Below, one piece after another: positions 1 through 53,982 of a DNA stretch of 53,982 bases. The stretch's first letter is position 1. The number at the start of each line of letters is the position of its first letter. The stretch comes from an uncultured Methanosarcinales archaeon. GTDB lineage: Archaea; Nanobdellota; Nanobdellia; Woesearchaeales; CAZYIM01. Below the pieces are notes generated by a model. It had not been told where the DNA came from. It did no database searches and was given only the letters and a program-made list of their open reading frames with translations. Made by a program: the position numbers and the translations under genes. The DNA lies in contig CAZYIM010000004.1 of NCBI GenBank assembly GCA_964647565.1, positions 44,322-98,303 of the forward strand, read 5' to 3'.

Positions 1-20
1 CAGATAAGACTGCGCAAAAT

Positions 21-467
21 ATGCTGACCAGGCAGGAAAGCAGGTTTCTTAGTGAAAGGCTCGAGTTTGAAGATTTGAGGCAGGTGGGTCATTATAGTGG
101 GGATTGGAAGCAAGTCAAGGATAAAAGAGTGATTACCTTTAGTAAGGGTGAGATGGGCATTGAATTTACATTTCAGCGAGGAGATTACTCTTCAAAAGAG
201 TCTTTGAATGACCTTATTGAAATAGCGAGTAGTACTAATACTGATAACTTTCAACGGGCTGCTGAGGGAATGATCTTGAACGTTGCAGCAGGGCAAAAGA
301 ATAAGCATCCTAGTGAAATGCTGCTTGGGCAAGAGTCCCGGACCCTCAAACATTATGAATTAACGAGTGTTGTTAAGGTAACCACGAAGCCGAAGGTTGT
401 TTTAAGTTTTGAAATTCCTGGATTTTTTACAAAAGAAAGAGACGTCCTTTATCCTCTGGTAAAATAA
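21..467 (+). CDS. Hypothetical protein, probably 5'-truncated by the window edge
   Basis: 148-aa ORF; the frame is open from the window start; no recognisable motif. Confidence 0.55.
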   Translation: MLTRQESRFLSERLEFEDLRQVGHYSGDWKQVKDKRVITFSKGEMGIEFTFQRGDYSSKESLNDLIEIASSTNTDNFQRAAEGMILNVAAGQKNKHPSEMLLGQESRTLKHYELTSVVKVTTKPKVVLSFEIPGFFTKERDVLYPLVK

Positions 468-472
468 GCCTC

Positions 473-1237
473 TTAAATGGTTTTCTTTGAGTTTTTCCAG
501 TAGTCTTCAAACAATGCTCGGAATGTGTCTGCGATTTGTTGGTTGACAATCTCTACTACCATGGGCTTTTGCCTGTCTTGGAGAAATATCTGGCTTACAT
601 CTTTATATGTGCATATCCAGGCAGGTGTTGTGATATCTGATTCCATGTACCTGGCTTCGCATAGTTTGTAAGAATTCCTGTTTTTAAGTGTATTTTTTGG
701 TGTTCCTTTGTTGAATAACATACGGTTCTTTATACCTTCTTTATCCCTTTTGACATGATCCTGTTGCCAATAGTTGTGGTATTTTTCTTCCTGGTGTGTG
801 TAGATTCCGAATGCCAGTACTTCATCACCTTTGCTTAATCTTTGATGATACCTTTCAAAAGCAGTTTGTAATCCTCTGTAGCCTTCAAAGACCTGTATGT
901 TTGTTGACTGTGTTGATTCCTGGATATCCTTTAGTTTTGGAAGCAGTTTGAGCATCTTTTCCTTGTTTTCATCTAGTTGCTGCTTTCTCTTTTCAATATA
1001 GTCAAGTATCCTTAACGGGTCTGCAGCTTCATAATACTTCATATTCTCTTTGACAACATAAGAGACAAGGCCTTTGACAATCAGTTTTTCGAGAATGTTA
1101 TAGATGAATGATCTGGCAATTTTGGACTTATCTATGATTGGTCCTGTGGTTGACGTGCCTATCTCTAGCAGTGCGAGATAAACCTTGGCTTCGCCATCAG
1201 TTAATCCTGCTTCTTTTACAAGCTCTGCTTCATACAT
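473..1237 (-). CDS. TrmB-family transcriptional regulator
   Basis: N-terminal wHTH (GLTDGEAKVYLALLEIG...IYNILEKLIVKGLV), linker FEGYRGL, C-terminal PLD-fold-like effector domain ending FEDYWK. Confidence 0.9.
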   Translation of the reverse strand: MYEAELVKEAGLTDGEAKVYLALLEIGTSTTGPIIDKSKIARSFIYNILEKLIVKGLVSYVVKENMKYYEAADPLRILDYIEKRKQQLDENKEKMLKLLPKLKDIQESTQSTNIQVFEGYRGLQTAFERYHQRLSKGDEVLAFGIYTHQEEKYHNYWQQDHVKRDKEGIKNRMLFNKGTPKNTLKNRNSYKLCEARYMESDITTPAWICTYKDVSQIFLQDRQKPMVVEIVNQQIADTFRALFEDYWKNSKKTI

Positions 1238-1276
1238 ACCTACCAGTTATGGTGGGGATATATTTAAATGTGTTGG

Positions 1277-1295
1277 ATTACTATTAAGTAGTAAT
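1277..1295. promoter_or_regulatory. Palindromic operator candidate ATTACTA-TTAAG-TAGTAAT
   Basis: Perfect 7-bp inverted repeat next to a TATA-like TTTAAA between the divergent TrmB gene and downstream operon. Confidence 0.55.
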
Positions 1296-1311
1296 AATTG
1301 GAGGCGAATTT

Positions 1312-1935
1312 ATGGTTAATAAACTTTACCAATGCGATGTTTGCGGGACGTTATATGACAATAAACAGATTGCAAGAAAATGCCAATCTCTTGGCATACG
1401 GGATCCTGAGATACAAAGAGGTACTCTTTTCAAGATAGATAAAATGGCTAAGGTGAAGGATTGTGGCAGTGATTATCTGGTATATCTTGGAGCCAAAGAA
1501 CGAAAGAATCATAGTGGCGATGGAGCTTTTGCAGACCACTTCCCAGATTTTGAGTTCGCAACTATATTTGCTAAGAACTTACGTACATCTTATATTGGAA
1601 ATGAGTCTAAGTGGCGTGGAGAAAAAGTAACTGAAATTATACATCAAGTCCACGAGTACGGTTATCAAATCCTACGCGGTAACTTCTTGATGAACCTTCA
1701 AAATGCCTATGAAGAAGTAGATTTCAGATCTCTGGTCCAGTATTATTTTGACTATTATGCTGAAGATAAAACTTATTCAGGAGGAAGGATCCTTGAAGGT
1801 ACGAATGAATGGAAAGATCTGAAGATTTTTACCGGTAGAGTTGAAGACATATTCGGTCCAGAGAATGATGCGAGTTGGAGAGAAAAATGGGCTCATAGCA
1901 TTAAACCCGCGCAAACGTTCAGAAGAGCTCCATAA
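1312..1935 (+). CDS. Hypothetical protein with N-terminal Cys (Zn-finger-like) motif
   Basis: YQCDVCG...ARKC at the N-terminus; GGAGG SD upstream. Confidence 0.7.
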   Translation: MVNKLYQCDVCGTLYDNKQIARKCQSLGIRDPEIQRGTLFKIDKMAKVKDCGSDYLVYLGAKERKNHSGDGAFADHFPDFEFATIFAKNLRTSYIGNESKWRGEKVTEIIHQVHEYGYQILRGNFLMNLQNAYEEVDFRSLVQYYFDYYAEDKTYSGGRILEGTNEWKDLKIFTGRVEDIFGPENDASWREKWAHSIKPAQTFRRAP

Positions 1936-1952
1936 AACCTGAGGTGAAACTT

Positions 1953-2567
1953 ATGACAAATAAAAAAGTAATCGAGTTTGTCTGTTCGGGAAATCATGAC
2001 AGATCGCCATTTGCTGAGATGAAAGGATGGAATATCTTGATTGCGAAAGGCATAGAGTATTATGTGGTAATATCCAGCGGCACATCTGTGAATAAATATC
2101 AAACAGGAAACATCCCGACAAAAGATGCATTGTTTTACGCAAGACAGGGATTAGAAATGGGACTTCTTGCAGACCATGAAGAGAAGATCTTGGAGAAATT
2201 GGATGAATCAAGTGATCCTGATATTGTAAGAGATATGTTCCTTATTGCAAACGACAAGATGCTTGCGTTGGCAAAACAGCAAAAAGCAGAAGCAATGTGG
2301 GACCTAGGCTATCCTCCTCTTGGATTGAAAGTGTATAGAGAACAGACAGTTCAAAGAGGAGATACATATGCAGTTCTTTGCATGACAGACAAACATTGCC
2401 AGGCTGTTGAAAAACTATATGTTGATCGAATGCCTGAATGTGGAATAACACGTCTTGACAAAAATGGAGACATTTCTGATCCTTATTGCAAAGGCGTTGA
2501 ATATTACAAAGAAATAATCCAGCAGGTCGCAAAGGCCACTGAAATGAGCTTAAAGCAGTTCATCTGA
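1953..2567 (+). CDS. Low-molecular-weight protein tyrosine phosphatase / arsenate reductase-like protein
   Basis: P-loop FVCSGNHDRSP (C-x5-R-S) and ISDPY general-acid loop; SD GAGGTGA favours ATG 1953. Confidence 0.8.
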   Translation: MTNKKVIEFVCSGNHDRSPFAEMKGWNILIAKGIEYYVVISSGTSVNKYQTGNIPTKDALFYARQGLEMGLLADHEEKILEKLDESSDPDIVRDMFLIANDKMLALAKQQKAEAMWDLGYPPLGLKVYREQTVQRGDTYAVLCMTDKHCQAVEKLYVDRMPECGITRLDKNGDISDPYCKGVEYYKEIIQQVAKATEMSLKQFI

Positions 2568-2569
2568 AA

Positions 2570-3640
2570 ATGAAACCCATCCGACCAACCGAATATAAGA
2601 AGTATTTCTTTTCAAAAGGCGTATTGAGTTGTCTTCAATGTGGATTCTTGTTAAGGGGCTCATTGGCCAAGGCTGACCTGCTTGCAGTCTACAAGGATGA
2701 GCAGTTCAAGATATTCTTCCTGAAAGACAAGGAAAAAACTTGTAACGGGTTGGGCGTTGAGATATATACAGATCAGAAGCGCTATGAAAAATACTTTTCA
2801 GACTTCAAGCAATATCTCAAGTTCGGGCACGAAGTCCTTGTCAAGAAATATGCTGAGGTTCCCGATCACATGACAAAGGGTGAGTTTGTCGAGGTCATTG
2901 AGCAGGTCGGTAAGCTCTGGTGGTATTATGGTTTTGCAGAATTCCCATATCTTGACCTTGTTAATGAAGTTGGAGATGAAGCATCTAGGAAGCGAGCAGA
3001 AGAAATCGCACTGTTCAAGTTTGAAGCAAGGGAGCTTATGAATAAATATTATTTCAAGGATTGTGTGATTGACAATATTCTAAACTATATCTCTAAAACG
3101 TTTCTTGAAGGCAATGACGCCCACTTTCTATTTCATGATGAACTGATCGCTCTCTTTGATGGCAAAACCTTTGACAAAGAGATCATCGAACAGAGGAAGA
3201 AATGTTATTCTGCTTCTGTTACAGACCGAGTTATTGAAAAGCGATCGAATGGTGAAGCCTTATTCCTCAGCAATAACCTGGGTGTCCACAAACCCAGCAA
3301 CCATGTTAAGGGTATGACTGCGCATCCCGGAAAAGTCAAAGGCCGTGTTGTTATTGCACCTTTGCTTGGAGATCATGACGCTATTGCAGAAATAGACAAG
3401 ATAATGCACCCAGGAGATATATTAGTTGCAGAGACCACAAGCCCTGATATCATGATGATGTGTGAGAAGGCAGCCGCAATTGTGGCAGAGCAAGGCGGCC
3501 TATTGTCTCACGCTGCAATTGTTTCAAGAGAGATGAAGACTCCTTGCATTATCCAGGCAGAATATGCAACGACCATCCTTAAGACAGGTGATATTGTTGA
3601 AGTTGATGCAGATGAAGGGGTTGTGAGAAAGCTGAATTAA
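2570..3640 (+). CDS. PEP-utilising enzyme mobile (phospho-His swivel) domain protein
   Basis: C-terminal GDILVAETTSPD...GGLLSHAAIVSRE...VEVDADEG; no ATP-grasp domain visible. Confidence 0.85.
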   Translation: MKPIRPTEYKKYFFSKGVLSCLQCGFLLRGSLAKADLLAVYKDEQFKIFFLKDKEKTCNGLGVEIYTDQKRYEKYFSDFKQYLKFGHEVLVKKYAEVPDHMTKGEFVEVIEQVGKLWWYYGFAEFPYLDLVNEVGDEASRKRAEEIALFKFEARELMNKYYFKDCVIDNILNYISKTFLEGNDAHFLFHDELIALFDGKTFDKEIIEQRKKCYSASVTDRVIEKRSNGEALFLSNNLGVHKPSNHVKGMTAHPGKVKGRVVIAPLLGDHDAIAEIDKIMHPGDILVAETTSPDIMMMCEKAAAIVAEQGGLLSHAAIVSREMKTPCIIQAEYATTILKTGDIVEVDADEGVVRKLN

Positions 3641-3641
3641 A

Positions 3642-4040
3642 TTATTTCTTAATCATATTAACTATAACTCGTCTTCCATGTCGAGGTCCATCCAACTCTA
3701 CAAGCATAGGGCTCTGCCAGGTACCTAGCTGAAGTTTACCGTTTTTTACTGGAATGCTCTCACTTGGTCCTATCATGGCTGCTTTGATGTGAGCTGCACC
3801 ATTACCGTCGACATTATCATGTCTCCAAACACCATCTGGCACCATTTTATCCAATGCGTCTAGAAAGTCTGTACAAATATTAGGATCATAGTTCTCATTG
3901 ATTATTATAGCTGCAGTTGCGTGGGGTGTATAGACGTAGCAGATTCCTTCTTTTACCCCTGACTCTGTTACTGCTTTCTCAAGTTCTTCAGTAATATCAA
4001 TTAGTTCTGTCTTGCTTTTAGTTGAGATGGTAAATTCCAT
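3642..4040 (-). CDS. yjbQ: YjbQ / UPF0047 family protein
   Basis: PHATAAIIINEN, NGAAHIKA and LGTWQ...ELDGPR motifs. Confidence 0.92.
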   Translation of the reverse strand: MEFTISTKSKTELIDITEELEKAVTESGVKEGICYVYTPHATAAIIINENYDPNICTDFLDALDKMVPDGVWRHDNVDGNGAAHIKAAMIGPSESIPVKNGKLQLGTWQSPMLVELDGPRHGRRVIVNMIKK

Positions 4041-4047
4041 TTTTTAA

Positions 4048-4150
4048 AATATTAATTTGGCGCTCGCATCGCTTAATTAATAGACTATTTGACCGATTCT
4101 ATCCTCCTTGTATTTTTCATCAAGAGCGAGTTTGGCCAATAATTATTATT
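4048..4150 (-). ncRNA. Candidate structured small RNA, element A
   Basis: Terminal stem TTGG/CCAA plus CGCTC/GAGCG; shares ACTATTTGA and TTGACCGATT blocks with 19093-19199; TATA-like TTTAAA about 25 nt upstream on the minus strand. Confidence 0.45.
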
Positions 4151-4199
4151 TTGTTCATAAAACGAAAACTTTAAATGTTTAAATATTTAATGATGGAAT

Positions 4200-4469
4200 A
4201 TGGCTGAAAAATCATTTTATATTTCTCTTCTTGGTATGATTGCCTGTGTACTTATAGTGGCAATTGTAGCTGTATTGACTAAGCCTAGTGATCCATTTGC
4301 ATCACAAGAGCCTGTTCTTAAGTCCTCTGAGCCATTCGTAGAGCAACCAACTGTTACAGAGGAGCAAATATATAACACAGACATGGTCTTTGTGTTTGCA
4401 TTTTTGGTAATCATCGGCATTTTCATGTACCATGGTGCCGCCCTTGCTCATAGGCACAAGCATAGATAG
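4200..4469 (+). CDS. Small two-TM membrane protein
   Basis: Two hydrophobic helices; TATA-like sequence about 25 nt upstream. Confidence 0.65.
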   Translation: MAEKSFYISLLGMIACVLIVAIVAVLTKPSDPFASQEPVLKSSEPFVEQPTVTEEQIYNTDMVFVFAFLVIIGIFMYHGAALAHRHKHR

Positions 4470-4539
4470 CTATCTTTAACTTCTAGTTGGATTGAAGTTT
4501 AGTTAAATATTTATATAGTTGTCTTCATTAGCTTCTATA

Positions 4540-5166
4540 ATGTCAGATAAATCATTTTTACTGGTCTCTCTAAAAGAGAGTCAATCAAAGAAACTTGCTC
4601 AGGTAATATCGAATGATAGCTGCAGGAAGATTCTTGATTTTCTAGCCAATAATGAGGGTAAGACCGAGACTGAAATCTCCAAAAAGCTAAATATTCCTCT
4701 GTCGACAGTTCATTATAATCTGCAGCATCTGCTCGAGAGTAAGTTGGTTGAGGCAGATGAGTTTCATTATTCTGAGAAGGGTAAAGAGGTGCTCCACTTT
4801 AAGCTTTCAAATAAATATATTATCATTGCACCAAGGGAAGATGCCTCTGTTATGGATAAGCTCAAGAAATTTTTACCTGCAATCGGAATTATTGCTGCAA
4901 TATCTGCGGGTATGCACATAATTACGCGATTTTTCTCTTCAGCAGGCTCTTTCACAGTTCAAAAGGCAAGTTTTGCAGCAACAAGAGTTGGAGAGATGGC
5001 TGCTGACTCTGTTATGGCCGACGCTGCAGCCCCCTCTGCTGAAGTCGTAACAACAGTAACACAGACGCCCTGGTTTCATACACATTTCGCTCTTTGGTTC
5101 CTATATGGGGGTCTTTTTGTTATTCTATTATTTTTTATCTGGGAACTGATAAAATCAAAGAAATAA
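4540..5166 (+). CDS. ArsR/winged-helix regulator with two C-terminal TM helices
   Basis: RKILDFL...TETEISKKLNIPLSTVHYNLQHL HTH; two hydrophobic segments; TATA TTTATATA 4510-4517 implies a leaderless ATG at 4540. Confidence 0.85.
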   Translation: MSDKSFLLVSLKESQSKKLAQVISNDSCRKILDFLANNEGKTETEISKKLNIPLSTVHYNLQHLLESKLVEADEFHYSEKGKEVLHFKLSNKYIIIAPREDASVMDKLKKFLPAIGIIAAISAGMHIITRFFSSAGSFTVQKASFAATRVGEMAADSVMADAAAPSAEVVTTVTQTPWFHTHFALWFLYGGLFVILLFFIWELIKSKK

Positions 5167-5225
5167 AGTGTTCTCTCTGTTGAGTGATTAGCTAAATTTA
5201 AAAACATCTCTAGTTAGGTTAAATC

Positions 5226-6272
5226 ATGCCAGAACCAATATTTAAAGTTATTAATGTTACCAAGTCTTTTAATAAGAAAATTGTTCTAAAGGACATTAAT
5301 CTAGATGTTCGGGCTGGAGAGATCTTAGGCATAATTGGCTCAAGCGGCTCAGGCAAGACGACATTATTGAATACACTCATCGGATTTTTAAGGCCAGACA
5401 ATGGCGATGTTCTGTTCAGGTTTGAGCATTTACTAGATTTTAAGCAAGCAACCATATTTAGATCTGTATTCTCTAAGCAAGAGGATGTCAAGAAGCTTTA
5501 TGGTTTTGCATCACAATCACCTTCCTTCTATCACAACCTTACTGCCAAAGAAAATCTTCTGTATTTTGGATCATTATATAATCTACCTAAAGATGCCCTC
5601 AGGATGAATGTTGAGACTCTGCTAAATCTTATGGATTTAAAGCAATCTGAGAATGCATTAGCAAAAAACCTATCAGGAGGCATGGAGCGACGACTTGATA
5701 TTGCATGTTCATTGATGCACGATCCAGCTATCTTGATTCTTGACGAGCCTACTGCTGATCTGGATCCGGTTCTTAGAGATAATATAATGGAATTGGTCAG
5801 GAAAATAAATAAAAAAGGCACAACCATAATTCTTGCATCTCATCATCTGGTTGAGATGGAGAAGATCTGTACTAGAATAGCTTTCATAAAAGATCATAAG
5901 ATTATTGATGTTGATACGCCGACTAGATTAAAGACTAAATTTTCAAAACACCAGGAGATTCATCTAGAATCATATCCCGGCAACTATGATAAGATTATGA
6001 AGAAATTACCTAAAAAGAATATTGTTAATTTTACTGATACTGGCTCTAAACTGATAATATGTACCAACACTCCACAAAAGGTGCTTCAGTCATTGCTTCG
6101 AATCCTAAATTCACAAAAAGAACAGATAACTGATATTAAGGTGAGCAGGGTATCTCTAGATGATATTTTCATATCTCTAACTAAACATGAGGCGGAAGAG
6201 GATGTTGATGTTGAAGAGGTAAAAGAACAAGAACATCTTGAAGCACCATCACCAGATGAGGAGGAAGCATGA
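5226..6272 (+). CDS. ABC transporter ATP-binding protein (ABC-2/exporter type)
   Basis: Walker A GSSGSGKTT, signature LSGGM, Walker B ILILDEP, H-loop SHH. Confidence 0.95.
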   Translation: MPEPIFKVINVTKSFNKKIVLKDINLDVRAGEILGIIGSSGSGKTTLLNTLIGFLRPDNGDVLFRFEHLLDFKQATIFRSVFSKQEDVKKLYGFASQSPSFYHNLTAKENLLYFGSLYNLPKDALRMNVETLLNLMDLKQSENALAKNLSGGMERRLDIACSLMHDPAILILDEPTADLDPVLRDNIMELVRKINKKGTTIILASHHLVEMEKICTRIAFIKDHKIIDVDTPTRLKTKFSKHQEIHLESYPGNYDKIMKKLPKKNIVNFTDTGSKLIICTNTPQKVLQSLLRILNSQKEQITDIKVSRVSLDDIFISLTKHEAEEDVDVEEVKEQEHLEAPSPDEEEA

Positions 6273-8278
6273 AATTATTCAGAATCATCCAGAAGAACTT
6301 CAGGATTCTCTTCCGTTCAAAAGGATCTGCATTCATAGTGTTATTCGGTCCTCTTCTCTTGGTTGCTTTGGTCGGCTTTGCTTTGTATAAACCTACAACC
6401 TTTGATTTCTCAATTGGCTATTATACTCCTACATTAAATAATCTGACAAAATCTTTTCTTTCTGAGCTCGAAGAAACCAACTATAATCTGGAAAGGCTGG
6501 ATGCTGTAGATATTTGCATACAGAACGTAAAATATGGTGTTCAGCATACTTGTATTGTCTTTCCAGGAAATTTTTCATTGGATTCCAACTCAACCAGCGA
6601 AATAAAATTCTATGTCGACAACAGCAGGTTAAATATTGTATACCTGATAATTGGTTCAGTGTCTTCTAAACTCAATATGCAGGAAGAGCAGTTAAGCGTT
6701 GGACTGACTAACCAAATTTTAAATGTGCTTACCAATACTGAAGAGATAGCTGAAAAGCAGATACTTGAATCCATTAAGATGAAGGATCATACAGATACCA
6801 GTTCATCAGATGTAGACAGCATAAAATCTAGTCTGGATAAAATAGATCTCCAGATGGTTGATGTTGATCTTACAGGTATAGACTCCAGATATGTGGAGCT
6901 AAAAAACTACGCTGAAAAGATTGAGTCCAGAGGCGCCTCTATTGTAACAGATTGGGAAGACTTATATGGTTATTTAGATCAGAACGATAGCAAGGTTGAT
7001 GCAGTTAATGATAGCGTTGGGGATCTTGAAAGAGGCCTTGATGATTTGAACACTACATATCATTACATTTCCCTGACTGCTGTCATCGACAAGGTATCTG
7101 AAAATGTTGATAAGCTGGATACTAAGCTAAAAAGCGCCAAGATTTCTAATGAGAATATAAAAAACAAGATTGATTCAATTACCACCAACCTGAAATCTTT
7201 GAAAACTGAAATCGATGCTGTCAAGGCCTCTTTTGAATCCATTAAGCAGGATATTGACGGGATAGAGATTAAAAGTGCAGAGAAGATAATAAATCCTGTT
7301 ACCACTAAAATAGAACCTGTATTGGCAGAGTACAACCAGTTCAGATTCACCTTCCCATCCTTACTAGTACTTGTTATAATGTTTATTGGTTTGATGCTCT
7401 CAAGTACGCTAATTGTTCTAGAAAAGAAATCTACTGCTTTTTTTAGGAACTTTACAACAGCTACGCGAGATGAGTTCTTCATCGCGGGAAATTTTATAAC
7501 TAGCTTTATTATGATACTTGTGCAGGTCGTAATTATTGTATTAATAGCTTTCTATTTCCTTAAGGAACCTGTGTTTGGAAACATTCTTGTTTCTGCGGTG
7601 GCTCTTTTCCTGTTGATAACCTTATTTACCTTAATAGGTATGATAATTGGCTATCTTTCTCCAACACAAGAAGCAGCAACCATTGCAGGTATCTCTGTTG
7701 GCACAATCTTCCTTTTCCTTTCAAACCTGGTTTTACCAATAGAGTCTATGGATCCTCTTATGAAACGGATTGCACACTATAATCCGTTTGTATCAGGTTC
7801 AGACCTGTTAAGAAAGGCATTCCTGTTTGATTTTGGTTTTAATGAATTGAAAGTATCGATTCTGATTGTGTTAGGAGTCTCAGTTCTGATGATAATCCTG
7901 ATTATTTTTACTCATAGGCTCTCCAAACTGAAATATTTTCAAAAAATCCCCCATATAAGAAGAAAAATGGTCTTTTCCCCTGAGGATTCAATCCTTATCA
8001 TGGGACATCATAAGGTTAAGAATGAAGAGAGCTTGTTGAAGACTCTTAAGATGATTTCAGATAAAGAATTTTATGAACATGTCAATAAAGACCAAAATGA
8101 GATTAGTCAATGGGTTAAGGAGGTACTAGGTAAAAAATTCTTGGCTTTGAGACTCAAGAAAGTAGATAGATCTGCGATGATAACCATCCTAGAAAAGCAT
8201 CTAAGTCGTCCTCGTATTCGAATAAATATAAAGAAACCTAAATTGAATTTTAAGCGTAAGAAGAAACCTAAGAACTAG
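6269..8278 (+). CDS. ABC-2 type permease with large extracellular coiled coil and cytoplasmic C-terminal domain
   Basis: N-terminal TM, heptad-rich extracellular region, multiple C-terminal TMs; ATGA overlap with the ATPase gene. Confidence 0.88.
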   Translation: MKLFRIIQKNFRILFRSKGSAFIVLFGPLLLVALVGFALYKPTTFDFSIGYYTPTLNNLTKSFLSELEETNYNLERLDAVDICIQNVKYGVQHTCIVFPGNFSLDSNSTSEIKFYVDNSRLNIVYLIIGSVSSKLNMQEEQLSVGLTNQILNVLTNTEEIAEKQILESIKMKDHTDTSSSDVDSIKSSLDKIDLQMVDVDLTGIDSRYVELKNYAEKIESRGASIVTDWEDLYGYLDQNDSKVDAVNDSVGDLERGLDDLNTTYHYISLTAVIDKVSENVDKLDTKLKSAKISNENIKNKIDSITTNLKSLKTEIDAVKASFESIKQDIDGIEIKSAEKIINPVTTKIEPVLAEYNQFRFTFPSLLVLVIMFIGLMLSSTLIVLEKKSTAFFRNFTTATRDEFFIAGNFITSFIMILVQVVIIVLIAFYFLKEPVFGNILVSAVALFLLITLFTLIGMIIGYLSPTQEAATIAGISVGTIFLFLSNLVLPIESMDPLMKRIAHYNPFVSGSDLLRKAFLFDFGFNELKVSILIVLGVSVLMIILIIFTHRLSKLKYFQKIPHIRRKMVFSPEDSILIMGHHKVKNEESLLKTLKMISDKEFYEHVNKDQNEISQWVKEVLGKKFLALRLKKVDRSAMITILEKHLSRPRIRINIKKPKLNFKRKKKPKN

Positions 8279-8487
8279 CTTTTTCTAATTTTCTTAATAA
8301 GAGGCAGGAAGACAAACGCAACTACTATGATAGTTACCCAAAAGACAATCACATTGATTTGCTTAAAGATTAATAAGATAAATGAAGCTATCAATACTAT
8401 AATCAGAATAATAGAAATGATTTTTATGAACATATCTTGTTTCACTTTAAACTGCCTATTTCTTATCTTTCTTTTTCTTAGGTACAC
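8275..8487 (-). CDS. Small membrane protein (start uncertain)
   Basis: Two hydrophobic helices; follows sufS with a GAGGTG SD-like sequence. Confidence 0.5.
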   Translation of the reverse strand: MYLRKRKIRNRQFKVKQDMFIKIISIILIIVLIASFILLIFKQINVIVFWVTIIVVAFVFLPLIKKIRKS

Positions 8488-8516
8488 AACCGCAACAACC
8501 CACCATAATCACCTCC

Positions 8517-9731
8517 TCATCCCGTAGTTGAAATAATACTCTTGATTGCATTTATAAAAGTTTCACATTCTTTTTCAGTATTGTAAAAATAAAGAGATGG
8601 CCTGAGGCTTCCATGCAGATTTTTATTGTTAAACCACGAATGGCAGCAATGAGCCCCTGATCTTGTCATGATATTATGTGTAGTATCCAGAATAACAGAC
8701 ACCATGTGTGGGTCAGTCCCCTTTATATTGAGGCTAAAGATGCCTCCTCTTTGTGCTGGATCTTTGGGTCCGATTAGTTCAATCTTGTCTAACGGCAGGA
8801 GCTCTTCTGATATAATATTGTTGAGCTTTAACAGATGCTTAAGTATGTTTTTTCGACCTAATTTCATTAGGTATCTGGCAGCTTCACCAAAACCCAAGAT
8901 TCCTGCATAATGCTGCAATCCTGCTTCAAATCTTTCAGGGGGTTTTTCGAGTTGACATGTGTGATATGTACTGTCAGAAACAGTTTCGCCGCCAATAATA
9001 AATGGGCTAAGTTTATCAAGTAGTTCATACTTGCCATATAGTGCGCCAATACCACTGGGCCCAAGCATTTTATGACCTGAGCATGCTAGAAAGTCAATAT
9101 CTAGTTTACGTACATTCATCTCGCCTTTTGGTGCAGATTGGGCAGCATCAACAATAACAAGAGCTCCAAATTTATGTGCAATCTTAGTAATTTCCTTTAC
9201 GGGATTAGTTACTCCATCAAGATTAGATGTCTGTACAACCGAGACAAGTTTGACCTTATCATTCATCATCTTTTCGAAGTTATCTAGGTTAAACGTATTA
9301 TCCTGATTGGACATGATGACTTTATGAACCGCACCTTTTGTTCTAACTGCCTCTTGCCAGGGAAGTAGGTTGGAGTTATGTTCTTTGTCTGTGGTCAGGA
9401 TCATATCCCCTTTTTTTATACCGAGACTGTTAGCCACAAGATTCAATGCTTCTGTTGTGTTTTTTGTAAAGGCAATCTCTTCACTCTTTTTAGCATTGAA
9501 GAACTTTTGTAGACTCTTTCTTGACTCATCGACCTTTTTTGTAAGAATAGATGCAAGCCTATGATTACTTCGGCCGGCGCATGCAGGAAATTCCTTGTAA
9601 TAACTGTTCAGGGCATCAATGACCTGCATAGGTCGAAGACTCATACATGCATTGTCGAAATATATTATTTTCTGGCCGGTTTGTTGACTCGATAGCAATG
9701 GGAAATCTTCCCTTAATCTTTCAACCTTCAT
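8517..9731 (-). CDS. sufS: Cysteine desulfurase, SufS class (PLP, class V aminotransferase)
   Basis: YFDNA, EHNSN, DAAQS, SGHKMLGP (PLP Lys), RSGAHC (catalytic Cys). Confidence 0.93.
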   Translation of the reverse strand: MKVERLREDFPLLSSQQTGQKIIYFDNACMSLRPMQVIDALNSYYKEFPACAGRSNHRLASILTKKVDESRKSLQKFFNAKKSEEIAFTKNTTEALNLVANSLGIKKGDMILTTDKEHNSNLLPWQEAVRTKGAVHKVIMSNQDNTFNLDNFEKMMNDKVKLVSVVQTSNLDGVTNPVKEITKIAHKFGALVIVDAAQSAPKGEMNVRKLDIDFLACSGHKMLGPSGIGALYGKYELLDKLSPFIIGGETVSDSTYHTCQLEKPPERFEAGLQHYAGILGFGEAARYLMKLGRKNILKHLLKLNNIISEELLPLDKIELIGPKDPAQRGGIFSLNIKGTDPHMVSVILDTTHNIMTRSGAHCCHSWFNNKNLHGSLRPSLYFYNTEKECETFINAIKSIISTTG

Positions 9732-10656
9732 TTTTTAGATTTTTTTCGATGATTTTCTTTAATTTTGAATATTTTTGGGGACCAACAAAGGTTTCTTCAT
9801 TTATGAAGAATGTTGGAGTGCCATAAAGATTGGAATCTCCCCCCATTTTAATATCTTCTCGGATTTTTTGCCAAGTGCTGTTAGTAGATAAACAGGTGTT
9901 GAATTCAGTCATATTCAACTCAATGGTTTGGGCTCTTGCCTGTAGGCTAGGGATTGAAAGATCATTATCTTGGAAAATGAGAGTGTGATATTCCCAAAAT
10001 TTTCCTTGTTCTCTTGCACATTCTGTAGCCATAGCTGAATTTTTGCTGTCTTCATGTCCGTGAAGAGGAAAATGAAAATAGTAAAACTTGATGTCCTGGC
10101 CAAATTCATTTAAGATCTTTTCAACTGTTTCTTGTGCATCCCTTGTATATTCACAAGAATAGCAGCCGAATTCTATGAAGTCTACTTTTGCATCTGGCGA
10201 TCCCAGATAATGTTCAGATAGTTCTGTTGGGGCAACAAGATATATTTCTTTGTCCTCATAATCTGAGACCTGGCATGATTGACCATTCACTCCACTTATT
10301 TCAGGGGATTGATGTGGATCGAAAATACAAAATTTATCCTCTTCTCCTGTGCAATTGCCATACACTATATAATTATATGCACTAAATGCTGAATAGGCGA
10401 TACTAGCTATTAGTAAGATTGTGAATATCCAAGAAATGGTCTCAAAATGCTTATAGATGAATCTTCCTGCTTTTGGAGATCCCTTCATCAATCTTCCAGT
10501 GACCTGGCCCTTAAGCCTGACATCTAGGCCTGTATGGCATTTTCTGAAGGTTAACTTTCTAAAGACGCAGTCAAATGCTTCTGCAGCAATCTTTCTTTGT
10601 GAGGCACTAAATATGCCTAAAATCCCAAATATAATTAATGCTATGATGCAGATCAT
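9721..10656 (-). CDS. Membrane-anchored DsbA/thioredoxin-fold protein
   Basis: GSPDAKVDFIEFGCYSC, HFPL, ECAREQGKFWEYH, GTPTFFIN; N-terminal TMs. Confidence 0.85.
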   Translation of the reverse strand: MICIIALIIFGILGIFSASQRKIAAEAFDCVFRKLTFRKCHTGLDVRLKGQVTGRLMKGSPKAGRFIYKHFETISWIFTILLIASIAYSAFSAYNYIVYGNCTGEEDKFCIFDPHQSPEISGVNGQSCQVSDYEDKEIYLVAPTELSEHYLGSPDAKVDFIEFGCYSCEYTRDAQETVEKILNEFGQDIKFYYFHFPLHGHEDSKNSAMATECAREQGKFWEYHTLIFQDNDLSIPSLQARAQTIELNMTEFNTCLSTNSTWQKIREDIKMGGDSNLYGTPTFFINEETFVGPQKYSKLKKIIEKNLKNEG

Positions 10657-10691
10657 TTTTTAGTAAAATTAAAATATTAATAAAAAAAATA

Positions 10692-11900
10692 TTAACCGCA
10701 CTGTGCGTTTGCATTTGCTGAGCTTGCTGCTGCTGAAAAGCCAAATCCTGGTGATGGCGAAGCTGAAGATAATGTTTGGCTGCATTCTTCAGGTTTTTCT
10801 TCAAAGCCATAACAGATTGCATTTAGCAGACTTGCAGAATCTCTTCCTGAAGATGCTTTCACACCATTTATTATCAAGGTTGGGGAGCCTGCGACTCCAT
10901 ACTTGTCTACACCTTCCTTGTTGACATTAAAAGTAGGGAATCTGCCTTTGTATGTTGCCTGATCACCAAAATTTTCAGTAACTTTGAACTCAGCGTCTGT
11001 TGCTGCAACACAGGCATCTAATTGGGGTTGGTCGATTTCTAGTTCTGTAAGGCAGGTTGTTCCATCTCCAGCTTCAAGGAAGCATTTTAGATAGGGCAAT
11101 AGCTTATCTTCCTGTTCTTTTTGGATACAGTGTTGTATGAGCTGCTCATCAAGTTCTTTCTCACCATGCATAGCATAATCACAAAACTTAAGCTCAAAGT
11201 CAACCTTGTCCCCGAGAAGTTCAATTACAGGAAGTATTCCTTTTTCAATCTGCGTGCCGTATGGGCAGTGAGACATGACAAATACTTCAACTTCAGGAAC
11301 TGCTTTCCTATCCATGCACATCCATTCTGCAGAACAGTCTGGACTTGCACAGTCAATCAATCCATCGCCTGTGTCATCAACTTCATTATCGCAAATCTCT
11401 TTGGTAGGATCAAATTCTGCCCGAATTCTTAACTGAAGATATTCTCCTTTAGGTGTTACATATTTTTCGATTTTTGAGAACTCAGGATCTTGACTGATTT
11501 CAGTAGGGAAAAGTGCTGCAGGTAAAGGACCTATCGCTAGATCTTCATATATTTTTTTACCTTCTTCAGTCCCATATTCTACAGTCTTTACAGTCATAGT
11601 TGGAAAGAGGGTCTTTAGATCATTTTCTAATCCTGCTGTATCACAAGCAGGTCCGCATCTTTCATCTGTAACAATGGTTAGTACTGCACCTCCTTCAGGG
11701 GTAGGTGCGGGTGTAGTAACATCTGCAGAGGTATCTTCTGTTCCGCTTGTTGTTTCAGTTGTATCTTGTCTTGGAAGAACAATTATTAATATCAAAGCGA
11801 CAGCAAGGACTACCAGAGCAATCCACATCATAGGATGCGGTTTCGTTGTTGGCTTTTTATGTTTAGATTGTTTATGCTTATTTTTTTTCAAAGTGATCAC
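10692..11900 (-). CDS. Secreted/anchored thioredoxin-fold (DsbA-like) protein
   Basis: N-terminal TM, FVMSHCPYG, GSPTLIING, Cys/Asp repeat CDNEVDDTGDGLIDC. Confidence 0.8.
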   Translation of the reverse strand: MITLKKNKHKQSKHKKPTTKPHPMMWIALVVLAVALILIIVLPRQDTTETTSGTEDTSADVTTPAPTPEGGAVLTIVTDERCGPACDTAGLENDLKTLFPTMTVKTVEYGTEEGKKIYEDLAIGPLPAALFPTEISQDPEFSKIEKYVTPKGEYLQLRIRAEFDPTKEICDNEVDDTGDGLIDCASPDCSAEWMCMDRKAVPEVEVFVMSHCPYGTQIEKGILPVIELLGDKVDFELKFCDYAMHGEKELDEQLIQHCIQKEQEDKLLPYLKCFLEAGDGTTCLTELEIDQPQLDACVAATDAEFKVTENFGDQATYKGRFPTFNVNKEGVDKYGVAGSPTLIINGVKASSGRDSASLLNAICYGFEEKPEECSQTLSSASPSPGFGFSAAASSANANAQCG

Positions 11901-12006
11901 CCTCCTTATATTTTAATCTATTGTTATTGCTCGAGTGAAATTCAACAGCTTTTATAAATTTTTTTAAACCTTTTAATTATTTAGAAGTCATAAAACCTTA
12001 GAACGC

Positions 12007-13290
12007 TTATGATTCTTTCCAATCTACCTTAAGAAAATGTGTGGAGCAGGAAAAGCAGGGATCATATGCTCTTATTAGTTTTTCAATATCCAGAACAATA
12101 TCTTCTTTTTTCTTGTTCAATAGGGTGGGAAGATATGCTTTTATATCATCTTCCATGTTTCTGAGATTCTGGGCGGTAGGTGTTATGATGTTCGCTTTTT
12201 CTAGCACACCTTGAGAATTATAGGTGTAATCGTGGAATAGAAGACCCCTTGGTGCTTCAACAACACCAACTCCTCTGCCTGCTTTTAATCTAATTTTAGA
12301 CCGTTCTTCTTTTTTGAAAGAATGTTGTTCTAGTATTTCAATAGACCTTTCTATCCAGTGAACTGTCTCAACTGCCTGGGCTAGATTGTTCATGAAGGGA
12401 TTGTAGATTGGAGTACTTAACTTTTTGCTCATAAAAAGGGTTTCGGCTGTTTTTGTCAACAATTTGACATTGTTGTTTACACGTGACAAAGCCCCAATCA
12501 TATATCCTTTCCCTTTTTTAACTGCAAATTTACTTGTTGCATAATCTTCCAGGTATTCTTGGATAAATCGAGTATAAGACTTGGAGTCGAAATTCAATCC
12601 TTTGGTTGAAACAATCCTGCCAGTATTAAGTGGGAATGCATCTGTCTGTTTCAAAGATAGATACTCTGTTTTTCGCTCGAATGAGGGTACTTTTATTGAG
12701 GAAAATAATTTAGCAGTCCGTATTGCATCGTCTCTTGAGTCTTTTAGTCTTTGCAATATTTTCTGAAAACTTTCTTTGTCAGGAATATGTGTGAATCCTC
12801 CAATAACTGGTGAAACAGGATGCATTTCTCGGCCCCCAATCATTTCAACAATGTTGTTGCCAAGTTGTACAAGCTTAAGGGCTCTTGCAAACTCTTTTTT
12901 GTAGTTTTTAGCCATGGCAATCGCAGATTCATGTCCTGTGAAATCTGGTAAAGCCAGGAAATATAGATGCGTTGCATGGCTTCGGATCCTTTCTCCTATT
13001 GCTAATAATTCTCTTAATAAGATGACTTGTTCGCTAACCTCAACACCGAGTCCATTTTCAGTGGCAGAGATAGATGCTAAAGTGTGAGAGCAACTGCAGA
13101 TACCACATATCCTGGATGTAATCTCTTTTAGTTCGGTATACTTTTTACCTTTAACCAGCCCTTCAAAAAATCTAGCGCCTTCAATAGCCATGAGTTCACA
13201 TTTCTTTACTTTTCCTCTTTCTATTTCCACATTCAACGAACCGTGGCCTTCGACTTTAGTTATGTGGTTCAGGGTTATTTTTTTGCTCAT
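12007..13290 (-). CDS. hydA: [NiFe]-hydrogenase large (alpha) subunit, group 3b/sulfhydrogenase type
   Basis: KVEGHG, L1 SRICGIC, EAPRG, L2 DPCFSCSTH followed by a short cleavable C-terminal tail. Confidence 0.95.
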   Translation of the reverse strand: MSKKITLNHITKVEGHGSLNVEIERGKVKKCELMAIEGARFFEGLVKGKKYTELKEITSRICGICSCSHTLASISATENGLGVEVSEQVILLRELLAIGERIRSHATHLYFLALPDFTGHESAIAMAKNYKKEFARALKLVQLGNNIVEMIGGREMHPVSPVIGGFTHIPDKESFQKILQRLKDSRDDAIRTAKLFSSIKVPSFERKTEYLSLKQTDAFPLNTGRIVSTKGLNFDSKSYTRFIQEYLEDYATSKFAVKKGKGYMIGALSRVNNNVKLLTKTAETLFMSKKLSTPIYNPFMNNLAQAVETVHWIERSIEILEQHSFKKEERSKIRLKAGRGVGVVEAPRGLLFHDYTYNSQGVLEKANIITPTAQNLRNMEDDIKAYLPTLLNKKKEDIVLDIEKLIRAYDPCFSCSTHFLKVDWKES

Positions 13291-14065
13291 TTTCAATTAA
13301 TTGATATGACGCATATTTGGTCATCCTGTTTTTCATTTCTTTGATTGTAAGTCCTTTTTTTTTCAATAATTCTTCAAGGGGATTAAGATGGCAGTCCTCA
13401 CTTAATCCGTGACATCCAGTACAACCATGATTTATAGATGGGCAAAGCGCATCACATCCACCTCTTGTGACAGGGCCAAGACAGGATTTGTCTTGTTCTA
13501 GTAGGCAGTAATTCTCTTTTTTTATGCATTCAACACAGACAGGGTTCTCATAGACTGCAGGTTTTTTTCCGTTTAAAAAATCTTTTATGATTCTGAGGAT
13601 CTCCATTTTATCTGGAGGGCATCCACTTAAAGCATAGTCTATCTTGACATGTGTATGAAGTGGTGTAGGGGTTATCGATTTGAGATGCTTTCTCTTCTTG
13701 TAGACTGCTTTTTCCACCTCTAAAGGGTCCATGATATTTTTCATGGTTTGGACGTTGCCCGTACAAGCGCAGGTTCCAAAAGCCACGAGAATCTTGGTTT
13801 TTTCCCTAATCTGTTTAAGACGTTCAAGATCTTCTTCACAAACAACAGATCCTTCCATAAATGTGATGTCATAAGGGCCTTTTGAGTTTTCCTCTTTGAT
13901 CATGGGTGCTGCCACTAGATCAATATGCTCTAGCAATTCTGGCAGCTCTTCTAGAAAATATATGGTAAGTTGACAGCCAGCACAACCTGTAATACTATGA
14001 ATCGCTATCTTGGGTTTTTGTGCAACGATTGATTTCCCAAATAATTCGTTTGTGATAGATGCCAT
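13256..14065 (-). CDS. hydD: [NiFe]-hydrogenase small (delta) subunit
   Basis: CAGCQ, EGSV, GTCAC, GCPP and C-terminal Cys clusters (CVEC, CLGPVT, CTGC). Confidence 0.93.
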   Translation of the reverse strand: MASITNELFGKSIVAQKPKIAIHSITGCAGCQLTIYFLEELPELLEHIDLVAAPMIKEENSKGPYDITFMEGSVVCEEDLERLKQIREKTKILVAFGTCACTGNVQTMKNIMDPLEVEKAVYKKRKHLKSITPTPLHTHVKIDYALSGCPPDKMEILRIIKDFLNGKKPAVYENPVCVECIKKENYCLLEQDKSCLGPVTRGGCDALCPSINHGCTGCHGLSEDCHLNPLEELLKKKGLTIKEMKNRMTKYASYQLIENEQKNNPEPHN

Positions 14066-14066
14066 C

Positions 14067-14849
14067 TTATTCTTTTACTTCTCCAATTTTATCATATCTA
14101 AACACAGGACCGTCCTTGCATACATACTGGCCTTTTATCATGCAGTGTCCACATTTCTGGATACCGCATTTCATATGTCTTTCATGGCTTATGTATATCT
14201 GGCTGTTCTTGAACTTTAAGACTTTTAGTAGTTTTATGACGAATTTTATCATGATGGGTGGTCCACAGGTTATGGCAAGAGAGTTTCTTGAAAGTGGTTG
14301 GACTTCTTCTATTAATTTAGTGATAAGTCCTATATTGCCTTTATAGTCAGAAGGTGCTTTGTCTACTGTTAGATGGACCTCAAACAGTTTTCCCCATTCT
14401 TTTATGTCCTCTTTGAATAAAATATCTTCAGGATCTCTGAATCCTAGGAATATGTGTACATTTTTAAAGGTCCTTCTATGTTCTTTGACATATTCGATTA
14501 CACCTCTTAATGGTGCAACACCAGTCCCCCCACCAATAATTATGAGGTTCTTGTTTTTCATATCTTTCATAGGGTAGCCACGGCCATAAGGTCCCCTTAT
14601 CAGCATCTTTTCAGGAGGCTCCATTGTACAGAGCTTTTTTGTAACATTACCAACCTCCCTTATGTCAAGTTCTATGTGTTTGTTTGAATACGAGCAGATA
14701 GAGATTGGTGCTTCTCCAATGCCCAATACAGAAACTTGGACAAACTGGCCAGGATCGTGCTGAATAGGATGTAACAGCCTGAACAAATAAGTGTCCTCTG
14801 TTTGTTTGGTCTTTTTTTCTATCTTTGCTTCTAATATTTTTATGCTCAT
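14067..14849 (-). CDS. hydG: Hydrogenase gamma subunit (FAD/NAD(P)-binding, 2Fe-2S)
   Basis: PGQF, RGPYG, GGGTGVAP, CGPPIM, MKCGIQKCGHC...VCKDGP. Confidence 0.92.
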   Translation of the reverse strand: MSIKILEAKIEKKTKQTEDTYLFRLLHPIQHDPGQFVQVSVLGIGEAPISICSYSNKHIELDIREVGNVTKKLCTMEPPEKMLIRGPYGRGYPMKDMKNKNLIIIGGGTGVAPLRGVIEYVKEHRRTFKNVHIFLGFRDPEDILFKEDIKEWGKLFEVHLTVDKAPSDYKGNIGLITKLIEEVQPLSRNSLAITCGPPIMIKFVIKLLKVLKFKNSQIYISHERHMKCGIQKCGHCMIKGQYVCKDGPVFRYDKIGEVKE

Positions 14850-15781
14850 TTTAATCTATTGACTATTTTTACAAAATCAATACCAGTTGGGCAATGTCTT
14901 ATACATCTTCCACATCCAACGCACATATGTTTGTTAAACTGATCCTTGAAGTATTTTAGCTTATGGAAGATTCGATGTCTGAATCTTGCAGTTCGATCGT
15001 CTCTAAAGATAAATCCTCCAGCTACTCTTGTAAAACCTTTTAGTTGACAGGAATCCCATGTTCTTTCTCGTTTACCTTCCTTAAGTTCGAGATTTGTCTC
15101 ATCCATAACATCATAACACAAGCAGCTAGGACATATGTTTGTACATCTTGCACAGCGCAAACAGTCTTCAGTGGCATTCTGCCAGACCGAGCTTTCGTAA
15201 TGTTCATCCTTGATATCCTTTTTCAACTCTTTTTTACACTTAGGTTTGGGTATCTTGAAATTGTAATCATTCAGTTTGCTAACTAGTTTTCTGCCTTTTT
15301 CTGAACCAATGTCAATATAGTAGTTACCTTCAACTTCCTTGATGCAAAGATCAAAGCAATTCTCGAGTTTCATTGAATTACAGAAGCAGTGCTCATCTAC
15401 AGGTTTTATGCAAGCCACGCAGATGATTGTTGTTTTCTCTCTTCGTTCTTTATAGGTTTCATCCGGATATTCATTGAGGAAAAGTTTGTCCAATCTGTCC
15501 AATGCATTTACATCACATAATCTAGCTCCAAAGATTATCCTCTCGCCAAATTTTTTACGATAATAGATCTTATTGAATTTGAAAGAAAATATTTCATCTT
15601 TAGGAGGAAGAAAAAACTTTTTTATGGGAAAAACAGGAAGGCCGTCAAAGCAGATTTCTTTAAGATCTGTCACTTTTTCAAATCTTAGAATATCTCTCTT
15701 AACAGGAGCAATCAGGTCTCCTCTGCTTTTGAGCTTTTCTAAGAACTTCAAGAAATCCTCTTTTTTCAGCAACTTACCCAT
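14846..15781 (-). CDS. hydB: Hydrogenase beta subunit (4Fe-4S dicluster, AsrA-like)
   Basis: CLRCARCTNICPSC, WDSC, CVGCGRCIRHCP. Confidence 0.92.
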   Translation of the reverse strand: MGKLLKKEDFLKFLEKLKSRGDLIAPVKRDILRFEKVTDLKEICFDGLPVFPIKKFFLPPKDEIFSFKFNKIYYRKKFGERIIFGARLCDVNALDRLDKLFLNEYPDETYKERREKTTIICVACIKPVDEHCFCNSMKLENCFDLCIKEVEGNYYIDIGSEKGRKLVSKLNDYNFKIPKPKCKKELKKDIKDEHYESSVWQNATEDCLRCARCTNICPSCLCYDVMDETNLELKEGKRERTWDSCQLKGFTRVAGGFIFRDDRTARFRHRIFHKLKYFKDQFNKHMCVGCGRCIRHCPTGIDFVKIVNRLK

Positions 15782-15803
15782 AGGTTAAAAAGACACTGAA
15801 GAA

Positions 15804-16178
15804 TTATATAAAGCTTTTTATTTTCTCTAGGTTCTTTTTTGTCTTTTCCAGATCAAAATCTATTGGTATGCCTATGACACGAATTTTTTTTATTTTTTTC
15901 ATCTCTTTCATCAGTTTGAGGAAAAATCCCAAATCAAAATCATGTAAAGAATATAGTTTGTTTTCTTTCAATAGATCTATGTCTGTGATTACAGTGATAT
16001 CCTTGATGCCATCTACAACATCCAGGATAAGTATCTCGTCATCTTTATAATTGAGCAGTTCATTAAGATTCTCACATATCTTGAACTCCACTCCAGGAAC
16101 GTTGAGCTCTTTTGCAACTAGGATGGCTAGGCTGTCGTTTTCAACATGAGGATTTCCAAAACAGAGGATTGTTTTCAT
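15804..16178 (-). CDS. Hydrogenase maturation protease-like protein (HycI/HybD fold, short and divergent)
   Basis: ILCFGNP..ENDS, ILDVV and SLHDFDL motifs; located next to the hydrogenase operon. Confidence 0.7.
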   Translation of the reverse strand: MKTILCFGNPHVENDSLAILVAKELNVPGVEFKICENLNELLNYKDDEILILDVVDGIKDITVITDIDLLKENKLYSLHDFDLGFFLKLMKEMKKIKKIRVIGIPIDFDLEKTKKNLEKIKSFI

Positions 16179-16265
16179 ACAATAGTCTGTTCAACAGACA
16201 TATATTTAAATCTTTTTCATGACAAAATCACAAACAATATAAATAAGAATAAAATAGCTTATTAC

Positions 16266-17177
16266 ATGAAGAAAGGGGTGCAACTGGTTTTTCTTACTTC
16301 CTTGATAAGCGGGGTTTCTATATTTGTTAATGCATTTGGCGTTCAAAACATCCAACCCTATATATTTACCGGCTTGAAAAATATCATAGTTGCATTGCTT
16401 TTATTTTCGTTTATATTAATAGTAAAGGAATTTCAAGCAATAAAAAAACTGTCCTCATCTGAGTGGATCAAGTTGATATTAGTAGGCTTAATAGGAGGCA
16501 GTATTCCCTTCTTGCTTTTTTTTCAAGGTCTTAAGATTACAACTGCCGCTTCAGGCGCTTTTGTACATAAAACCATGATAATATGGGTTATCTTCCTGGC
16601 CATGATCTTTCTAAAAGAGAAAATCAATTTTAGATTGATAACAGGCGCGCTCATTATTCTTGTTGGTAGTTTCTTACTGCTGAGGCTAACTAACTTCGGA
16701 TTTAATCAGGGAACCATATTAATACTGATTGCCACTTTATTGTGGGCAGGAGAATTGATTTTGTCTAAGCATCTTCTTAAGAATCTGTCAGGTAATACTG
16801 TTGCATTTGGAAGGATGTTTTTTGGATCAATTTTCATTGTTGGATTCTTGACAATCTCAGGAAATCTCGGGTTAGTTCTTTCTTTGCCGGCAGCAAGTTG
16901 GCAATGGATATTATTGACATCACTGCTTCTGTTGGGGTATGTATATACTTTCTATAATGGCCTCAAACAGGTTAAGGTAAGTACTGCAGTGGCCGTCCTT
17001 TCATTGGGTTCAGTAATAACCACTATGCTTAACCTGGTATTCTTAGATAGATACTTGGTATTTTCTCAGGTAATCGGTTTAGTATTGATTATATTTGGGG
17101 TATTAGCATTTGTTGGTCTTAAAGAAACAATGAAGCTATTCAGTCAAGCTTCTCAACAGCATAAAAATGATGGATAG
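16266..17177 (+). CDS. EamA/DMT-family transporter
   Basis: About 10 TM helices in two repeats, with IFLKEKI motif; likely start ATG 16266. Confidence 0.88.
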   Translation: MKKGVQLVFLTSLISGVSIFVNAFGVQNIQPYIFTGLKNIIVALLLFSFILIVKEFQAIKKLSSSEWIKLILVGLIGGSIPFLLFFQGLKITTAASGAFVHKTMIIWVIFLAMIFLKEKINFRLITGALIILVGSFLLLRLTNFGFNQGTILILIATLLWAGELILSKHLLKNLSGNTVAFGRMFFGSIFIVGFLTISGNLGLVLSLPAASWQWILLTSLLLLGYVYTFYNGLKQVKVSTAVAVLSLGSVITTMLNLVFLDRYLVFSQVIGLVLIIFGVLAFVGLKETMKLFSQASQQHKNDG

Positions 17178-17625
17178 TTATCTTGTCACCTATTTTTGTA
17201 TCGGGCAATAGGTTTGCCAATACTATCCTTTCTTTATGATCATAAGTTACCTTATAGAATTCTTTTCCCTTTTTTTCGATTTTTTCCTTGATGGTAGCTT
17301 CGTGGACTTTACACATATCTTTGAAGATATCGCCCATACGTCCATACATACCGTCACCCATATCAATGTACTTGTTGTGTTCAATTCTGAAATACCTTTT
17401 CATCACGTCTCGATTCCAGCAATCCTTTCCCATATCTTTTGCAACTTGTTTTATGCGTCTGAATGCTGCGGGAAAAAGATGTTCAAGTCGTTCCCTGGAC
17501 ATGGGATGATCCTTATTGACACAGTTTTCCAATTCGTTGTATTCTTTGTCTGTGATTCTTTTTTGTTCTAGCAGAACATGTGCACATGCAAAAGAGTACC
17601 GTAGAAAATATCTTTCAACATTCAT
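17140..17625 (-). CDS. Hydrogenase-cluster-associated protein (DUF6390-like, HypC-like C-terminus)
   Basis: FLRYSF N-terminus and C-terminal IGDKITIHHFYAVEKL resembling a HypC OB fold; overlaps hypC. Confidence 0.6.
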   Translation of the reverse strand: MNVERYFLRYSFACAHVLLEQKRITDKEYNELENCVNKDHPMSRERLEHLFPAAFRRIKQVAKDMGKDCWNRDVMKRYFRIEHNKYIDMGDGMYGRMGDIFKDMCKVHEATIKEKIEKKGKEFYKVTYDHKERIVLANLLPDTKIGDKITIHHFYAVEKLD

Positions 17626-17830
17626 TTTCAGAGCTTCTTATTACTTCAAGCGCCTCCTTTGCATCTTTTTTTGGTATTATCTGTACAACAAAGCCTCCGC
17701 TGACAAGTACAAAGTCGCCGACTTGGCACTTGATTAGACTTATATTGGCCTGTCTTTTCTCTGCTTCATAATCAACAGTGGCAACATCTTCATCAATCTT
17801 TACAACTTTTCCAGGTATTGCAAGACACAT
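17615..17830 (-). CDS. hypC: Hydrogenase maturation chaperone HypC
   Basis: MCLAIPGKV N-terminus, VGDFVLV. Confidence 0.95.
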   Translation of the reverse strand: MCLAIPGKVVKIDEDVATVDYEAEKRQANISLIKCQVGDFVLVSGGFVVQIIPKKDAKEALEVIRSSENEC

Positions 17831-17832
17831 CC

Positions 17833-18156
17833 TTATTCTACTTCTACCTCAACAATCTTGATATCTTTGCCGTCGATGATTTTAGGCATCATATCACCAC
17901 ATTCGGGACATTTGAATATAAGATGATCATGACCTCTTTCCACAATTTCGGGTTCCCCTTCATAACCGCATTCACATTTGACAGTGGCCCTCTTTTGAGT
18001 TATCATGATATCCCAATCTGTCATTTGTTTTAGAACTTCTTCAGTTTCTTGGGCAGAAAGATGTGCAAGATCTCCTACTTCTAAAGTCATGCTCTTGACT
18101 TTACCGTGTTTCTCCGCTTCTTTGATTATAGCTTGGGCTATGGCTTGTTCGTGCAT
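17833..18156 (-). CDS. hypA: Hydrogenase nickel metallochaperone HypA
   Basis: MHE N-terminus, CECG and CPECG Zn sites. Confidence 0.92.
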   Translation of the reverse strand: MHEQAIAQAIIKEAEKHGKVKSMTLEVGDLAHLSAQETEEVLKQMTDWDIMITQKRATVKCECGYEGEPEIVERGHDHLIFKCPECGDMMPKIIDGKDIKIVEVEVE

Positions 18157-18314
18157 ATCTTGCAGAGGTGATTCTACGTTTATAAAATTTTATGCTAAAA
18201 AAGCTCTAAACATCGATTTTGCGCTTTTTGGCATCCTAAAAATTCGCCTGTCCTAGAAGAGCGTCTAATCAAACTAAGAGCTTTAGCCTATTTTAGGACG
18301 TTCTCGGCAAATTT

Positions 18315-19052
18315 TTATGATATTGTCTTTAAGAATTTCATCAGAATGTAGAATTCTTGGTTAGAGAGCGCCCAAAAATGCTTTTCAGTTAGTTTCTTAA
18401 TTTTCAGATCATTTTTTAGAAGCTCTCTTAGCTCTCTCTTGGTCTTTGATTTTTCAAAATTTTTAAGAATGATGTTTTTAACCTTCTTTTGGTCAAGCAG
18501 AGCCATTTTTTTCAAGAGTTCTTCTTTGGGATCGGAGGTTTTTCTGGGCTCCAATTTAACCAGAGTAGAACTTGTCGAGGGCGAGGGGTAGAATGCGTTT
18601 CTTGACACATCTCGTATATGACTGATACTAAAAAAACATCTTGATACAATACCCACTTTCTTTTCAGATAGCATAAGTTCATAAAACCTTTTTCCTATGG
18701 TGAGTACTGCCAATTTAAAATTGCATCTGATCAACTTCTTCAAAAGTGGTTCGGAGATAGAGTAAGGTATGTTAGATATGATTTTGGTATAATCCAACTC
18801 AGTTATCAAATCAAGAATATTTCCATTTACAACGTTAACATTGTCATAAGTCTTAGCGATAAGTGCATCTGCAAGTTCAGCGTCTTTCTCTACTGCACAA
18901 ACATTGCATTTGGATGCAATTAGCCGCGTCAATGCGCCTTTGCCAGTACCGATTTCCAGAACTAAGTCATCTTTTTTTAACTGGGATTCCTTTATGATTA
19001 ATCTCAAGACTTTTTTATCGACCATGAAATGCTGATCTAGCTCCGGATTCAT
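18315..19052 (-). CDS. ksgA: 16S rRNA m6,2A dimethyltransferase KsgA/RsmA
   Basis: LDQHFM, VLEIGTGKGALT, SNIPYSIS, AFYPSP; TATATATA at about 19074-19081 supports a leaderless ATG at 19052 rather than 19124. Confidence 0.9.
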   Translation of the reverse strand: MNPELDQHFMVDKKVLRLIIKESQLKKDDLVLEIGTGKGALTRLIASKCNVCAVEKDAELADALIAKTYDNVNVVNGNILDLITELDYTKIISNIPYSISEPLLKKLIRCNFKLAVLTIGKRFYELMLSEKKVGIVSRCFFSISHIRDVSRNAFYPSPSTSSTLVKLEPRKTSDPKEELLKKMALLDQKKVKNIILKNFEKSKTKRELRELLKNDLKIKKLTEKHFWALSNQEFYILMKFLKTIS

Positions 19053-19092
19053 AGAAGTTGAGAGCCAAGGACTATATATATGTTTTTTGCTT

Positions 19093-19199
19093 GCTAGCAT
19101 TTTGGCACGCTCACACTGCATCATTTACTATTTGATTGACCGATTTCATATTTATCGCATCTGAAACCTAAGGTTCGCTAGGTGCCAATATATGCTAGC
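19093..19199 (-). ncRNA. Candidate structured small RNA, element B
   Basis: 15-bp terminal stem (GCTAGCAT/ATGCTAGC plus TTGGCAC/GTGCCAA); TATA TTTATAAATA about 25 nt upstream; homology to element A. Confidence 0.5.
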
Positions 19200-19322
19200 T
19201 AGGTGCTGTCCTAATCGCTATATTTATAAATAGAGCCGTTTTCCATCAAGCTATAATTCAGCCCGAGTTAATAGCGCATAGGGTTGCTAATATGTGCTAA
19301 TTCTCGGAAGAACGGTGATAAT

Positions 19323-19784
19323 TTGGTAGAACTAAAACATTTTGTACGAGTAGCGAACACAGATCTTAAAGGAGATAAGAGACTATTAGTTGCCCTTACT
19401 AAAATCAAAGGTGTAGGCATGGTCTTCGCTAACCTGGTATGTAATCTCTCAGGTATTGATCCCCAAAAAAAAGCAGGAGAGCTGTCTGATTCAGAGGTTG
19501 CAATGATGGACAAGGTACTTAGTGATCCTGTTAAAAATGGTGCTCCTTCTTGGATTATTAACAGACGAAAAGATTATGAAACTGGTGAGGATAAACACCT
19601 AATATTATCTGATCTTGATTTTTCTAAGCAAGATGATATCAAACAACTCAAGAAATGCAAGACCTATAAAGGCCTAAGACACCAATGGGGTCTGCCGGTT
19701 AGAGGTCAAAAAACCAAAGCTAATTTTAGACCTAACAAGGGAAAAGTTAAGGTTCCTAAGAAAAAGACGGTGTTGAAACATTAA
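19323..19784 (+). CDS. rps13: 30S ribosomal protein uS13
   Basis: LTKIKGVG, INRRKD, YKGLRHQWGLPVRGQKTK; SD GGTGA supports TTG 19323. Confidence 0.96.
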   Translation: MVELKHFVRVANTDLKGDKRLLVALTKIKGVGMVFANLVCNLSGIDPQKKAGELSDSEVAMMDKVLSDPVKNGAPSWIINRRKDYETGEDKHLILSDLDFSKQDDIKQLKKCKTYKGLRHQWGLPVRGQKTKANFRPNKGKVKVPKKKTVLKH

Positions 19785-19795
19785 AGGTAATTAAT

Positions 19796-20545
19796 ATGGG
19801 CGATCCTAAGAAAATTCGAAAAAAATATGAGACTCCTGGGCATCCTTGGGAAAAAACAAGGATAGATGAAGAAAAAGCCTTGAAGCGAGAATATGGGTTT
19901 GGCAATAAAAAAGAACTTTGGAAGATGGCCTCTATTCTTAAGAATTTCAAGGATCAGGTTAAAAATCTTATTGCTACTCATGGAAAACAGGCAGATGTCT
20001 TAAGAGGTCAACTTAGACAGAGGATAGAATCCTTGGGTCTTCTACAACCCGGTGCTGATCTGGATGAGGTTCTTGGACTGTCTCTAAACGCTGTTCTTGA
20101 TCGAAGATTACAAACTGTGGTTTACAAAAAGGGTTTGGCACGATCTGTTAAACAAGCAAGACAATTTATTGTTCATAGGCATATCAAAGTCAATGATAAC
20201 ATTATAACCAGTCCATCTTACCTTGTTAGCGTAAGTGAGGAGTCGATGATTGAATTCTCCGCAAGATCTGCAATGCACAATACAGATCATCCTGAAAGAT
20301 ATGTTGAAGCTGCTGTGGCGGGTCCTGATGCTGTTTCTCCTATTAAGAAAAAGAAACAATCAGATAAGGAAGACAAAAAAGACAAAAAAGAACATAAGAA
20401 AGAGGAGAAAAAAGAGCCTGCTGAAAAAGTTGAGCCAAAAAAAGAAGAGGCTGTAGTCGAGCCAGAAACAGAGGCAAAACAAGATAATACTCCTGAATCT
20501 AAAGATAATCAAGAAAAAAAAGAAGCAGGTGACAAACAAGAATGA
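19796..20545 (+). CDS. rps4: 30S ribosomal protein uS4 with long Lys/Glu-rich tail
   Basis: [33 protein letters not shown]. Confidence 0.96.
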
Positions 20546-20943
20546 GATACGGCCAAGATTTAAGATGGGGTGTTGCTCACATTTATGCTTCTTATAATAA
20601 TACTATTATTCATGTAACTGATATTACGGGTACTGAAACAATTGGTATTGTTTCAGGAGGGCAGGTTGTCAAGTCAGACAGACTTGAATCTTCACCTACA
20701 GCGGCTATGACTGCCGCAAAAAAGATGGCCGATATCCTTCATGAAAAAGGAATTAATGGTATTCACGTTAAAATTAAAGCGCCAGGAGGCCATAATGGTC
20801 CTATGAATCCAGGTCCTGGTGCGCAAGCAGCAATTAGAGCCCTATCTAGAATGGGTTTGAAGATCGGATTGATTGAAGATATTACTCCAATTCCGCATGG
20901 TGGTTGTAGGAAAAAGGGCGGAAGAAGAGGGAGGCGAGTTTAA
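20542..20943 (+). CDS. rps11: 30S ribosomal protein uS11
   Basis: [35 protein letters not shown]. Confidence 0.97.
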
Positions 20944-20944
20944 A

Positions 20945-21736
20945 ATGGATGTCAAGCTTTTATCTAAAAAAAATGAAAAGCTCGTGTTTTCAATTAAGGG
21001 AGAAGATGCAAGTTTTGTCAATGCTTTAAGGAGATATATGCTTGTAGAAGTCCCTACAATGGCTATTGAATCTGTCGAATTTCGAAAAAATAATTCAATT
21101 CTTTATGATGAGATGATAGCACACAGGCTTGGTTTAGTTCCATTAAAAACAGATTTAAAGTCCTATGTTCAGTCTTCCAAGTGTAAATGTAAAGGTGCAG
21201 GCTGTGCAAAATGTACATTAAAGCTGACATTGAAATCTGGTAAGACAGTTGGTTTTATTTATGCATCTCAAATAAAATCAAAAGATCCCAAAGTCAAACC
21301 TGTCTATCCCAAGACGCCCATTGCTAAGCTAATAGAAAATCAAGACTTAGTATTTGAAGCTACGGCAGTTCTAGGTTCTGGAAAGGATCACATGAAATTC
21401 AGTCCTTGCTTGGCTTTTTTTAGACACAATCCTAATATTGTTATCAAGAAGAACCCTGTAAACGCAGAAAAAATCGTTGAGCAATGCCCTGTAGATATTT
21501 TTGATATCAAATCAGGCAAATTAACCATTAATAAAACTAAGATTACTGATTGTCATCTGTGCAATGCTTGTGTAGATCTTGCAGACGGTGCAGTTGAAAT
21601 AAATAAAGAAGACAACTATGTTGTTCATGTTGAGTCCTGGGGTCAACTAGATCCTAAGGATATTGTGAAAACAGCTATAACTGTTTTCGATGAACAGATT
21701 GACGAGTTCGTAGGACTGGTCAAGACAGTCAAATAA
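20945..21736 (+). CDS. rpoD: DNA-directed RNA polymerase subunit D (Rpo3) with Fe-S domain
   Basis: NALRR...EVPTMAI, DEMIAHRLGLVPL, CPVD...CHLCNAC, ESWGQL. Confidence 0.95.
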   Translation: MDVKLLSKKNEKLVFSIKGEDASFVNALRRYMLVEVPTMAIESVEFRKNNSILYDEMIAHRLGLVPLKTDLKSYVQSSKCKCKGAGCAKCTLKLTLKSGKTVGFIYASQIKSKDPKVKPVYPKTPIAKLIENQDLVFEATAVLGSGKDHMKFSPCLAFFRHNPNIVIKKNPVNAEKIVEQCPVDIFDIKSGKLTINKTKITDCHLCNACVDLADGAVEINKEDNYVVHVESWGQLDPKDIVKTAITVFDEQIDEFVGLVKTVK

Positions 21737-21786
21737 GTAGGTAGCGAAATCCATGAGCGTTCCTGATCTGCAAGTCCAGTGGATTT

Positions 21787-21912
21787 GCGGGGGTGCCGGA
21801 GTGGTCAAACGGGCACGGTTGAGGTGTCGAAGACCCTGCCGCTAAAAGCGGATCTTCGGTTCAAATGCCGTGTGGTTTAGTACCTGCGCGAGTTCAAACC
21901 TCGTCCCCCGCA
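21787..21912 (+). tRNA. tRNA-Leu(GAG) with a 42-nt intron at 37/38 (21825-21866)
   Basis: Acceptor GCGGGGG/CCCCCGC, anticodon stem CACGG/CCGTG, long variable arm, T loop TTCAAAC; canonical BHB (TTGA/TCAA helix, GG^T and AT^G bulges, GTCGAAGA/TCTTCGGT intron helix); no encoded CCA. Confidence 0.95.
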
Positions 21913-21970
21913 GTAAACTAAGTTTACGAGGAGGGAGGGCGCCAGAAACTCTTTTTTTGGGTTTCTCTTG

Positions 21971-21982
21971 TCGTCCCCCGCA
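21971..21982 (+). repeat. 12-bp direct repeat of the tRNA-Leu 3' end (TCGTCCCCCGCA)
   Basis: Identical to 21901-21912. Confidence 0.8.
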
Positions 21983-21996
21983 TCAAAACAAGGTGC

Positions 21997-22593
21997 ATGA
22001 ATAATATGGCACCCCAAACACTAAAACCGGATGTGAAGAAGGCCTTCATATTCAATATAGCCAAGGTTGGAATTGCAGCATTGGTAATCATAATCATTGT
22101 TGTCATCCTACAGGTGACTGTGGGTCTCAATGTTTTTATTGAGCTCATGGATATGTTAGGACTTCAAGTTCAGGCATCCTCATTATTGATTTGGATGTCT
22201 CTGGTAATCCTCCTGATTGCAGGAGCATTGACAGGATTAAACTGGATTATACTTAGAGATGTTCGTTATGAGTTTTATGAAGATAAGCTCATATGCTTTG
22301 AGTCCAAGATGTTAGTGCTGATCCACAGTTTTGAAATTCCCTTTAGCAACATTACGCGGATAAGGGTTGATCAGGGCAGTTTTTTAGACAGCCTTTTAGA
22401 TACAGGATCTCTTTTCCTGGAGTTAAGTGCTATGGATAAAAAAGAGCAGCAAATTGAGTTTATTGATGATGTCCAGAACGTTGCTAATGCAATCAATCAA
22501 TGGATATTAAACTTTCGGGCAAAGCAATCGATACAAATCCAGTCCAATATGGAGATTAACGAAATATTGAATCAAGATCAATACACAAAATGA
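21997..22593 (+). CDS. Membrane protein with bPH-like C-terminal domain, inserted in the ribosomal operon
   Basis: Two TMs followed by YEFYEDKL...IPFSNITRI...LLDTGSL; ATGA overlap with rpl18e. Confidence 0.7.
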   Translation: MNNMAPQTLKPDVKKAFIFNIAKVGIAALVIIIIVVILQVTVGLNVFIELMDMLGLQVQASSLLIWMSLVILLIAGALTGLNWIILRDVRYEFYEDKLICFESKMLVLIHSFEIPFSNITRIRVDQGSFLDSLLDTGSLFLELSAMDKKEQQIEFIDDVQNVANAINQWILNFRAKQSIQIQSNMEINEILNQDQYTK

Positions 22594-22949
22594 AGAGAAA
22601 ACTTGTAAAAAATATTCAAACAATAGAGCTAATTCGGGCTCTAAAGAAGCTTTCAATAGAGAGCAATGTGAACTTATGGAAACGACTAGCTTCAGAACTG
22701 GAAAGTTCCACAAGGAGTAAAAGAGTCATTAATATATACAAGCTTAATAAGTATACGAAGGATAATGATTTGGTAATTGTTCCAGGTAAGGTGTTATCTG
22801 TGGGTGAGTTAGACCACAAGGTAAATGTGGCTGCATTCAGTTTTTCGGAAGCTGCTGCAGAAAAAATTAGATCAAATGGTTCTATTATGAGCCTTAAAGA
22901 GCTAATGCAAAAGAATCCAAAAGCAAAAAACGTGAAAATACTTGGTTAA
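22590..22949 (+). CDS. rpl18e: 50S ribosomal protein eL18
   Basis: LWKRLA, VIVPGKVLSVG, AAFSFSEAA. Confidence 0.95.
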   Translation: MKRKLVKNIQTIELIRALKKLSIESNVNLWKRLASELESSTRSKRVINIYKLNKYTKDNDLVIVPGKVLSVGELDHKVNVAAFSFSEAAAEKIRSNGSIMSLKELMQKNPKAKNVKILG

Positions 22950-22950
22950 A

Positions 22951-23367
22951 ATGATTATAGACGCAACTGATTTATTGTTAGGAAGACTGGCTGCATTGGC
23001 GGCCAAGAAGAGTCTCTTGGGAGAGAAAGTAGAGATAGTTAATTGTGGAGAGGCTGTGATTAGCGGTAATAAGAAAAGCATTCTCGCTCACTATAAGAGA
23101 AAAGCAGATATGGGTATTCATACTAAAGGTCCTTTCATTCCAAAATATCCTGGCAGATTTGTAAGGCGAACCATAAGAGGTATGCTTCCCCATAAACAAC
23201 CTAAAGGCAGAGTTGCCTATAAGAATATCAAATGCCATAATGGTCTTCCTGAAATCTTAAGAGAAAAAAAATTAGAGACATTTGGAAATATGAGTGTATC
23301 TAAACTTCCTTCTCCAAGATTCATTAAACTTAAGACTGTATGTAAAATGCTTGGTGGTAAAATATGA
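22951..23367 (+). CDS. rpl13: 50S ribosomal protein uL13
   Basis: IIDATDLLLGRLA, RRTIRGMLPHK; start TTG 22942 or ATG 22951. Confidence 0.95.
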   Translation: MIIDATDLLLGRLAALAAKKSLLGEKVEIVNCGEAVISGNKKSILAHYKRKADMGIHTKGPFIPKYPGRFVRRTIRGMLPHKQPKGRVAYKNIKCHNGLPEILREKKLETFGNMSVSKLPSPRFIKLKTVCKMLGGKI

Positions 23368-23759
23368 ATGTTATTCATACTAGTGGAAAAAGAAAGAGGG
23401 CAGTAGCCAGAGCAACCCTTAAACCTGGTAAAGGGCATGTTAAGGTTAATAATGTTCCAATAGAGCATATTGCTCCTAATTTAGTTATGATGAAGATCAA
23501 AGAGCCTCTGATACTTGCAGGTCCTGTTGCTGCAAAGGTAGATATATCTGTCAATGTTTTTGGAGGCGGATTTATGAGTAGGGCAGAGGCATCAAGATTG
23601 GCGATAGCTAGGGCTTTAGCTCAGTTTTCTCCAAAACTTGAGGAAGTGTTTGTTAATTATGAGCGACAGTTGCTTGTTGCAGATGTAAGAAGAAAAGAGA
23701 GTTCCAAGCCCAATAGTAAGGGTCAGGCAAGATCTAAAAGACAAAAATCATATCGTTAA
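23364..23759 (+). CDS. rps9: 30S ribosomal protein uS9
   Basis: GKRKRAVARA, GGGFMSRAEA, C-terminal QKSYR. Confidence 0.97.
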   Translation: MNVIHTSGKRKRAVARATLKPGKGHVKVNNVPIEHIAPNLVMMKIKEPLILAGPVAAKVDISVNVFGGGFMSRAEASRLAIARALAQFSPKLEEVFVNYERQLLVADVRRKESSKPNSKGQARSKRQKSYR

Positions 23760-23787
23760 AGCGGAAATAAATTTTAAAGGTGTAAAA

Positions 23788-23985
23788 ATGATAATACCCA
23801 TCAGATGCTTTAGTTGTGGAAAACCCGTTGCCCATCTCTGGGAGGACTTTGTTGAGAGAGCCAAGAAAGGAGAGGACCGAAAGCAGGTCATGGATAACCT
23901 GGGTTTAGAGAGATTTTGCTGCAGGGCTTTATTCCTGGGTCATATAGATCTCATAGATCTGACCAGCCAATTCAAGAAATTCTGA
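23788..23985 (+). CDS. rpoN: DNA-directed RNA polymerase subunit N (Rpo10)
   Basis: MIIPIRCFSCGK...RFCCR. Confidence 0.97.
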   Translation: MIIPIRCFSCGKPVAHLWEDFVERAKKGEDRKQVMDNLGLERFCCRALFLGHIDLIDLTSQFKKF

Positions 23986-24024
23986 ATATTTATTTTCTAT
24001 GTTTTCTTAATTTTTGTTGTATTT

Positions 24025-24924
24025 CTACTTTTTTCTTAATATATTTTTAGGGTCGCCTTTAAGAAAAGATTCTATATTTTGAATTGCAATTTCAGCTCCA
24101 TTTATGACTGCTTGCTTTGTTGAAAAAGCAATGTGGGGTGTGACTAATATTTTAGAATTACTTAATGCTTTTTGATAGAATTCGTTGGTTGTATCCCCAA
24201 ATTTTTCTGGATCACAGTCTATAGCCGCGCCGGCAACAATCCCTGCATTAATAGATTTAATTAGGCCATCTATGTCGTAAGTATAGGGTCTAGAAAAAGT
24301 GATGTAATAACAATCTTTTTTAAGACTCATAAAGAAATTTTCATCCAACAAATTTTTACTACTCGAATTGCAGTTAAGAGAATTAATGATCAGATCAGTA
24401 TTTTTAGAGCTGATGGTGAGGTCATCACCTCTTTCAAAAAATGTTATATCCATACCGAAGGCTTTGCATAGTATCCCTACTCGGCTACCTATATTTCCAT
24501 GTCCAATAATGAGGACTTTTTTGCCGACTAAACTTTGTTGAAGTTTTACGGGAAAATTTTCAGTAGCCCTGACCATGGGTGTAAATTTTCTAAATAAGGA
24601 TAAAGTCATGTACATCACCCATTCAACAATTGAATCCCTGTTCCCTCCTTGAGAATTTGCAACATTCACTCCATTTTTTTCTAAGTCTTTAGTGTTAAAA
24701 ACGCCAAGTTCTATATAGGGATAGGTTACGAAAACATTTTTTAATTTAGATAGGCTTTCTAGTAAATAATCTCCTTTACTATATATTACATCCGCATTTT
24801 TTGTTTTGTTTACAAAATCCTCAACAGATGCAGGACTTTCTAATATTGTGAGTTCTCCAATAGTTTCTAACCTTTTTTTGTGATCATCCTTAAGATCAAT
24901 TCCGAGTGTTATTATTTTCTTCAT
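24025..24924 (-). CDS. D-isomer-specific 2-hydroxyacid dehydrogenase family protein
   Basis: Rossmann IIGHGNIG, GAAIDCDPE, LVTPHIAF. Confidence 0.85.
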   Translation of the reverse strand: MKKIITLGIDLKDDHKKRLETIGELTILESPASVEDFVNKTKNADVIYSKGDYLLESLSKLKNVFVTYPYIELGVFNTKDLEKNGVNVANSQGGNRDSIVEWVMYMTLSLFRKFTPMVRATENFPVKLQQSLVGKKVLIIGHGNIGSRVGILCKAFGMDITFFERGDDLTISSKNTDLIINSLNCNSSSKNLLDENFFMSLKKDCYYITFSRPYTYDIDGLIKSINAGIVAGAAIDCDPEKFGDTTNEFYQKALSNSKILVTPHIAFSTKQAVINGAEIAIQNIESFLKGDPKNILRKK

Positions 24925-25051
24925 TTTGTTGTTCCTCGTAATCCTATTAATTAGTTACAATTTATAAATAAATCGATTTAGGAATGGAGTGGAAAAAACA
25001 CCTTAGTTATCTCATCAAATTTATTCTTTTTTAGTTTGTTTAACAAAAAAG

Positions 25052-25059
25052 TTTAAATA
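25052..25059 (+). promoter_or_regulatory. TATA box (TTTAAATA) with purine-rich BRE for the leuS leader
   Basis: AAAAAAG-TTTAAATA ending 23 nt before ATG 25082. Confidence 0.7.
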
Positions 25060-25081
25060 GCATCCCTATTTACTGTTTCTT

Positions 25082-25132
25082 ATGCAAACTGATTGCTATA
25101 ATTACCTTTTGGCTCTGCTTCTGTTAGTTTGA
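25082..25132 (+). CDS. Putative Leu-rich leader peptide (MQTDCYNYLLALLLLV) upstream of leuS
   Basis: 16-codon uORF with 6 Leu among the last 8 codons, starting at the predicted TSS; the Leu-codon strand is complementary to the leuS SD region. Confidence 0.75.
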   Translation: MQTDCYNYLLALLLLV

Positions 25133-25202
25133 AGACCCTTATATTTCAGGGTCTGATAGAAAACTTTTTTAATCAGCAGGCTAACCATCAAAGAGGATTA
25201 AG

Positions 25203-27893
25203 ATGAATGATAAAACACAGGTTGATTTTTCGAAGATAGCTGAGAAATGGCAGAAGAAATGGGCAGAGGCACGGATATTCAAGGTAAAAGAGGATCCCAA
25301 TAAAAAGAAATTCTACTGCCTTGAGATGTATCCTTATCCTTCGGCAACCCTGCACATGGGACATCTTAGGAACTATTCTATTGGAGATGCACTTGCAAGA
25401 TTTAAGCGTATGAATGGATTCAATGTCATCTATCCTATGGGCTATGATGCTTTTGGTTTGCCTGCAGAAAATGCTGCAATAAAACACAAGGTTGATCCTG
25501 AGAAATGGACATTATCTAACATTGAGAGTATAAAAGCCCAACAGCAAAAGATGGGTCTTTCCTATGACTGGTCAAGACAGATACAATCATGTGATGAAAA
25601 TTATTACAAATGGAATCAATGGATTTTTCTTAAGTTTCTTGAAAAAGGACTTGCCTACAAGAAACAATCTGCTGTGAACTGGTGTCCTGGGTGCCATACA
25701 GTTCTAGCAAATGAGCAGGTCATCGGCGGCCAATGTTGGAGATGCAAGGCTGATGTTGAGGAAAAGGCATTAGACCAATGGTTTTTCAAGATTACTCAAT
25801 ACGCAGAAGAATTGTTGCAGGATATTGATAAACTTGAGTATTGGCCTGAGAAAGTCAAAATCATGCAAAAGAACTGGATTGGCAAGAGTCATGGTGTTGA
25901 CTTGTTCTTTAAAGTCAAAGATAGTGATGTGGTCATACCTACTTTCACGACAAGGTGTGACACTATTTTCAGTGTGACTTTTGTAGTCATTGCGCCTGAG
26001 AATCCTTTGATAAAAGAGCTTGTGAAAGGTACCCAATATGAGGTGGAAGTAGAGAAACTCCTAAAAATTATTTCCAAACAGACAGTAATTGAGAGAACAA
26101 CAGAGTCTGGAAAGGATAAGTTAGGGTGTTTCCTTGGAAAATATGCTATCAATCCTGCCAATGGGGAAGAGATACCTATTTACATGGCTAATTTTGCATT
26201 GGCTGATTATGGTACAGGTTCAGTCATGGCAGATGCTCATGATCAAAGAGATTTTGAATTTGCAAAGAAATATGGCATACCTCTCAAATTTGTGATTTCT
26301 GATGATGGATCACCTATTAATCCTGATAAAGCATCAAGAGCGTTTCTTAATGATGGTATCTTGTATGATTCAGGAGAATTTTCAGGTATGCATAATCGTG
26401 ACGCACTTCCCGAGATGGCAGATTGGCTTGAGAAAACAGGTGGTGGCAAGAAGACCATAAACTATAAACTTAGGGATTGGTTGATATCCCGTCAGAGATA
26501 TTGGGGGACACCCATACCTGTAATCTACTGTGACGAATGTGGTGTTGTTCCTGTACCTTATGAAGATCTTCCTGTCAAACTTCCTAAGGATGCTAAATTT
26601 ACTGGCAAGGGAAATCCTATTCTTACATCAAAAAGTTTTATGGAATGCAAATGTCTTAAATGTGGCTCAGCGGCTAAACGAGAAAGCGATACAATGGACA
26701 CCTTTGTTGATAGCAGTTGGTATTTTTTGAGATATTGCAGTCCTAAATTTGACAAGCTGCCTTTTGATGGCTCTGCTGTTAAATATTGGATGGCTGTTGA
26801 TCAATATATAGGGGGTATAGAGCACGCAATTCTTCATTTGTTATATGCAAGATTCTTTACAAAGGCGCTTCGTGATCTTGGATTACATAAAGTGGACGAA
26901 CCGTTTGCCAGACTGCTTTGTCAGGGAATGGTCATTAAGGATGGCGCTAAGATGTCGAAATCATTAGGTAATGTTGTTGATCCTGCAGAGATAATGGATA
27001 AATACGGTGCAGATACTGCCCGTTTGTTCATACTGTTTGCTGCGCTTCCTGAAAAAGAACTTGATTGGTCTGATCAAGGCGTACAAGCTAGCTATAGATT
27101 CCTCAATAAGGTATATTCCCTTCTTGAAAAGGTCGAGTATAGATCTGAAGCCAGCAACAAGGACTCTTTTATTGAGAGTAAGATGCACAAGACCATAAGG
27201 ACCGTGTCTGATTACATTCAGGATTTCAAGTTCAGCCTTGCAATCGGTGCGATAATGGAGTTTGTGGGTGCCTTGCAGAACTACAGAAAAGAGCCCGTCC
27301 AAAAAAATATATATGCTGACGCAGTCAAGACAACACTGCTTTTACTAGGTCCTTTTGCACCTCATGTCTGCGAAGAGATGTGGGAAGCAACAGGTAATAA
27401 AAGTTACATCTCTGTTGCAGATTGGCCCAAATTCGATGCCAAAAAGATTGATGAGAAAGCAGAGGCTGCAGAAGAGATGGTTCATACACTTAAGTCTGAC
27501 ATCAATACAGTAAAGGAGCTTCTTAATTTTGACAGTTTAAAAAAGGTGCAGATCATTGTCAGCGCCTCCTGGAAGTTTGATTTCATGAGACTGTTCAAGG
27601 AAGAGCTTGCAAAGACAAGAGATGTTTCTGAGATTATCAAGGTTCTGATGCAGACAGATCTTAAGAGATACGGCCAAGAGATTTCAAAATTAGTGCCTAA
27701 ATTTGTGGCAGACCCAGGCAAGATATCTGACGTTGTCCTTGATCAGGACAGGGAGATCAAACAGATGGAAAGCCATATAGATTTCCTTAAGGAAGAGTTC
27801 TCAGCAGAGATTGAGGTCATAAAAGCAGAAGACTCCCAAGAGCAGAAAGCCAAAAGTGCCATGCCAGGCAAGCCAGCAATATTGGTGGAATGA
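25203..27893 (+). CDS. leuS: Leucine--tRNA ligase (bacterial-type core, archaeal-type C-terminal domain)
   Basis: [48 protein letters not shown]-terminal [11 protein letters not shown]. Confidence 0.97.
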
Positions 27894-27912
27894 TTAATTC
27901 TTATAAGAAAAA

Positions 27913-28223
27913 GCACGCCCAAGGGTGGACACAGAGCAAAGCAGACAGTGATCTTGACTCTTCCTCAATCCCGCTACCCCCAAAGCACCGGTGTTAATAT
28001 TTAGAGCTGCTTCATTCCTGATCTCTTGAGTGCGTTAGCGCGAAAGATTCAGTGAATCTCTGATTCTAACGCATGACTCAGTTCATAAAAACTCCGACCA
28101 ATGAGGACAGGACGTCGTAGTCCAAGCCAAGGCCGTATACCCTGACCATGCCGCCCCTTAGGCTTCGACCCACCCGTGAGGTCCGTTTGATGTTACAGGG
28201 TAGGACCAGTACCCCGGTCTAGC
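27913..28223 (-). ncRNA. ffs: Signal recognition particle (7S) RNA, interrupted by a 50-nt BHB intron
   Basis: Archaeal 5' GCTAGACCGGGG...CCCTGTAAC Alu motif, GTCGAAGCC.AAGGGGCGG paired with 3' CCACCCTTGGGCGTGC, helix 8 TCAGGAATGAAGCAGC; TATA TTTATAAA upstream, U-tract downstream. Confidence 0.92.
28025..28074 (-). other. Putative archaeal BHB intron within SRP RNA helix 8
   Basis: TGAG/CTCA central helix, 3-nt bulges TC^A and AG^A, intron helix TGCGTTAG/CTAACGCA. Confidence 0.8.
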
Positions 28224-28277
28224 AATCTAAGGAAGATTTTGGTGTTTATAAAGGTTTTTCTGAAGCTAGCTCCTAAA

Positions 28278-28383
28278 GCTTTTATTTGGTGGCTTTTGTC
28301 TGTTTCTTTTATCGCGTGTTTTTCCGATTTATTATGATCTCTAGCCACTATCTTGGACTCCGCATGGCGCCAATAATAAAAAC
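28278..28383 (-). ncRNA. Candidate structured small RNA, element C (divergent relative of A and B)
   Basis: TTTTATT..TTGG/CCAAATAAAA terminal stem, GTGGCT/AGCCAC, internal AATCGG...CGAT; own TATA (TATATAAA about 28404-28411). Confidence 0.35.
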
Positions 28384-28449
28384 TGTCATTCTCTCTCGAA
28401 AGATTTATATATCTTTATGTGTAAAATTCAGTTAAAAAAGAGGGTTTGT

Positions 28450-29151
28450 ATGAAAAAGAGTGAGAGGGAGTTAGTAGATTACATTAGAGACCAGCTTCAT
28501 AAAGGAATAAGTCGTAAACAGGTTCGTGCTGTTTTATTGAGGGTAGGACATAGTGTTGACTCTATCAATGTAGCTCTTGATAAGATACATGCCGCAGAAA
28601 AGAAAAACAATATTCTGTTTGGTGCTATTGCGGCTGTCGCTCTCTTAATGGTCTTGGGTTGGATATTCTTTGGTTTTATAGCTTCACAACCCACATATCT
28701 TTTAGAGAAACCCTCTTTAAGAGACAGAATAAATGCTTCTGGAGATGACGTGAATATTGATAAAGGCATGCAGGAAGCTGCTCTTGAATCTGGAGATGTT
28801 GAGCTTTGTGAGGGTGCGGGAACATATAGAGATAATTGTGTAATATCTGTGAGCGTCGATACTCAAGATGAGGATACATGTAAACTTTTAGAAGATAATA
28901 ATCTTCGGGCAACCTGTTACTACAAGATTGCTATTTCACTAAAAACTATCTCTCTATGTTCATTGAGCGGTAAATTTGAGGAGCAATGCATGAGTGAGAT
29001 CGCTTTGTTGACTTATAATCCTGAGATCTGCAGCAAGTTGACAGAAAAGAAGGATTCCTGTTTTAACATGCTTGCTTTGTTGACCAAGAACAAGGCCTTG
29101 TGTGAGCAGGCAGGACAATTTAAGCATAATTGCGTTAGGATGATAGGATGA
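28450..29151 (+). CDS. Single-TM protein: cytoplasmic helical domain plus extracellular Cys-rich helical repeats
   Basis: YIRDQLHKGISRKQVRAVLLRVGH, TM, repeated C-x(7-10)-C units; paralogous to 31316-31786. Confidence 0.75.
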   Translation: MKKSERELVDYIRDQLHKGISRKQVRAVLLRVGHSVDSINVALDKIHAAEKKNNILFGAIAAVALLMVLGWIFFGFIASQPTYLLEKPSLRDRINASGDDVNIDKGMQEAALESGDVELCEGAGTYRDNCVISVSVDTQDEDTCKLLEDNNLRATCYYKIAISLKTISLCSLSGKFEEQCMSEIALLTYNPEICSKLTEKKDSCFNMLALLTKNKALCEQAGQFKHNCVRMIG

Positions 29152-31304
29152 GAAGAATAGTTGTTTTGACAATTTGGGTTTTACTGTTTATAGTTCTTTG
29201 TCAATTTAGCTTGGGTTCTTATATGCTAAAGATTGACTCTCAAGGAAGACGAAATATTACTTTTGACTTTAGCCAAAAAACCATGTACAACTTCTCTTTT
29301 ACTTTCTATAACATCTCAAATTTTAGTACAGGTCCAATAATCCGATCTGAAATGTCTATTGCGCCAAGCCCTTATCCTGGAGGCCGTGAGAACTTTAGTT
29401 TAGTGATTGCTAGTGATATCTCTGCCAGCATGCTTGACTGCATCCTTGGTGCGGGGGATATGGACTGCATGAATCCAGGATCTTCACTGCCTTATGTTTA
29501 CGAGAACTGCCAGTTCCTTCCAGATGAGACTTCATGTGCAGGTATTGATCCGGATACAGGATATTGTTATAATTATACATCTGGTTTATTGCATTTTGAG
29601 TATAACTATTCGCCCATAGTCAGTTCTACATATTCAAACTGTGAGATCGCATCTGACTGTTCGATTCTTGGTAAGGTTCCAGTTGACTATCTTGGCAGCC
29701 ATTTCTATTCAGATGTTTGTCCTATAAACTATACTACCAAACCAGGCGAATTCTCACAACCCTATAATTGTGAGCTTATAGTTGATGACAATGTTGAGTG
29801 CACTGATTTAGGAAAATCAGAATATAACATCTATGAAAATAGGTCTGCATCAGGAATCTGGATTGAAGATGTACAGCAGAGTGTTTTTAGCAACTGGATT
29901 AAAGAATGTTGTATTGTAAATCAGAGTTGCTATTCCCAGTTAGATTGCTGCAATGAACAGTTTGTTTGCGAAGTGAACAGGTCTCAGGGCAGATATCTTC
30001 CAGGAGGCTGCACTTCGACAACCGGCAATCCACCAGCGTATCCCAACTGCAATACACAGACCTTTTGCGAAGCTAGACAAGATTCCTTTATCTTCAGTTG
30101 TGATTCTGTCAGAGATCTTACTGGGAAGGATATAGCCAAGAATTTGGTGGAAGATATATACAATGCATCCCTAGATCAGCACATTGGCATTTTGGAATTT
30201 AATGATGATGCAAATGTTCTCCAGGGCTTTGTTGAGCTGAACCGATCAACTAAAGTTACTAACTTGCATGATCTTATAGATACTCTTGCACCTGAGAAAA
30301 ACACATGCTTGTCGTGTGCAATAAGATCTGCACTAGATAATTTTGCAGCTCAACCGTCTGATCCCTGGGCCTGGCTGGATTGTGATTGTTCGGATTATTG
30401 GGTCGATGCTGGTTGCGATGGCGGATGTGGCAATGGCTACAGAAGAGAGAGATGCTCTATCTATGGATGCACTACGCAATACGATTGCATACAGGATGCT
30501 GCTTGTTTGGATTGTGATTGTACGGGTCAATGGACTGATGATGTGTGTGGAGATGGAACTAATGGTTGTGCTGTTGGAGAAAGGATCCAGAATTGTGACA
30601 TAAATGGCTGTACTTCTCAAACCCAGTGTGTGACAGATTCATCATGTGCACCTGCTTGTAGTTGCTCAGGATGGTCTGATCTTAGTTGTGGAGCTCATAA
30701 TACATGTCATGCTTCTGAGATGTACCAGACTAGAACCTGCAATCCTGCAGGATGTAATACTTCTGTAAGATGTCAGGATACCGCGAGTTGTGCAACACCT
30801 TGTGAGCAGAACTTGTTTACGTTTGATTATAGGTATCCTCAATCAGGTGGATATGGTCGTCAATATACATCTTTTAGAGATCCTTATCACAATATATTGG
30901 GCGGAGCTTGTATAATTCCTACAGGCATTGTTCCTCCAGGCGCCCCTGCTGGAACGGGAGGTTGTTGGGTTAATGATCACAAGTTTGTGTGGATCAAGAT
31001 ACATAATCCTCGTGGCCTGTATAATGCAGGATTCCAGTTTTATGGATATTTTGATGGAGAATCTGGTGAAGACCTTAGGATAATAGTTAACAATGATAGA
31101 TCATCAGCACCCTATAGAGATGCAAATCTCCCTATCCAAACAGGATGGAACTGGATAAATATGGGCAGATTCATGTTACAGCCAGGAGTAAACTATATTG
31201 GGATGACTAATCCTTTGTATGAGCAAGAAATGGCTGATGGGCAGGATGATGATTTGGACGGTACAAGTGTTCACTTTGGATATTTCATATTTACATGTAA
31301 TTAA
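29148..31304 (+). CDS. Secreted Cys-rich surface protein carrying the N-terminal part of a vWA domain
   Basis: Signal peptide, LVIASDISASM (MIDAS DxSxS), IGILEFND, NTCLSCAIRSALDNF, TSP1-like Cys repeats, C-terminal jelly-roll-like region. Confidence 0.75.
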   Translation: MRRIVVLTIWVLLFIVLCQFSLGSYMLKIDSQGRRNITFDFSQKTMYNFSFTFYNISNFSTGPIIRSEMSIAPSPYPGGRENFSLVIASDISASMLDCILGAGDMDCMNPGSSLPYVYENCQFLPDETSCAGIDPDTGYCYNYTSGLLHFEYNYSPIVSSTYSNCEIASDCSILGKVPVDYLGSHFYSDVCPINYTTKPGEFSQPYNCELIVDDNVECTDLGKSEYNIYENRSASGIWIEDVQQSVFSNWIKECCIVNQSCYSQLDCCNEQFVCEVNRSQGRYLPGGCTSTTGNPPAYPNCNTQTFCEARQDSFIFSCDSVRDLTGKDIAKNLVEDIYNASLDQHIGILEFNDDANVLQGFVELNRSTKVTNLHDLIDTLAPEKNTCLSCAIRSALDNFAAQPSDPWAWLDCDCSDYWVDAGCDGGCGNGYRRERCSIYGCTTQYDCIQDAACLDCDCTGQWTDDVCGDGTNGCAVGERIQNCDINGCTSQTQCVTDSSCAPACSCSGWSDLSCGAHNTCHASEMYQTRTCNPAGCNTSVRCQDTASCATPCEQNLFTFDYRYPQSGGYGRQYTSFRDPYHNILGGACIIPTGIVPPGAPAGTGGCWVNDHKFVWIKIHNPRGLYNAGFQFYGYFDGESGEDLRIIVNNDRSSAPYRDANLPIQTGWNWINMGRFMLQPGVNYIGMTNPLYEQEMADGQDDDLDGTSVHFGYFIFTCN

Positions 31305-31315
31305 TAGGAGTTAAA

Positions 31316-31786
31316 ATGCCAGAAGAAGCTTTAAACTATATCAAGCGGAACCTTAAGAAAGGTCACTCTGAAGCTAGGATAAAGAAGGCCTTGACCAAGG
31401 CAGGGCACTCAGATAAGGATATTCAATATTATTTTAAGAAGCATCGTTCTACAAAGAAGCATAAACAAGCAACCTTTGTTGTTTTCTGTACCATCCTCGC
31501 CATTATAGGTATTGTTTTGATAGCGATAGGTGTAAGCCTGGTTGTAAAGAGGGAAACTCGACAGAGCACGCCAGAACTGCCAGTGATTCAGGAAGATCCT
31601 CAGGCTAATGATTTGATCGGTGGGCAGTTGCAAGTTACAAAAGCACAGTATAATGATTATTATAATACCTTAAACACAGCAGCCATACAAGAAGACATAT
31701 CTCTCTGTAATCGACTTACCATAGAATCTCTACATGAGAAATGCTTGGAGCTTTATCCTATAAAATTAGCAGAAATAAAAAGATGA
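31316..31786 (+). CDS. Single-TM protein, paralog of 28450-29151
   Basis: YIKRNLKKGHSEARIKKALTKAGH, TM, one Cys pair; ATGA overlap with the giant gene. Confidence 0.75.
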   Translation: MPEEALNYIKRNLKKGHSEARIKKALTKAGHSDKDIQYYFKKHRSTKKHKQATFVVFCTILAIIGIVLIAIGVSLVVKRETRQSTPELPVIQEDPQANDLIGGQLQVTKAQYNDYYNTLNTAAIQEDISLCNRLTIESLHEKCLELYPIKLAEIKR

Positions 31787-34700
31787 ATAAGAATACATTA
31801 TACAAAAGGTTAACAACATTATTCGTAGTTAGCTTGCTTTTAATTGTATTGTCTTATTCTGCAACTGGTGAGTATTATCCTACTATGAACACTGATGATC
31901 CTGATTGCACTGATAATTATAATGATGAGGATTGGTTGTGGGCTTGCCAGACGTTCCGATCTGGATGTAATGCTGTTTATTGTACTGATGGTAGCTGTGA
32001 TTGTAACATGGGTAATAATTGTTGTTGCACCCAGGAGATATGTACTGATAAACTGGACAATGATTGTGATGGTGGCACAGACTACTGCGATAGTGGGTGC
32101 GGTTGTCCTTTTGGAAGCGAGTTTGGATGCACAGCTTGTGCTCGATGTACTGTTGACTCGGCAACAGTAGTAGTAGGTGAGCCCGTAACCTTCACTCTTT
32201 TCATAGGTTTTGGAACTGCACCCCCTAGTTCGAGAATACAATTTGGTGATGGCGCATCTTCTGTTGGCAGTTATGGGTCTGGTTCGACTGTTGTCCATTC
32301 ATATAATAACGTTGGAACATGGGATCCCTATTTTGAGCCTGTGGTCACTTTTCAAGAAACAGGCAGCTCAATAAGCTGTCCTACAATCACAGTCGAATCA
32401 CCTGATACAACACCTCCATCTACTCCGACTGCTGTGAGTCCTTCTGGATTTACCACAGACCATACTCCTGCCTTTGATTGGACTTCTTCAACTGACGCGA
32501 GTGGAATTGATTACTATCAGGTGAGGTGGCATTCTGGATATGGTTGTTCAAATCAGATTAGTTCTGTAAATACAGCTAGCACTACCACTAGCTATACAAT
32601 AAGTACATCAATGTCAGATGGTAGCTATTCTTTTGAAGCCAGAGCAAGAGATAATGGAGGTCTTTGGAGTAGCTTTAGCAGTTGCATGGACTTTACTATA
32701 ACTACTGTTCATGACTGCAACTGGTGTATGCAGTGGAACAATGATCCTTCGAACTGTCCGTCTGGTGCATCTGAGGATTGTTGGTATTATTATTCAGACA
32801 ATTACTGTCTTAAGAAAACAATGGTCTGGGACGGCGGGAGTTGTGTCAATGCACAATCCTGTACTGATGATGAAACTCCAAATAACTTATACAGCAGGGG
32901 TAGTGCAACTGGAAATCTTGAATATAGCTTATTATCTGGGACTTATCAGGACTCTTGTTCATCTAATGGCATTGGAAGCGAACCAGACATTATACAGGCT
33001 GATTGCACCTACAGATCAGGATCAGATATAACCTTTGTAACTTATACCAACAATGATAACTGTTTTAGTTCTATAAGTTGGGATGCAAATTATGTTTGGG
33101 CGCAAGGCGCTGTATGCAGAAGTGGTGCTTGTGCAAGTTGTTATCCATCTGATGGCAGCAAGACATGCTCTAATGATGGCAATTGTAATCTTATCTCAGA
33201 CAATGTGTGGTTTAGCTATACAGTGGATGCCATGCGACCTATGAGATGCGAACCAGAAATGCAGTGTACCAATGGCCGTTGTTGTGAACTTGGCGAGGTA
33301 TGGTCTGGTTCGTCTTGTGGAACTCCGCCTCCTCCGCCTCCTCCGCCTCCCGCTGCACCGACTGTTGATTCTTTGTATTGTCCTGGGTGTTTGCCTGGAC
33401 AGTGCGAGGTTAGATTCACTGACAATTCCAACAATGAAGATGGCTTTAGATTGTATGTATCCTCTGGTCAGAACTGGGGAGATAGTCCTAATTGGGGATC
33501 TGCAGTTTTAAGAACAATCCATTTCTCTATTGGGGGAACTGGATCAACAAGTACTATGACTGATACAAGTAATAATCAACTATATCCTACAAGCTATTGC
33601 TACTGGATAGCTGCTTACAATGCTGGCGGACAGTCAGGTGTTGTACCTGCTGGCTGTGACTTCTTTTTTAATAATGTTGCCAACCTTCGCAGCACCGGCC
33701 AATCGACTAATTCATTAAATTGGGCATGGGATGCAGTAAGCGGGGCAACAGATTATCGAGTATTAAATGATTGTTATCTTGGTTTAGGTCTTCACTCAGG
33801 AACAACATGGACCATGAACCAAAATTGGGAGTGGAACGGCTTTGGTTGGTGCGGGAATAATTTATTAAACTTGGCAGATGGAACATCTTATCAAATATCC
33901 TTGATTCCTGAACGATGGGAGAGTGGCAGCCTGGTCAATAGTGGTTGCATGAGCGGATTTGCAGGGGGTACCACTGACACAGTAATTCCTGTTCCTGTAA
34001 CATCACTTACCTGTCCTACTAGTTCAGATTGGAGTGACGCAGGCCATAATACAGCTACCTTCTTAGCTACCAACAGCCCAGATGCATTTGAATGCAGTAT
34101 CGACAGTAATCCCTGGGTAGCATGTTCAAGTCCCCAGGCATATCCCTCCCTTAATAGTCCTAGTAATCCATCAATGCATTCTTTGCGTGTCCGGGCACAT
34201 AATAGCCAAGGTTGGGGTAGTGCTGCCCAATGCAGCTGGTGGATTGGTATCAGTCCGAGTGTAAATTCAATGATTGTTGAAGGTACACCAAGATCAACTA
34301 TAGTTGATGGCTCAAATGTTATCCAGAGCTATGTACCTAATAGTGATGGGACAGTTGATATCTCCTGGACTGTTTCAGATAATTCTGGAGGCCAAAGTGC
34401 CAATTCAGGAGTCCAATATGTCAGAGTTCTTAGATATAATAACCAAGGGGGTTTTCCTGGATCGCCTGATTTGGCTACAGAAACTGAAGTAACTGTTGCT
34501 ACTGCCCCTGCCAGCACTTACACCTGGTCAAGTTCTTTTACAGATGGTTCTTTGGCTTCAGGCATCTACTGGTATTCTATTGAATTAAGAGACAATGCCG
34601 ATATTGATACAACTCCATCTGTAACCTTGGCACCTATACCTGTACAAGTGACTCTTCCACTACCTCCTGTGGCTGATTTCTCATATTGTAAGCTTAGCCA

Positions 34701-37700
34701 GACTGCGACAACAGTGGACATAGAGTTTTCTGATCTTTCGACGAATACACCTACTAGCTGGGATTGGGATTTTGGTGATGGTTCGTCGCATTCTTCTTTG
34801 CAGAATCCTGTCCACACATATAACACAGGATCAGGAGGGCAGCCTGCAAACTGGTGGAATGCTTTGTGGCTATCCAGGATTAATGTCACTTTTGATATGT
34901 CTGGAATTTCTGAGAATCTAAATAATGTGCCTGTATTGGTTGAGCTTGATTCAACAAGGGTGGAGTACTCAGAGATTCTTCCTAATGGTGATGATATACG
35001 TGTTATTGATGATGACGGCACCGTACTAGATTATGAGATTGAAAAGTTCGATTCATCTGGCACAACTGTTTTATGGGTGAGGATTCCTTCAATTACAGCT
35101 TCTGAATCAGAACATGTTATTTGGATCTATTATAACAATCCTGTTGCTGGGGCGGGAGAGGACGCTCAAAATGTGTGGACAAACAACTATGTCAATGTCT
35201 GGCATTTAGGGGGTACGGGTAATGATCAGGTTTGGGAATCAGTCAGCGGTAGTTACAGAGAACCCATAGATTCAACTTGGAACTGGAACTCAATAGATGG
35301 AAAGATTGGCAATGCTCTTGAGAGGCAGTTTGTCCAGAATAGTCCTTTTAGATGCATAACTTCTGATCAACAGTCACTAGACGACTATACAATACAGTTT
35401 TGGTACAAAGGTATACCTGATGGAAATCCTGGATTTCAATACAATGGTCTGATTGTCTGGGCTACTAATTGGCAAAGCTTAGTGATTGGATCTTGGCTAC
35501 CCAATGCAAACACGCCGCATTATTTGGATTTTGTGTCTTTTAATTTTATTGGAGGATATATTCAACGTGAATTCCTTACTCCTTCAAATATTATTGGAGA
35601 CCATACATGGGATATGATGACTGTTGTAATGGATTATCAAGGTGCTCCGCCCTATGAAGATGAGACTACGGTAAGAGTGCTCAGGAACGGGCAGGCTCTC
35701 ATTAATCAAAACTCAAATTTTTATTATGATAATGCAGGTTCTGATACTGGTTTTCTTAAGTTAGGAACTTGGGGGCAGTTAGATCAGATGCATTCTTTGA
35801 TAGATGAATTCAGGATATCTAGTGTTCAAAGAAGTGATAATTGGGCTGCATTCCAATATTGTGTTATGGAGGGCGGTTGTGTCAGTTATAGTCAGAATCC
35901 TGCAAAAGCACTAACCTTAATCGCGACTAATGTTGCTGGTTCAGATAGCGAAGTAAAGCCATTTGATCCAAGTTCGGTTCAATACTGTCCTGGAGCCCAA
36001 CCTCCTGTGGCTAATTTTTCATATTGTAAGCTTAATGAGACAGGTACGACTGTTGGTATTGAATTCACTGATCTTTCAACCAGTAATCCGACTTCTTGGG
36101 ATTGGGATTTTGGGGATGGCACACCTCATTCTTCCTTGCAGAATCCAGGACATACTTTTTCTGTTAGTAGCAGTAGTGCTTTTTTTGGTGATGGTTCTGA
36201 TGGTAGTGTTGTCATAAATGGGCCTGTTAATATCAATACTCAGACGATTACAGTTAGTAGATCTGAACCTGATGGTGTTGTTTCTGTTGTTTCTGATGTT
36301 GGTGTTAATTCTGTTACTGTTGCTGATGCTAGCGGGTTTTATACTGACGATATGGTTTTGCTTATGAATTTACAGGGTACTTCTGGGGATAGTGTTAATG
36401 TTGGTAATTATGAGTTTATTCCTGTGGCTTCTGTTGTTGGTAATGTAATTACTTTTACTGCAGATATTGCTCAGACTTATGGTAGTCCTGCTTCTCAGAA
36501 TATTATTCTACAAAGAGTACCGCAATATGATGATGTGACTGTTACTGGTAGTGGTGTTTTGACTGCTAATGGTTTTGATGGTTCTACTGGTGGTGTTGTT
36601 GCTTTCTTTGCTAGTGGCACTTTAAATGTGCAATCTGGTGGCAGGATTGATGTTAGTGCTAGAGGTTTCAGAGGTGGTAGTTCGTCTGGGCCTGAAGGTC
36701 ATACTGGCAGGACCACTACTGGTGGTGGTGCTGGCGGAAGCGGTAGTGCAGGTGAGCCTAGCGGTGCTGGTTATGGAGGTGATGGCATAGCAACAGGTGG
36801 TGGTGCTGGTGGCGCAGGCGGTATTTCTGGAAATGATTGTCCTCCGAACGGTCGTGTTAACCATGCTGGCGGAAATGGAGACTCTGGCGGTGGAGATGGT
36901 GGAGATGCTGGATGTCAGAATGATCCTGGTATTCCTCCAGCTACTCCTATTTATTGGAATGGCGGATCTGGTGTAAGTGGAAGTTCAACTTCCCCTGGAA
37001 GGGGAGGTGGAGGTGGCGGAGGTGGCCCTTCAGCAGGTGGTGCTGGCGGTGGTGCAGCCCCTTTTAATTCTGAAACCAATGATGCAACTGCTACTCTCTC
37101 AAGAATAATGCTAGGCGGTGGCTCCGCAGGTGGTGCTGGCGGTGGAGGCGCAGGAGGATGCGGCCGAAGTGGTACTAATGGAGGTGCAGGCTCAGGAGGA
37201 AGTGCAGTGGGTACCCCTGGAAGCGCAGGTAGCAATTCTCCTCAATGTAATGGTCCTTTTGCAACTGCGGGGACTGTTGGAGGTAGTGGAAATGCTGGCG
37301 GTGGAATGGTCATGATTATTGCGGATACTGTTAATATCGTAGGTACTGTAAACTCTAATGGTGGACAGGGTGGTGCTGGAGGTGACGGTGGTGACGGCGG
37401 CAGTGGTGGTGGCGGAGGCATTAACAATGGCGCTGGTGCTGGAGGTGGCGGCGGTGCTGATGGTGCAGCTGGCGGAAGTATTTATATTTATGGTGATACT
37501 GTTGCTTTAGGTTCAAATGATGTTATAGCTACGGGTGGTGCTGGTGGAAGTGGTGGAACTGGCGGTAGCGATGGCAATGGTTGGAATGCTGACAGCGGTA
37601 GCGGGGGGAATGGTGGTTCTGGTTCATCAGGATCTGTTGGTAAGATTGCTGTCAAGGGCACAACTTCTGTTACTGGTAACACTAATCCCGCTTATAATGT

Positions 37701-40700
37701 TGCTGCAGATCCTCATATAACAGATACTAGTGGAGGCTCAACTTTTAATGTTGTTTTGGATGCTACTAATATTGACGGTTTTGATAGCGAAACCAAGATC
37801 ATTAATCCATCCGCAGTTCAATACTGCCCTGGAGCAGCTCCTCCTATTGCCAACTATTCTTACTGCAAACTGAGTGAAACTTCCTCTACAGTGACTGTCA
37901 AGTTCAATGATACATCCACCAACAATCCTACTTCGTGGGACTGGGACTTCGGTGATGAATCTTCACATGGAACTGTGTCTGATCTTACTCATAAGTACGG
38001 TAGGTTTATGTTTGAATCCTGGCCAACCAGATTAAGGATAACTTATAACACTGCTTCTGCTAACGCATTGCAGGACGTTCCTGTCTTAGTTGAGTTGACA
38101 CCTGGACTTATCGATTATAATGATTTTAAATCTGGTGGCGCTGATATAAGATTCACAGATTCTGATGGTAATACAGAGCTTGATTATGAGATTGAACTTT
38201 GGAATCCTGGCGGTACATCTATCATCTGGGTTAAGATACCTTCAATAGCTGCTTCAGAGACAAGCCATTCAATATGGATGTATTACGGCAACAGCAATGC
38301 CAATCCTGGCGAGAATCCATCAGGTGTCTGGGATGATAATTTTGTTGGAGTCTATCATCTGGCAACTCCCGGAGCAATTGCTTATGACTCGAAGAATGGA
38401 TACAATGCCGATGTCCGTGCAGACAGGCCGAACAGATATCCTGGTATGTTCGGAACAGGTTATAGCTATCAGCTTAATTTAGATAGCTACGCAGCTAGTA
38501 GGGCTCCAAGAGGTGTTGGGACTATGGAGGCATGGATTAATAGGAAATGGGCCAATGATGATCCCAATGACTATGGAATTGCAGCTGTCTATTGGGCTAA
38601 TGATATGTGGAGGATGATGTGGAGAGGAAGCACAGCTAACTGTGGCAGGCATTTCTGGACAGAGGCCCGTTCAGCTGATTATGGAGTAGCTTGGTGTGAT
38701 GGCTGCACTGATCATGTCAATGTCTATCCAGAACAAGGAGTCTGGGGTTATCTTGTAGGAACTTGGGACAGCTCATATGTCAGGACATATGTTGATGGCC
38801 GTAGATGCGGATCTGTGGGAGGGATAGCTCCATGGACCCAAGCCCCTCTCCGATGGAGAATGGGCTGGCACAGCACTTCATCGGGTACTTTTGATGAGTT
38901 GAGAGTATCCAATATTGCTCGATCTCAAGACTGGATAGACTTCCAGCACTGTGTCATGACTAGTAGTTGTACAAGTTATGGATCTCCTGCAACAGTAACA
39001 GTGGATAATCAGTTTGATACTTCCTTGACTGCAACGAATCAAGGTGGCTTTGATACAGAACTAAAAACAATTGATTTGAATACAATACAAGATTGTCAGT
39101 TTGTTCAGCCTCCTGTTGCTAACTATACCTATTGCAAATTAAATGAGACGCCCATTAACATGACGATTAATTTTAAGGATATTTCAACCCACACATCCAC
39201 TGACTGGGATTGGGATTTTGGGGATGGAACAACAGATAACGGAACTCAGCATCCTGAGCATACATATGCAGATACAGGCAGTTATGACTCTGGTAAGATT
39301 GATGCTGCAATGGGAATGGATCCCAGCTTTGACGAGTGTTATATTATATTTAATCCCGCTTCTTGCACAGGCTTTAACTATACTGCTGTTTGCGAAGAGC
39401 CTTCATGTACCTATCCTCCTCTTCCCTGGAAAACATTATTTGCAGTTAGAACAGATGCTATTCCTACACACTGGCCTCTTCAAGGCTATAATACAACTAA
39501 TATATTTGGATACGGAGTTTTAATTGCTAAATTTTTCTGGTTTGAGCGCTATGTACCGCAGGATATTTCTCCTGGAGACTATTATGTTGAAATAAATGCC
39601 TTTGGAGAGATTGGTGAGGATGATGAGATCGTAACCATAAGCATAAATGCTGATCAGAACCAGACATCTGGAGATATATGGGATGCTCCTGACTGGGGTC
39701 ATTACTCCCAGAAATGCGTCTACCCGAACAAGTTCACCATAGTACCCGGTGATAAGATAAGGTTCTCTGCTAGGGAGAATAATGGCAGCATTCACTATGA
39801 CTGGTATAGGATAAAAGCCCGCATTGAGCCAGGAGATATAAGCTGTGCAACTGGAAATCCTCTTGTGCCAGGGCCGCTCAATGTAGAATATAATGTTACC
39901 TTGGCAGCCACTAATGCTGCGGGAGCAGATAGCGAAAGGAAGGAGATCAATCTGACACAGGTATCCTGGTGTACTGCACCTCCACAGACAGTTGCTGATT
40001 TCAGCTATTGTATGTTGGGAGAGACTGTTGATACTGTAACCATACAGTTTACTGATACTTCCACACAGAATCCCACTGGATGGTCATGGAACTTTGGTGA
40101 CAGCCACACCAGCATTTTGCAAAATCCTGTGAATGTGTTCTTAAGAGGCACGTATAATGTTAATCTCTCTGTGACTGCAGCATATTCAACTGACTCTGTA
40201 CTCAGGAATATAGCTGTGAATGATGCTCCGCTATGTTCAGATCCATCAAATCTGCCACCCAACAAAAAAATCCTGATAATTACAGACGGCACAACTAATA
40301 CTTTGATTGATGGGTCTCAAGATCAAGATCTGGCTGTCCAGGAAGCCCTGACTCATGCATGCAGCAGCAATGCCAATTCAGCCAAATCATTAGGTGTGCC
40401 AATATTTATAATAGGAATAGGTCCTGATCTGGCTAACCAGACACATCTAGAGCGTATCGCGAAATGTACAAATGGCGAATACTTCAGGGTGGACAGCAGT
40501 ATTACGATCCAACAAGTCAGGGATAAGATTTTCAACTGGCTCTTTGCTGAAGAATTCCCTACAACATCAATAGATGTGTCTGCGGACTCTGTAGGTGAAT
40601 GGGATATGAGCAGAATGCAGGTTGCAGATGTGAGATGGTCTGATGATATGTGTGCTGAAAATCTTACTTATTGCATAGGTAATGATCCTGGTTTTACATA

Positions 40701-41277
40701 TGTTGGCTGTAGTGACTTTAGAACAGGCCTAAATGCTTATATCAATGCTCAGTGCAATAATGTTGTAGGCTGCACTGTTGAGGTACCGATCAATATCAGC
40801 TCACCGACAAGGGGCAATCTAACCCTTTATGAATTCTCGATTGAACTGCCTTGTTGTCAGGAGAATGCCACTTGCCAAAGATTTGATGATACCCTAGAAG
40901 GGATTTATGGGACCTGCTGCCATGATGATACATATTATCAAGCAAATAACTATAGGATGTACTGTAGTATGGGCATAGATGATACAACCATATTAGGAAC
41001 CGAAGGCCACTGTTGTCGCTTAGGATTTTATTGGAACTCTACACTTAACAGGTGTATTAATGCTACAACCTGTTTTGACCTTCCATGTCCGCATCAATAC
41101 AACTCAATAGAGTATTGGAAAACTGGCAACTGTTTCATCGGCAACAGTTCAAGCTCACACATCAGACCTTTCGAAGGTTCTTGTTGTCCAAATTTCAGGT
41201 ATGGATATCCCTATATGGCCACTCCCATTGCAGATTTCAGATACTACTATGATCCTGTTCAGATTTATCTGAGCTAA
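31783..41277 (+). CDS. Giant (~3,160 aa) secreted multidomain surface protein: Cys-rich, FN3/Ig, 5 PKD-like, 2x DUF2341+LamG-like, Gly-rich, C-terminal part of a vWA domain
   Basis: Signal peptide from MNKNTL; WDWDFGDG repeats; DIR..D.DG..LDYEIE..W(V)(R/K)IP DUF2341 motifs; DEFRISS/DELRVSN LamG ends; ILIITDG...IFIIGIG vWA half. Confidence 0.9.
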   Translation: MNKNTLYKRLTTLFVVSLLLIVLSYSATGEYYPTMNTDDPDCTDNYNDEDWLWACQTFRSGCNAVYCTDGSCDCNMGNNCCCTQEICTDKLDNDCDGGTDYCDSGCGCPFGSEFGCTACARCTVDSATVVVGEPVTFTLFIGFGTAPPSSRIQFGDGASSVGSYGSGSTVVHSYNNVGTWDPYFEPVVTFQETGSSISCPTITVESPDTTPPSTPTAVSPSGFTTDHTPAFDWTSSTDASGIDYYQVRWHSGYGCSNQISSVNTASTTTSYTISTSMSDGSYSFEARARDNGGLWSSFSSCMDFTITTVHDCNWCMQWNNDPSNCPSGASEDCWYYYSDNYCLKKTMVWDGGSCVNAQSCTDDETPNNLYSRGSATGNLEYSLLSGTYQDSCSSNGIGSEPDIIQADCTYRSGSDITFVTYTNNDNCFSSISWDANYVWAQGAVCRSGACASCYPSDGSKTCSNDGNCNLISDNVWFSYTVDAMRPMRCEPEMQCTNGRCCELGEVWSGSSCGTPPPPPPPPPAAPTVDSLYCPGCLPGQCEVRFTDNSNNEDGFRLYVSSGQNWGDSPNWGSAVLRTIHFSIGGTGSTSTMTDTSNNQLYPTSYCYWIAAYNAGGQSGVVPAGCDFFFNNVANLRSTGQSTNSLNWAWDAVSGATDYRVLNDCYLGLGLHSGTTWTMNQNWEWNGFGWCGNNLLNLADGTSYQISLIPERWESGSLVNSGCMSGFAGGTTDTVIPVPVTSLTCPTSSDWSDAGHNTATFLATNSPDAFECSIDSNPWVACSSPQAYPSLNSPSNPSMHSLRVRAHNSQGWGSAAQCSWWIGISPSVNSMIVEGTPRSTIVDGSNVIQSYVPNSDGTVDISWTVSDNSGGQSANSGVQYVRVLRYNNQGGFPGSPDLATETEVTVATAPASTYTWSSSFTDGSLASGIYWYSIELRDNADIDTTPSVTLAPIPVQVTLPLPPVADFSYCKLSQTATTVDIEFSDLSTNTPTSWDWDFGDGSSHSSLQNPVHTYNTGSGGQPANWWNALWLSRINVTFDMSGISENLNNVPVLVELDSTRVEYSEILPNGDDIRVIDDDGTVLDYEIEKFDSSGTTVLWVRIPSITASESEHVIWIYYNNPVAGAGEDAQNVWTNNYVNVWHLGGTGNDQVWESVSGSYREPIDSTWNWNSIDGKIGNALERQFVQNSPFRCITSDQQSLDDYTIQFWYKGIPDGNPGFQYNGLIVWATNWQSLVIGSWLPNANTPHYLDFVSFNFIGGYIQREFLTPSNIIGDHTWDMMTVVMDYQGAPPYEDETTVRVLRNGQALINQNSNFYYDNAGSDTGFLKLGTWGQLDQMHSLIDEFRISSVQRSDNWAAFQYCVMEGGCVSYSQNPAKALTLIATNVAGSDSEVKPFDPSSVQYCPGAQPPVANFSYCKLNETGTTVGIEFTDLSTSNPTSWDWDFGDGTPHSSLQNPGHTFSVSSSSAFFGDGSDGSVVINGPVNINTQTITVSRSEPDGVVSVVSDVGVNSVTVADASGFYTDDMVLLMNLQGTSGDSVNVGNYEFIPVASVVGNVITFTADIAQTYGSPASQNIILQRVPQYDDVTVTGSGVLTANGFDGSTGGVVAFFASGTLNVQSGGRIDVSARGFRGGSSSGPEGHTGRTTTGGGAGGSGSAGEPSGAGYGGDGIATGGGAGGAGGISGNDCPPNGRVNHAGGNGDSGGGDGGDAGCQNDPGIPPATPIYWNGGSGVSGSSTSPGRGGGGGGGGPSAGGAGGGAAPFNSETNDATATLSRIMLGGGSAGGAGGGGAGGCGRSGTNGGAGSGGSAVGTPGSAGSNSPQCNGPFATAGTVGGSGNAGGGMVMIIADTVNIVGTVNSNGGQGGAGGDGGDGGSGGGGGINNGAGAGGGGGADGAAGGSIYIYGDTVALGSNDVIATGGAGGSGGTGGSDGNGWNADSGSGGNGGSGSSGSVGKIAVKGTTSVTGNTNPAYNVAADPHITDTSGGSTFNVVLDATNIDGFDSETKIINPSAVQYCPGAAPPIANYSYCKLSETSSTVTVKFNDTSTNNPTSWDWDFGDESSHGTVSDLTHKYGRFMFESWPTRLRITYNTASANALQDVPVLVELTPGLIDYNDFKSGGADIRFTDSDGNTELDYEIELWNPGGTSIIWVKIPSIAASETSHSIWMYYGNSNANPGENPSGVWDDNFVGVYHLATPGAIAYDSKNGYNADVRADRPNRYPGMFGTGYSYQLNLDSYAASRAPRGVGTMEAWINRKWANDDPNDYGIAAVYWANDMWRMMWRGSTANCGRHFWTEARSADYGVAWCDGCTDHVNVYPEQGVWGYLVGTWDSSYVRTYVDGRRCGSVGGIAPWTQAPLRWRMGWHSTSSGTFDELRVSNIARSQDWIDFQHCVMTSSCTSYGSPATVTVDNQFDTSLTATNQGGFDTELKTIDLNTIQDCQFVQPPVANYTYCKLNETPINMTINFKDISTHTSTDWDWDFGDGTTDNGTQHPEHTYADTGSYDSGKIDAAMGMDPSFDECYIIFNPASCTGFNYTAVCEEPSCTYPPLPWKTLFAVRTDAIPTHWPLQGYNTTNIFGYGVLIAKFFWFERYVPQDISPGDYYVEINAFGEIGEDDEIVTISINADQNQTSGDIWDAPDWGHYSQKCVYPNKFTIVPGDKIRFSARENNGSIHYDWYRIKARIEPGDISCATGNPLVPGPLNVEYNVTLAATNAAGADSERKEINLTQVSWCTAPPQTVADFSYCMLGETVDTVTIQFTDTSTQNPTGWSWNFGDSHTSILQNPVNVFLRGTYNVNLSVTAAYSTDSVLRNIAVNDAPLCSDPSNLPPNKKILIITDGTTNTLIDGSQDQDLAVQEALTHACSSNANSAKSLGVPIFIIGIGPDLANQTHLERIAKCTNGEYFRVDSSITIQQVRDKIFNWLFAEEFPTTSIDVSADSVGEWDMSRMQVADVRWSDDMCAENLTYCIGNDPGFTYVGCSDFRTGLNAYINAQCNNVVGCTVEVPINISSPTRGNLTLYEFSIELPCCQENATCQRFDDTLEGIYGTCCHDDTYYQANNYRMYCSMGIDDTTILGTEGHCCRLGFYWNSTLNRCINATTCFDLPCPHQYNSIEYWKTGNCFIGNSSSSHIRPFEGSCCPNFRYGYPYMATPIADFRYYYDPVQIYLS

Positions 41278-41341
41278 ATTGCGTTCAAAAACGAAAAATA
41301 GTTAAAAAAAGGGAATTAACTTATATTATCGGGGGTGCCTT

Positions 41342-42157
41342 ATGAATAATGTTATAGTATTTCTTGGTACGGGGGGAGACCCTATTGTAGTTGGAAAACA
41401 AGTGAGAGCTTCTGGTGGCATTATGTTGCTTATAGATGGTAATCAATTTATTCTAGATCCTGGTCCTGGAGCACTTATCAGAGCCAAACAGTATGATGTC
41501 AACCTAAGGGAGACTATTGCTGTATTTGTTTCTCATAACCACATACTTCATTGTAATGATATTAACGCAGTGATATCCGCCATGACCTATGGAGGTATGG
41601 ACAGCCACGGTGTTATTATTGCAGATGAAGCCACTTTGCAGGGGAATGAAGAAGAGAAACCTTACATAACAAGATATCACAAGAATCTTTTAGAAAAGGC
41701 CATAGTCATGAAACCCGGTACCAAGATTGGTGTTAATAACATCAATATTTATGGAACGCGGACAACCCATTGTCCAGGATCTGTAGGATTTCAGTTTTGC
41801 CACGAGCGGTATAAAGTTTCTTATACAGGAGATACAGAATATTCTGAGGATCTGGCTGAGGATCATAAAGGCTCAAGTATTTTGATAATTAACTGTAGGA
41901 ATCCTTTTTCCATCCAGGAAAAGGGTTATCTGAATTCGGATGATGCTGTTGCTTTGGTTAAGAAAGTCAAACCCAAATTAGCTATCATAACACATTTCGG
42001 TATCAAGATGATCGAGGCAGATCCTTTGGTAGAGGCCAGGGAGATACATAAACAGACAGGCGTTCAGATAATTGCTGCTAAGGATGGGTTAGCAGTTAAT
42101 CCGACGTCATACTCTTCAAGCACCAGACATAAGACTCTTGAGTCATTCTCTAAATAA
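41342..42157 (+). CDS. MBL-fold metallo-hydrolase
   Basis: FLGTGG, LDPGPG, SHNHILHCND, YTGDT, ITHFG. Confidence 0.9.
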   Translation: MNNVIVFLGTGGDPIVVGKQVRASGGIMLLIDGNQFILDPGPGALIRAKQYDVNLRETIAVFVSHNHILHCNDINAVISAMTYGGMDSHGVIIADEATLQGNEEEKPYITRYHKNLLEKAIVMKPGTKIGVNNINIYGTRTTHCPGSVGFQFCHERYKVSYTGDTEYSEDLAEDHKGSSILIINCRNPFSIQEKGYLNSDDAVALVKKVKPKLAIITHFGIKMIEADPLVEAREIHKQTGVQIIAAKDGLAVNPTSYSSSTRHKTLESFSK

Positions 42158-42182
42158 TCTTATCTAATAGCTCTATTAAGAT

Positions 42183-43139
42183 CTAGATAAGTATAGCTAT
42201 TAAATAGCCAATAAAACATCCTGCAGAAAGAATAGGCATAGCAGGGTAGAATTTATCTCTCTTAGCCAGGAAAAATAACAGGGCTAATGATATTGTTACT
42301 GCTATTACTATTATTAGAGATTGCAGAAAGGCTCCTGTGATAGTTGTGCCCGTTCTGATGAATGACTCCATTACAACGCCTGTGAACAATAGAGGGAAGG
42401 CTATGTCTCCACCTCCTAAGATCGCAGTTCTTGGTCCTGTTTCTGTTTTAGCCTCTTTAGAAGTTTTTGGAGGAAGAGGGATCTTTTTTATTTCGACTTT
42501 TTTAGGAGGTCTGAGTTCGATATCCTCTTTTTTGATTGCTTTGGATGAATATGGTATCAACAAGCCTGCAAAGATCTTGGACTTGGTCTGGAACTTGGCC
42601 ATCTTGATCATGTGTTTACTCTTCCGAACAGCAATGAAATCATAGATAGATATGGCGATCAATAGAATAGAGCACCACAGTACATTCAGGATAGGTACTA
42701 GCAGGACAGCAATGCCTGCATAAGTCAAGATTTCTATAATATTGTGCAGGAAAAGATTGTATCTCCATATCTTGATTATAGCCAGAATCACTCCTAAAAT
42801 GATGGCGACAAGTTTGGGTAAAAAAATCCCTAATGAAATGGAGGTTGCAATAAATATGGCCAGGAAGAACCATATCTTCATGATATTTACCTTGCCAAAC
42901 TTGATTATCAGAAGCAATAAAACAGTTCCTATTCCTAAACCTAGCACTATATATAAAAAAGAGCCCGCACCTTGCGTCTCAGGTCTGGGACCCACCACAG
43001 TATCTCCGTGGTGGATAACAATTGTTCCGTTGATTTCCTCCAGGCTGGTTATACTTTTGCTGATCAAAGTCAAACCTACCAGTTGTGTGATCAAAAAGAT
43101 AACTATTAGCGTCAGAGTTATGACCAGGGAGTGCTTCAT
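42183..43139 (-). CDS. Presenilin/signal peptide peptidase-like intramembrane aspartyl protease
   Basis: SIYDFIAV, LGGGD, PAMP motifs; multi-TM. Confidence 0.92.
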   Translation of the reverse strand: MKHSLVITLTLIVIFLITQLVGLTLISKSITSLEEINGTIVIHHGDTVVGPRPETQGAGSFLYIVLGLGIGTVLLLLIIKFGKVNIMKIWFFLAIFIATSISLGIFLPKLVAIILGVILAIIKIWRYNLFLHNIIEILTYAGIAVLLVPILNVLWCSILLIAISIYDFIAVRKSKHMIKMAKFQTKSKIFAGLLIPYSSKAIKKEDIELRPPKKVEIKKIPLPPKTSKEAKTETGPRTAILGGGDIAFPLLFTGVVMESFIRTGTTITGAFLQSLIIVIAVTISLALLFFLAKRDKFYPAMPILSAGCFIGYLIAILI

Positions 43140-43173
43140 GGTTTAGTTTGGAAGAGGGAGGTTTATAAAGTTA

Positions 43174-43280
43174 ATGAAAACCGAAGGTTTTCATAACTTC
43201 AGAAAAATGAAGTTTTTATGTAAGTTACTGAATTGGTCTAGCCAATTCTGAACTTTAAAATTGTTTTTCACAATTTTAAA
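43174..43280. repeat. Cluster of four tandem palindromes (REP/MITE-like)
   Basis: ATGAAAACC-GAA-GGTTTTCAT; AACTTCA/TGAAGTT; GAATTGG/CCAATTC; TTTAAAATTGT/ACAATTTTAAA. Confidence 0.7.
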
Positions 43281-43345
43281 AGTTTTCTTAGTATTATTGT
43301 GTAGATTCAATAAAATTTATTAACCTTGTACTTTTAACTCAATTC

Positions 43346-43792
43346 ATGAAACTAGCAAACTCTGTTCATATCTCTGTGTTTTCTAAATCAGATGATGTCG
43401 AAGAGGTTGTTAAAGCTGTACTTATTGAACTCTTTCCCTTTGATCTTGAAAAGGAGAAGATCAAGCTTTCCAGACAGAAATCAGAGGGTTTCCAAGACAA
43501 GCATATAATCATCTTTGAAGTTGTTCTTGGCAAGGACAGGCACATGAATGCCTTTCTTGACTCTCTGGCTTTGAAACTTTCTAAAGATCAAAAAGAGCTA
43601 TTGTTAAAGCAGGAGAATCGTCTTGATGATCATTTGAACTTTTTCATTCGTCTGGACAAGAAGGCTCTTATTGATGGTGTGTTCCATCTGACTGATACTG
43701 GAGAATGCTTTCATATCAAGATAAATATTGCTGCATTTCCAAGAAAAAAAGATTTAGCCTGGACAGTTATCAGAAGTATTTTCTCAATTTAG
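43346..43792 (+). CDS. Archaeal RNA-binding domain protein (DUF54-like)
   Basis: FFIRLDKKAL...HIKINIAAFP motif. Confidence 0.75.
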   Translation: MKLANSVHISVFSKSDDVEEVVKAVLIELFPFDLEKEKIKLSRQKSEGFQDKHIIIFEVVLGKDRHMNAFLDSLALKLSKDQKELLLKQENRLDDHLNFFIRLDKKALIDGVFHLTDTGECFHIKINIAAFPRKKDLAWTVIRSIFSI

Positions 43793-43831
43793 GTATTGAT
43801 TTTTGGACGAATGTTGTTGTCTTGAGGGGGA

Positions 43832-44305
43832 TTACCTTATCTCTATTTCGATATTCTGTTCTTTCATATAAGTATCAGGTCCTACAGTTGAGTACATTAT
43901 TTTAAGTCGATGTATTCCTTTTTTAATCTCCTTTCCATTCCCAAGGTCAACATCGCTTAGGGCTATTGTAATGTTTGGTTGGTATTTTATGTTATCAGGT
44001 TTTTCGCACTCCTTGTATGTTGGATAAACATGAATCCAGTAGTTCTCTTTTTGTTGCAATAGCGCAAAAGGAATCCCGCAAAAGGAATATAGATTAATTT
44101 CCCCTGTGTAATTGCTGACTTGATTGATTACAATACTATCATCTAATGAGTAGATGTTTTTATCAAGACTCCAGTTGATGATTTCGCCATAATCAATCTC
44201 TGTTTCATTTTCAAAGCTTTTTGGTTGCTCAGTGTTATCGCAGCCCATAAAAGAAACACAAGCAAGAGATATCAGTAACAATAAGATAATTATTTTGTTT
44301 TTCAT
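43832..44305 (-). CDS. Secreted/lipoprotein-like protein with Ig-like domain
   Basis: Signal peptide ending FMGC. Confidence 0.65.
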   Translation of the reverse strand: MKNKIIILLLLISLACVSFMGCDNTEQPKSFENETEIDYGEIINWSLDKNIYSLDDSIVINQVSNYTGEINLYSFCGIPFALLQQKENYWIHVYPTYKECEKPDNIKYQPNITIALSDVDLGNGKEIKKGIHRLKIMYSTVGPDTYMKEQNIEIEIR

Positions 44306-44904
44306 GTTGGTTCACCAATTTTGAATGTATTATTGATTTTAATGACCTCAACATCTTGACCCTTAAGATCATATTCTTTGTAATTTGTCAAGACCTCGAT
44401 TGCATTATGAGTTTGCGTTGGAGTGTACCCAATTACAAAAAGAAGCCAGACATCATTGTGGTCAACTATTCTTATCAATGCTTGTTCTGGTTTCATTGAC
44501 AGACAGTCAACATATATGTTGACAAACCTATTGTGAGGCTCCTGGTTGCAGCTTCCTATGAGCATGGCATTTTGCAGCCCGAGGTTGGAGTATTTTGGAT
44601 ATTTTTTTATGGATTCTACGGGTATATTTCCAGGATCCTTGTCAATTCCAGAAAAGAATAATAAAAGTTCATCTGCAGATTTAAAATCTTCTTCATCTGC
44701 AAGTTCATCTACTATGATTACACTATTAAAAGAGTTGTTGTCATCCAAGAAAAATTGAGGAAAGAACTTAAGGTCCTTTTCAAGAGTTATGCTTTCTTCT
44801 TTATTTTTATTTTCTATCGTGGCACTTTTTATAAAAACCATGACAATAAGTAAAATTAATAAGACCATAACTACGATTGTTATTAATAAGTAATTCTTTT
44901 TCAT
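44302..44904 (-). CDS. Single-TM protein with S-layer C-terminal-like domain
   Basis: FPQFFL...IIVDELA..ED..SA, NAMLIGSC...N, LFVIGYTP..T..A..VL.NY..Y.L. Confidence 0.6.
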   Translation of the reverse strand: MKKNYLLITIVVMVLLILLIVMVFIKSATIENKNKEESITLEKDLKFFPQFFLDDNNSFNSVIIVDELADEEDFKSADELLLFFSGIDKDPGNIPVESIKKYPKYSNLGLQNAMLIGSCNQEPHNRFVNIYVDCLSMKPEQALIRIVDHNDVWLLFVIGYTPTQTHNAIEVLTNYKEYDLKGQDVEVIKINNTFKIGEPT

Positions 44905-45007
44905 TTTTAAATAAAAAATTATTTAAATATAATTGGGTTCCCTTTTAGGTATTCGACTTAAACTTTTAAATTTTATTATTGAGTATGTTTTGGGGGAGTG
45001 ACTTTAA

Positions 45008-45730
45008 ATGGGTATGAAAAAAAATTATAAGTTAATTATTGTGATTCCTATTGTTATTTTATTATTGTTAGCTCTGTTTTTATTCTTGAATCATAAGGAT
45101 AAGCAAGACGAGTTGACAAAAATATATTCAACATTCACATGTAATTGTTGTGAAGGTTCACTTATGGCTAATAAGGAATTTTGTGCACGTGGAATAAAGG
45201 AAGAAATTAAGGAGATGCAGACTTTGGGAATACGCGGAGCAGAACTTTTTGATGAAACAACCCAATTACTTGGTATCGAAAATATTATTGATGTGCCTCT
45301 TAGAACTAAAACACACAATAATTTTGTGCTTAATCCGCCCTCTTCAAGGGCAATAATTGAGCTCAACGAGGACCATATAACATTTGGAAATGTTTCTGAA
45401 TCAAAGACTGCATTTGTCATGAAAGATTTTAAAGTTAAAAATGCTGGACAAGAAGATCTTTTCATCTATCAGGTTACAACATCTTGTAGCTGCCTTACAG
45501 CAAAATTTGTAAATGAGCAACAAGAGAGTCCGCATTATGGCAGATTCAGTTTTCCATATGGACTGACAATAAAGATTGAACCTGGAGAAGATATACTATT
45601 GCGTGTCACTTATGATTCGAGAGTGAACAGCTATTTTAGAGGTTTCGAGACCAGATTTGTGTATATCCATTCAAATGATGTTTTAATGTACACAAAGCAG
45701 ATATCAATAGATGTTAATCATATAGATTAG
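45008..45730 (+). CDS. Membrane-anchored protein: Cys-motif domain plus DUF1573-like Ig domain
   Basis: CNCC...C after the TM; FKVKNAG..L.I..VTTSCSCL, IEPGE, IHSND. Confidence 0.7.
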   Translation: MGMKKNYKLIIVIPIVILLLLALFLFLNHKDKQDELTKIYSTFTCNCCEGSLMANKEFCARGIKEEIKEMQTLGIRGAELFDETTQLLGIENIIDVPLRTKTHNNFVLNPPSSRAIIELNEDHITFGNVSESKTAFVMKDFKVKNAGQEDLFIYQVTTSCSCLTAKFVNEQQESPHYGRFSFPYGLTIKIEPGEDILLRVTYDSRVNSYFRGFETRFVYIHSNDVLMYTKQISIDVNHID

Positions 45731-45741
45731 GAGGGATAATA

Positions 45742-46818
45742 ATGAAAAAAATTAATTTAATGCTTATCTTTGGAATGATGTTAATTATTGTTTCAAGTTT
45801 TGCATCTGCAGCAAGCTTTGGGGTTTCCCCCTCGATTTTTGAGTTTGAAAATCTTGCAAGAGGGCATGCTTATGAGCAGTATATTAAGATACTGAGCCTT
45901 GAGGAAGTTGATTCTGAAGCCACGCTTGAGACTGTAGGAGATATTCCTTCTTGGGTTACATTTCTTCATGTTGATACCAAAGAACCCATTACAGGGCCTA
46001 TAATGGTCCCTTCCAAAAGTAGTGTCCAAGTAATAGCTTTATTCGACATCCCACCTGATGCGCCTAATGGTGAGTATGAGGGGTATATACAAGTCCGACC
46101 TGTTGTATCTGAAGTGGTCTCTGGAAGCCCAGTCAACTTGGTAGTAAGAGCCAAATACAATGTGGTGGTGATTGGGGATGAACAGATATCTGGAGTAGTT
46201 GAGAGTGCAACAGTGAAAGACACAGAATCAGGACAAACTCTGAGAATAAAATATAGCTTCGAGAACACTGGAAATGTAGCTGTGAGACCTACTGCTGATG
46301 TTGTCATCCTGGAAAAGGGCAAAGAAATTGATAGTTTTAGCTTTGAAGGTCACGAGGTCAACTCTGGATTATCCTCTACGCAGATTGTTGAATGGGATAC
46401 TGAAAACAGGGGCACAGGAGATTTTGAAGCTAAGTTAGAAGTATTTCTTGATGGTCAAAGTCTATTTGTAAAAACACTTCCCTTCGCTCTTTTACCTGGC
46501 GGAACATTTACTGCGGAAGTGTCAATAGGTGATATCTCAAAACCAGATTCTGTATCTGTTTTAGATGTGGCAAAGACTGAAGTGAAGTTGTATAACACTG
46601 GAAAAATAGATATCGTAGCCAAAATAATTGGAGAAGTTAAAAAGGATGGTAAGCTTGTTGATATCATAGAGAGTGACGAAAAGATAATAAACGTTGGAGA
46701 TTCCTCTTTGCTATCATTCTATTTTGAGCCTACAGAACCTGGAGAGTATGTGGTTGACAGCAAGTCCGTATTTTTTATTTTTTTTACTTGCGATCTCTTC
46801 CAAAAAAATATCATATAG
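45742..46818 (+). CDS. Secreted multi-Ig-like (CARDB-like) protein, C-terminus possibly truncated
   Basis: Signal peptide, GVSP, PDAPNGEYEG, ENTGNV, PGEY; last residues read through an A/T run into the convergent gene. Confidence 0.7.
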   Translation: MKKINLMLIFGMMLIIVSSFASAASFGVSPSIFEFENLARGHAYEQYIKILSLEEVDSEATLETVGDIPSWVTFLHVDTKEPITGPIMVPSKSSVQVIALFDIPPDAPNGEYEGYIQVRPVVSEVVSGSPVNLVVRAKYNVVVIGDEQISGVVESATVKDTESGQTLRIKYSFENTGNVAVRPTADVVILEKGKEIDSFSFEGHEVNSGLSSTQIVEWDTENRGTGDFEAKLEVFLDGQSLFVKTLPFALLPGGTFTAEVSIGDISKPDSVSVLDVAKTEVKLYNTGKIDIVAKIIGEVKKDGKLVDIIESDEKIINVGDSSLLSFYFEPTEPGEYVVDSKSVFFIFFTCDLFQKNII

Positions 46819-47331
46819 TTGCTTATTAAAGCTGTCTCCATATATATTTGCATGATAGCATATTTTTGATGAAACAATATTTTTTGCTAGAGAGTTGTCT
46901 TTGAAGTGATAGCCTCCCCAACTGTTGAAGCTCGTGGTGATTTTGTTAAAGATTTGCATTTTGTTTTTTCTTGTTGTTTTTAAGTGTCTGCTGCGAAAAC
47001 TCATTTTACTAGTATTTTTATTATTATCCTGTATTGTTGCATCCTCTAGCTTTGAAAAGTCATAGTTTGAAATAATTTCGGGATTTTTTTTCTTTTTTTT
47101 GATTCGTTTTGCAACATCCTTTGTCCAGTAAGGTCTAAAGGACATACTTCCAACCACATTTTTTGTCTCTGTATTTATTGTCGTGATTGTGTGGGTATGA
47201 TAATCTGTATAAAAATCATACTTATCAACTCTTTGATACCTTTCTGTTTTATTACAAGAATTAATATTTTGGGCAAGGATTAGTATTCCTGCAATTTTTG
47301 CAAATGTTTTTATAATTTTTTTTAATCTCAT
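46714..47331 (-). CDS. Hypothetical basic protein
   Basis: 205-aa ORF divergent from a TrmB gene; 105-bp convergent overlap; no clear motif. Confidence 0.45.
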   Translation of the reverse strand: MRLKKIIKTFAKIAGILILAQNINSCNKTERYQRVDKYDFYTDYHTHTITTINTETKNVVGSMSFRPYWTKDVAKRIKKKKKNPEIISNYDFSKLEDATIQDNNKNTSKMSFRSRHLKTTRKNKMQIFNKITTSFNSWGGYHFKDNSLAKNIVSSKICYHANIYGDSFNKQLYDIFLEEIASKKNKKYGLAVNHILSRFCRLKIE

Positions 47332-47366
47332 GATTCAGTAGATTCAAATAAACTATATTAAATTAA

Positions 47367-47387
47367 GTTGTCATATAAGATGACAAC
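47367..47387. promoter_or_regulatory. Palindromic operator candidate GTTGTCAT-ATAAG-ATGACAAC
   Basis: Perfect 8-bp inverted repeat immediately upstream of TATA TTTAAATA of the TrmB gene. Confidence 0.65.
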
Positions 47388-47418
47388 ATTTAAATAATTA
47401 TGTTGTTTTCATACAAAT

Positions 47419-48120
47419 ATGTTAAAGAGACTACAGAAAATTGGTTTGTCGAAAAAAGAATCGGAAATATATCTTGCTTTAGCTAAAAGACATGAAGCAA
47501 GCGCAAATGACCTGGCAAAAGAAACATCCACCAACAGAACTGTTTGTTATAATACTTTACAGCAGCTTGTTGAAAAAGGCGTTATTGCATACTCAAAAAA
47601 GAATAATAAAAGAATTTTTTCAATTGCATCTCCAGAAAGCCTTCTTACAGATATTAGAGAAAAAGAAGATGTTGCAAGAGAACTCATTAAAGATCTAGCT
47701 AAACTTAACAAAGATAACATTTGTACTAGGTCAGTTGAGGTTTTTGAAGGAAAAAATGGGTTAAGACAGATTTTTAACGAAATTCGCGATTGTAAAGAGC
47801 TTTATGTTATTAATGCAACAGGGTTGATATTTGAGCATTTACAATTCAGCGCAAAACATATAATCAATGATATTATGCGAAGCAAGAAAGTAAGAACAAT
47901 TGCCACTCAATCTATGAAAAAAACAGAACTTTCAAAAATAAACAAAGGGAATATAAAGTACTTGCCAAAGAACGCTGAGAACTACGCAACAACATTTATT
48001 TTTGATGGGAAAGTAATAATACAAACACTGAAAAATAAACCGTTTTTAGTTAAAATTACAGAAGAATCTATATATGACGGATATAAAAAAAATTTTAATA
48101 TTTTATGGAAACTATTATGA
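47419..48120 (+). CDS. TrmB-family transcriptional regulator
   Basis: GLSKKESEIYLAL, YNTLQQLVEKG, FEGKNGL, FNILWK. Confidence 0.9.
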   Translation: MLKRLQKIGLSKKESEIYLALAKRHEASANDLAKETSTNRTVCYNTLQQLVEKGVIAYSKKNNKRIFSIASPESLLTDIREKEDVARELIKDLAKLNKDNICTRSVEVFEGKNGLRQIFNEIRDCKELYVINATGLIFEHLQFSAKHIINDIMRSKKVRTIATQSMKKTELSKINKGNIKYLPKNAENYATTFIFDGKVIIQTLKNKPFLVKITEESIYDGYKKNFNILWKLL

Positions 48121-48417
48121 CATTACAGATTTTAACGGTTTAAAATAATAGTAGGTATATGTGGAATCTCCTGTGTCATTTATTAAACCTAAATAGTTAT
48201 CCCTTTTCATTGCTTCATTGTCAAAACAATCGATGCCACTATCTCTTGTATGTACGCAAAGATCTCCTATGTTTGCCCCTACTGACTCATCCAATTCATC
48301 AAGTTCTTTGACAATATTATAACCCCTGTTTCTAATTCCAACTGAGTTAGGATCGAAGCCAAATGTTTTCAAACTTTCTTTCTTATCCATATTACTCTCT
48401 TCCATTTTTTCCACCAT
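48115..48417 (-). CDS. Hypothetical protein
   Basis: 100-aa ORF co-oriented directly after the ligase gene. Confidence 0.55.
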   Translation of the reverse strand: MVEKMEESNMDKKESLKTFGFDPNSVGIRNRGYNIVKELDELDESVGANIGDLCVHTRDSGIDCFDNEAMKRDNYLGLINDTGDSTYTYYYFKPLKSVMS

Positions 48418-48426
48418 TTATTTCTT

Positions 48427-49698
48427 TTATTGACTAGTCTCACCCAGGAAATATGCATGTATTTGTTGGGTTGTTGTGACATCCTCCCTTCGGGTCTTGT
48501 CTGTTCTTACTCTTTTGAAGCTAGCCTCTCTTAATGAATGTGCTTTTCCATCACCATAACTAAGTCCGCAACTGTGGTAGTTGTTCTTGTATGTGACATT
48601 CAGTGCTTTTGCCTCAACTATGACCAGATCCTTTCCTGGTGGATAGATAACCATGTGGTCGGGTCGTTTTTTAGCTGCTTCCTTGGCTATTTTAGGATTA
48701 AATTCAATTTCGTTCGCTCTTAACAGATTCTCATAATTCTGGTCTGTAGGCATCAAATATTGCTGTATCGAGGGGTAAATTTGGTCTTGATTTGCCTTGC
48801 CAGTCAAAGACAGTTTTCTCATGGTCTCAAACTTTTTTGTTTCAGAGTTATAGGTTGCACATAACAATCCTGAAAACGGCTGCCCTTTTTTCCTGCTGCT
48901 TTCAGTTTCATAGATGCCGATAACTGCTAAATCTATTGTGAAGAATTCTTTTAGTTTTATCCAGTCACTATTCCTGCTTCCAGGTATATAGAGTGATTCT
49001 GGATCCTTAGCAATAAAACCTTCATACTCAAGTTCATCAATTCCCCACAGGTATAATTTGTGCAGACTTTCCTTATCTGTGATGTTCCATTGCTTAACAG
49101 GTGCTAAGTTCTCGTAGCTGTCTACTTTTTGCTCCAGAAGTTGTCTTCTCTTCCAGAAAGGTTGATTCAGCAAACTTTTTCCTTCTACCATGAGGCAATC
49201 AAATATGTCCAGCATCAAAGGCTGTTGTTCAATCATTTCAGGAGTTAAGTTCTTTGTGCTTCCTGTTGGCCTGCTCTCGAAAGCCTCGAATTCATCAAGG
49301 TTGGTGAAGCGTTCTAGGCCTGCAGGTTGTTTTCCCCTTATCTCTGCCTGATAATAGCCTGATGGAATCTTATGGAGAAATCTGGTCACTTCTGGGAAAC
49401 AATCAGGATTCCATTTGTTGCTGTTACTGGAATAGATCTGAATCGGTTCATGTTCTGTGTTATGATCTATGCTGATGCCAACCAGGTTACCATCATTCTT
49501 TTTTTCAATGATAGTATTGCCAATAGCAATTGGCAGCTCAAATGTGTCAGGATCATTCTTTTTTAGCTTGTATTCATCAGGTCTTTTGAGATCAATGGGT
49601 TGATGTTGTTGAATTGAGATTTCTTCAAGGAGTTGGGACTCCTCTTGTCGTCTCTTCTGCTTTTTTTTAAGTTCTCTTTCGATTTTCGTTATTGCCAT
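48427..49698 (-). CDS. Compact ATP-dependent DNA ligase-like protein (adenylation plus OB domains)
   Basis: Motif I EKKNDG, IIIa DIFDCL, IV EGFIAKD, V WIKLK, C-terminal LREASFKRVRTDK. Confidence 0.85.
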   Translation of the reverse strand: MAITKIERELKKKQKRRQEESQLLEEISIQQHQPIDLKRPDEYKLKKNDPDTFELPIAIGNTIIEKKNDGNLVGISIDHNTEHEPIQIYSSNSNKWNPDCFPEVTRFLHKIPSGYYQAEIRGKQPAGLERFTNLDEFEAFESRPTGSTKNLTPEMIEQQPLMLDIFDCLMVEGKSLLNQPFWKRRQLLEQKVDSYENLAPVKQWNITDKESLHKLYLWGIDELEYEGFIAKDPESLYIPGSRNSDWIKLKEFFTIDLAVIGIYETESSRKKGQPFSGLLCATYNSETKKFETMRKLSLTGKANQDQIYPSIQQYLMPTDQNYENLLRANEIEFNPKIAKEAAKKRPDHMVIYPPGKDLVIVEAKALNVTYKNNYHSCGLSYGDGKAHSLREASFKRVRTDKTRREDVTTTQQIHAYFLGETSQ

Positions 49699-49708
49699 CT
49701 TGATCACT

Positions 49709-50692
49709 CTAGTTCATACTTATGTATTGCTTGGGCAAGTCTAATTGTGTTCTTACATGACCGCTGACTACAGGATGATCTTCTAACTTATGTTTGATAT
49801 CATCAAAGCACAGGATGACCTCTCCTGCCAGATATTCTATCTTAGCTCTGCTAGTGTCAGATAGTTTTTCATCCTGACAAAGCTCTGTAAGTCTGTAAGA
49901 AAGATCATAGGCTGAAATGCCTCGGGTATTTTCTGCAATAATCTGTTGGGCAAATTTCTTATTCAAACCCCTTCTTTGGTATATGACGAAATAATCCTGA
50001 AGCTCTTCATAACTGAATCTTTTATCGTTACTTTCTTCAATCTTACCTGTTAACTCTTCAACAATTCCGGGAAGCACTTCAAGTCTTTGATCTAGGCTGA
50101 TGTTGCCTGTATGTACAACTCTTCCCAATCCCTTGTTAAGGGTTTTCTCAAGAAATACTGTCCAGTTGGCACAGGCTTCGTTAAACCATGCAATACCATA
50201 TTTTATTGCATTTTGGCCTGAACCTCCATATATACCGTATGGACCTGTGTTTACAGCCAGATTCATACCATTGAACCTACTTTCAATAGGAAAATTGAAC
50301 TGTAGGCTCTCATTGTTCTTAAAATACCTTATTGTGGGTGCACTACCCATGACGTCTATTGTTGTCTTTAAAATCTGGTTTGGATTGATCTCTTTGAAAT
50401 CATCTGTGACAACTGTCAGAGGCTTTTTCCCTGCAAATCTCATAAATAGGTTTTTTTCTTCATTTGTTTCTTCAATTTTTTCTTCAACTTCTTCATTATG
50501 AAGTCCATAGTCTTGCCGTTTGATGTCTATGCGACATTTCTGCAATAGCTTTCTGTTCAATCCTGGATGCACTGAAAGCATGCTGTATTTGATCTTTTCT
50601 TCACCTACTGAACCAGTCAGTCTTGGTCTTTCTTTTGGCACCTGAAGCATGGTTGCCTTTTTTTTGGGTATCTTTTCAACGATTTCTACCAT
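49709..50692 (-). CDS. Hypothetical protein, DUF932-like
   Basis: LAVNTG...GGSG..AIKYGIAWFNEACANW...VVHTG resembles the DUF932 N-s-x-DG...R.vC.NG...H.G pattern; SD AGGTGA. Confidence 0.5.
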   Translation of the reverse strand: MVEIVEKIPKKKATMLQVPKERPRLTGSVGEEKIKYSMLSVHPGLNRKLLQKCRIDIKRQDYGLHNEEVEEKIEETNEEKNLFMRFAGKKPLTVVTDDFKEINPNQILKTTIDVMGSAPTIRYFKNNESLQFNFPIESRFNGMNLAVNTGPYGIYGGSGQNAIKYGIAWFNEACANWTVFLEKTLNKGLGRVVHTGNISLDQRLEVLPGIVEELTGKIEESNDKRFSYEELQDYFVIYQRRGLNKKFAQQIIAENTRGISAYDLSYRLTELCQDEKLSDTSRAKIEYLAGEVILCFDDIKHKLEDHPVVSGHVRTQLDLPKQYISMN

Positions 50693-50739
50693 TGTTATCA
50701 CCTTTATTTGGTTTTATTTTTGTTTAATTCCAATAGTAA

Positions 50740-50758
50740 TCTTTATATAGTATAAAGA
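50740..50758. promoter_or_regulatory. Palindromic operator candidate TCTTTAT-ATAGT-ATAAAGA
   Basis: Inverted repeat between the divergent DUF932-like and TrmB genes. Confidence 0.5.
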
Positions 50759-50787
50759 AAATACTCCTCCTTTAAAGGAGGAAAATA

Positions 50788-51522
50788 ATGAAAGAAGAGC
50801 TCAAGGAATTCGGGTTGACTGAAAACGAGTCCATAACTTACCTGGCATTAGTGGAATTAGGAGCTTCTACAGCAACCCCAATAAAGAATAAGACAGGCTT
50901 ACACACCTCCCGGGTCTATGAAGCCCTTAATACGCTAATAAAAAAAGGGCTTGTTTCTTATTTCATTAAGAATAATGTCAAGCACTTCCAGGCTCAAGAT
51001 CCTGATGTGATGTTCGATATCCTTGACGCTAAGAGGGAACAGCTATTAAAGGTTATGCCACAAATAAAGCTGTTAAGCGATAAGAAAGAATCGGATTACA
51101 GCGTATCCATATATGAGGGTTATAAGGCATTTAAACAGCTATTTGACCATATATTGTTTAAACTAGATCCTAGTCAAGAAATTCTTGTGGTGGGTGCTCA
51201 ACATGAATCTGCACATTTCATGAACAGGACATTCTTTAAGGAATATAATCAAAGGAGAATTAATAAGAAAGTGAACATGCGGATTATATTCAATCATGAT
51301 GCAATAGATACTGCTAAAACCTATGCGAAACTGCCCCATACTTTTGTAAGGATTATGCTTAAAAACATGGTATCTCCTACTGCTATGAATATCTACCCTG
51401 ACAAAATGAGCATACTGCTTCAAAAAGAAAAACCTTTGATATTCCATATTGCCTGCAAAGAGGTTGCAGAGTCCTACAAACTTTATTTTGAGTTCCTGTG
51501 GAAAGCAGGCAGCAAAGTTTGA
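50788..51522 (+). CDS. TrmB-family transcriptional regulator
   Basis: FGLTENESITYLALVELG, VYEALNTLIKKGLV, YEGYKAF, YFEFLWK. Confidence 0.9.
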   Translation: MKEELKEFGLTENESITYLALVELGASTATPIKNKTGLHTSRVYEALNTLIKKGLVSYFIKNNVKHFQAQDPDVMFDILDAKREQLLKVMPQIKLLSDKKESDYSVSIYEGYKAFKQLFDHILFKLDPSQEILVVGAQHESAHFMNRTFFKEYNQRRINKKVNMRIIFNHDAIDTAKTYAKLPHTFVRIMLKNMVSPTAMNIYPDKMSILLQKEKPLIFHIACKEVAESYKLYFEFLWKAGSKV

Positions 51523-51561
51523 AATTATTATAATGAAATATTATTTAAAATTGGAGGGTCC

Positions 51562-53268
51562 TTGGAAAGCGAGAATAAAAAAGCAGTCATAGCAGGTGTC
51601 ATCTTTTTCCTGCTTATCTTAGTTGCATTTAAGTTGATTTCTATTCTAAATTTTAATTCAATCCTGACTTTTTCAGTCAACCAGAATTTTATCAAAGATT
51701 ACTATTTCTATATATTGCTTGTACATTCCGTGCTTATCCTTGTTTTCCTTGTATGGAATCTTAAAAGCATAATAAAACTGTTCTCTAAGATTAATAAAAA
51801 GACATGGTTACTAGTTCTAGCTATTCTTATTCTTGGATTATTAATAAGAGGATTCAATCAACCCTTTTATGATCCTTCGACAGGTGAAACTCTTGCTGCA
51901 GCCAAGAACTTTGCAGTATATCAAAGGTATGCTGAATGCAATATAGGCAGCTTTGATAACTGTTTGGAAGAACGAGTGCCTAACCACCCCGGCGGTGTTA
52001 GATTTATATTCGCCACACTTTTCATGGTTTTTGGAGCTTCTTTTAGCAATGCATGGATAATGAATGTGATTCTGGGTGCCATGACATCTATACTGGTTTT
52101 TTTTATCTTTTATCTTTTGTTCAAGGACGAGATAGGAGCACTTGCCAGTGCTTTGGTCTTTACTCTTCTAAAGGTCCATTTAGCCTTTTCGACCACAGGC
52201 GGAGATGTGGTGATCAATCTCTTTTTCATAACAATCACATTTCTTTTTATGCTTTTAGCCTTTAAGACAAAATCCCTCAAAAGTTATACTCTCTTATTTT
52301 TAGTCATGTTCTATTGTGTGCACAACAAATTTGATAATCTGGTTTTACTGCCAATATTTGCCTTATCTTTTCTTATTTTCCAGAAAAAAGAATTATTTTC
52401 AAAAAAATCAAAACACTTTAGAGTAAATCATAAAAATTGGCCAATAATTCTATTTTTTTCGGTTGTAGTTCTATTTTCAGTTGCCAGTACTTTGGTCTTT
52501 TTACAGTACCAAGTCCAGAATCCTTATTTTAAATTGACTTCAGGATCTCCTTTTAAATTAAACAATCTTGAAAATAACATGCCCTTGTTTCTCGAGGAGT
52601 TCTTGGAGTTAACTATGCCTTTTATCCTATTATTTTTAAGTGGTTTTATATTCATGTCCCTTAAGAAGCATCTTAATCAGATCTTATTTTTACTAATCTG
52701 GCTTTGGGGATTTGTTCTTTTATATGGTACTTATTACTCTAATTCCATTGACAGATTTGTCCTGGCCATTTATCCTGTCTTTGCGTTGCTCATAGGATTG
52801 GGGTTCCTGAATCTATGGGTATTACTGAAGAAAAAAGGGCATTGGCAGAAGATTTATTTAATAATTATGCTGTTGATGCTGATAGGATACTCTATTTTTA
52901 TTAAATTACCCGAACCTGGTATGTTGAGCGAGGTCCATCTTGCGCTTGATATCATTCCCGCCAACAGTCCTATAGTGATTGGCAACTACAATGACAAACA
53001 GGTGGTATTGTTTGAAACAGCTAGTTATGTGATGGCGCTGGATAGGTTTTTAAGGCTAGATTCCTCTGATTTTAAGAGATTATACAGCGAATCTACGACT
53101 CCTTATTTCGTTGAGACATATTTTTCTTGTACTCAGATTGAGAAGAAAAATCCTTTTAGCTGTGTTGATATGAAAGAAGATTTGATCCTTGAAAAAATGT
53201 CAGGGATTAAACCAGATGGAAAACCATTTCGAACCCTGACAATCTATAAAATATTAGATAAGAAATGA
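51562..53268 (+). CDS. Multi-TM GT-C fold glycosyltransferase (PMT/ArnT-like)
   Basis: More than 10 TMs, loop with NHPGG, DRF motif. Confidence 0.7.
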   Translation: MESENKKAVIAGVIFFLLILVAFKLISILNFNSILTFSVNQNFIKDYYFYILLVHSVLILVFLVWNLKSIIKLFSKINKKTWLLVLAILILGLLIRGFNQPFYDPSTGETLAAAKNFAVYQRYAECNIGSFDNCLEERVPNHPGGVRFIFATLFMVFGASFSNAWIMNVILGAMTSILVFFIFYLLFKDEIGALASALVFTLLKVHLAFSTTGGDVVINLFFITITFLFMLLAFKTKSLKSYTLLFLVMFYCVHNKFDNLVLLPIFALSFLIFQKKELFSKKSKHFRVNHKNWPIILFFSVVVLFSVASTLVFLQYQVQNPYFKLTSGSPFKLNNLENNMPLFLEEFLELTMPFILLFLSGFIFMSLKKHLNQILFLLIWLWGFVLLYGTYYSNSIDRFVLAIYPVFALLIGLGFLNLWVLLKKKGHWQKIYLIIMLLMLIGYSIFIKLPEPGMLSEVHLALDIIPANSPIVIGNYNDKQVVLFETASYVMALDRFLRLDSSDFKRLYSESTTPYFVETYFSCTQIEKKNPFSCVDMKEDLILEKMSGIKPDGKPFRTLTIYKILDKK

Positions 53269-53982
53269 CTAGCTCCACTTTTGTTTCCACTCTTCCAGAT
53301 ATTTTTCAGCCGTCTGCTTCGAGCTTATTATTAATATATTTTCATCGTTTCTCTCATCTGCTGATTTGGTTGGGTTATAGCTACCAGTGATTACAGTCTC
53401 ATTATCAATGATGAATACCTTATGATGGAATGTGTGAGGGTTTTCATCCAAAAGAACATCAACCTTGCCCAATTTCAGCATTTTAAACACATTGTATTTC
53501 ATGTTGATCCTTTTTTTCTCCATGATACCTCTCACAGCCAGCTCCTTGTTCTTCTCTATCAATAAATTAGCAATATCCTTGTCTGTGAATGAGAAAGTCA
53601 TGAAGTATATGCTCTTCTGAGCACTTTTTAGATGCTTCATTACTTTTTCTTTGCACTCATCTTCAGGACAAAAGTAATTTTCAAGGCTGTGATTGTTAAA
53701 TAGTATGTGCGTAATCTCTGTTCTTTTATCTTTGCGTCCTGCTTTGAGCTCATTAAACTCCTCCAGATAGTTATTGGCCAAATAGTTGGACTCGATAATA
53801 ATCAAATTGTTATTATTTTTATATGCCCCATTGAAAGTTGGATTCATAGAGCCGGTTATTATCTTTCTACGATCAAGAATGCAAAACTTATCATGCATGA
53901 GACCTGAGTTCTTTATCGGGATTCCAAATCCTTCGAAATTAGAATAATGCAGTAATACCTCTGCTTTTTTTTGCTTGAGCAC
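53269..53982 (-). CDS. Phospholipase D superfamily protein with two HKD motifs (5' end outside the window)
   Basis: MHDKFCILD...TGSMN and FHHKVFIID...TGSYN. Confidence 0.9.
   Translation of the reverse strand: MLKQKKAEVLLHYSNFEGFGIPIKNSGLMHDKFCILDRRKIITGSMNPTFNGAYKNNNNLIIIESNYLANNYLEEFNELKAGRKDKRTEITHILFNNHSLENYFCPEDECKEKVMKHLKSAQKSIYFMTFSFTDKDIANLLIEKNKELAVRGIMEKKRINMKYNVFKMLKLGKVDVLLDENPHTFHHKVFIIDNETVITGSYNPTKSADERNDENILIISSKQTAEKYLEEWKQKWS

Follow-up and report, generated by a model that had tools for sequence, protein, structure and literature searches.

Leader-peptide control of amino-acid and aminoacyl-tRNA synthetase genes is a textbook bacterial mechanism in which the ribosome reads nascent or freshly made mRNA. 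The Streptomyces leuS and trpS genes are predicted to carry leader-peptide attenuators, and pheST (E. coli pheM-pheST) is named among the genes controlled in this manner, in the available excerpt of PMC1262725. In these classical attenuators, as in the archaeal leuS leader described here, a leader open reading frame (ORF) with cognate codons lies directly before the synthetase gene and is followed by hairpins, and the proposed logic is the same, with the ribosome reading tRNA charging. However, attenuators of the classical type depend on antiterminator and terminator hairpins that exclude each other and on a terminator stem with a U-tract right behind it, whereas the predicted helices of the leuS leader are nested, no competing hairpins were found among them and the T6 tract lies 10 nt after the hairpin rather than directly behind the stem.

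The mycobacterial leaderless poly-cysteine small ORFs (sORFs; Ms5788A type) were shown by mutation and proteomics, according to the available excerpt of Canestrari et al. (10.1101/834739). They share with the leuS leader a codon run for one residue, and their position at the mRNA 5' end and the regulated genes on the same transcript are predicted for leuS as well. In both cases several loci carry the same device, which is called a 'ribulon' in mycobacteria. The mycobacterial system is bacterial, senses cysteine and controls cysteine metabolism, whereas the system considered here has archaeal BRE/TATA promoters and leucine, isoleucine and valine synthetase genes as targets and is known from sequence. 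In the ermC and cat leaders, which are covered in the same excerpt (10.1101/834739), a ribosome arrested in the leader ORF remodels the pairing and frees the Shine–Dalgarno (SD) site, as would be the case in the mechanism proposed for leuS. The arrest at ermC and cat involves an antibiotic and the nascent peptide, whereas the ribosome in the leuS leader would stall for lack of charged tRNA at the codon run.

T-box riboswitches act on the same genes and respond to the same tRNA-charging signal as proposed for the leuS leader, but they do so by direct binding of uncharged tRNA, independently of translation. The GGGTGGTACCGCG motif, which we take to be the T-box motif, is observed upstream of the bacterial leuS loci L015, L020, L021, L024, L033, L036 and L085. 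Leader-peptide control of archaeal amino-acid or synthetase genes was not found in full-text literature searches, and the available excerpts of archaeal ribosome-profiling papers mention upstream ORFs (uORFs) in general terms only. The view of the original prediction that such a leader has little precedent at an archaeal synthetase gene thus holds within these searches. In bacteria, leader-peptide attenuators of leuS (Streptomyces), trpS and pheST are published.

Organization of the leader upstream of leuS

The window, a DNA stretch of 53,982 nt to which all positions refer, belongs to an archaeon of the DPANN kind, in agreement with the original prediction. This organism is known solely from metagenome assemblies. 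A search for sequencing runs with this stretch listed 12, all of them DNA from marine or seawater metagenomes and none RNA. Its genome is labeled G000; L-numbers denote individual loci, and G041–G045 are genomes of relatives. The leuS gene (25203–27893, plus strand) encodes a bacterial-type leucine–tRNA ligase (LeuRS) of 896 residues, which matches the NCBIfam model TIGR00396 (leuS_bact) with 974.9 bits against a cut-off of 548.4. A search of the genome with PF00133 returned IleRS, ValRS, LeuRS and MetRS once each, and the sole LeuRS found in the assembly is the product of this leuS gene.

All elements of the leader lie on the plus strand. The promoter (25044–25059) is composed of an A-rich BRE-like stretch (CAAAAAAG) and a TATA box (TTTAAATA; 25052–25059) that starts exactly 30 nt before the ATG of the uORF. 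The uORF (25082–25132) consists of 16 codons and a TGA stop codon (25130–25132) and encodes the peptide MQTDCYNYLLALLLLV. Codons 9–15 (25106–25126; CTT TTG GCT CTG CTT CTG TTA) form the Leu run, which contains six Leu residues and one Ala residue (LLALLLL). Four different Leu codons are used, as originally listed, but the GCT included in that list encodes Ala. Directly after the uORF stop codon, a 7-bp hairpin (P2; 25133–25154) is formed by AGACCCT (25133–25139), an 8-nt loop and AGGGTCT (25148–25154). It is followed by the block TTTTTTAATCAGCAGGCTAAC (25165–25186), which contains the T6 tract (25165–25170) and the CAGGCTAAC segment (25177–25185). The SD site AGAGGA (25192–25197), with GAGG at 25193–25196, is located 6 nt before the leuS ATG. 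The positions originally assigned to the TATA box, uORF, hairpin, T6 tract, SD site and leuS all match the sequence. The T6 tract is a possible oligo-T terminator or, alternatively, a possible weak proximal TATA element at −38 of leuS.

The promoter geometry points to a leaderless uORF. Across the genome, the starts of TTTAWATA boxes relative to gene ATGs peak at −30 (76 genes), with 39 genes at −31 and 22 at −32, and positions −7 to −3 upstream of these boxes are A-rich. The distance of 30 nt is the modal TATA-to-ATG distance of the leaderless genes of G000 and is matched exactly by the uORF, a canonical arrangement that fits its earlier designation as leaderless. From this geometry, the transcription start site is expected at or next to A25082, which would make the uORF AUG 5'-terminal and the leader 121 nt long up to the leuS ATG. 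SD-like motifs (GAGG, GGAG and GGTG) peak at −15 to −6 of genes genome-wide.

The Leu run is rare in the genome. Among the 1496 genes with an upstream spacer of at least 60 nt, no ATG-started upstream sORF other than the leuS uORF has six Leu residues in eight codons, and at least five Leu residues in eight codons are found upstream of only 10 genes. A window of six Leu residues in seven codons occurs in 13 of the 2948 intergenic segment-strands. By a looser rule, Leu-tailed sORFs are present in 15 of 2430 upstream regions, compared with 6 for Ile and 1 for Val.

Other RNA classes were rejected for this region. An Rfam E-value scan of positions 24800–25400 gave nine weak matches, none of which was a T-box or reached its gathering score. 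The best of these matches, to the C/D-box small RNA TtnuCD4 on the minus strand (25144–25212), scored 28.2 bits where the gathering score is 60, and the distance from UGAUGG to CUGA on that strand, as read by eye, is just 8 nt and not the ∼12 nt that separates the boxes of C/D guides. A tRNA scan of the window returned none.

Predicted folding of the leader

The leader was originally proposed to sequester the leuS SD through two pairings of the Leu-codon strand. The first of these (P1), between GTTAGTTTG (25123–25131) and CAGGCTAAC, was reproduced with nine base pairs, of which two are G–U. The second, between CCTTTTGG (25105–25112) and TCAAAGAGG (25188–25196), retains just six contiguous pairs (CCTTTT/AAGAGG, one G–U), and the minimum-energy fold instead pairs CUCU (25113–25116) with AGAG of the leuS SD. 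The minimum free energy of the whole leader is −28.1 versus −24.4 ± 3.6 for shuffled sequences (z = −1.03); an equally good fold was obtained for 28 of 200 shuffles. Locally, the P2 hairpin surpasses its shuffles (z = −2.95, p = 0.017), as does the duplex that the Leu run can form with the spacer in this leader (p = 0.022). When the Leu run was masked, the predicted unpaired probability of the SD core changed from 0.53 to 0.71 and that of the leuS region −16 to +3 from 0.60 to 0.62, although masking any segment tends to raise such values.

Ten leaders, including those of other loci introduced below, were compared. The run–spacer duplex is significant in three of them (G000 leuS, p = 0.022; L241, p = 0.034; L286, p = 0.048) and not significant in the other seven, including G000 ileS (p = 0.13) and L221 (p = 0.66). 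Moreover, the SD of the G000 ileS leader participates in no predicted pairing. SD sequestration is therefore not common to these leaders. An SD-hiding duplex is a feature of the mycobacterial type, but the corresponding predicted fold of the leuS leader is weak, as judged from the whole-leader z-score, the small change in SD access upon masking and the pairing in three of ten leaders. The L221 leader displays the same nested P1/P2 shape as that of G000, generated from a very different, GC-rich sequence. A hairpin located at the uORF stop codon or within 6 nt after it is significant in seven of the ten leaders (combined p = 5e-7). Among four other leaders viewed for T-runs, G000 ileS, L221 and L312 have none, and the L286 hairpin is followed by T14. 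Because most leaders lack T-runs, a hairpin combined with a T6 tract was rejected as a transcription terminator shared by these leaders.

Cognate leaders at other synthetase genes and in relatives

The ileS gene of the same genome (TIGR00392, 804.5 bits) is preceded by an Ile-rich uORF of 21 codons (MATVIAKELKTIASIISIIIM) with a TATA box at −30 of the uORF. Downstream of the uORF come a hairpin, a spacer of 68 nt and then an SD site. By the rule applied to Leu, Ile-rich uORFs are found at 7 of 1496 genes, and the joint chance of a Leu uORF at leuS and an Ile uORF at ileS in G000 is ∼3e-5. The upstream sequences of the other synthetase genes, read by eye, indicate that most are leaderless. A TATA-like box lies ∼30 nt before the gene's own start at 11 others (Met, Trp, Tyr, Pro, Gly, PheA, Ser, Lys, Asn, Ala and Arg, the last of which counts if its start is read as GTG). 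The ValRS gene has a TATA box (+31) and an ATG frame (MNIATQTVIVS) that runs into a 10-N scaffold gap (C26:10752–10761), which was not bridged by the contigs of four DNA runs across L092:2350–3250. The SerRS gene was rejected as a member because serS possesses a TATA box of its own at −31 and because the leaderless frame located 111 nt upstream of it (MRIVEE) is not rich in Ser. The gene for AspRS (bacterial type, contig C5) has an sORF (MSIKNRYDTAKFSLVGNTNNNGNDDCC) 237 nt upstream with other elements in between, a suggestive arrangement that was left out of the counts. Contig C15 carries a leaderless sORF rich in Val (MSTTNLISIVLILVVVVLV) in front of a gene that has no connection with valine.

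The original prediction named an absence of Leu-rich uORFs from relatives as one refuting outcome, but such uORFs were found there. At the order level, Leu-tailed uORFs precede leuS at 6 of 124 loci (L241, MITLSDHRILLLLS; L247, MINTSWILLLL; L275; L286, MKQTSLSLLLLLLLLLAL; L312, MLCNKDSGLSLLLL; L221, MTTTTQLVLALLLR) and are absent from the remaining 118, and Ile-tailed uORFs occur at none. Ile-tailed uORFs precede ileS at 4 of 70 order-level loci, and a Leu-tailed one is present at a single ileS locus. The L119 and L153 ileS leaders have 21 codons, like that of G000, and end in SIII. One of 29 valS loci (L347) carries a Val-run leader (MICVVVVVA) with a TATA box at −31. The scan of other synthetase genes that had been suggested thus returned Ile at ileS, in G000 and relatives, and Val at the valS gene of a relative. 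The residue follows the gene (Leu at leuS, Ile at ileS and Val at valS), both in G000 for leuS and ileS and in relatives. A Fisher test of residue against gene for Leu and Ile tails at leuS and ileS gave p = 0.015 without G000 and p = 0.005 with G000. Binomial p values were 1.3e-4 for leuS, 3e-5 for ileS and 0.012 for valS, with background rates taken from one genome (G000) and with kin loci that are not independent. The frequencies of Leu-tailed uORFs alone, 6 of 124 leuS loci versus 1 of 70 ileS loci, do not differ significantly (p = 0.43).

The leader has a patchy distribution. None of the 76 usable metagenome leuS loci, many of which are bacterial, has a Leu-rich or Leu-tailed uORF. In the closest LeuRS relatives examined (at most 79% identical in the first 200 residues), a TATA box is located ∼30 nt before leuS itself, and in G041–G045, which possess ileS leaders, leuS and valS have no cognate uORF. 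The leader DNA (24925–25260) produced only chance-level matches of 21–51 nt in 40 genomes of the same order and is therefore untraceable by sequence at this distance. The leaders of G000 and L312 can nevertheless be aligned end to end, including their Leu runs, and the homologous L312 hairpin still pairs despite three two-sided changes, as read by eye from the alignment. The L241 Leu run also resembles that of G000. Outside the tail, the leader peptides are not conserved. At L286 and L312, the uORF comes after the stop codon of the upstream gene without a TATA box, and leuS has no SD site.

Proposed sensing of Leu-tRNA charging

The leuS leader is probably a cognate-codon leader peptide that serves as a ribosome-read sensor of Leu-tRNA charging, as judged from sequence comparison. 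We infer the transcription start, the translation of the uORF, the stalling and the output step with its sign as follows. The strong promoter at 25052 would start the mRNA at or next to A25082, and the resulting AUG-first mRNA would be translated as a leaderless mini-gene. Since six of the last eight codons specify Leu, in four different forms, how fast the ribosome moves there would report the charging of all tRNA-Leu species and thus indicate how well LeuRS activity keeps up with demand. Both the run and the stop codon adjoin the hairpin, and the run may also pair with the segment just 5' of the leuS SD. A lingering ribosome would hold these structures open, and they would re-form once the ribosome finishes and leaves. 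The most likely output would be increased initiation at the leuS SD upon stalling, a translational attenuation of the type seen with the leaderless poly-Cys sORFs of mycobacteria. A change in termination at the T6 tract would be a less likely output. To our knowledge, it is not established that archaeal RNA polymerase terminates in a hairpin-dependent manner, and archaeal termination is not known to need hairpins.

We also lean toward the broader view that leuS, ileS and valS of this order are each gated by a mini-gene of their own residue that adjoins a stop-codon hairpin, constituting a small 'ribulon'. Its mini-genes would be leaderless in G000 and several relatives and would operate with a BRE/TATA promoter and without the bacterial hairpin-plus-U terminator. 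Leu-tailed leuS leaders span at least six families, and the device would therefore have arisen or spread repeatedly.

The block behind the hairpin permits an alternative, albeit unlikely, explanation with two transcription units. The strong 25052 promoter would generate only a short sORF transcript, terminated at the T6 tract, oligo-T tracts being a known archaeal termination signal, and leuS would be transcribed nearly leaderless from a weak proximal promoter (TTTTTTAA at −38), with no effect of the uORF in cis. The TTTTTTAATCAGCAGGCTAAC block aligns with TATATTAATTAGCAGACTAAC of L312, a TATA-like element located 32 nt before an SD-less leuS ATG, and is retained 34 nt before leuS at L268, which has no uORF. 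The T6 tract, originally regarded as a terminator, may thus be part of a proximal promoter, and such a promoter would make leuS of G000 independent of the uORF. TTTTTTAA is also enriched at −35 to −31 of G000 genes (15 versus ∼2–3 per bin). However, position −38 is outside the range that this genome uses, as TTTAWATA is found there at only three genes compared with the 76 at −30. A transcription start near −8 would remove a good SD site (AGAGGA, −11 to −6) in a genome that clearly makes use of SD motifs. Two units would also leave the Leu, Ile and Val tails at leuS, ileS and L347 valS unexplained, and at G000 ileS neither a T-run nor a TATA-like element is observed between the uORF and the gene.

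It is quite improbable that the uORF is translated without sensing leucine, either constitutively, with ribosome loading at a leaderless 5' end that opens the structured leader or stabilizes the mRNA, or as a small hydrophobic peptide with its own job. Such a role would suit the hydrophobic, membrane-like character of the peptides, the valine-unrelated gene behind the Val-rich sORF on contig C15 and the fold calculations, which give no clear switch. A generic hydrophobic peptide, however, would mix Leu, Ile, Val and Phe, whereas Leu tails are found at six leuS loci and G000 versus one ileS locus and Ile tails at no leuS locus versus four ileS loci and G000. The lack of conservation outside the tail likewise argues against this explanation.

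A chance origin, in which a T/C-rich spacer yields a short Leu-coding ATG frame beside a promoter and the pairings are ordinary for a 120-nt A/T-rich RNA, is very improbable and disfavoured: the fold of the whole leader does not surpass shuffles, Leu has six codons that T-rich sequence favours, Leu tails occur elsewhere in G000 under the loose rule and most relatives lack the leader, but the joint probability at leuS and ileS is low, both uORFs lie at +30 of a consensus TATA box, cognate leaders recur in relatives and the hairpin is kept by compensatory changes between the alignable G000 and L312 leaders.

As a probable sensor of Leu-tRNA charging, the leuS leader of G000 resembles the amino-acid gauges of bacteria that are based on the ribosome. 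The 120-nt leader is a concrete, mutable element that can be tested in a model archaeon. It also suggests an annotation rule, namely a cognate-tailed leaderless sORF with a hairpin next to its stop codon, both ahead of a synthetase gene that has an SD site, and raises the question of how the output works where transcription termination is hairpin-independent. The ribulon, if true, would represent an archaeal form of ribosome-mediated attenuation. If the proposed sensing is true, archaea whose genomes are very small and encode few regulators would use the ribosome itself to sense tRNA charging.

Leader elements upstream of leuS

The leuS gene (25203–27893, plus strand) encodes a bacterial-type LeuRS (TIGR00396, 974.9 bits), the only LeuRS found in the assembly of the source genome (G000). 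LeuRS residues 8–772 match the bacterial equivalog. The last ∼330 residues match archaeal LeuRS models (NF008957 at 526–896 and TIGR00395 at 571–896), which suggests that the C-terminal domain is chimeric or of the archaeal type. A 278-nt intergenic spacer (24925–25202; 29.5% G+C) separates leuS from a divergent minus-strand gene (24025–24924) whose similarity to 2-hydroxyacid dehydrogenases is weak and does not reach the cut-off. A plus-strand ORF of 3178 aa (31741–41277) is located a few kb 3' of leuS. The 2.68-Mb assembly comprises 86 contigs, is 86.9% complete and contains archaeal SSU and LSU rRNA, and the archaeal cluster S13-S4-S11-RpoD-L18e-L13-S9-RpoN is found in the window just upstream. 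The closest IleRS matches are records named Woesearchaeota, Pacearchaeota or Nanoarchaeia, and the DPANN host assumed in the original prediction therefore holds.

All of the leader elements listed in the original prediction are found on the plus strand of the spacer, at the coordinates given there. The TATA-like box TTTAAATA (25052–25059), preceded by CAAAAAAG, is followed by the uORF MQTDCYNYLLALLLLV (ATG 25082 to TGA 25132), the hairpin AGACCCT/AGGGTCT (25133–25154), the T6 tract (25165–25170) and the Shine-Dalgarno (SD) site GAGG of leuS (25193–25196). The complementary strands GTTAGTTTG (25123–25131) and CAGGCTAAC (25177–25185) form 9 bp, including two G-U pairs. The second proposed pairing exists but is shorter than claimed (6 bp), and in the predicted minimum-energy fold CUCU (25113–25116) pairs with AGAG of the leuS SD instead. 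The fold of the whole leader is not unusual relative to shuffled sequences (z −1.03; 28 of 200 shuffles as good). The hairpin directly after the uORF stop codon beats shuffles (z −2.95), and the duplex between the Leu-codon run (25106–25126) and the spacer is also unusual (p 0.022). By the Rfam scan, the leuS leader is not a T-box. On the minus strand, Rfam gives a weak hit to a C/D-box snoRNA model (25144–25212) that stays below threshold (28.2 bits vs 60) and overlaps the leuS start region, and a C/D sRNA was rejected at this position, where the box spacing is unlike that of archaeal C/D sRNAs.

The promoter geometry was analyzed using rough gene models built from long ORFs (n = 2494, covering 88% of the genome). 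The TTTAWATA motif piles up at −30 relative to the gene ATG (76 genes at −30, 39 at −31, 22 at −32, 18 at −29 and 3 at −38), with A-rich BRE positions directly 5' of the box, and GAGG, GGAG and GGTG cluster at −15 to −6. Thus, both leaderless and SD-led starts are used in this genome. A consensus BRE/TATA lies exactly 30 nt 5' of the uORF ATG, and a good SD precedes leuS itself. This layout would be expected if the leuS mRNA begins at A25082 with a 121-nt leader and AUG as its first codon.

Upstream regions of ileS and other synthetase genes

A blind scan of the source genome for sORFs that start 28–33 nt after a TATA-like box and precede a same-strand gene returned 54 sORFs, with the leuS uORF and the uORF MATVIAKELKTIASIISIIIM both near the top. 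The latter is located 134 nt 5' of a 1049-aa gene identified by NCBIfam as IleRS (804.5 bits). In this ileS leader (contig C1:118579–118745; L091:580–746), the TATA box TTTATAAA is located 30 nt 5' of the leaderless 21-codon uORF, which is followed by a 9-bp hairpin, a 68-nt spacer and the SD GGTG; the Ile-codon run pairs with AUGAUGGUAGAA further downstream.

Such uORFs are rare in the source genome. Six Leu in seven codons are observed in 13 of 2948 intergenic segment-strands, and an ATG-sORF with at least five Leu in eight codons precedes 10 of the 1496 genes with an upstream spacer of at least 60 nt. Among these 1496 genes, leuS is the only one whose upstream ATG-sORF has six Leu in eight codons, and only seven have an Ile-rich uORF when the rule is applied to Ile. 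The joint chance of a Leu uORF at leuS and an Ile uORF at ileS is ∼3e-5.

The synthetase genes were located by nine Pfam searches and named by NCBIfam, and their upstream regions were read by eye. A TATA-like box is observed ∼30 nt before the gene's own start in 11 of them (Met, Trp, Tyr, Pro, Gly, Phe-alpha, Ser, Lys, Asn, Ala and Arg, the last only if read from a GTG), and the PheT and Cys synthetase genes closely follow another gene. The long-leader layout is found at leuS and ileS. Upstream of valS (C26:10589–10830, minus strand, L092), the TATA box TTTAAATA is followed at +31 by an ATG, and the frame MNIATQTVIVS... continues into a 10-N scaffold gap (C26:10752–10761) that contigs of four DNA runs do not bridge. 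This frame, read up to the gap, is a possible Val leader.

Several other features were observed in the source genome. A bacterial-type aspS (591 aa; C5, minus strand, L093) has a TATA-positioned sORF, MSIKNRYDTAKFSLVGNTNNNGNDDCC, 237 nt upstream, with six Asn and three Asp; the intervening stretch, which has a G+C-rich segment and a T-run as well as a TATA-like box, could be a small RNA gene. A seemingly strongly structured stretch ∼330 nt upstream of thrS (C48, L099) stands out from the A/T-rich genome by its high G+C and may represent a structured RNA gene. The class II LysRS (C25:17442–20300, L103; residues 5–490) carries a C-terminal extension of ∼460 aa, part of which matches the AlaRS catalytic-domain family at its end (positions 441–551 of PF01411). 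Contig C58 (10.2 kb, L101) contains hisS and a second, bacterial-type aspS (468 aa) head to tail, with upstream stretches richer in G+C by eye than the rest of the genome, and may be a contaminant in the bin (contamination estimate 1.85%). The sORF MKHLASKRKFSKLSLLDSILICFCFYC (C7:6770–6966), with a Phe/Tyr/Cys-rich tail, precedes a gene with a DAHP-synthase-like N-terminus (by eye). The sORF MSTTNLISIVLILVVVVLV (C15:5102–5161), with leaderless geometry and six Val, is separated by 83 nt from a downstream 119-aa gene and by ∼500 nt from the gene for 16S rRNA; instead of a sensor, it may encode a small membrane peptide.

Recurrence and shared architecture in relatives

The relatives compared with the source genome are related at the order level only. 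A leuS search of 401 genomes of the order gave a match in 264, and 124 usable leuS loci were read (27 from the 29 best matches returned as loci outside the source genome and 97 from another 100 upstream regions). The fixed rule for a uORF was an ATG start, 8–45 codons, at least four of the last six residues alike and an end no closer than 20 nt to the gene, within 250 nt. Leu-rich uORFs, predicted for relatives, do occur upstream of leuS in 6 of the 124 loci (L241, L247, L275, L286, L312 and L221), but at ∼5% penetrance most loci have none. Of the other tails, K, S and F are each found once and I is absent. Upstream of ileS, 4 of 70 genome-collection loci carry an Ile tail (L119, L151, L153 and L160) and one carries a Leu tail; the uORFs of L119 and L153 have 21 codons and end in ...SIII, as in the source genome. 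A Val-run uORF (MICVVVVVA; TATA at −31, SD before valS) is found at 1 of 29 valS loci.

The tail residue is associated with the gene (Fisher p 0.015 without the source genome and 0.005 with it), and Leu tails alone do not differ significantly between leuS (6/124) and ileS (1/70; p 0.43). Against the background in the source genome's upstream regions (L 15, I 6 and V 1 of 2430), the binomial p values for cognate tails are 1.3e-4 (leuS), 3e-5 (ileS) and 0.012 (valS), with a one-genome background and non-independent kin. The leuS and valS leaders were not found in the relatives that carry ileS leaders. A TATA-like box lies ∼30 nt before leuS itself in 21 of the 27 closest LeuRS relatives (those usable among the 29 best matches) and in 42 of 76 usable metagenome leuS loci, many of them bacterial and some with a T-box-like motif; none of these 76 has a Leu-rich uORF. 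Two ValRS types are observed within the order: over the first 300 residues of the source-genome ValRS, identity is 62–76% in 17 of 120 relatives and ∼34–49% in the others (loci examined, L324–L352).

Ten leaders (six leuS and four ileS) were compared for hairpins. In each, a stem-loop starts at the stop codon or at most 6 nt after it, with the stop in the loop in L286, as also in the valS leader L347. This stem-loop beats shuffles (p < 0.05) in seven of the ten (combined p 5e-7). The stop-to-leuS spacers are 70 nt (source genome), 72 (L221), 75 (L286), 69 (L312), 52 (L241) and 30 (L247). By eye, the alignment of the L312 leader with that of the source genome extends from the Leu run as far as the start codon, and three two-sided changes preserve the hairpin pairing. 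The L221 leader (60% G+C) adopts the same nested shape from unrelated sequence, with the run and stop pairing with the pre-SD segment around the hairpin. A cognate run, a stop codon and an immediate hairpin are common to all of the leaders.

Possible output steps and relation to known systems

The stop-adjacent hairpin would have to be held open by any ribosome that dwells on the run or the stop codon. This would then translate into either more or less synthetase. The main rival reading is that a second, weak proximal promoter may precede leuS in the source genome, because the best-conserved block of the leader, TTTTTTAATCAGCAGGCTAAC, which includes the T6 tract, aligns in L312 and the uORF-less L268 with a TATA-like block 32–34 nt before an SD-less leuS. 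The SD-sequestering fold of the original prediction is possible but weak: the SD core of leuS is predicted to be 0.53 unpaired, or 0.71 with the run masked, and the −16 to +3 region changes only from 0.60 to 0.62 in predicted unpaired fraction. The SD of ileS in the source genome is not paired at all in the predicted fold, and of the 10 leaders only 3 have a significant duplex between run and spacer. Termination at a T-run, the other proposed output, is not common to the leaders (T6 in the source-genome leuS, T14 in L286, none in the source-genome ileS, L221 or L312). Membership in the classical attenuator family was rejected because no competing terminator/antiterminator pair was found in the leuS leader.

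SD sequestration is the model shown for the leaderless poly-Cys sORFs of mycobacteria (10.1101/834739), and these leaderless sensory sORFs are the closest to the leuS leader in design. By the genes they control, the nearest counterparts are the predicted Streptomyces attenuators of leuS and trpS and the E. coli pheM-pheST system (PMC1262725). No description of cognate-codon leader peptides in archaea was found in the open-access main texts searched. Two archaeal Ribo-seq reports go no further than calling 5'-UTR sORFs 'reminiscent' of leader peptides in bacteria (PMC10117724, PMC11456600).

The proposal that leuS of this archaeon is preceded by a leader peptide that senses Leu gains support from the paralogous ileS case and the recurrence in relatives; this support does not extend to the particular fold or to the output step. 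Judged from sequence, the leuS leader is fairly likely to be a working sensor of Leu-tRNA charging. It represents a new variant, archaeal and mostly leaderless, of the cognate-codon leader peptide already known from bacteria.

Follow-up and report, generated by a model that had tools for sequence, protein, structure and literature searches.

Can the gene for an archaeal SRP RNA be interrupted by a tRNA-type intron, placed at the site to which SRP54 binds? The question is raised by a locus in the window, by which we mean the whole 53,982-base stretch of DNA analysed here. It comes from the metagenome-assembled genome of a small uncultured marine archaeon (2.68 Mb in 86 contigs, 86.9% complete). 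The original prediction read a 50-nt BHB intron into helix 8 of an SRP RNA on the minus strand and guessed at a DPANN source, a guess that fits the labels Woesearchaeota, Nanoarchaeota or Nanobdellota (DPANN) on the records of the organism's relatives. Our analysis leaves us confident, if short of certain, that 28074..28025 on the minus strand is a true archaeal BHB intron inside an SRP RNA gene.

That the host is an SRP RNA, as had been proposed, is apparent from an Rfam scan run at an E-value threshold, in which RF01857 (archaeal SRP RNA) matches the gene over all 317 model positions with 94.4 bits and an E-value of 6.9e-22. The gathering cut-off of this family is 96.5 bits, so the gene is missed by a standard Rfam scan; at gathering thresholds there were zero Rfam matches across the 53,982-base window, and the suggestion that such genes could escape Rfam holds true for this one. 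The gene scores below the cut-off, yet its homology to SRP RNA, judged from that E-value over model positions 1-317, is not in doubt. Intron-less relatives reach 97-177 bits. In the RF01857 alignment of the unspliced gene, the 5' strand of helix 8 is for the most part represented by forced deletions; the helix 8 site (UCAGR ... GNAR loop ... AGCAG) is present only across the exon junction. The elements of the gene and of the insertion, with what each rests on, are the following.

28245..28252, minus strand: TATA-box-like element TTTATAAA, presumed promoter (read from the sequence)
27907..28229, minus strand: SRP RNA gene, precursor of 323 nt (RF01857 match, model positions 1-317)
28075..28229, minus strand: exon 1, 155 nt, with the Alu domain, the helix 5 5' strand, helix 6 and the start of helix 8, ending ...GAACUGAGUC (MAFFT alignment, nhmmer half-match)
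28084-28081, minus strand: exon helix strand GAAC (sequence)
28077..28080, minus strand: BHB central helix, 5' strand UGAG, in exon 1 (sequence, covariation)
28074..28076, minus strand: 5' bulge UC^A, predicted cut at 28075/28074 (sequence)
28025..28074, minus strand: predicted BHB intron, 50 nt (50-column gap in 30/30 relatives, BHB geometry)
28066..28073, minus strand: intron helix h', 5' strand UGCGUUAG (8 Watson-Crick pairs with 28038-28031)
28043..28061, minus strand: inner intron hairpin AGAGAUUCA-C-UGAAUCUUU (fold; related hairpin in similar introns)
28031..28038, minus strand: intron helix h', 3' strand CUAACGCA (sequence, fold, covariation)
28027..28030, minus strand: BHB central helix, 3' strand CUCA, in the intron (covariation, RNAalifold)
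28024..28026, minus strand: 3' bulge AG^A, predicted cut at 28025/28024, then GAUCAGGAAUGAAGCAGCUC (sequence)
27907..28024, minus strand: exon 2, 118 nt, AGAUCA-GGAA-UGA-AGCAG-CUC (rest of helix 8) and the helix 5 3' strand (alignment, nhmmer)
27908..27912, minus strand: run of five U at the 3' end of the gene, presumed terminator (read from the sequence)

The element TTTATAAA precedes the Rfam match by about 16-23 nt, has a purine-rich stretch just upstream of it and is presumed to be the archaeal promoter of the gene; the U run at 27912-27908 is likewise presumed to be an archaeal terminator. On the plus strand, a gene for leucyl-tRNA synthetase (25203-27893) runs convergently towards the 3' end of the SRP RNA gene. 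A few kilobases from the SRP RNA gene, a 3178-aa open frame occupies positions 31741-41277 of the window on the plus strand.

Read in minus-strand order, the insertion and its borders run GAAC-UGAG-UC^A-UGCGUUAG-AAUC-AGAGAUUCA-C-UGAAUCUUU-CGCG-CUAACGCA-CUCA-AG^A-GAUCAGGAAUGAAGCAGCUC, and the sequence and its parts (a 4-bp helix, 3-nt bulges, a strong intron helix and a weak exon helix) are just as first described. All 12 pairs of the central helix (4 bp) and the intron helix (8 bp) are Watson-Crick, and the exon helix is weak, with a C-G pair, an A.A mismatch and then A-U, G-C and U-A. Cuts after the second base of each bulge take out 28074..28025, or 50 nt; as intron and exon 2 both start with A, removing 28073..28024 yields the identical product. 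Each unpaired triplet of the BHB lies 3' of its central-helix strand, and triplets so placed on each side are the arrangement of pre-tRNA. The insertion interrupts helix 8 in its 5' strand, bordering on the conserved UCAGR...GGAA...AGCAG site.

Folding energies are of little use here. The local fold z-score of the insertion region is only -1.95, and helix 8 is not cleanly reproduced by minimum free energy folds of either the entire precursor or the joined RNA; these folds were set aside as evidence because the internal loops of helix 8 are non-canonical. Other kinds of interruption were also considered. No group I or group II intron family of Rfam matches positions 27700-28500 at E <= 10, and 50 nt is too short for an intron of either group. 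A permuted circular SRP RNA of the Thermoproteus type is ruled out, the gene being collinear with the model and with its relatives. No second copy of the intron was found in the source genome, where the best other match is 15 nt long (E 0.079).

The borders of the insertion can be defined by relatives, independently of any folding. SRP RNA matches were found in 38 of 40 same-order relatives, each drawn from another family, and their full-length matches measure 264-276 nt as against 323 nt here (two shorter matches are cut off by contig ends). When the gene was aligned by MAFFT with its 30 best relatives, a single 50-column gap appeared in all 30, and the proposed insertion into helix 8 at the SRP54-binding site is borne out. 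The gap is bordered by ...GAACUGAGUC (GAGUC) on one side and AGAUCAGGAAUGAAGCAG... on the other, and the sequence that it leaves out, 28074..28025, is the one delimited by the BHB-predicted cuts. The nearest flanks among the relatives, UUUUUAUGAACUGAGUC|AGAUCAGGAAUGAAGCAGCUCUAA in G005, are like those of the window's gene.

We then built a profile HMM from the 30 intron-less relatives and scored precursor and joined exons with nhmmer. The precursor is matched in two separate halves (93.0 and 85.7 bits; alignment positions 4-156 and 206-321), whereas in silico joining of the exons yields a single unbroken match of 198.6 bits, so that removal of the 50 nt does restore an SRP RNA as claimed. When the deletion was shifted by -1, +1, ±2, ±3, 5, 10, 20 or 30 nt, the best score remained that of the predicted cut: 198.6 bits at shifts 0 and +1 (the same sequence), 194.4 at -1, 193.3 and 192.7 at +3 and +2, 189.6 at -2, 187.0 and 184.6 at +5 and -5, and, at the lowest, 143.7 at +30.

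The motif taken alone is not rare in this genome under lax criteria. A lax BHB scan of both strands of the 2.68-Mb genome returned 20163 BHB-like matches, of which 3219 equal or exceed the window's motif in quality when G-U pairs are allowed, or about 2e-6 per combination of position and length. The significance of the BHB thus lies in its coincidence with insertion borders that were set by alignment, independently of folding; from the genome's own hit rate, the chance of a BHB falling on either of the two possible registers of that insertion is roughly 4e-6.

Could the 50 nt have come from mis-assembly or faulty binning? We give this practically no credence. The genome is, to be sure, metagenome-assembled and in 86 contigs, and no positive support for an artefact was found. 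An assembly error as the source of the insertion is rejected by a contig from DNA run X4 that is identical to the window across 27995-28169 and covers the whole intron and both junctions with zero differences, so the 50 nt are real DNA; similar same-site inserts in other genomes and contigs, described next, also speak against it. The stretch itself is present in six DNA runs, from marine and seawater metagenomes.

The main weight of the evidence is replication in other genes. The pattern that we used fixed exon bases, the A that opens the intron and the AG that closes it, and nothing else, so that pairing was left free; it was scanned over one genome per species for 185,579 prokaryote species and over metagenome contigs. 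The species genomes returned 34 matches, comprising 13 archaeal SRP RNA genes and 21 bacterial chance matches. Among the 13, the central helix forms four of four pairs in 12 and three of four in one, with intron helices of 3-8 bp; the chance matches reach at most three of four and at most 1 bp. On metagenome contigs, 7 of 56 matches were an SRP gene with a BHB and 49 were neither, several of the seven being near-duplicates of each other or of a species genome. The BHB fold is therefore found in all 13 species genomes and all 7 contigs and in 0 of 70 chance matches, and a survey of related SRP genes, proposed at the outset, has added same-site introns from 13 more species genomes and 7 metagenome contigs. 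These introns are 28-50 nt long.

Eleven of the 13 species genomes are labelled Woesearchaeota, Nanoarchaeota, Nanoarchaeia or Nanobdellota, and two Methanosarcinales. The two latter genes (L049 and L062) have 273-nt SRP exons of Woesearchaeota type together with the same-site intron. The labels of these two bins are probably wrong, a suspicion based on the 78% identity of the L049 exons to those of the Woesearchaeota-labelled L050.

An alignment of 14 intron-bearing SRP RNA genes (A1) was examined for covariation. The BHB central helix is paired in 98.2% of cells, with compensatory change in three of its four pairs, and the outer 4 bp of the intron helix are likewise paired in 98.2%, with compensatory change in all four; the tRNA-type BHB first proposed for one gene is thus kept by compensatory changes in 14. 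Mature helix 8 is paired in 100% of cells, with compensatory change in five of seven pairs. Pairing falls to 15-38% when the partner strand is slid by 1-3 columns, and the observed BHB covariation score is equalled in none of 500 shuffles; kinship among the 14 sequences means that the shuffle significance is overstated, while neither the slide control nor the count of 0 among 70 chance matches is affected. Additionally, RNAalifold without a given structure returns the same central helix, 3-nt bulge and intron helix. The bulges are UCA in 14/14 and AGA in 14/14, but the search pattern itself demanded GTCA and AGAG. The exon helix is paired in 53.6% of cells, with compensatory change in none of its four pairs. 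Because only its C-G pair is invariant and one of its positions never pairs, we would class this BHB, with its partial exon helix and 8-bp h', as lying between the strict hBHBh' and relaxed forms.

One strand of the motif has two partners. In mature RNA, the G-A-G of UGAG pairs with CUC of exon 2 instead of with the CUCA of the intron, and in A1 columns 10-12 show covariation with columns 61-59 of the intron as well as with columns 85-83 of exon 2. Covariation of UGAG with two alternative partners is expected of an intron and is needless for a branch that stays in the RNA. This bears directly on the idea of an expansion hairpin, in which the 50 nt would branch off helix 8 and stay in mature SRP RNA, an idea that we regard as very unlikely. 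The insert alone does fold into a stable hairpin, the exon helix of the BHB is weak and the one RNA contig that skips the 50 nt comes from a relative. A retained branch, however, has no need to pair its 3' end with exon bases whose partner in the mature helix is exon 2, whereas here intron-exon pairing covaries and always comes with two 3-nt bulges, over lengths of 28-50 nt. Further, it is the conserved UC|AGR strand of the SRP54 site that the insert breaks in two; going by match length, this strand is in one piece in 134 of the 139 genomes of the order with an SRP RNA match. The insert is present in some species of one genus and absent from others, with no compensating change in the exons.

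The contig just mentioned comes from a sediment metatranscriptome (X8) in which a small share of the stretch is present. It is 165 nt long at a depth of 6.6 and follows 28189-28074 with 6 differences and then 28023-27978 with none; at the joint 50 nt are skipped, and, with one ambiguous base, the result equals the predicted product exactly. It differs from the window at 6 of 116 exon-1 positions, and its source is a relative about 96% alike, the DNA of which was not found; that relative's gene may simply lack the intron. A more distant relative (about 89% alike) has an intron-less sequence in the DNA of run X7. An exact 21-mer of exon 1 had zero matches in metagenome contigs, and run X9, labelled a metatranscriptome, had zero matches to the stretch. 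We take the X8 contig to be compatible with splicing and not decisive.

Is the interrupted gene the one that the cell uses? It could be a disabled or redundant copy, either a decaying pseudogene or a gene whose RNA is cut without re-ligation, with an intact SRP RNA gene in the unassembled 13% of the genome. The completeness of 86.9% and an Rfam score under the cut-off leave some room for this, but we consider it highly improbable. The exons are intact and, joined, reach the full score given above against the relatives' profile, the ligase gene rtcB is present in the source genome, and the pairs of mature helix 8 are kept by compensatory change within the intron-bearing genes. Moreover, the second SRP RNA gene on which the original prediction might have foundered was sought and found neither in the source genome (one match, the interrupted gene, in 86 contigs at 86.9% completeness) nor in near-complete carriers: G127 (99% complete), G167 (98%) and G196 (97%) each have a single SRP RNA match, the interrupted one, and G139 (92%) likewise has one match only.

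The enzymes that a spliced SRP RNA would call for are encoded in the source genome. EndA is of alpha type and only one gene was found, a 238-aa open frame (L032:1474-2190, minus strand) that holds both the N-terminal and the catalytic domain, with PF01974 at 100.7 bits and PF02778 in the same ORF; homomeric EndA of the alpha type prefers strict motifs. RtcB scores 580.3 bits in a frame without a stop. For SRP54, the M domain reaches 111 bits, in an open frame of 454 aa. A search of the source genome (86.9% complete) for SRP19 found none, but it also missed Sulfolobus among the control genomes. The lone alpha-type EndA and the missing SRP19 are points against the intron, as are the weak exon helix and the frequency of BHB-like motifs under lax criteria. 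The EndA locus (L032, G000:C4:17659-20919) encodes a lysine-rich N-terminal extension of about 65 residues and its head-to-head neighbour is a gene of the metallo-beta-lactamase fold with a weak match to tRNase Z; if that match holds, two tRNA-processing genes lie side by side.

Among the tRNA genes, tRNA-Leu(GAG) at 21786-21913 of the window (plus strand) has a canonical 42-nt BHB intron at position 37/38, with the central helix UUGA/UCAA and an intron helix of 8 bp. ARAGORN without intron mode finds zero tRNA genes in the window, and this tRNA-Leu is found only with intron mode. Across the source genome, Rfam finds 10 tRNA genes and ARAGORN 8 without and 18 with intron mode; nine of the ten Rfam genes exceed 73 nt, some being long-arm Ser tRNAs. 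A strict BHB was seen in 3 of 17 ARAGORN intron calls by a simple scanner that is blind to very short introns. Many tRNA genes may be absent from the bin or disrupted beyond what these tools can read.

How widespread is the interruption? In a sample of the order, 139 of 151 genomes have an SRP RNA match, and five of these have an insertion by match length: the window's genome (G000), G139 (323 nt), G127 (320 nt), G070 (298 nt) and G136 (295 nt). These tallies include two unpublished genomes, G111 and G131, both with genes of ordinary length; no other result draws on them. By alignment, the intron of G139 and of G127 is at the site of the window's gene; G139 belongs to one family with the intron-less G008. 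In a phylum-wide sample, 142 of 151 genomes have a match, and the long genes are the window's and those of three species of genus g128. Three of nine g128 species (G127, G167 and G196) have the intron at the identical site, and the six others, together with G237 of genus g180, have no intron at that position. In the other orders of the class, gene length is 263-276 nt in all 29 genomes with a match. From these surveys of length and alignment in the order and phylum samples, the intron is sporadic, polymorphic inside one genus and, in these samples, confined to one order.

Five genomes of the order (G021, G040, G051, G056 and G075; 91-100% complete) had no SRP RNA match at E <= 10 that we could accept, the single 10.9-bit match among them being rejected for lying inside a coding region. 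Their SRP RNA may be more interrupted, divergent or unassembled. Two other loci stood out in passing: a fragmentary SRP RNA match in two pieces, model positions 10-64 and 104-268 (G151:C77:5083-5297), and a much shortened single match of 140 nt (G223:C19:693-832).

The remaining two insertions of the order sample define a second site in helix 8, GGAAUGAA|GCAG, with an insert of 22 nt in G070 (L036) and of 21 nt in G136 (L037). These are also BHB motifs, with the central helix AAUG/CAUU and the bulges AA^A with AG^G (G070) or AA^G (G136), and their intron helices differ from each other compensatorily (UAAGC/GCUUA and UGGG/CCCA). G136 shares a genus with the intron-less G001. On the evidence of sequence comparison, then, there are at least 20 such predicted genes at the first site, and two at the second, in Woesearchaeota-labelled archaea.

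Some of the same-site introns are alike in their interior as well. Introns of 48-50 nt that share GCGYUAGAAUC-AGAGAUUCACUG... and have the conserved core ...UAGAAUCAGAGAUUCACUG... include those of the window's gene, L043, L044, L059, the L087 group and L127, and also L121, L128 and L129. They are 61-84% identical to each other, as against 55-66% for the surrounding SRP exons, which suggests either that their interior is constrained or that the intron has moved between genes. One could go further and suppose that the intron is a mobile RNA element that passes from one SRP RNA gene to another (reverse splicing and recombination with an excised circle being two conceivable routes), or that the excised, probably circular, RNA is itself functional. 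This idea is speculative and we are inclined to doubt it. Either way, if it were true, EndA/RtcB splicing would be an obligatory checkpoint that couples SRP assembly to tRNA splicing.

The reading that we prefer, an intron removed by the tRNA-splicing enzymes, would work as follows. In the primary transcript, UGAG at the end of exon 1 would pair with CUCA at the 3' end of the intron, forming a 4-bp central helix between the bulges UC^A and AG^A that would be buttressed by the 8-bp intron helix and the weak exon helix. The tRNA-splicing endonuclease EndA would cleave both bulges, and RtcB would ligate the exons and probably circularize the intron. The freed UGAG strand could then re-pair with CUC of exon 2, allowing helix 8 to form with the conserved UCAGA / GGAA / AGCAG site for SRP54. 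We infer that the RNA of this organism is actually spliced, that it is the joined RNA that functions and that SRP54 would be unable to bind the precursor. Very probably, then, the SRP of this archaeon cannot be built without the tRNA-splicing enzymes.

These findings matter in several ways. First, SRP RNA would join the short list of archaeal RNAs with tRNA-type introns, namely tRNA, rRNA and one mRNA. Second, the protein-binding site that holds the intron is the most conserved one of the RNA, and a universal machine of protein targeting would thereby come to depend on tRNA-splicing enzymes. Third, on the practical side, a gene under the Rfam cut-off means that standard annotation reports no SRP RNA in such genomes. 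Finally, two sites, at least 20 carriers and presence or absence within a genus make a usable system for studying the gain and loss of archaeal introns.

How does the locus compare with systems already described? Archaeal BHB introns are found in tRNA, rRNA and, in Crenarchaeota, the cbf5 pre-mRNA, and are cut by EndA and joined by RtcB. A full-text literature search, with subscription-only papers outside its scope, found no published account of a conventional intron in SRP RNA. The nearest precedent is the circularly permuted SRP RNA of Thermoproteus tenax and T. uzoniensis. According to Plagens et al. (2015, eLife, PMC4731332), a BHB formed by leader and trailer is processed so that the tip of helix 8 is restored, and a 'simple BHB intron' is proposed as the origin of the permuted genes. 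If our reading is true, the window's gene would be an example of that postulated ancestor, and a living one. It differs from the Thermoproteus genes, as portrayed there, in being collinear (model positions 1-317 in order) where theirs are permuted, and in that an internal 50-nt piece would be removed here whereas the transcript ends are joined into a circle there; the lineage here is Woesearchaeota-labelled (DPANN), not Thermoproteales. As in archaeal tRNA introns, a 4-bp helix stands between two 3-nt bulges, with the predicted cut after the second base of each bulge, and as with archaeal BHB introns generally, the inserts are small (21-50 nt here) and EndA and RtcB are encoded in the genome. 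The tRNA-Leu gene in the same window carries the canonical form of the same motif. Unlike the known BHB introns, those proposed here have SRP RNA as their host, lie in the SRP54-binding helix 8 and have a weak exon-exon helix.

Follow-up and report, generated by a model that had tools for sequence, protein, structure and literature searches.

Probable halves of one vWA domain carried on two genes of an uncultured archaeon, with possible reassembly outside the cell

Adhesins of the PilB, SpaC, Mfa5 and PitA type have extra pieces grafted into the loops of their vWA domain, as in the archaeal family described below, and in integrins vWA occurs in nested domain arrangements, as guest and not as host. 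Nanoarchaeum equitans and other reduced archaea possess split protein genes, with one unit encoded as two ORFs whose products presumably reassemble; such split proteins are enzymes of the cytoplasm, divided at domain boundaries. In the laboratory, flavodoxin- or Rossmann-like folds have been complemented from fragments, the alpha/beta three-layer fold being rebuilt from two half-sheets. The abstract of PMC3491384 mentions "several fragmented genes".

The locus studied here lies in a window of 53,982 nucleotides (the whole stretch of DNA that was analysed; GCA_964647565.1, CAZYIM010000004.1:44322-98303). In this window, one vWA domain is divided over two genes, the first half (beta1 with DISAS, a Cys-rich insert and alpha1-alpha3) being found only in the protein P0001 and the second half (beta4-alpha6) only in P0002. 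The division had been proposed in an earlier note, whose coordinates and reading frames for the two ORFs proved correct. The features, in window positions, are:

28417..29151, plus strand: P0003, 244-aa small membrane protein, head of cassette 1, with a stop codon overlapping the start of P0001 as ATGA
29148..31304, plus strand: P0001, 718 aa; N-terminal hydrophobic signal/anchor, vWA N-half, three Cys repeats, C-terminal domain
29391..29429, plus strand: beta1 and MIDAS DxSxS, NFSLVIASDISAS, residues 82-94 (D90, S92, S94), aligned to the relatives' beta1
29433..30104, plus strand: Cys-rich insert in the beta1-alpha1 loop, residues 96-319, placed by motif distances
30105..30356, plus strand: alpha1-beta2-beta3-alpha2-alpha3, residues 320-403, from family profile, Pfam, secondary structure and alignment
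30357..30365, plus strand: junction 1, Ser-Asp-Pro (TCT GAT CCC), where the residues assignable to the alpha3-beta4 loop end
30366..30815, plus strand: three Cys repeats of P0001, about 48 aa each, residues 407-556
30870..31301, plus strand: P0001 C-terminal domain, residues 575-718, defined by homologs
31316..31786, plus strand: P0004, 156-aa small membrane protein, head of cassette 2, paralog of P0003
31741..41277, plus strand: P0002, 3178 aa from the first ATG (alternatively 3164 aa from the ATG at 31783)
39991..40230, plus strand: fifth PKD domain of P0002, uninterrupted, residues 2751-2830, ending just before junction 2
40237..40245, plus strand: junction 2, Ser-Asp-Pro (TCA GAT CCA)
40246..40545, plus strand: beta4-alpha4-beta5-alpha5-beta6-alpha6, residues 2836-2935, from family profile, Pfam VWA and alignment
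40546..41274, plus strand: post-vWA domain and Cys-rich C-terminal tail, residues 2936-3178, from the G299 match

The two small membrane proteins are paralogous over the N-terminal 70 aa of P0003 (BLASTP E 4e-6). Only an 11-nt gap separates the P0001 stop from P0004, and the ATG of P0002 at 31783 overlaps the P0004 stop as ATGA. P0002 is composed of a signal/anchor, five PKD domains, of which four bear nested inserts (DUF2341, LamG-like and Gly-rich), the vWA C-half, the post-vWA domain and the Cys-rich tail. The beta1-alpha1 loop of P0001 is about 205 aa longer than in compact relatives, its Cys-rich insert being partly similar to a Cys-rich stretch preceding alpha1 in the relative G299 (phmmer, P0001 273-396). 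The Cys-repeat module is promiscuous among surface proteins, and homologs of the P0001 C-terminal domain form the very end of beta-helix, cohesin or BACON proteins (747-885 of 886 in P0010, 613-731 of 732 in P0015, 794-911 of 916 in P0017).

Pfam searches gave complementary part-matches, each spanning only half of the profile: P0001 residues 327-403 corresponded to VWA positions 21-96 of 174 (E 0.23; VWA_2, E 0.04) and P0002 residues 2841-2928 to positions 104-173 of 174 (E 0.001). P0001 scored 12.1 and 15.0 bits against PF00092 and PF13519, whose curated cut-offs are 23.8 and 27, and P0002 scored 19.7 bits in one search and 24.4 bits, above the cut-off, in another, this being a half-profile match. 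Family profiles, made from ten relatives only with the window excluded, were run against the 6146 six-frame ORFs of at least 80 aa of the whole genome. In this target the alpha1-alpha3 profile matched P0001 317-397 with E 4.6e-8 and the beta4-alpha6 profile matched P0002 2841-2946 with E 1.2e-13, the short beta1 profile by itself being non-significant on P0001 (E 1.4). The C-half profile did not find a second half in P0001 (-0.3 bits, E 370), the N-half profiles did not find a first half in P0002 (1.0 and 1.2 bits, E 170 and 93), and a search of P0002 for a beta1-type DxSxS motif returned none. By family-profile search, neither protein thus contains the complete vWA that the earlier note had named as the finding that would overturn its proposal, and neither polypeptide holds a complete six-stranded alpha/beta vWA fold. 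The DxSxS...T...D MIDAS set is complete only when both proteins are combined: D90 (the codon at 29415, in DISAS), S92, S94 and T386 (in TCLSCAI) come from P0001 and D2849 (in ILIITDG) from P0002, all aligned to family motifs. In leave-one-out profile scoring the halves obtained 37.5 and 57.1 bits, compared with 42.5 for G299, 50.7 for G278 and 43.5 and 72.3 for a paralog from the same genome; at the sequence level, the halves appear free of visible decay, with scores beside those of divergent intact members. P0001 and P0002 very probably carry true halves of one ancestral vWA domain.

The small-genome (DPANN-type) archaea of this order have a family of surface adhesins to which this domain belongs. 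Ten relatives within the order were examined (G299, G278, G118 and a pilin-like group formed by G055, G230, G354, G181, G288, G066 and G164), and the genome itself holds an intact paralog (L007:373-3084), whose AF2 model (pLDDT 66.9, pTM 0.70) gave at least 399 matches to solved vWA domains at E <= 0.001 in Foldseek. Pairwise identity between the relatives and the window's halves is 16-31%, and the family motifs are DxSxSM, TC..C(A/G)(I/V), (I/V)(L/V)MTDG, G(I/V)..(F/Y)..G(F/I)G and L..IA.C..G.Y. The contiguous homologs that the earlier note had advised looking for do exist: beta1 to alpha6 lie in a single ORF in eight out of eight relatives with the 5' end present, and a split at the alpha3-beta4 loop was found in 0 of the 10. 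Family members resemble P0001 and P0002 in having a post-vWA domain and in carrying inserts nested in the beta1-alpha1 and alpha3-beta4 loops; in contrast to the pair, every member examined keeps the whole vWA in one ORF. No close relative of P0001 or P0002 was found in any collection searched.

In G299 a single stretch covers Pfam VWA positions 21-173 (E 3.7e-13), and this relative is the best match of both halves (N-half, E 7.7e-4; C-half, E 9e-16), P0001 and P0002 matching consecutive, non-overlapping parts of the single-ORF homolog; on P0002 the G299 match covers 2840-3080 (E 1.5e-13 and 9e-16 in separate searches). Both halves share with G299 and G278 the TC(L/I)(S/A)CA motif, an NPASAK-type insertion before beta5 and a short (F/Y)PT-type domain exit, and the N-terminal layout of P0001 is like that of G278 (signal, about 70 aa, beta1 ending ...SM.DC). 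A pilin-like hydrophobic N-terminus (K/R-G-x-F-F-x-I-D-A), which we take to be an archaeal class III signal, is present in seven of the ten relatives and in the own paralog; unlike these, P0001 (MRRIVVLTIWVLLFIV...) and P0002 (from M15, MNKNTLYKRLTTLFVV...) lack the pilin-type G-x-F-F-x-I-D-A. G118 and the own paralog lack both members of the Cys pair (AC and A.C) that is conserved in the C-half; this joint loss suggests a disulfide within the half, and hence there is no sign of a covalent bond between the halves. The alpha3-beta4 loop is short and uninterrupted in G299 and in G278 (...EPSDNIVLMTDG) and bears nested inserts of 159-616 aa in seven relatives, so that at this point the chain is able to exit the fold and re-enter it. 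The break in P0001/P0002 falls in this loop, an insertion hot-spot across the family, a point missed in the earlier note.

At the junctions, TCTGATCC (30357-30364) encodes S404-D405-P406 and TCAGATCC (40237-40244) encodes S2833-D2834-P2835, and the join of the two sites is in frame because each begins on a codon boundary. The Ser-Asp-Pro microhomology pointed out earlier holds at the protein level, with the tripeptide occurring once in each protein and exactly at the two junctions, but it is weak as DNA, where 7 of 8 bases are identical, 5 of them as an exact run, a level already accounted for by the shared amino acids. Two random windows have a tripeptide in common in 0.5% of cases at 5 x 11 aa, 3% at 15 x 15 and 10% at 25 x 25, and Ser-Asp-Pro on both sides could be coincidental.

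An origin of the split by rearrangement is well supported in general. The earlier note had suggested an insertion or a duplication with reciprocal loss; the rearrangement stands, but reciprocal loss is less economical than one reciprocal exchange because two independent breaks would be needed at the same loop. The starting point would be two paralogous two-gene cassettes, each with a small membrane protein followed, through an ATGA overlap, by a large exported protein, whose 3' parts may have been swapped in a single reciprocal crossover at the Ser-Asp-Pro codons or close to them. Most simply, a circle carrying cassette B would have integrated into gene A. P0001 would then consist of the 5' part of a compact G299/G278-type vWA gene joined to the Cys repeats and C-terminal domain of the giant PKD protein, and P0002 of the giant protein body followed by the vWA C-half, post-vWA domain and tail. 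We infer this crossover from its fit with Ser-Asp-Pro being unique to the junctions, with the terminal position of the P0001 C-terminal domain in its homologs and with the P0003/P0004 paralogy.

Assembly of the two halves in trans, also put forward in the earlier note, is favoured by an ESMFold2 co-fold, in which the vWA sheet was rebuilt with ipSAE of 0.85/0.85/0.86 vs 0.00 for the best control; this is, however, the outcome of a model and may be fold memory, as halves of a known fold can score in this way. Of 78 solved complexes 51 reach the mark used, as do 2 of 108 mismatched pairs; Mg was included here, unlike in the calibration. Contact agreement between runs was at least 76% and partner pLDDT at least 74, and the N-half chain had low confidence (pLDDT 46). 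P0001 82-90 pairs with P0002 2843-2848, the tightest contacts being those of P0001 85-90. In the mechanism that we propose, P0003, P0001, P0004 and P0002 would form one tight operon, as their ATGA overlaps and 11-nt gap suggest, and both large proteins would be exported, each by means of its hydrophobic N-terminal segment. In the extracellular space, beta1 of P0001 would dock on beta4 of P0002, restoring a six-stranded sheet in which D90, S92, S94 and T386 could form the MIDAS together with D2849. The reassembled vWA might have two roles, that of the metal-dependent adhesin and that of a non-covalent clasp by which the 718-aa protein is held at the giant protein's distal end.

Whether the split is real and stable bears on two very improbable alternatives. 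An assembly artefact or a chance resemblance, with a contig chimeric at one junction or coincidental vWA part-matches, could be suspected in a metagenome-assembled draft of 86 contigs with sub-threshold Pfam scores, but separately built contigs of four public runs from two studies, which may include the source sample, bridge both junctions with no differences (junction 1, contig X2 record 9, 29922-30444; junction 2, X1 record 7 and X2 record 15, 39698-40283, and X5 record 24, 40086-40615). No repeat of at least 20 nt links the two sites, and the family-profile matches are significant for both halves and point to the same subgroup. Phase variation, as contemplated in that note, would excise the 9880-bp segment between the Ser-Asp-Pro sites and yield a 749-aa adhesin with a contiguous vWA, the in-frame join having a G299-like loop. 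Against such an excision, the 30364|40245 deletion joint was not present in the contigs of the four runs (depth about 3-5; contigs drop rare variants), the flanking repeat is as short as described above with no longer direct repeats found around the segment, and no recombinase, integrase or transposase occurs among the 41 window ORFs scanned; we consider this suggestion highly improbable. An unlikely but more substantial alternative concerns the origin only and is compatible with assembly in trans: a single gene with thousands of residues in the alpha3-beta4 loop would have been cut by the landing of a cassette-head copy (small membrane protein and signal peptide). The inserts that this loop bears in seven relatives, the roughly 1800 extra residues accommodated by the beta1-alpha1 loop of G278 in an unbroken 2527-aa ORF, the nested PKD inserts of P0002 and the P0003/P0004 paralogy speak for it. 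On the contrary, the nearest relatives of both halves, G299 and G278, have the short uninterrupted loop, a profile of the relatives' loop insert gave no match across the genome, P0001 and P0002 included (best E 0.79), the last domain of P0001 is C-terminal in its homologs, and Ser-Asp-Pro on both sides of the break is not predicted.

The main rival, doubtful though by no means negligible, accepts the same rearrangement but holds that the half-domains never meet and are recent, undecayed leftovers, the proteins acting via their other modules (Cys repeats, PKD, DUF2341 and C-terminal domains). Indeed, a recent rearrangement would yield intact-looking halves without any function, the split is unique among the relatives examined, with no close homologs found, the intact family member in the genome could supply the vWA function, and the co-fold may, as said, be fold memory. 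An unassembled relic fits less well with MIDAS residues and family motifs all intact in both halves and with profile scores equal to those of divergent intact members; unpaired half-fold stretches of roughly 100 aa and 400 aa in exported proteins should be counter-selected, and the reading frame stays open for the 343 codons past junction 2, with homology to G299 up to and including the post-vWA domain. Reassembly, on the other hand, would have to bring together outside the cell two half-domains exported unfolded by Sec. We rate it at nearly an even chance that the exported halves reassemble and work in trans. A bolder reading of the locus, somewhat less likely than not, would make it a natural split vWA whose separately exported proteins co-fold extracellularly; the shared MIDAS would be adhesin and metal-dependent clasp in one, and from it the 718-aa module would hang at the tip of the 3164-aa surface fibre. 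If true, the split vWA would take to its conclusion a tendency of this family to fit very large nested inserts into vWA loops, of up to about 1800 aa in G278.

Compared with known systems, Foldseek groups the family vWA (E 1e-8 to 1.5e-7) with pilus adhesins and modular pilins that have a vWA module, namely the minor pilin PilB of Streptococcus sanguinis (7b7p, 7ba2), SpaC of Lactobacillus rhamnosus (6m3y), the Mfa5 vWF domain of Porphyromonas gingivalis (6tnj) and PitA (7w6b), and identity to the solved pilus-adhesin domains is 12-18%. These pilus adhesins and the archaeal family are alike in being surface proteins with a MIDAS adhesion module, but the former carry the vWA in one polypeptide whereas in P0001/P0002 it is divided between two genes. 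With the split genes of Nanoarchaeum equitans our pair has in common a small-genome archaeon and one protein unit spread over two ORFs; unlike those splits, the cut falls in the middle of the beta-sheet of one fold, the products are exported and the halves are fused to unrelated modules. Finally, the examples of fragment complementation are engineered, whereas P0001 and P0002 are a natural gene pair.

The two proteins considered here, P0001 and P0002, are encoded in a locus of four co-oriented and tightly packed genes, flanked by two others:

25203–27893, leucyl-tRNA synthetase gene, one flank of the locus
28417–29151, P0003, 244 aa, small membrane protein preceding P0001
29148–31304, P0001, 718 aa, with the N-terminal half of a vWA domain
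31316–31786, P0004, 156 aa, small membrane protein preceding P0002
31741–41277, P0002, 3178 aa as numbered from 31741, with the C-terminal half of a vWA domain
41342–42157, metallo-beta-lactamase-fold gene, other flank of the locus

The stop of P0003 overlaps the start of P0001 in an ATGA, and a spacer of 11 nt follows the P0001 stop. The second in-frame ATG of P0002 (31783) likewise shares an ATGA with the stop of P0004, so the length of P0002 may be 3164 aa. P0003 and P0004 are paralogous over their first 70 residues (BLASTP E 4e-6), indicating that the locus consists of two parallel cassettes, in each of which a small membrane protein precedes a large one whose N-terminal segment is hydrophobic. 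Both small proteins have a common N-terminal domain of ~55 aa and then one membrane helix, both lie directly upstream of a large, predicted exported protein with an ATGA overlap, and neither showed a Pfam family match at a useful level.

The draft genome comprises 86 contigs (2.68 Mb, 87% complete) and is the sole member of its family, in an order whose genomes are mostly of 0.6–2 Mb. Ribosomal and RNA polymerase genes of archaeal type are present in the window, where no tRNA gene was found; a sigma-70 promoter and terminator scan, based on a model unsuited to an archaeon, gave the same counts as shuffled sequences. A DsbA/thioredoxin-like protein, which may bear on the disulfides of Cys-rich exported proteins, is encoded 18 kb upstream (9721–10656, minus strand). 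The window also holds a NiFe-hydrogenase-type cluster (12007–18156) with large and small subunits, FAD/NAD and 4Fe-4S subunits, a HycI-like protease and HypA, notable in an archaeon with a small genome.

An earlier note had proposed that a single vWA domain is divided between P0001 and P0002, and its coordinates were all found to be correct. Pfam returned weak but complementary matches to VWA, covering profile positions 21–96 in P0001 (residues 327–403, E 0.23; VWA_2 E 0.04) and positions 104–173 in P0002 (residues 2841–2928, E 0.001). When 401 genomes of the order were searched in six frames with P0002 residues 2825–3178, matches appeared in 44, including the source genome itself and genome G207, which enters into no other result; the relatives examined are the ten best distinct genomes, the remaining 33 with weaker matches lying outside the set, as does G196, with a 355-aa ORF at a contig end (locus L019). 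Three profiles, for beta1, alpha1–alpha3 and beta4–alpha6, were built from these ten relatives without any sequence of the window and searched against all 6146 six-frame ORFs of at least 80 aa of the genome. The alpha1–alpha3 profile gave E 6e-10 for a contig 2 ORF of 905 aa and E 4.6e-8 for P0001, and the beta4–alpha6 profile E 3.6e-18 for the same contig 2 ORF and E 1.2e-13 for P0002. The possibility that each protein contains a complete vWA was discarded, as the C-half profile scored -0.3 bits on P0001 and the N-half profiles 1.0 and 1.2 bits on P0002, where no beta1-like DxSxS motif occurs. These scores indicate that P0001 and P0002 each carry one half and no more. The short beta1 profile alone was not significant on P0001 (E 1.4), and beta1 is assigned there by the motif NFSLVIASDISASMLDC, aligned with YEVVLVTDLSWSMDDC of the relative in genome G278 and its like. 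The domain is a vWA by fold and motifs, and neither protein alone holds a complete one.

Both halves have few relatives in large protein collections. A word-index search with P0001 gave no match at E ≤0.001 among 2936 candidates, and the same search with P0002 residues 2825–3178 against shorter proteins retrieved solely a 161-aa fragment of P0002 itself; a self fragment is also all that these 354 C-terminal residues yield in the large collections. An exhaustive phmmer search for P0001 yielded 54 matches, namely a self fragment, 52 proteins matching at the Cys repeats or the C-terminal domain only, and P0053, an 80-aa fragment aligned on residues 326–396; Pfam found VWA in P0053 only, among the 31 of 53 non-self matches scanned. 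P0053 aside, these collections contain no relatives of the first 410 residues of P0001. Comparison of P0001 with 60 relatives gave a single match, to the Cys repeat, and no significant match was found in the PDB by sequence with either half, nor any significant similarity between P0001 and P0002 by BLASTP. The vWA clusters of the ESM Atlas scored 0.82, under the level that counts, and an AF2 model of P0001 without alignment was uninformative (pLDDT 32.6).

The relatives are large surface proteins of 1000–2500 aa. Seven of the ten (G055, G230, G354, G181, G288, G066 and G118), together with a paralog in the source genome itself (L007:373–3084), show a pilin-like N-terminus, K/R-G-x-F-F-x-I-D-A, which we take to be a class III signal. 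This paralog, encoded by the contig 2 ORF (minus strand), is an intact protein of 903 aa whose alpha3–beta4 loop is contiguous and whose beta4 is followed by ~45 aa of Cys-rich insert; Pfam covers only profile positions 56–116 of its vWA. The AF2 model of its domain (10-row alignment, mean pLDDT 66.9, pTM 0.70) has the element order beta1, alpha1, beta2, beta3, alpha2, alpha3, beta4, alpha4, beta5, alpha5, beta6, alpha6, and Foldseek gave at least 399 matches at E ≤0.001 to solved vWA domains, including ITIH1, the pilus adhesins SpaC, Mfa5 and PitA, and the modular pilin PilB.

The search for homologs with a contiguous vWA, suggested in the earlier note, was successful: beta1 to alpha6 lie within one ORF in each of the eight relatives with a 5' end present on the contig, G299 and G164 being truncated by contig starts. 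The distance from TC..C (alpha3) to ..MTDG (beta4) amounts to 24–25 residues for three relatives (G299, G278 and G118) and is similar for the own paralog, while inserts of 159–173 aa (G230, G055, G354, G181, G164), 396 aa (G288) and 616 aa (G066) occupy this loop in the others. The break in the window therefore sits in a loop where the chain of this family repeatedly exits and re-enters the fold. The beta1–alpha1 loop (DxSxSM to TC..C) also varies, from 82–98 residues in compact members to 296 in P0001, 614 in G118 and 1894 in G278. In the G278 protein (L023:1945–9992, 2527 aa) beta1 (VLVTDLSWSM) lies near residue 92 and alpha1 near residue 1935, which leaves ~1800 extra residues nested in an unbroken ORF; the start of this ORF overlaps, as ATGA, a separate upstream 155-aa pilin-like ORF, which is a different fission within the same family. 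Two cysteines of the P0002 half, C2870 (AC before beta5) and C2908 (A.C before beta6), are either both present or both absent across members, a pattern suggesting that they form one disulfide; since G118 and the own paralog lack both, an inter-chain disulfide clasp was dropped as a candidate.

Several features common to both halves point to one subgroup of the family. The best match of each is G299 (N-half E 7.7e-4, reaching into the Cys-rich insert; C-half E 9e-16, running through the post-vWA domain to P0002 residue 3080). With G299 and G278 both halves share TC(L/I)(S/A)CA instead of TC.CCG, a NPASAK-like insertion of 5–6 residues before beta5 and a short (F/Y)PT-type exit from the domain. 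P0001 and G278 also have the same N-terminal layout (signal, ~70 residues, beta1 ending ...SM.DC), and the alpha3–beta4 loop of G278 reads ...LLEPFALTEPSDNIVLMTDG, resembling the hypothetical join of the earlier note. With identities of 16–31% over ~80–115 columns, this congruence is suggestive, not proof, of one ancestral gene.

At the protein level Ser-Asp-Pro occurs once in P0001 (30357–30365) and once in P0002 (40237–40245), precisely at the two junctions. The microhomology proposed in the earlier note holds in this respect, but the DNA match adds nothing beyond the amino acids, and a tripeptide is shared by 0.5% of random window pairs of 5 x 11 aa, 3% of 15 x 15 and 10% of 25 x 25. On the non-vWA side both junctions coincide with module borders, as the fifth PKD domain of P0002 ends a few residues before its Ser-Asp-Pro and the first Cys repeat of P0001 begins a few residues past its own. 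This repeat of ~48 aa (three copies at 30366–30815; C.C..W...CG..C....M.QTRTCNP.GC....C..D..C) recurs as tandem copies across dozens of surface proteins that are otherwise unrelated (Hint, Big_7, PKD, LamG, dockerin and GDSL lipase contexts) and had no Pfam model among its hits. The homologs of the last P0001 domain, surface proteins of beta-helix, cohesin or BACON type, carry it strictly at the C-terminus. P0002 has a Russian-doll architecture at residues ~965–2740 (window 34600–40000), where four of five PKD domains are interrupted after the H-T-Y strand by 200–530 residues, comprising DUF2341 with a LamG-like region, and a Gly-rich beta-helix-like region, ahead of closing strands such as LTLIATNVAGSDSE at residue 1391 and SLTATNQGGFDTE at 2429.

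The most economical origin we infer for the split is a single reciprocal exchange between two genes. One would have been compact, of the G299/G278 type, corresponding to P0001 1–406 joined to P0002 2836–3178, and the other a giant, corresponding to P0002 1–2835 joined to P0001 407–718. For example, a circle bearing P0004 and the giant gene could have integrated into the compact gene at a short shared sequence, an event that would yield the gene order now present, with the shared codons retained at each joint. We keep alive the alternative of one giant gene whose alpha3–beta4 loop enclosed the whole nested array and which was later cut: the family has nested inserts in this same loop, G278 accommodates its ~1800 aa, and four of five PKD domains of P0002 are themselves interrupted; against this, the loops of the nearest relatives are short and the profile of the relatives' loop insert matches nothing in the genome.

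The DNA arrangement was compared with public sequencing runs. Seven runs from two studies contain the region, some of which may be the genome's source samples, and the contigs of four were used. Among the contigs listed, one spans the P0001 junction (X2, 29922–30444) and three the P0002 junction (X1 and X2, 39698–40283; X5, 40086–40615), with no joints, indels or variant letters at a depth of only ~3–5, which speaks for the integrity of the assembly questioned in the earlier note. No direct repeat of at least 20 nt links the two junction sites, making a repeat-driven misassembly unlikely. The stretch is partly uncovered in runs X5 and X6, and in both the loose ends of foreign contigs cluster at 36700–37600, a stretch coding for Gly-rich sequence, with numerous short direct repeats of GGT/GGC type (local G+C 0.47, GC skew 0.28). 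Phase variation by excision, also put forward in that note, is highly improbable, as no recombinase was found among the 41 ORFs scanned, nor useful repeats, nor an excised form in run contigs of such depth.

Co-folding of P0001 72–410 with P0002 2828–2945, Mg included, gave ipSAE values of 0.85, 0.85 and 0.86, the best of three controls reaching 0.00. In the calibration of the tool, 51 of 78 solved complexes attained the corresponding mark, as did 2 of 108 mismatched pairs; the caution applies that split-gene halves tend to pass by likeness to solved structures. Contact agreement between runs was at least 76%, and pLDDT at least 74 for the partner and 46 for the other chain. The tightest contacts join P0001 85–90 (beta1) to P0002 2843–2848 (beta4), and P0001 385–396 (alpha3) to P0002 2869–2873 and 2888. 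The vWA sheet has the order 3-2-1-4-5-6, thus these pairs are the expected neighbours. Trans assembly, as suggested in the earlier note, is supported insofar as the model rebuilds the expected contacts, but what the model shows is compatibility of the two half sequences with one vWA fold, not binding.

We tentatively propose, with a confidence approaching an even balance, that the two halves assemble. The operon-like packing would allow coordinated synthesis of both proteins, whose N-terminal hydrophobic segments and many cysteines are consistent with export. Outside the cell the halves would pair and restore the MIDAS, the metal site of the domain, with D90, S92, S94 and T386 from P0001 and D2849 from P0002, and the restored domain would tether P0001 to the far end of the much longer P0002. 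The main rival, to which we assign an appreciable chance although we rather doubt it, is that the halves are recent, unassembled leftovers, as an intact paralog is present in the genome and the split is unique among the relatives seen. Leave-one-out profile scores of the two halves (37.5 and 57.1 bits) adjoin those of divergent intact members (G299, 42.5 and 77.8; own paralog, 43.5 and 72.3; G278, 56.0 and 50.7), so that no decay is apparent.

The anatomy is clear and unusual, though based on a single draft genome and a model. If the halves reassemble, they would represent a natural example of extracellular fold complementation, a route to heteromeric adhesins in archaea living attached to other cells, and a ready-made split-vWA pair for protein engineering. 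Even as relics, they and their relatives indicate that the alpha3–beta4 and beta1–alpha1 loops of vWA tolerate inserts of hundreds to ~1800 residues, which is useful for annotation since such domains are missed or half-called by Pfam.

In a limited search of the literature no description of a split vWA was found. The vWA structure of the family resembles that of pilus-associated vWA adhesins and modular pilins, from which P0001 and P0002 differ in having no pilin-type N-terminus. Gene fission usually separates whole domains, and split genes are known in reduced archaea, where the known cuts fall between domains of cytoplasmic enzymes. Fragmented genes are mentioned in the abstract of PMC3491384. 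In contrast to the usual gene fission, here the cut passes through the centre of the beta-sheet of one fold, and each half is fused to unrelated modules, with both products predicted to be exported.
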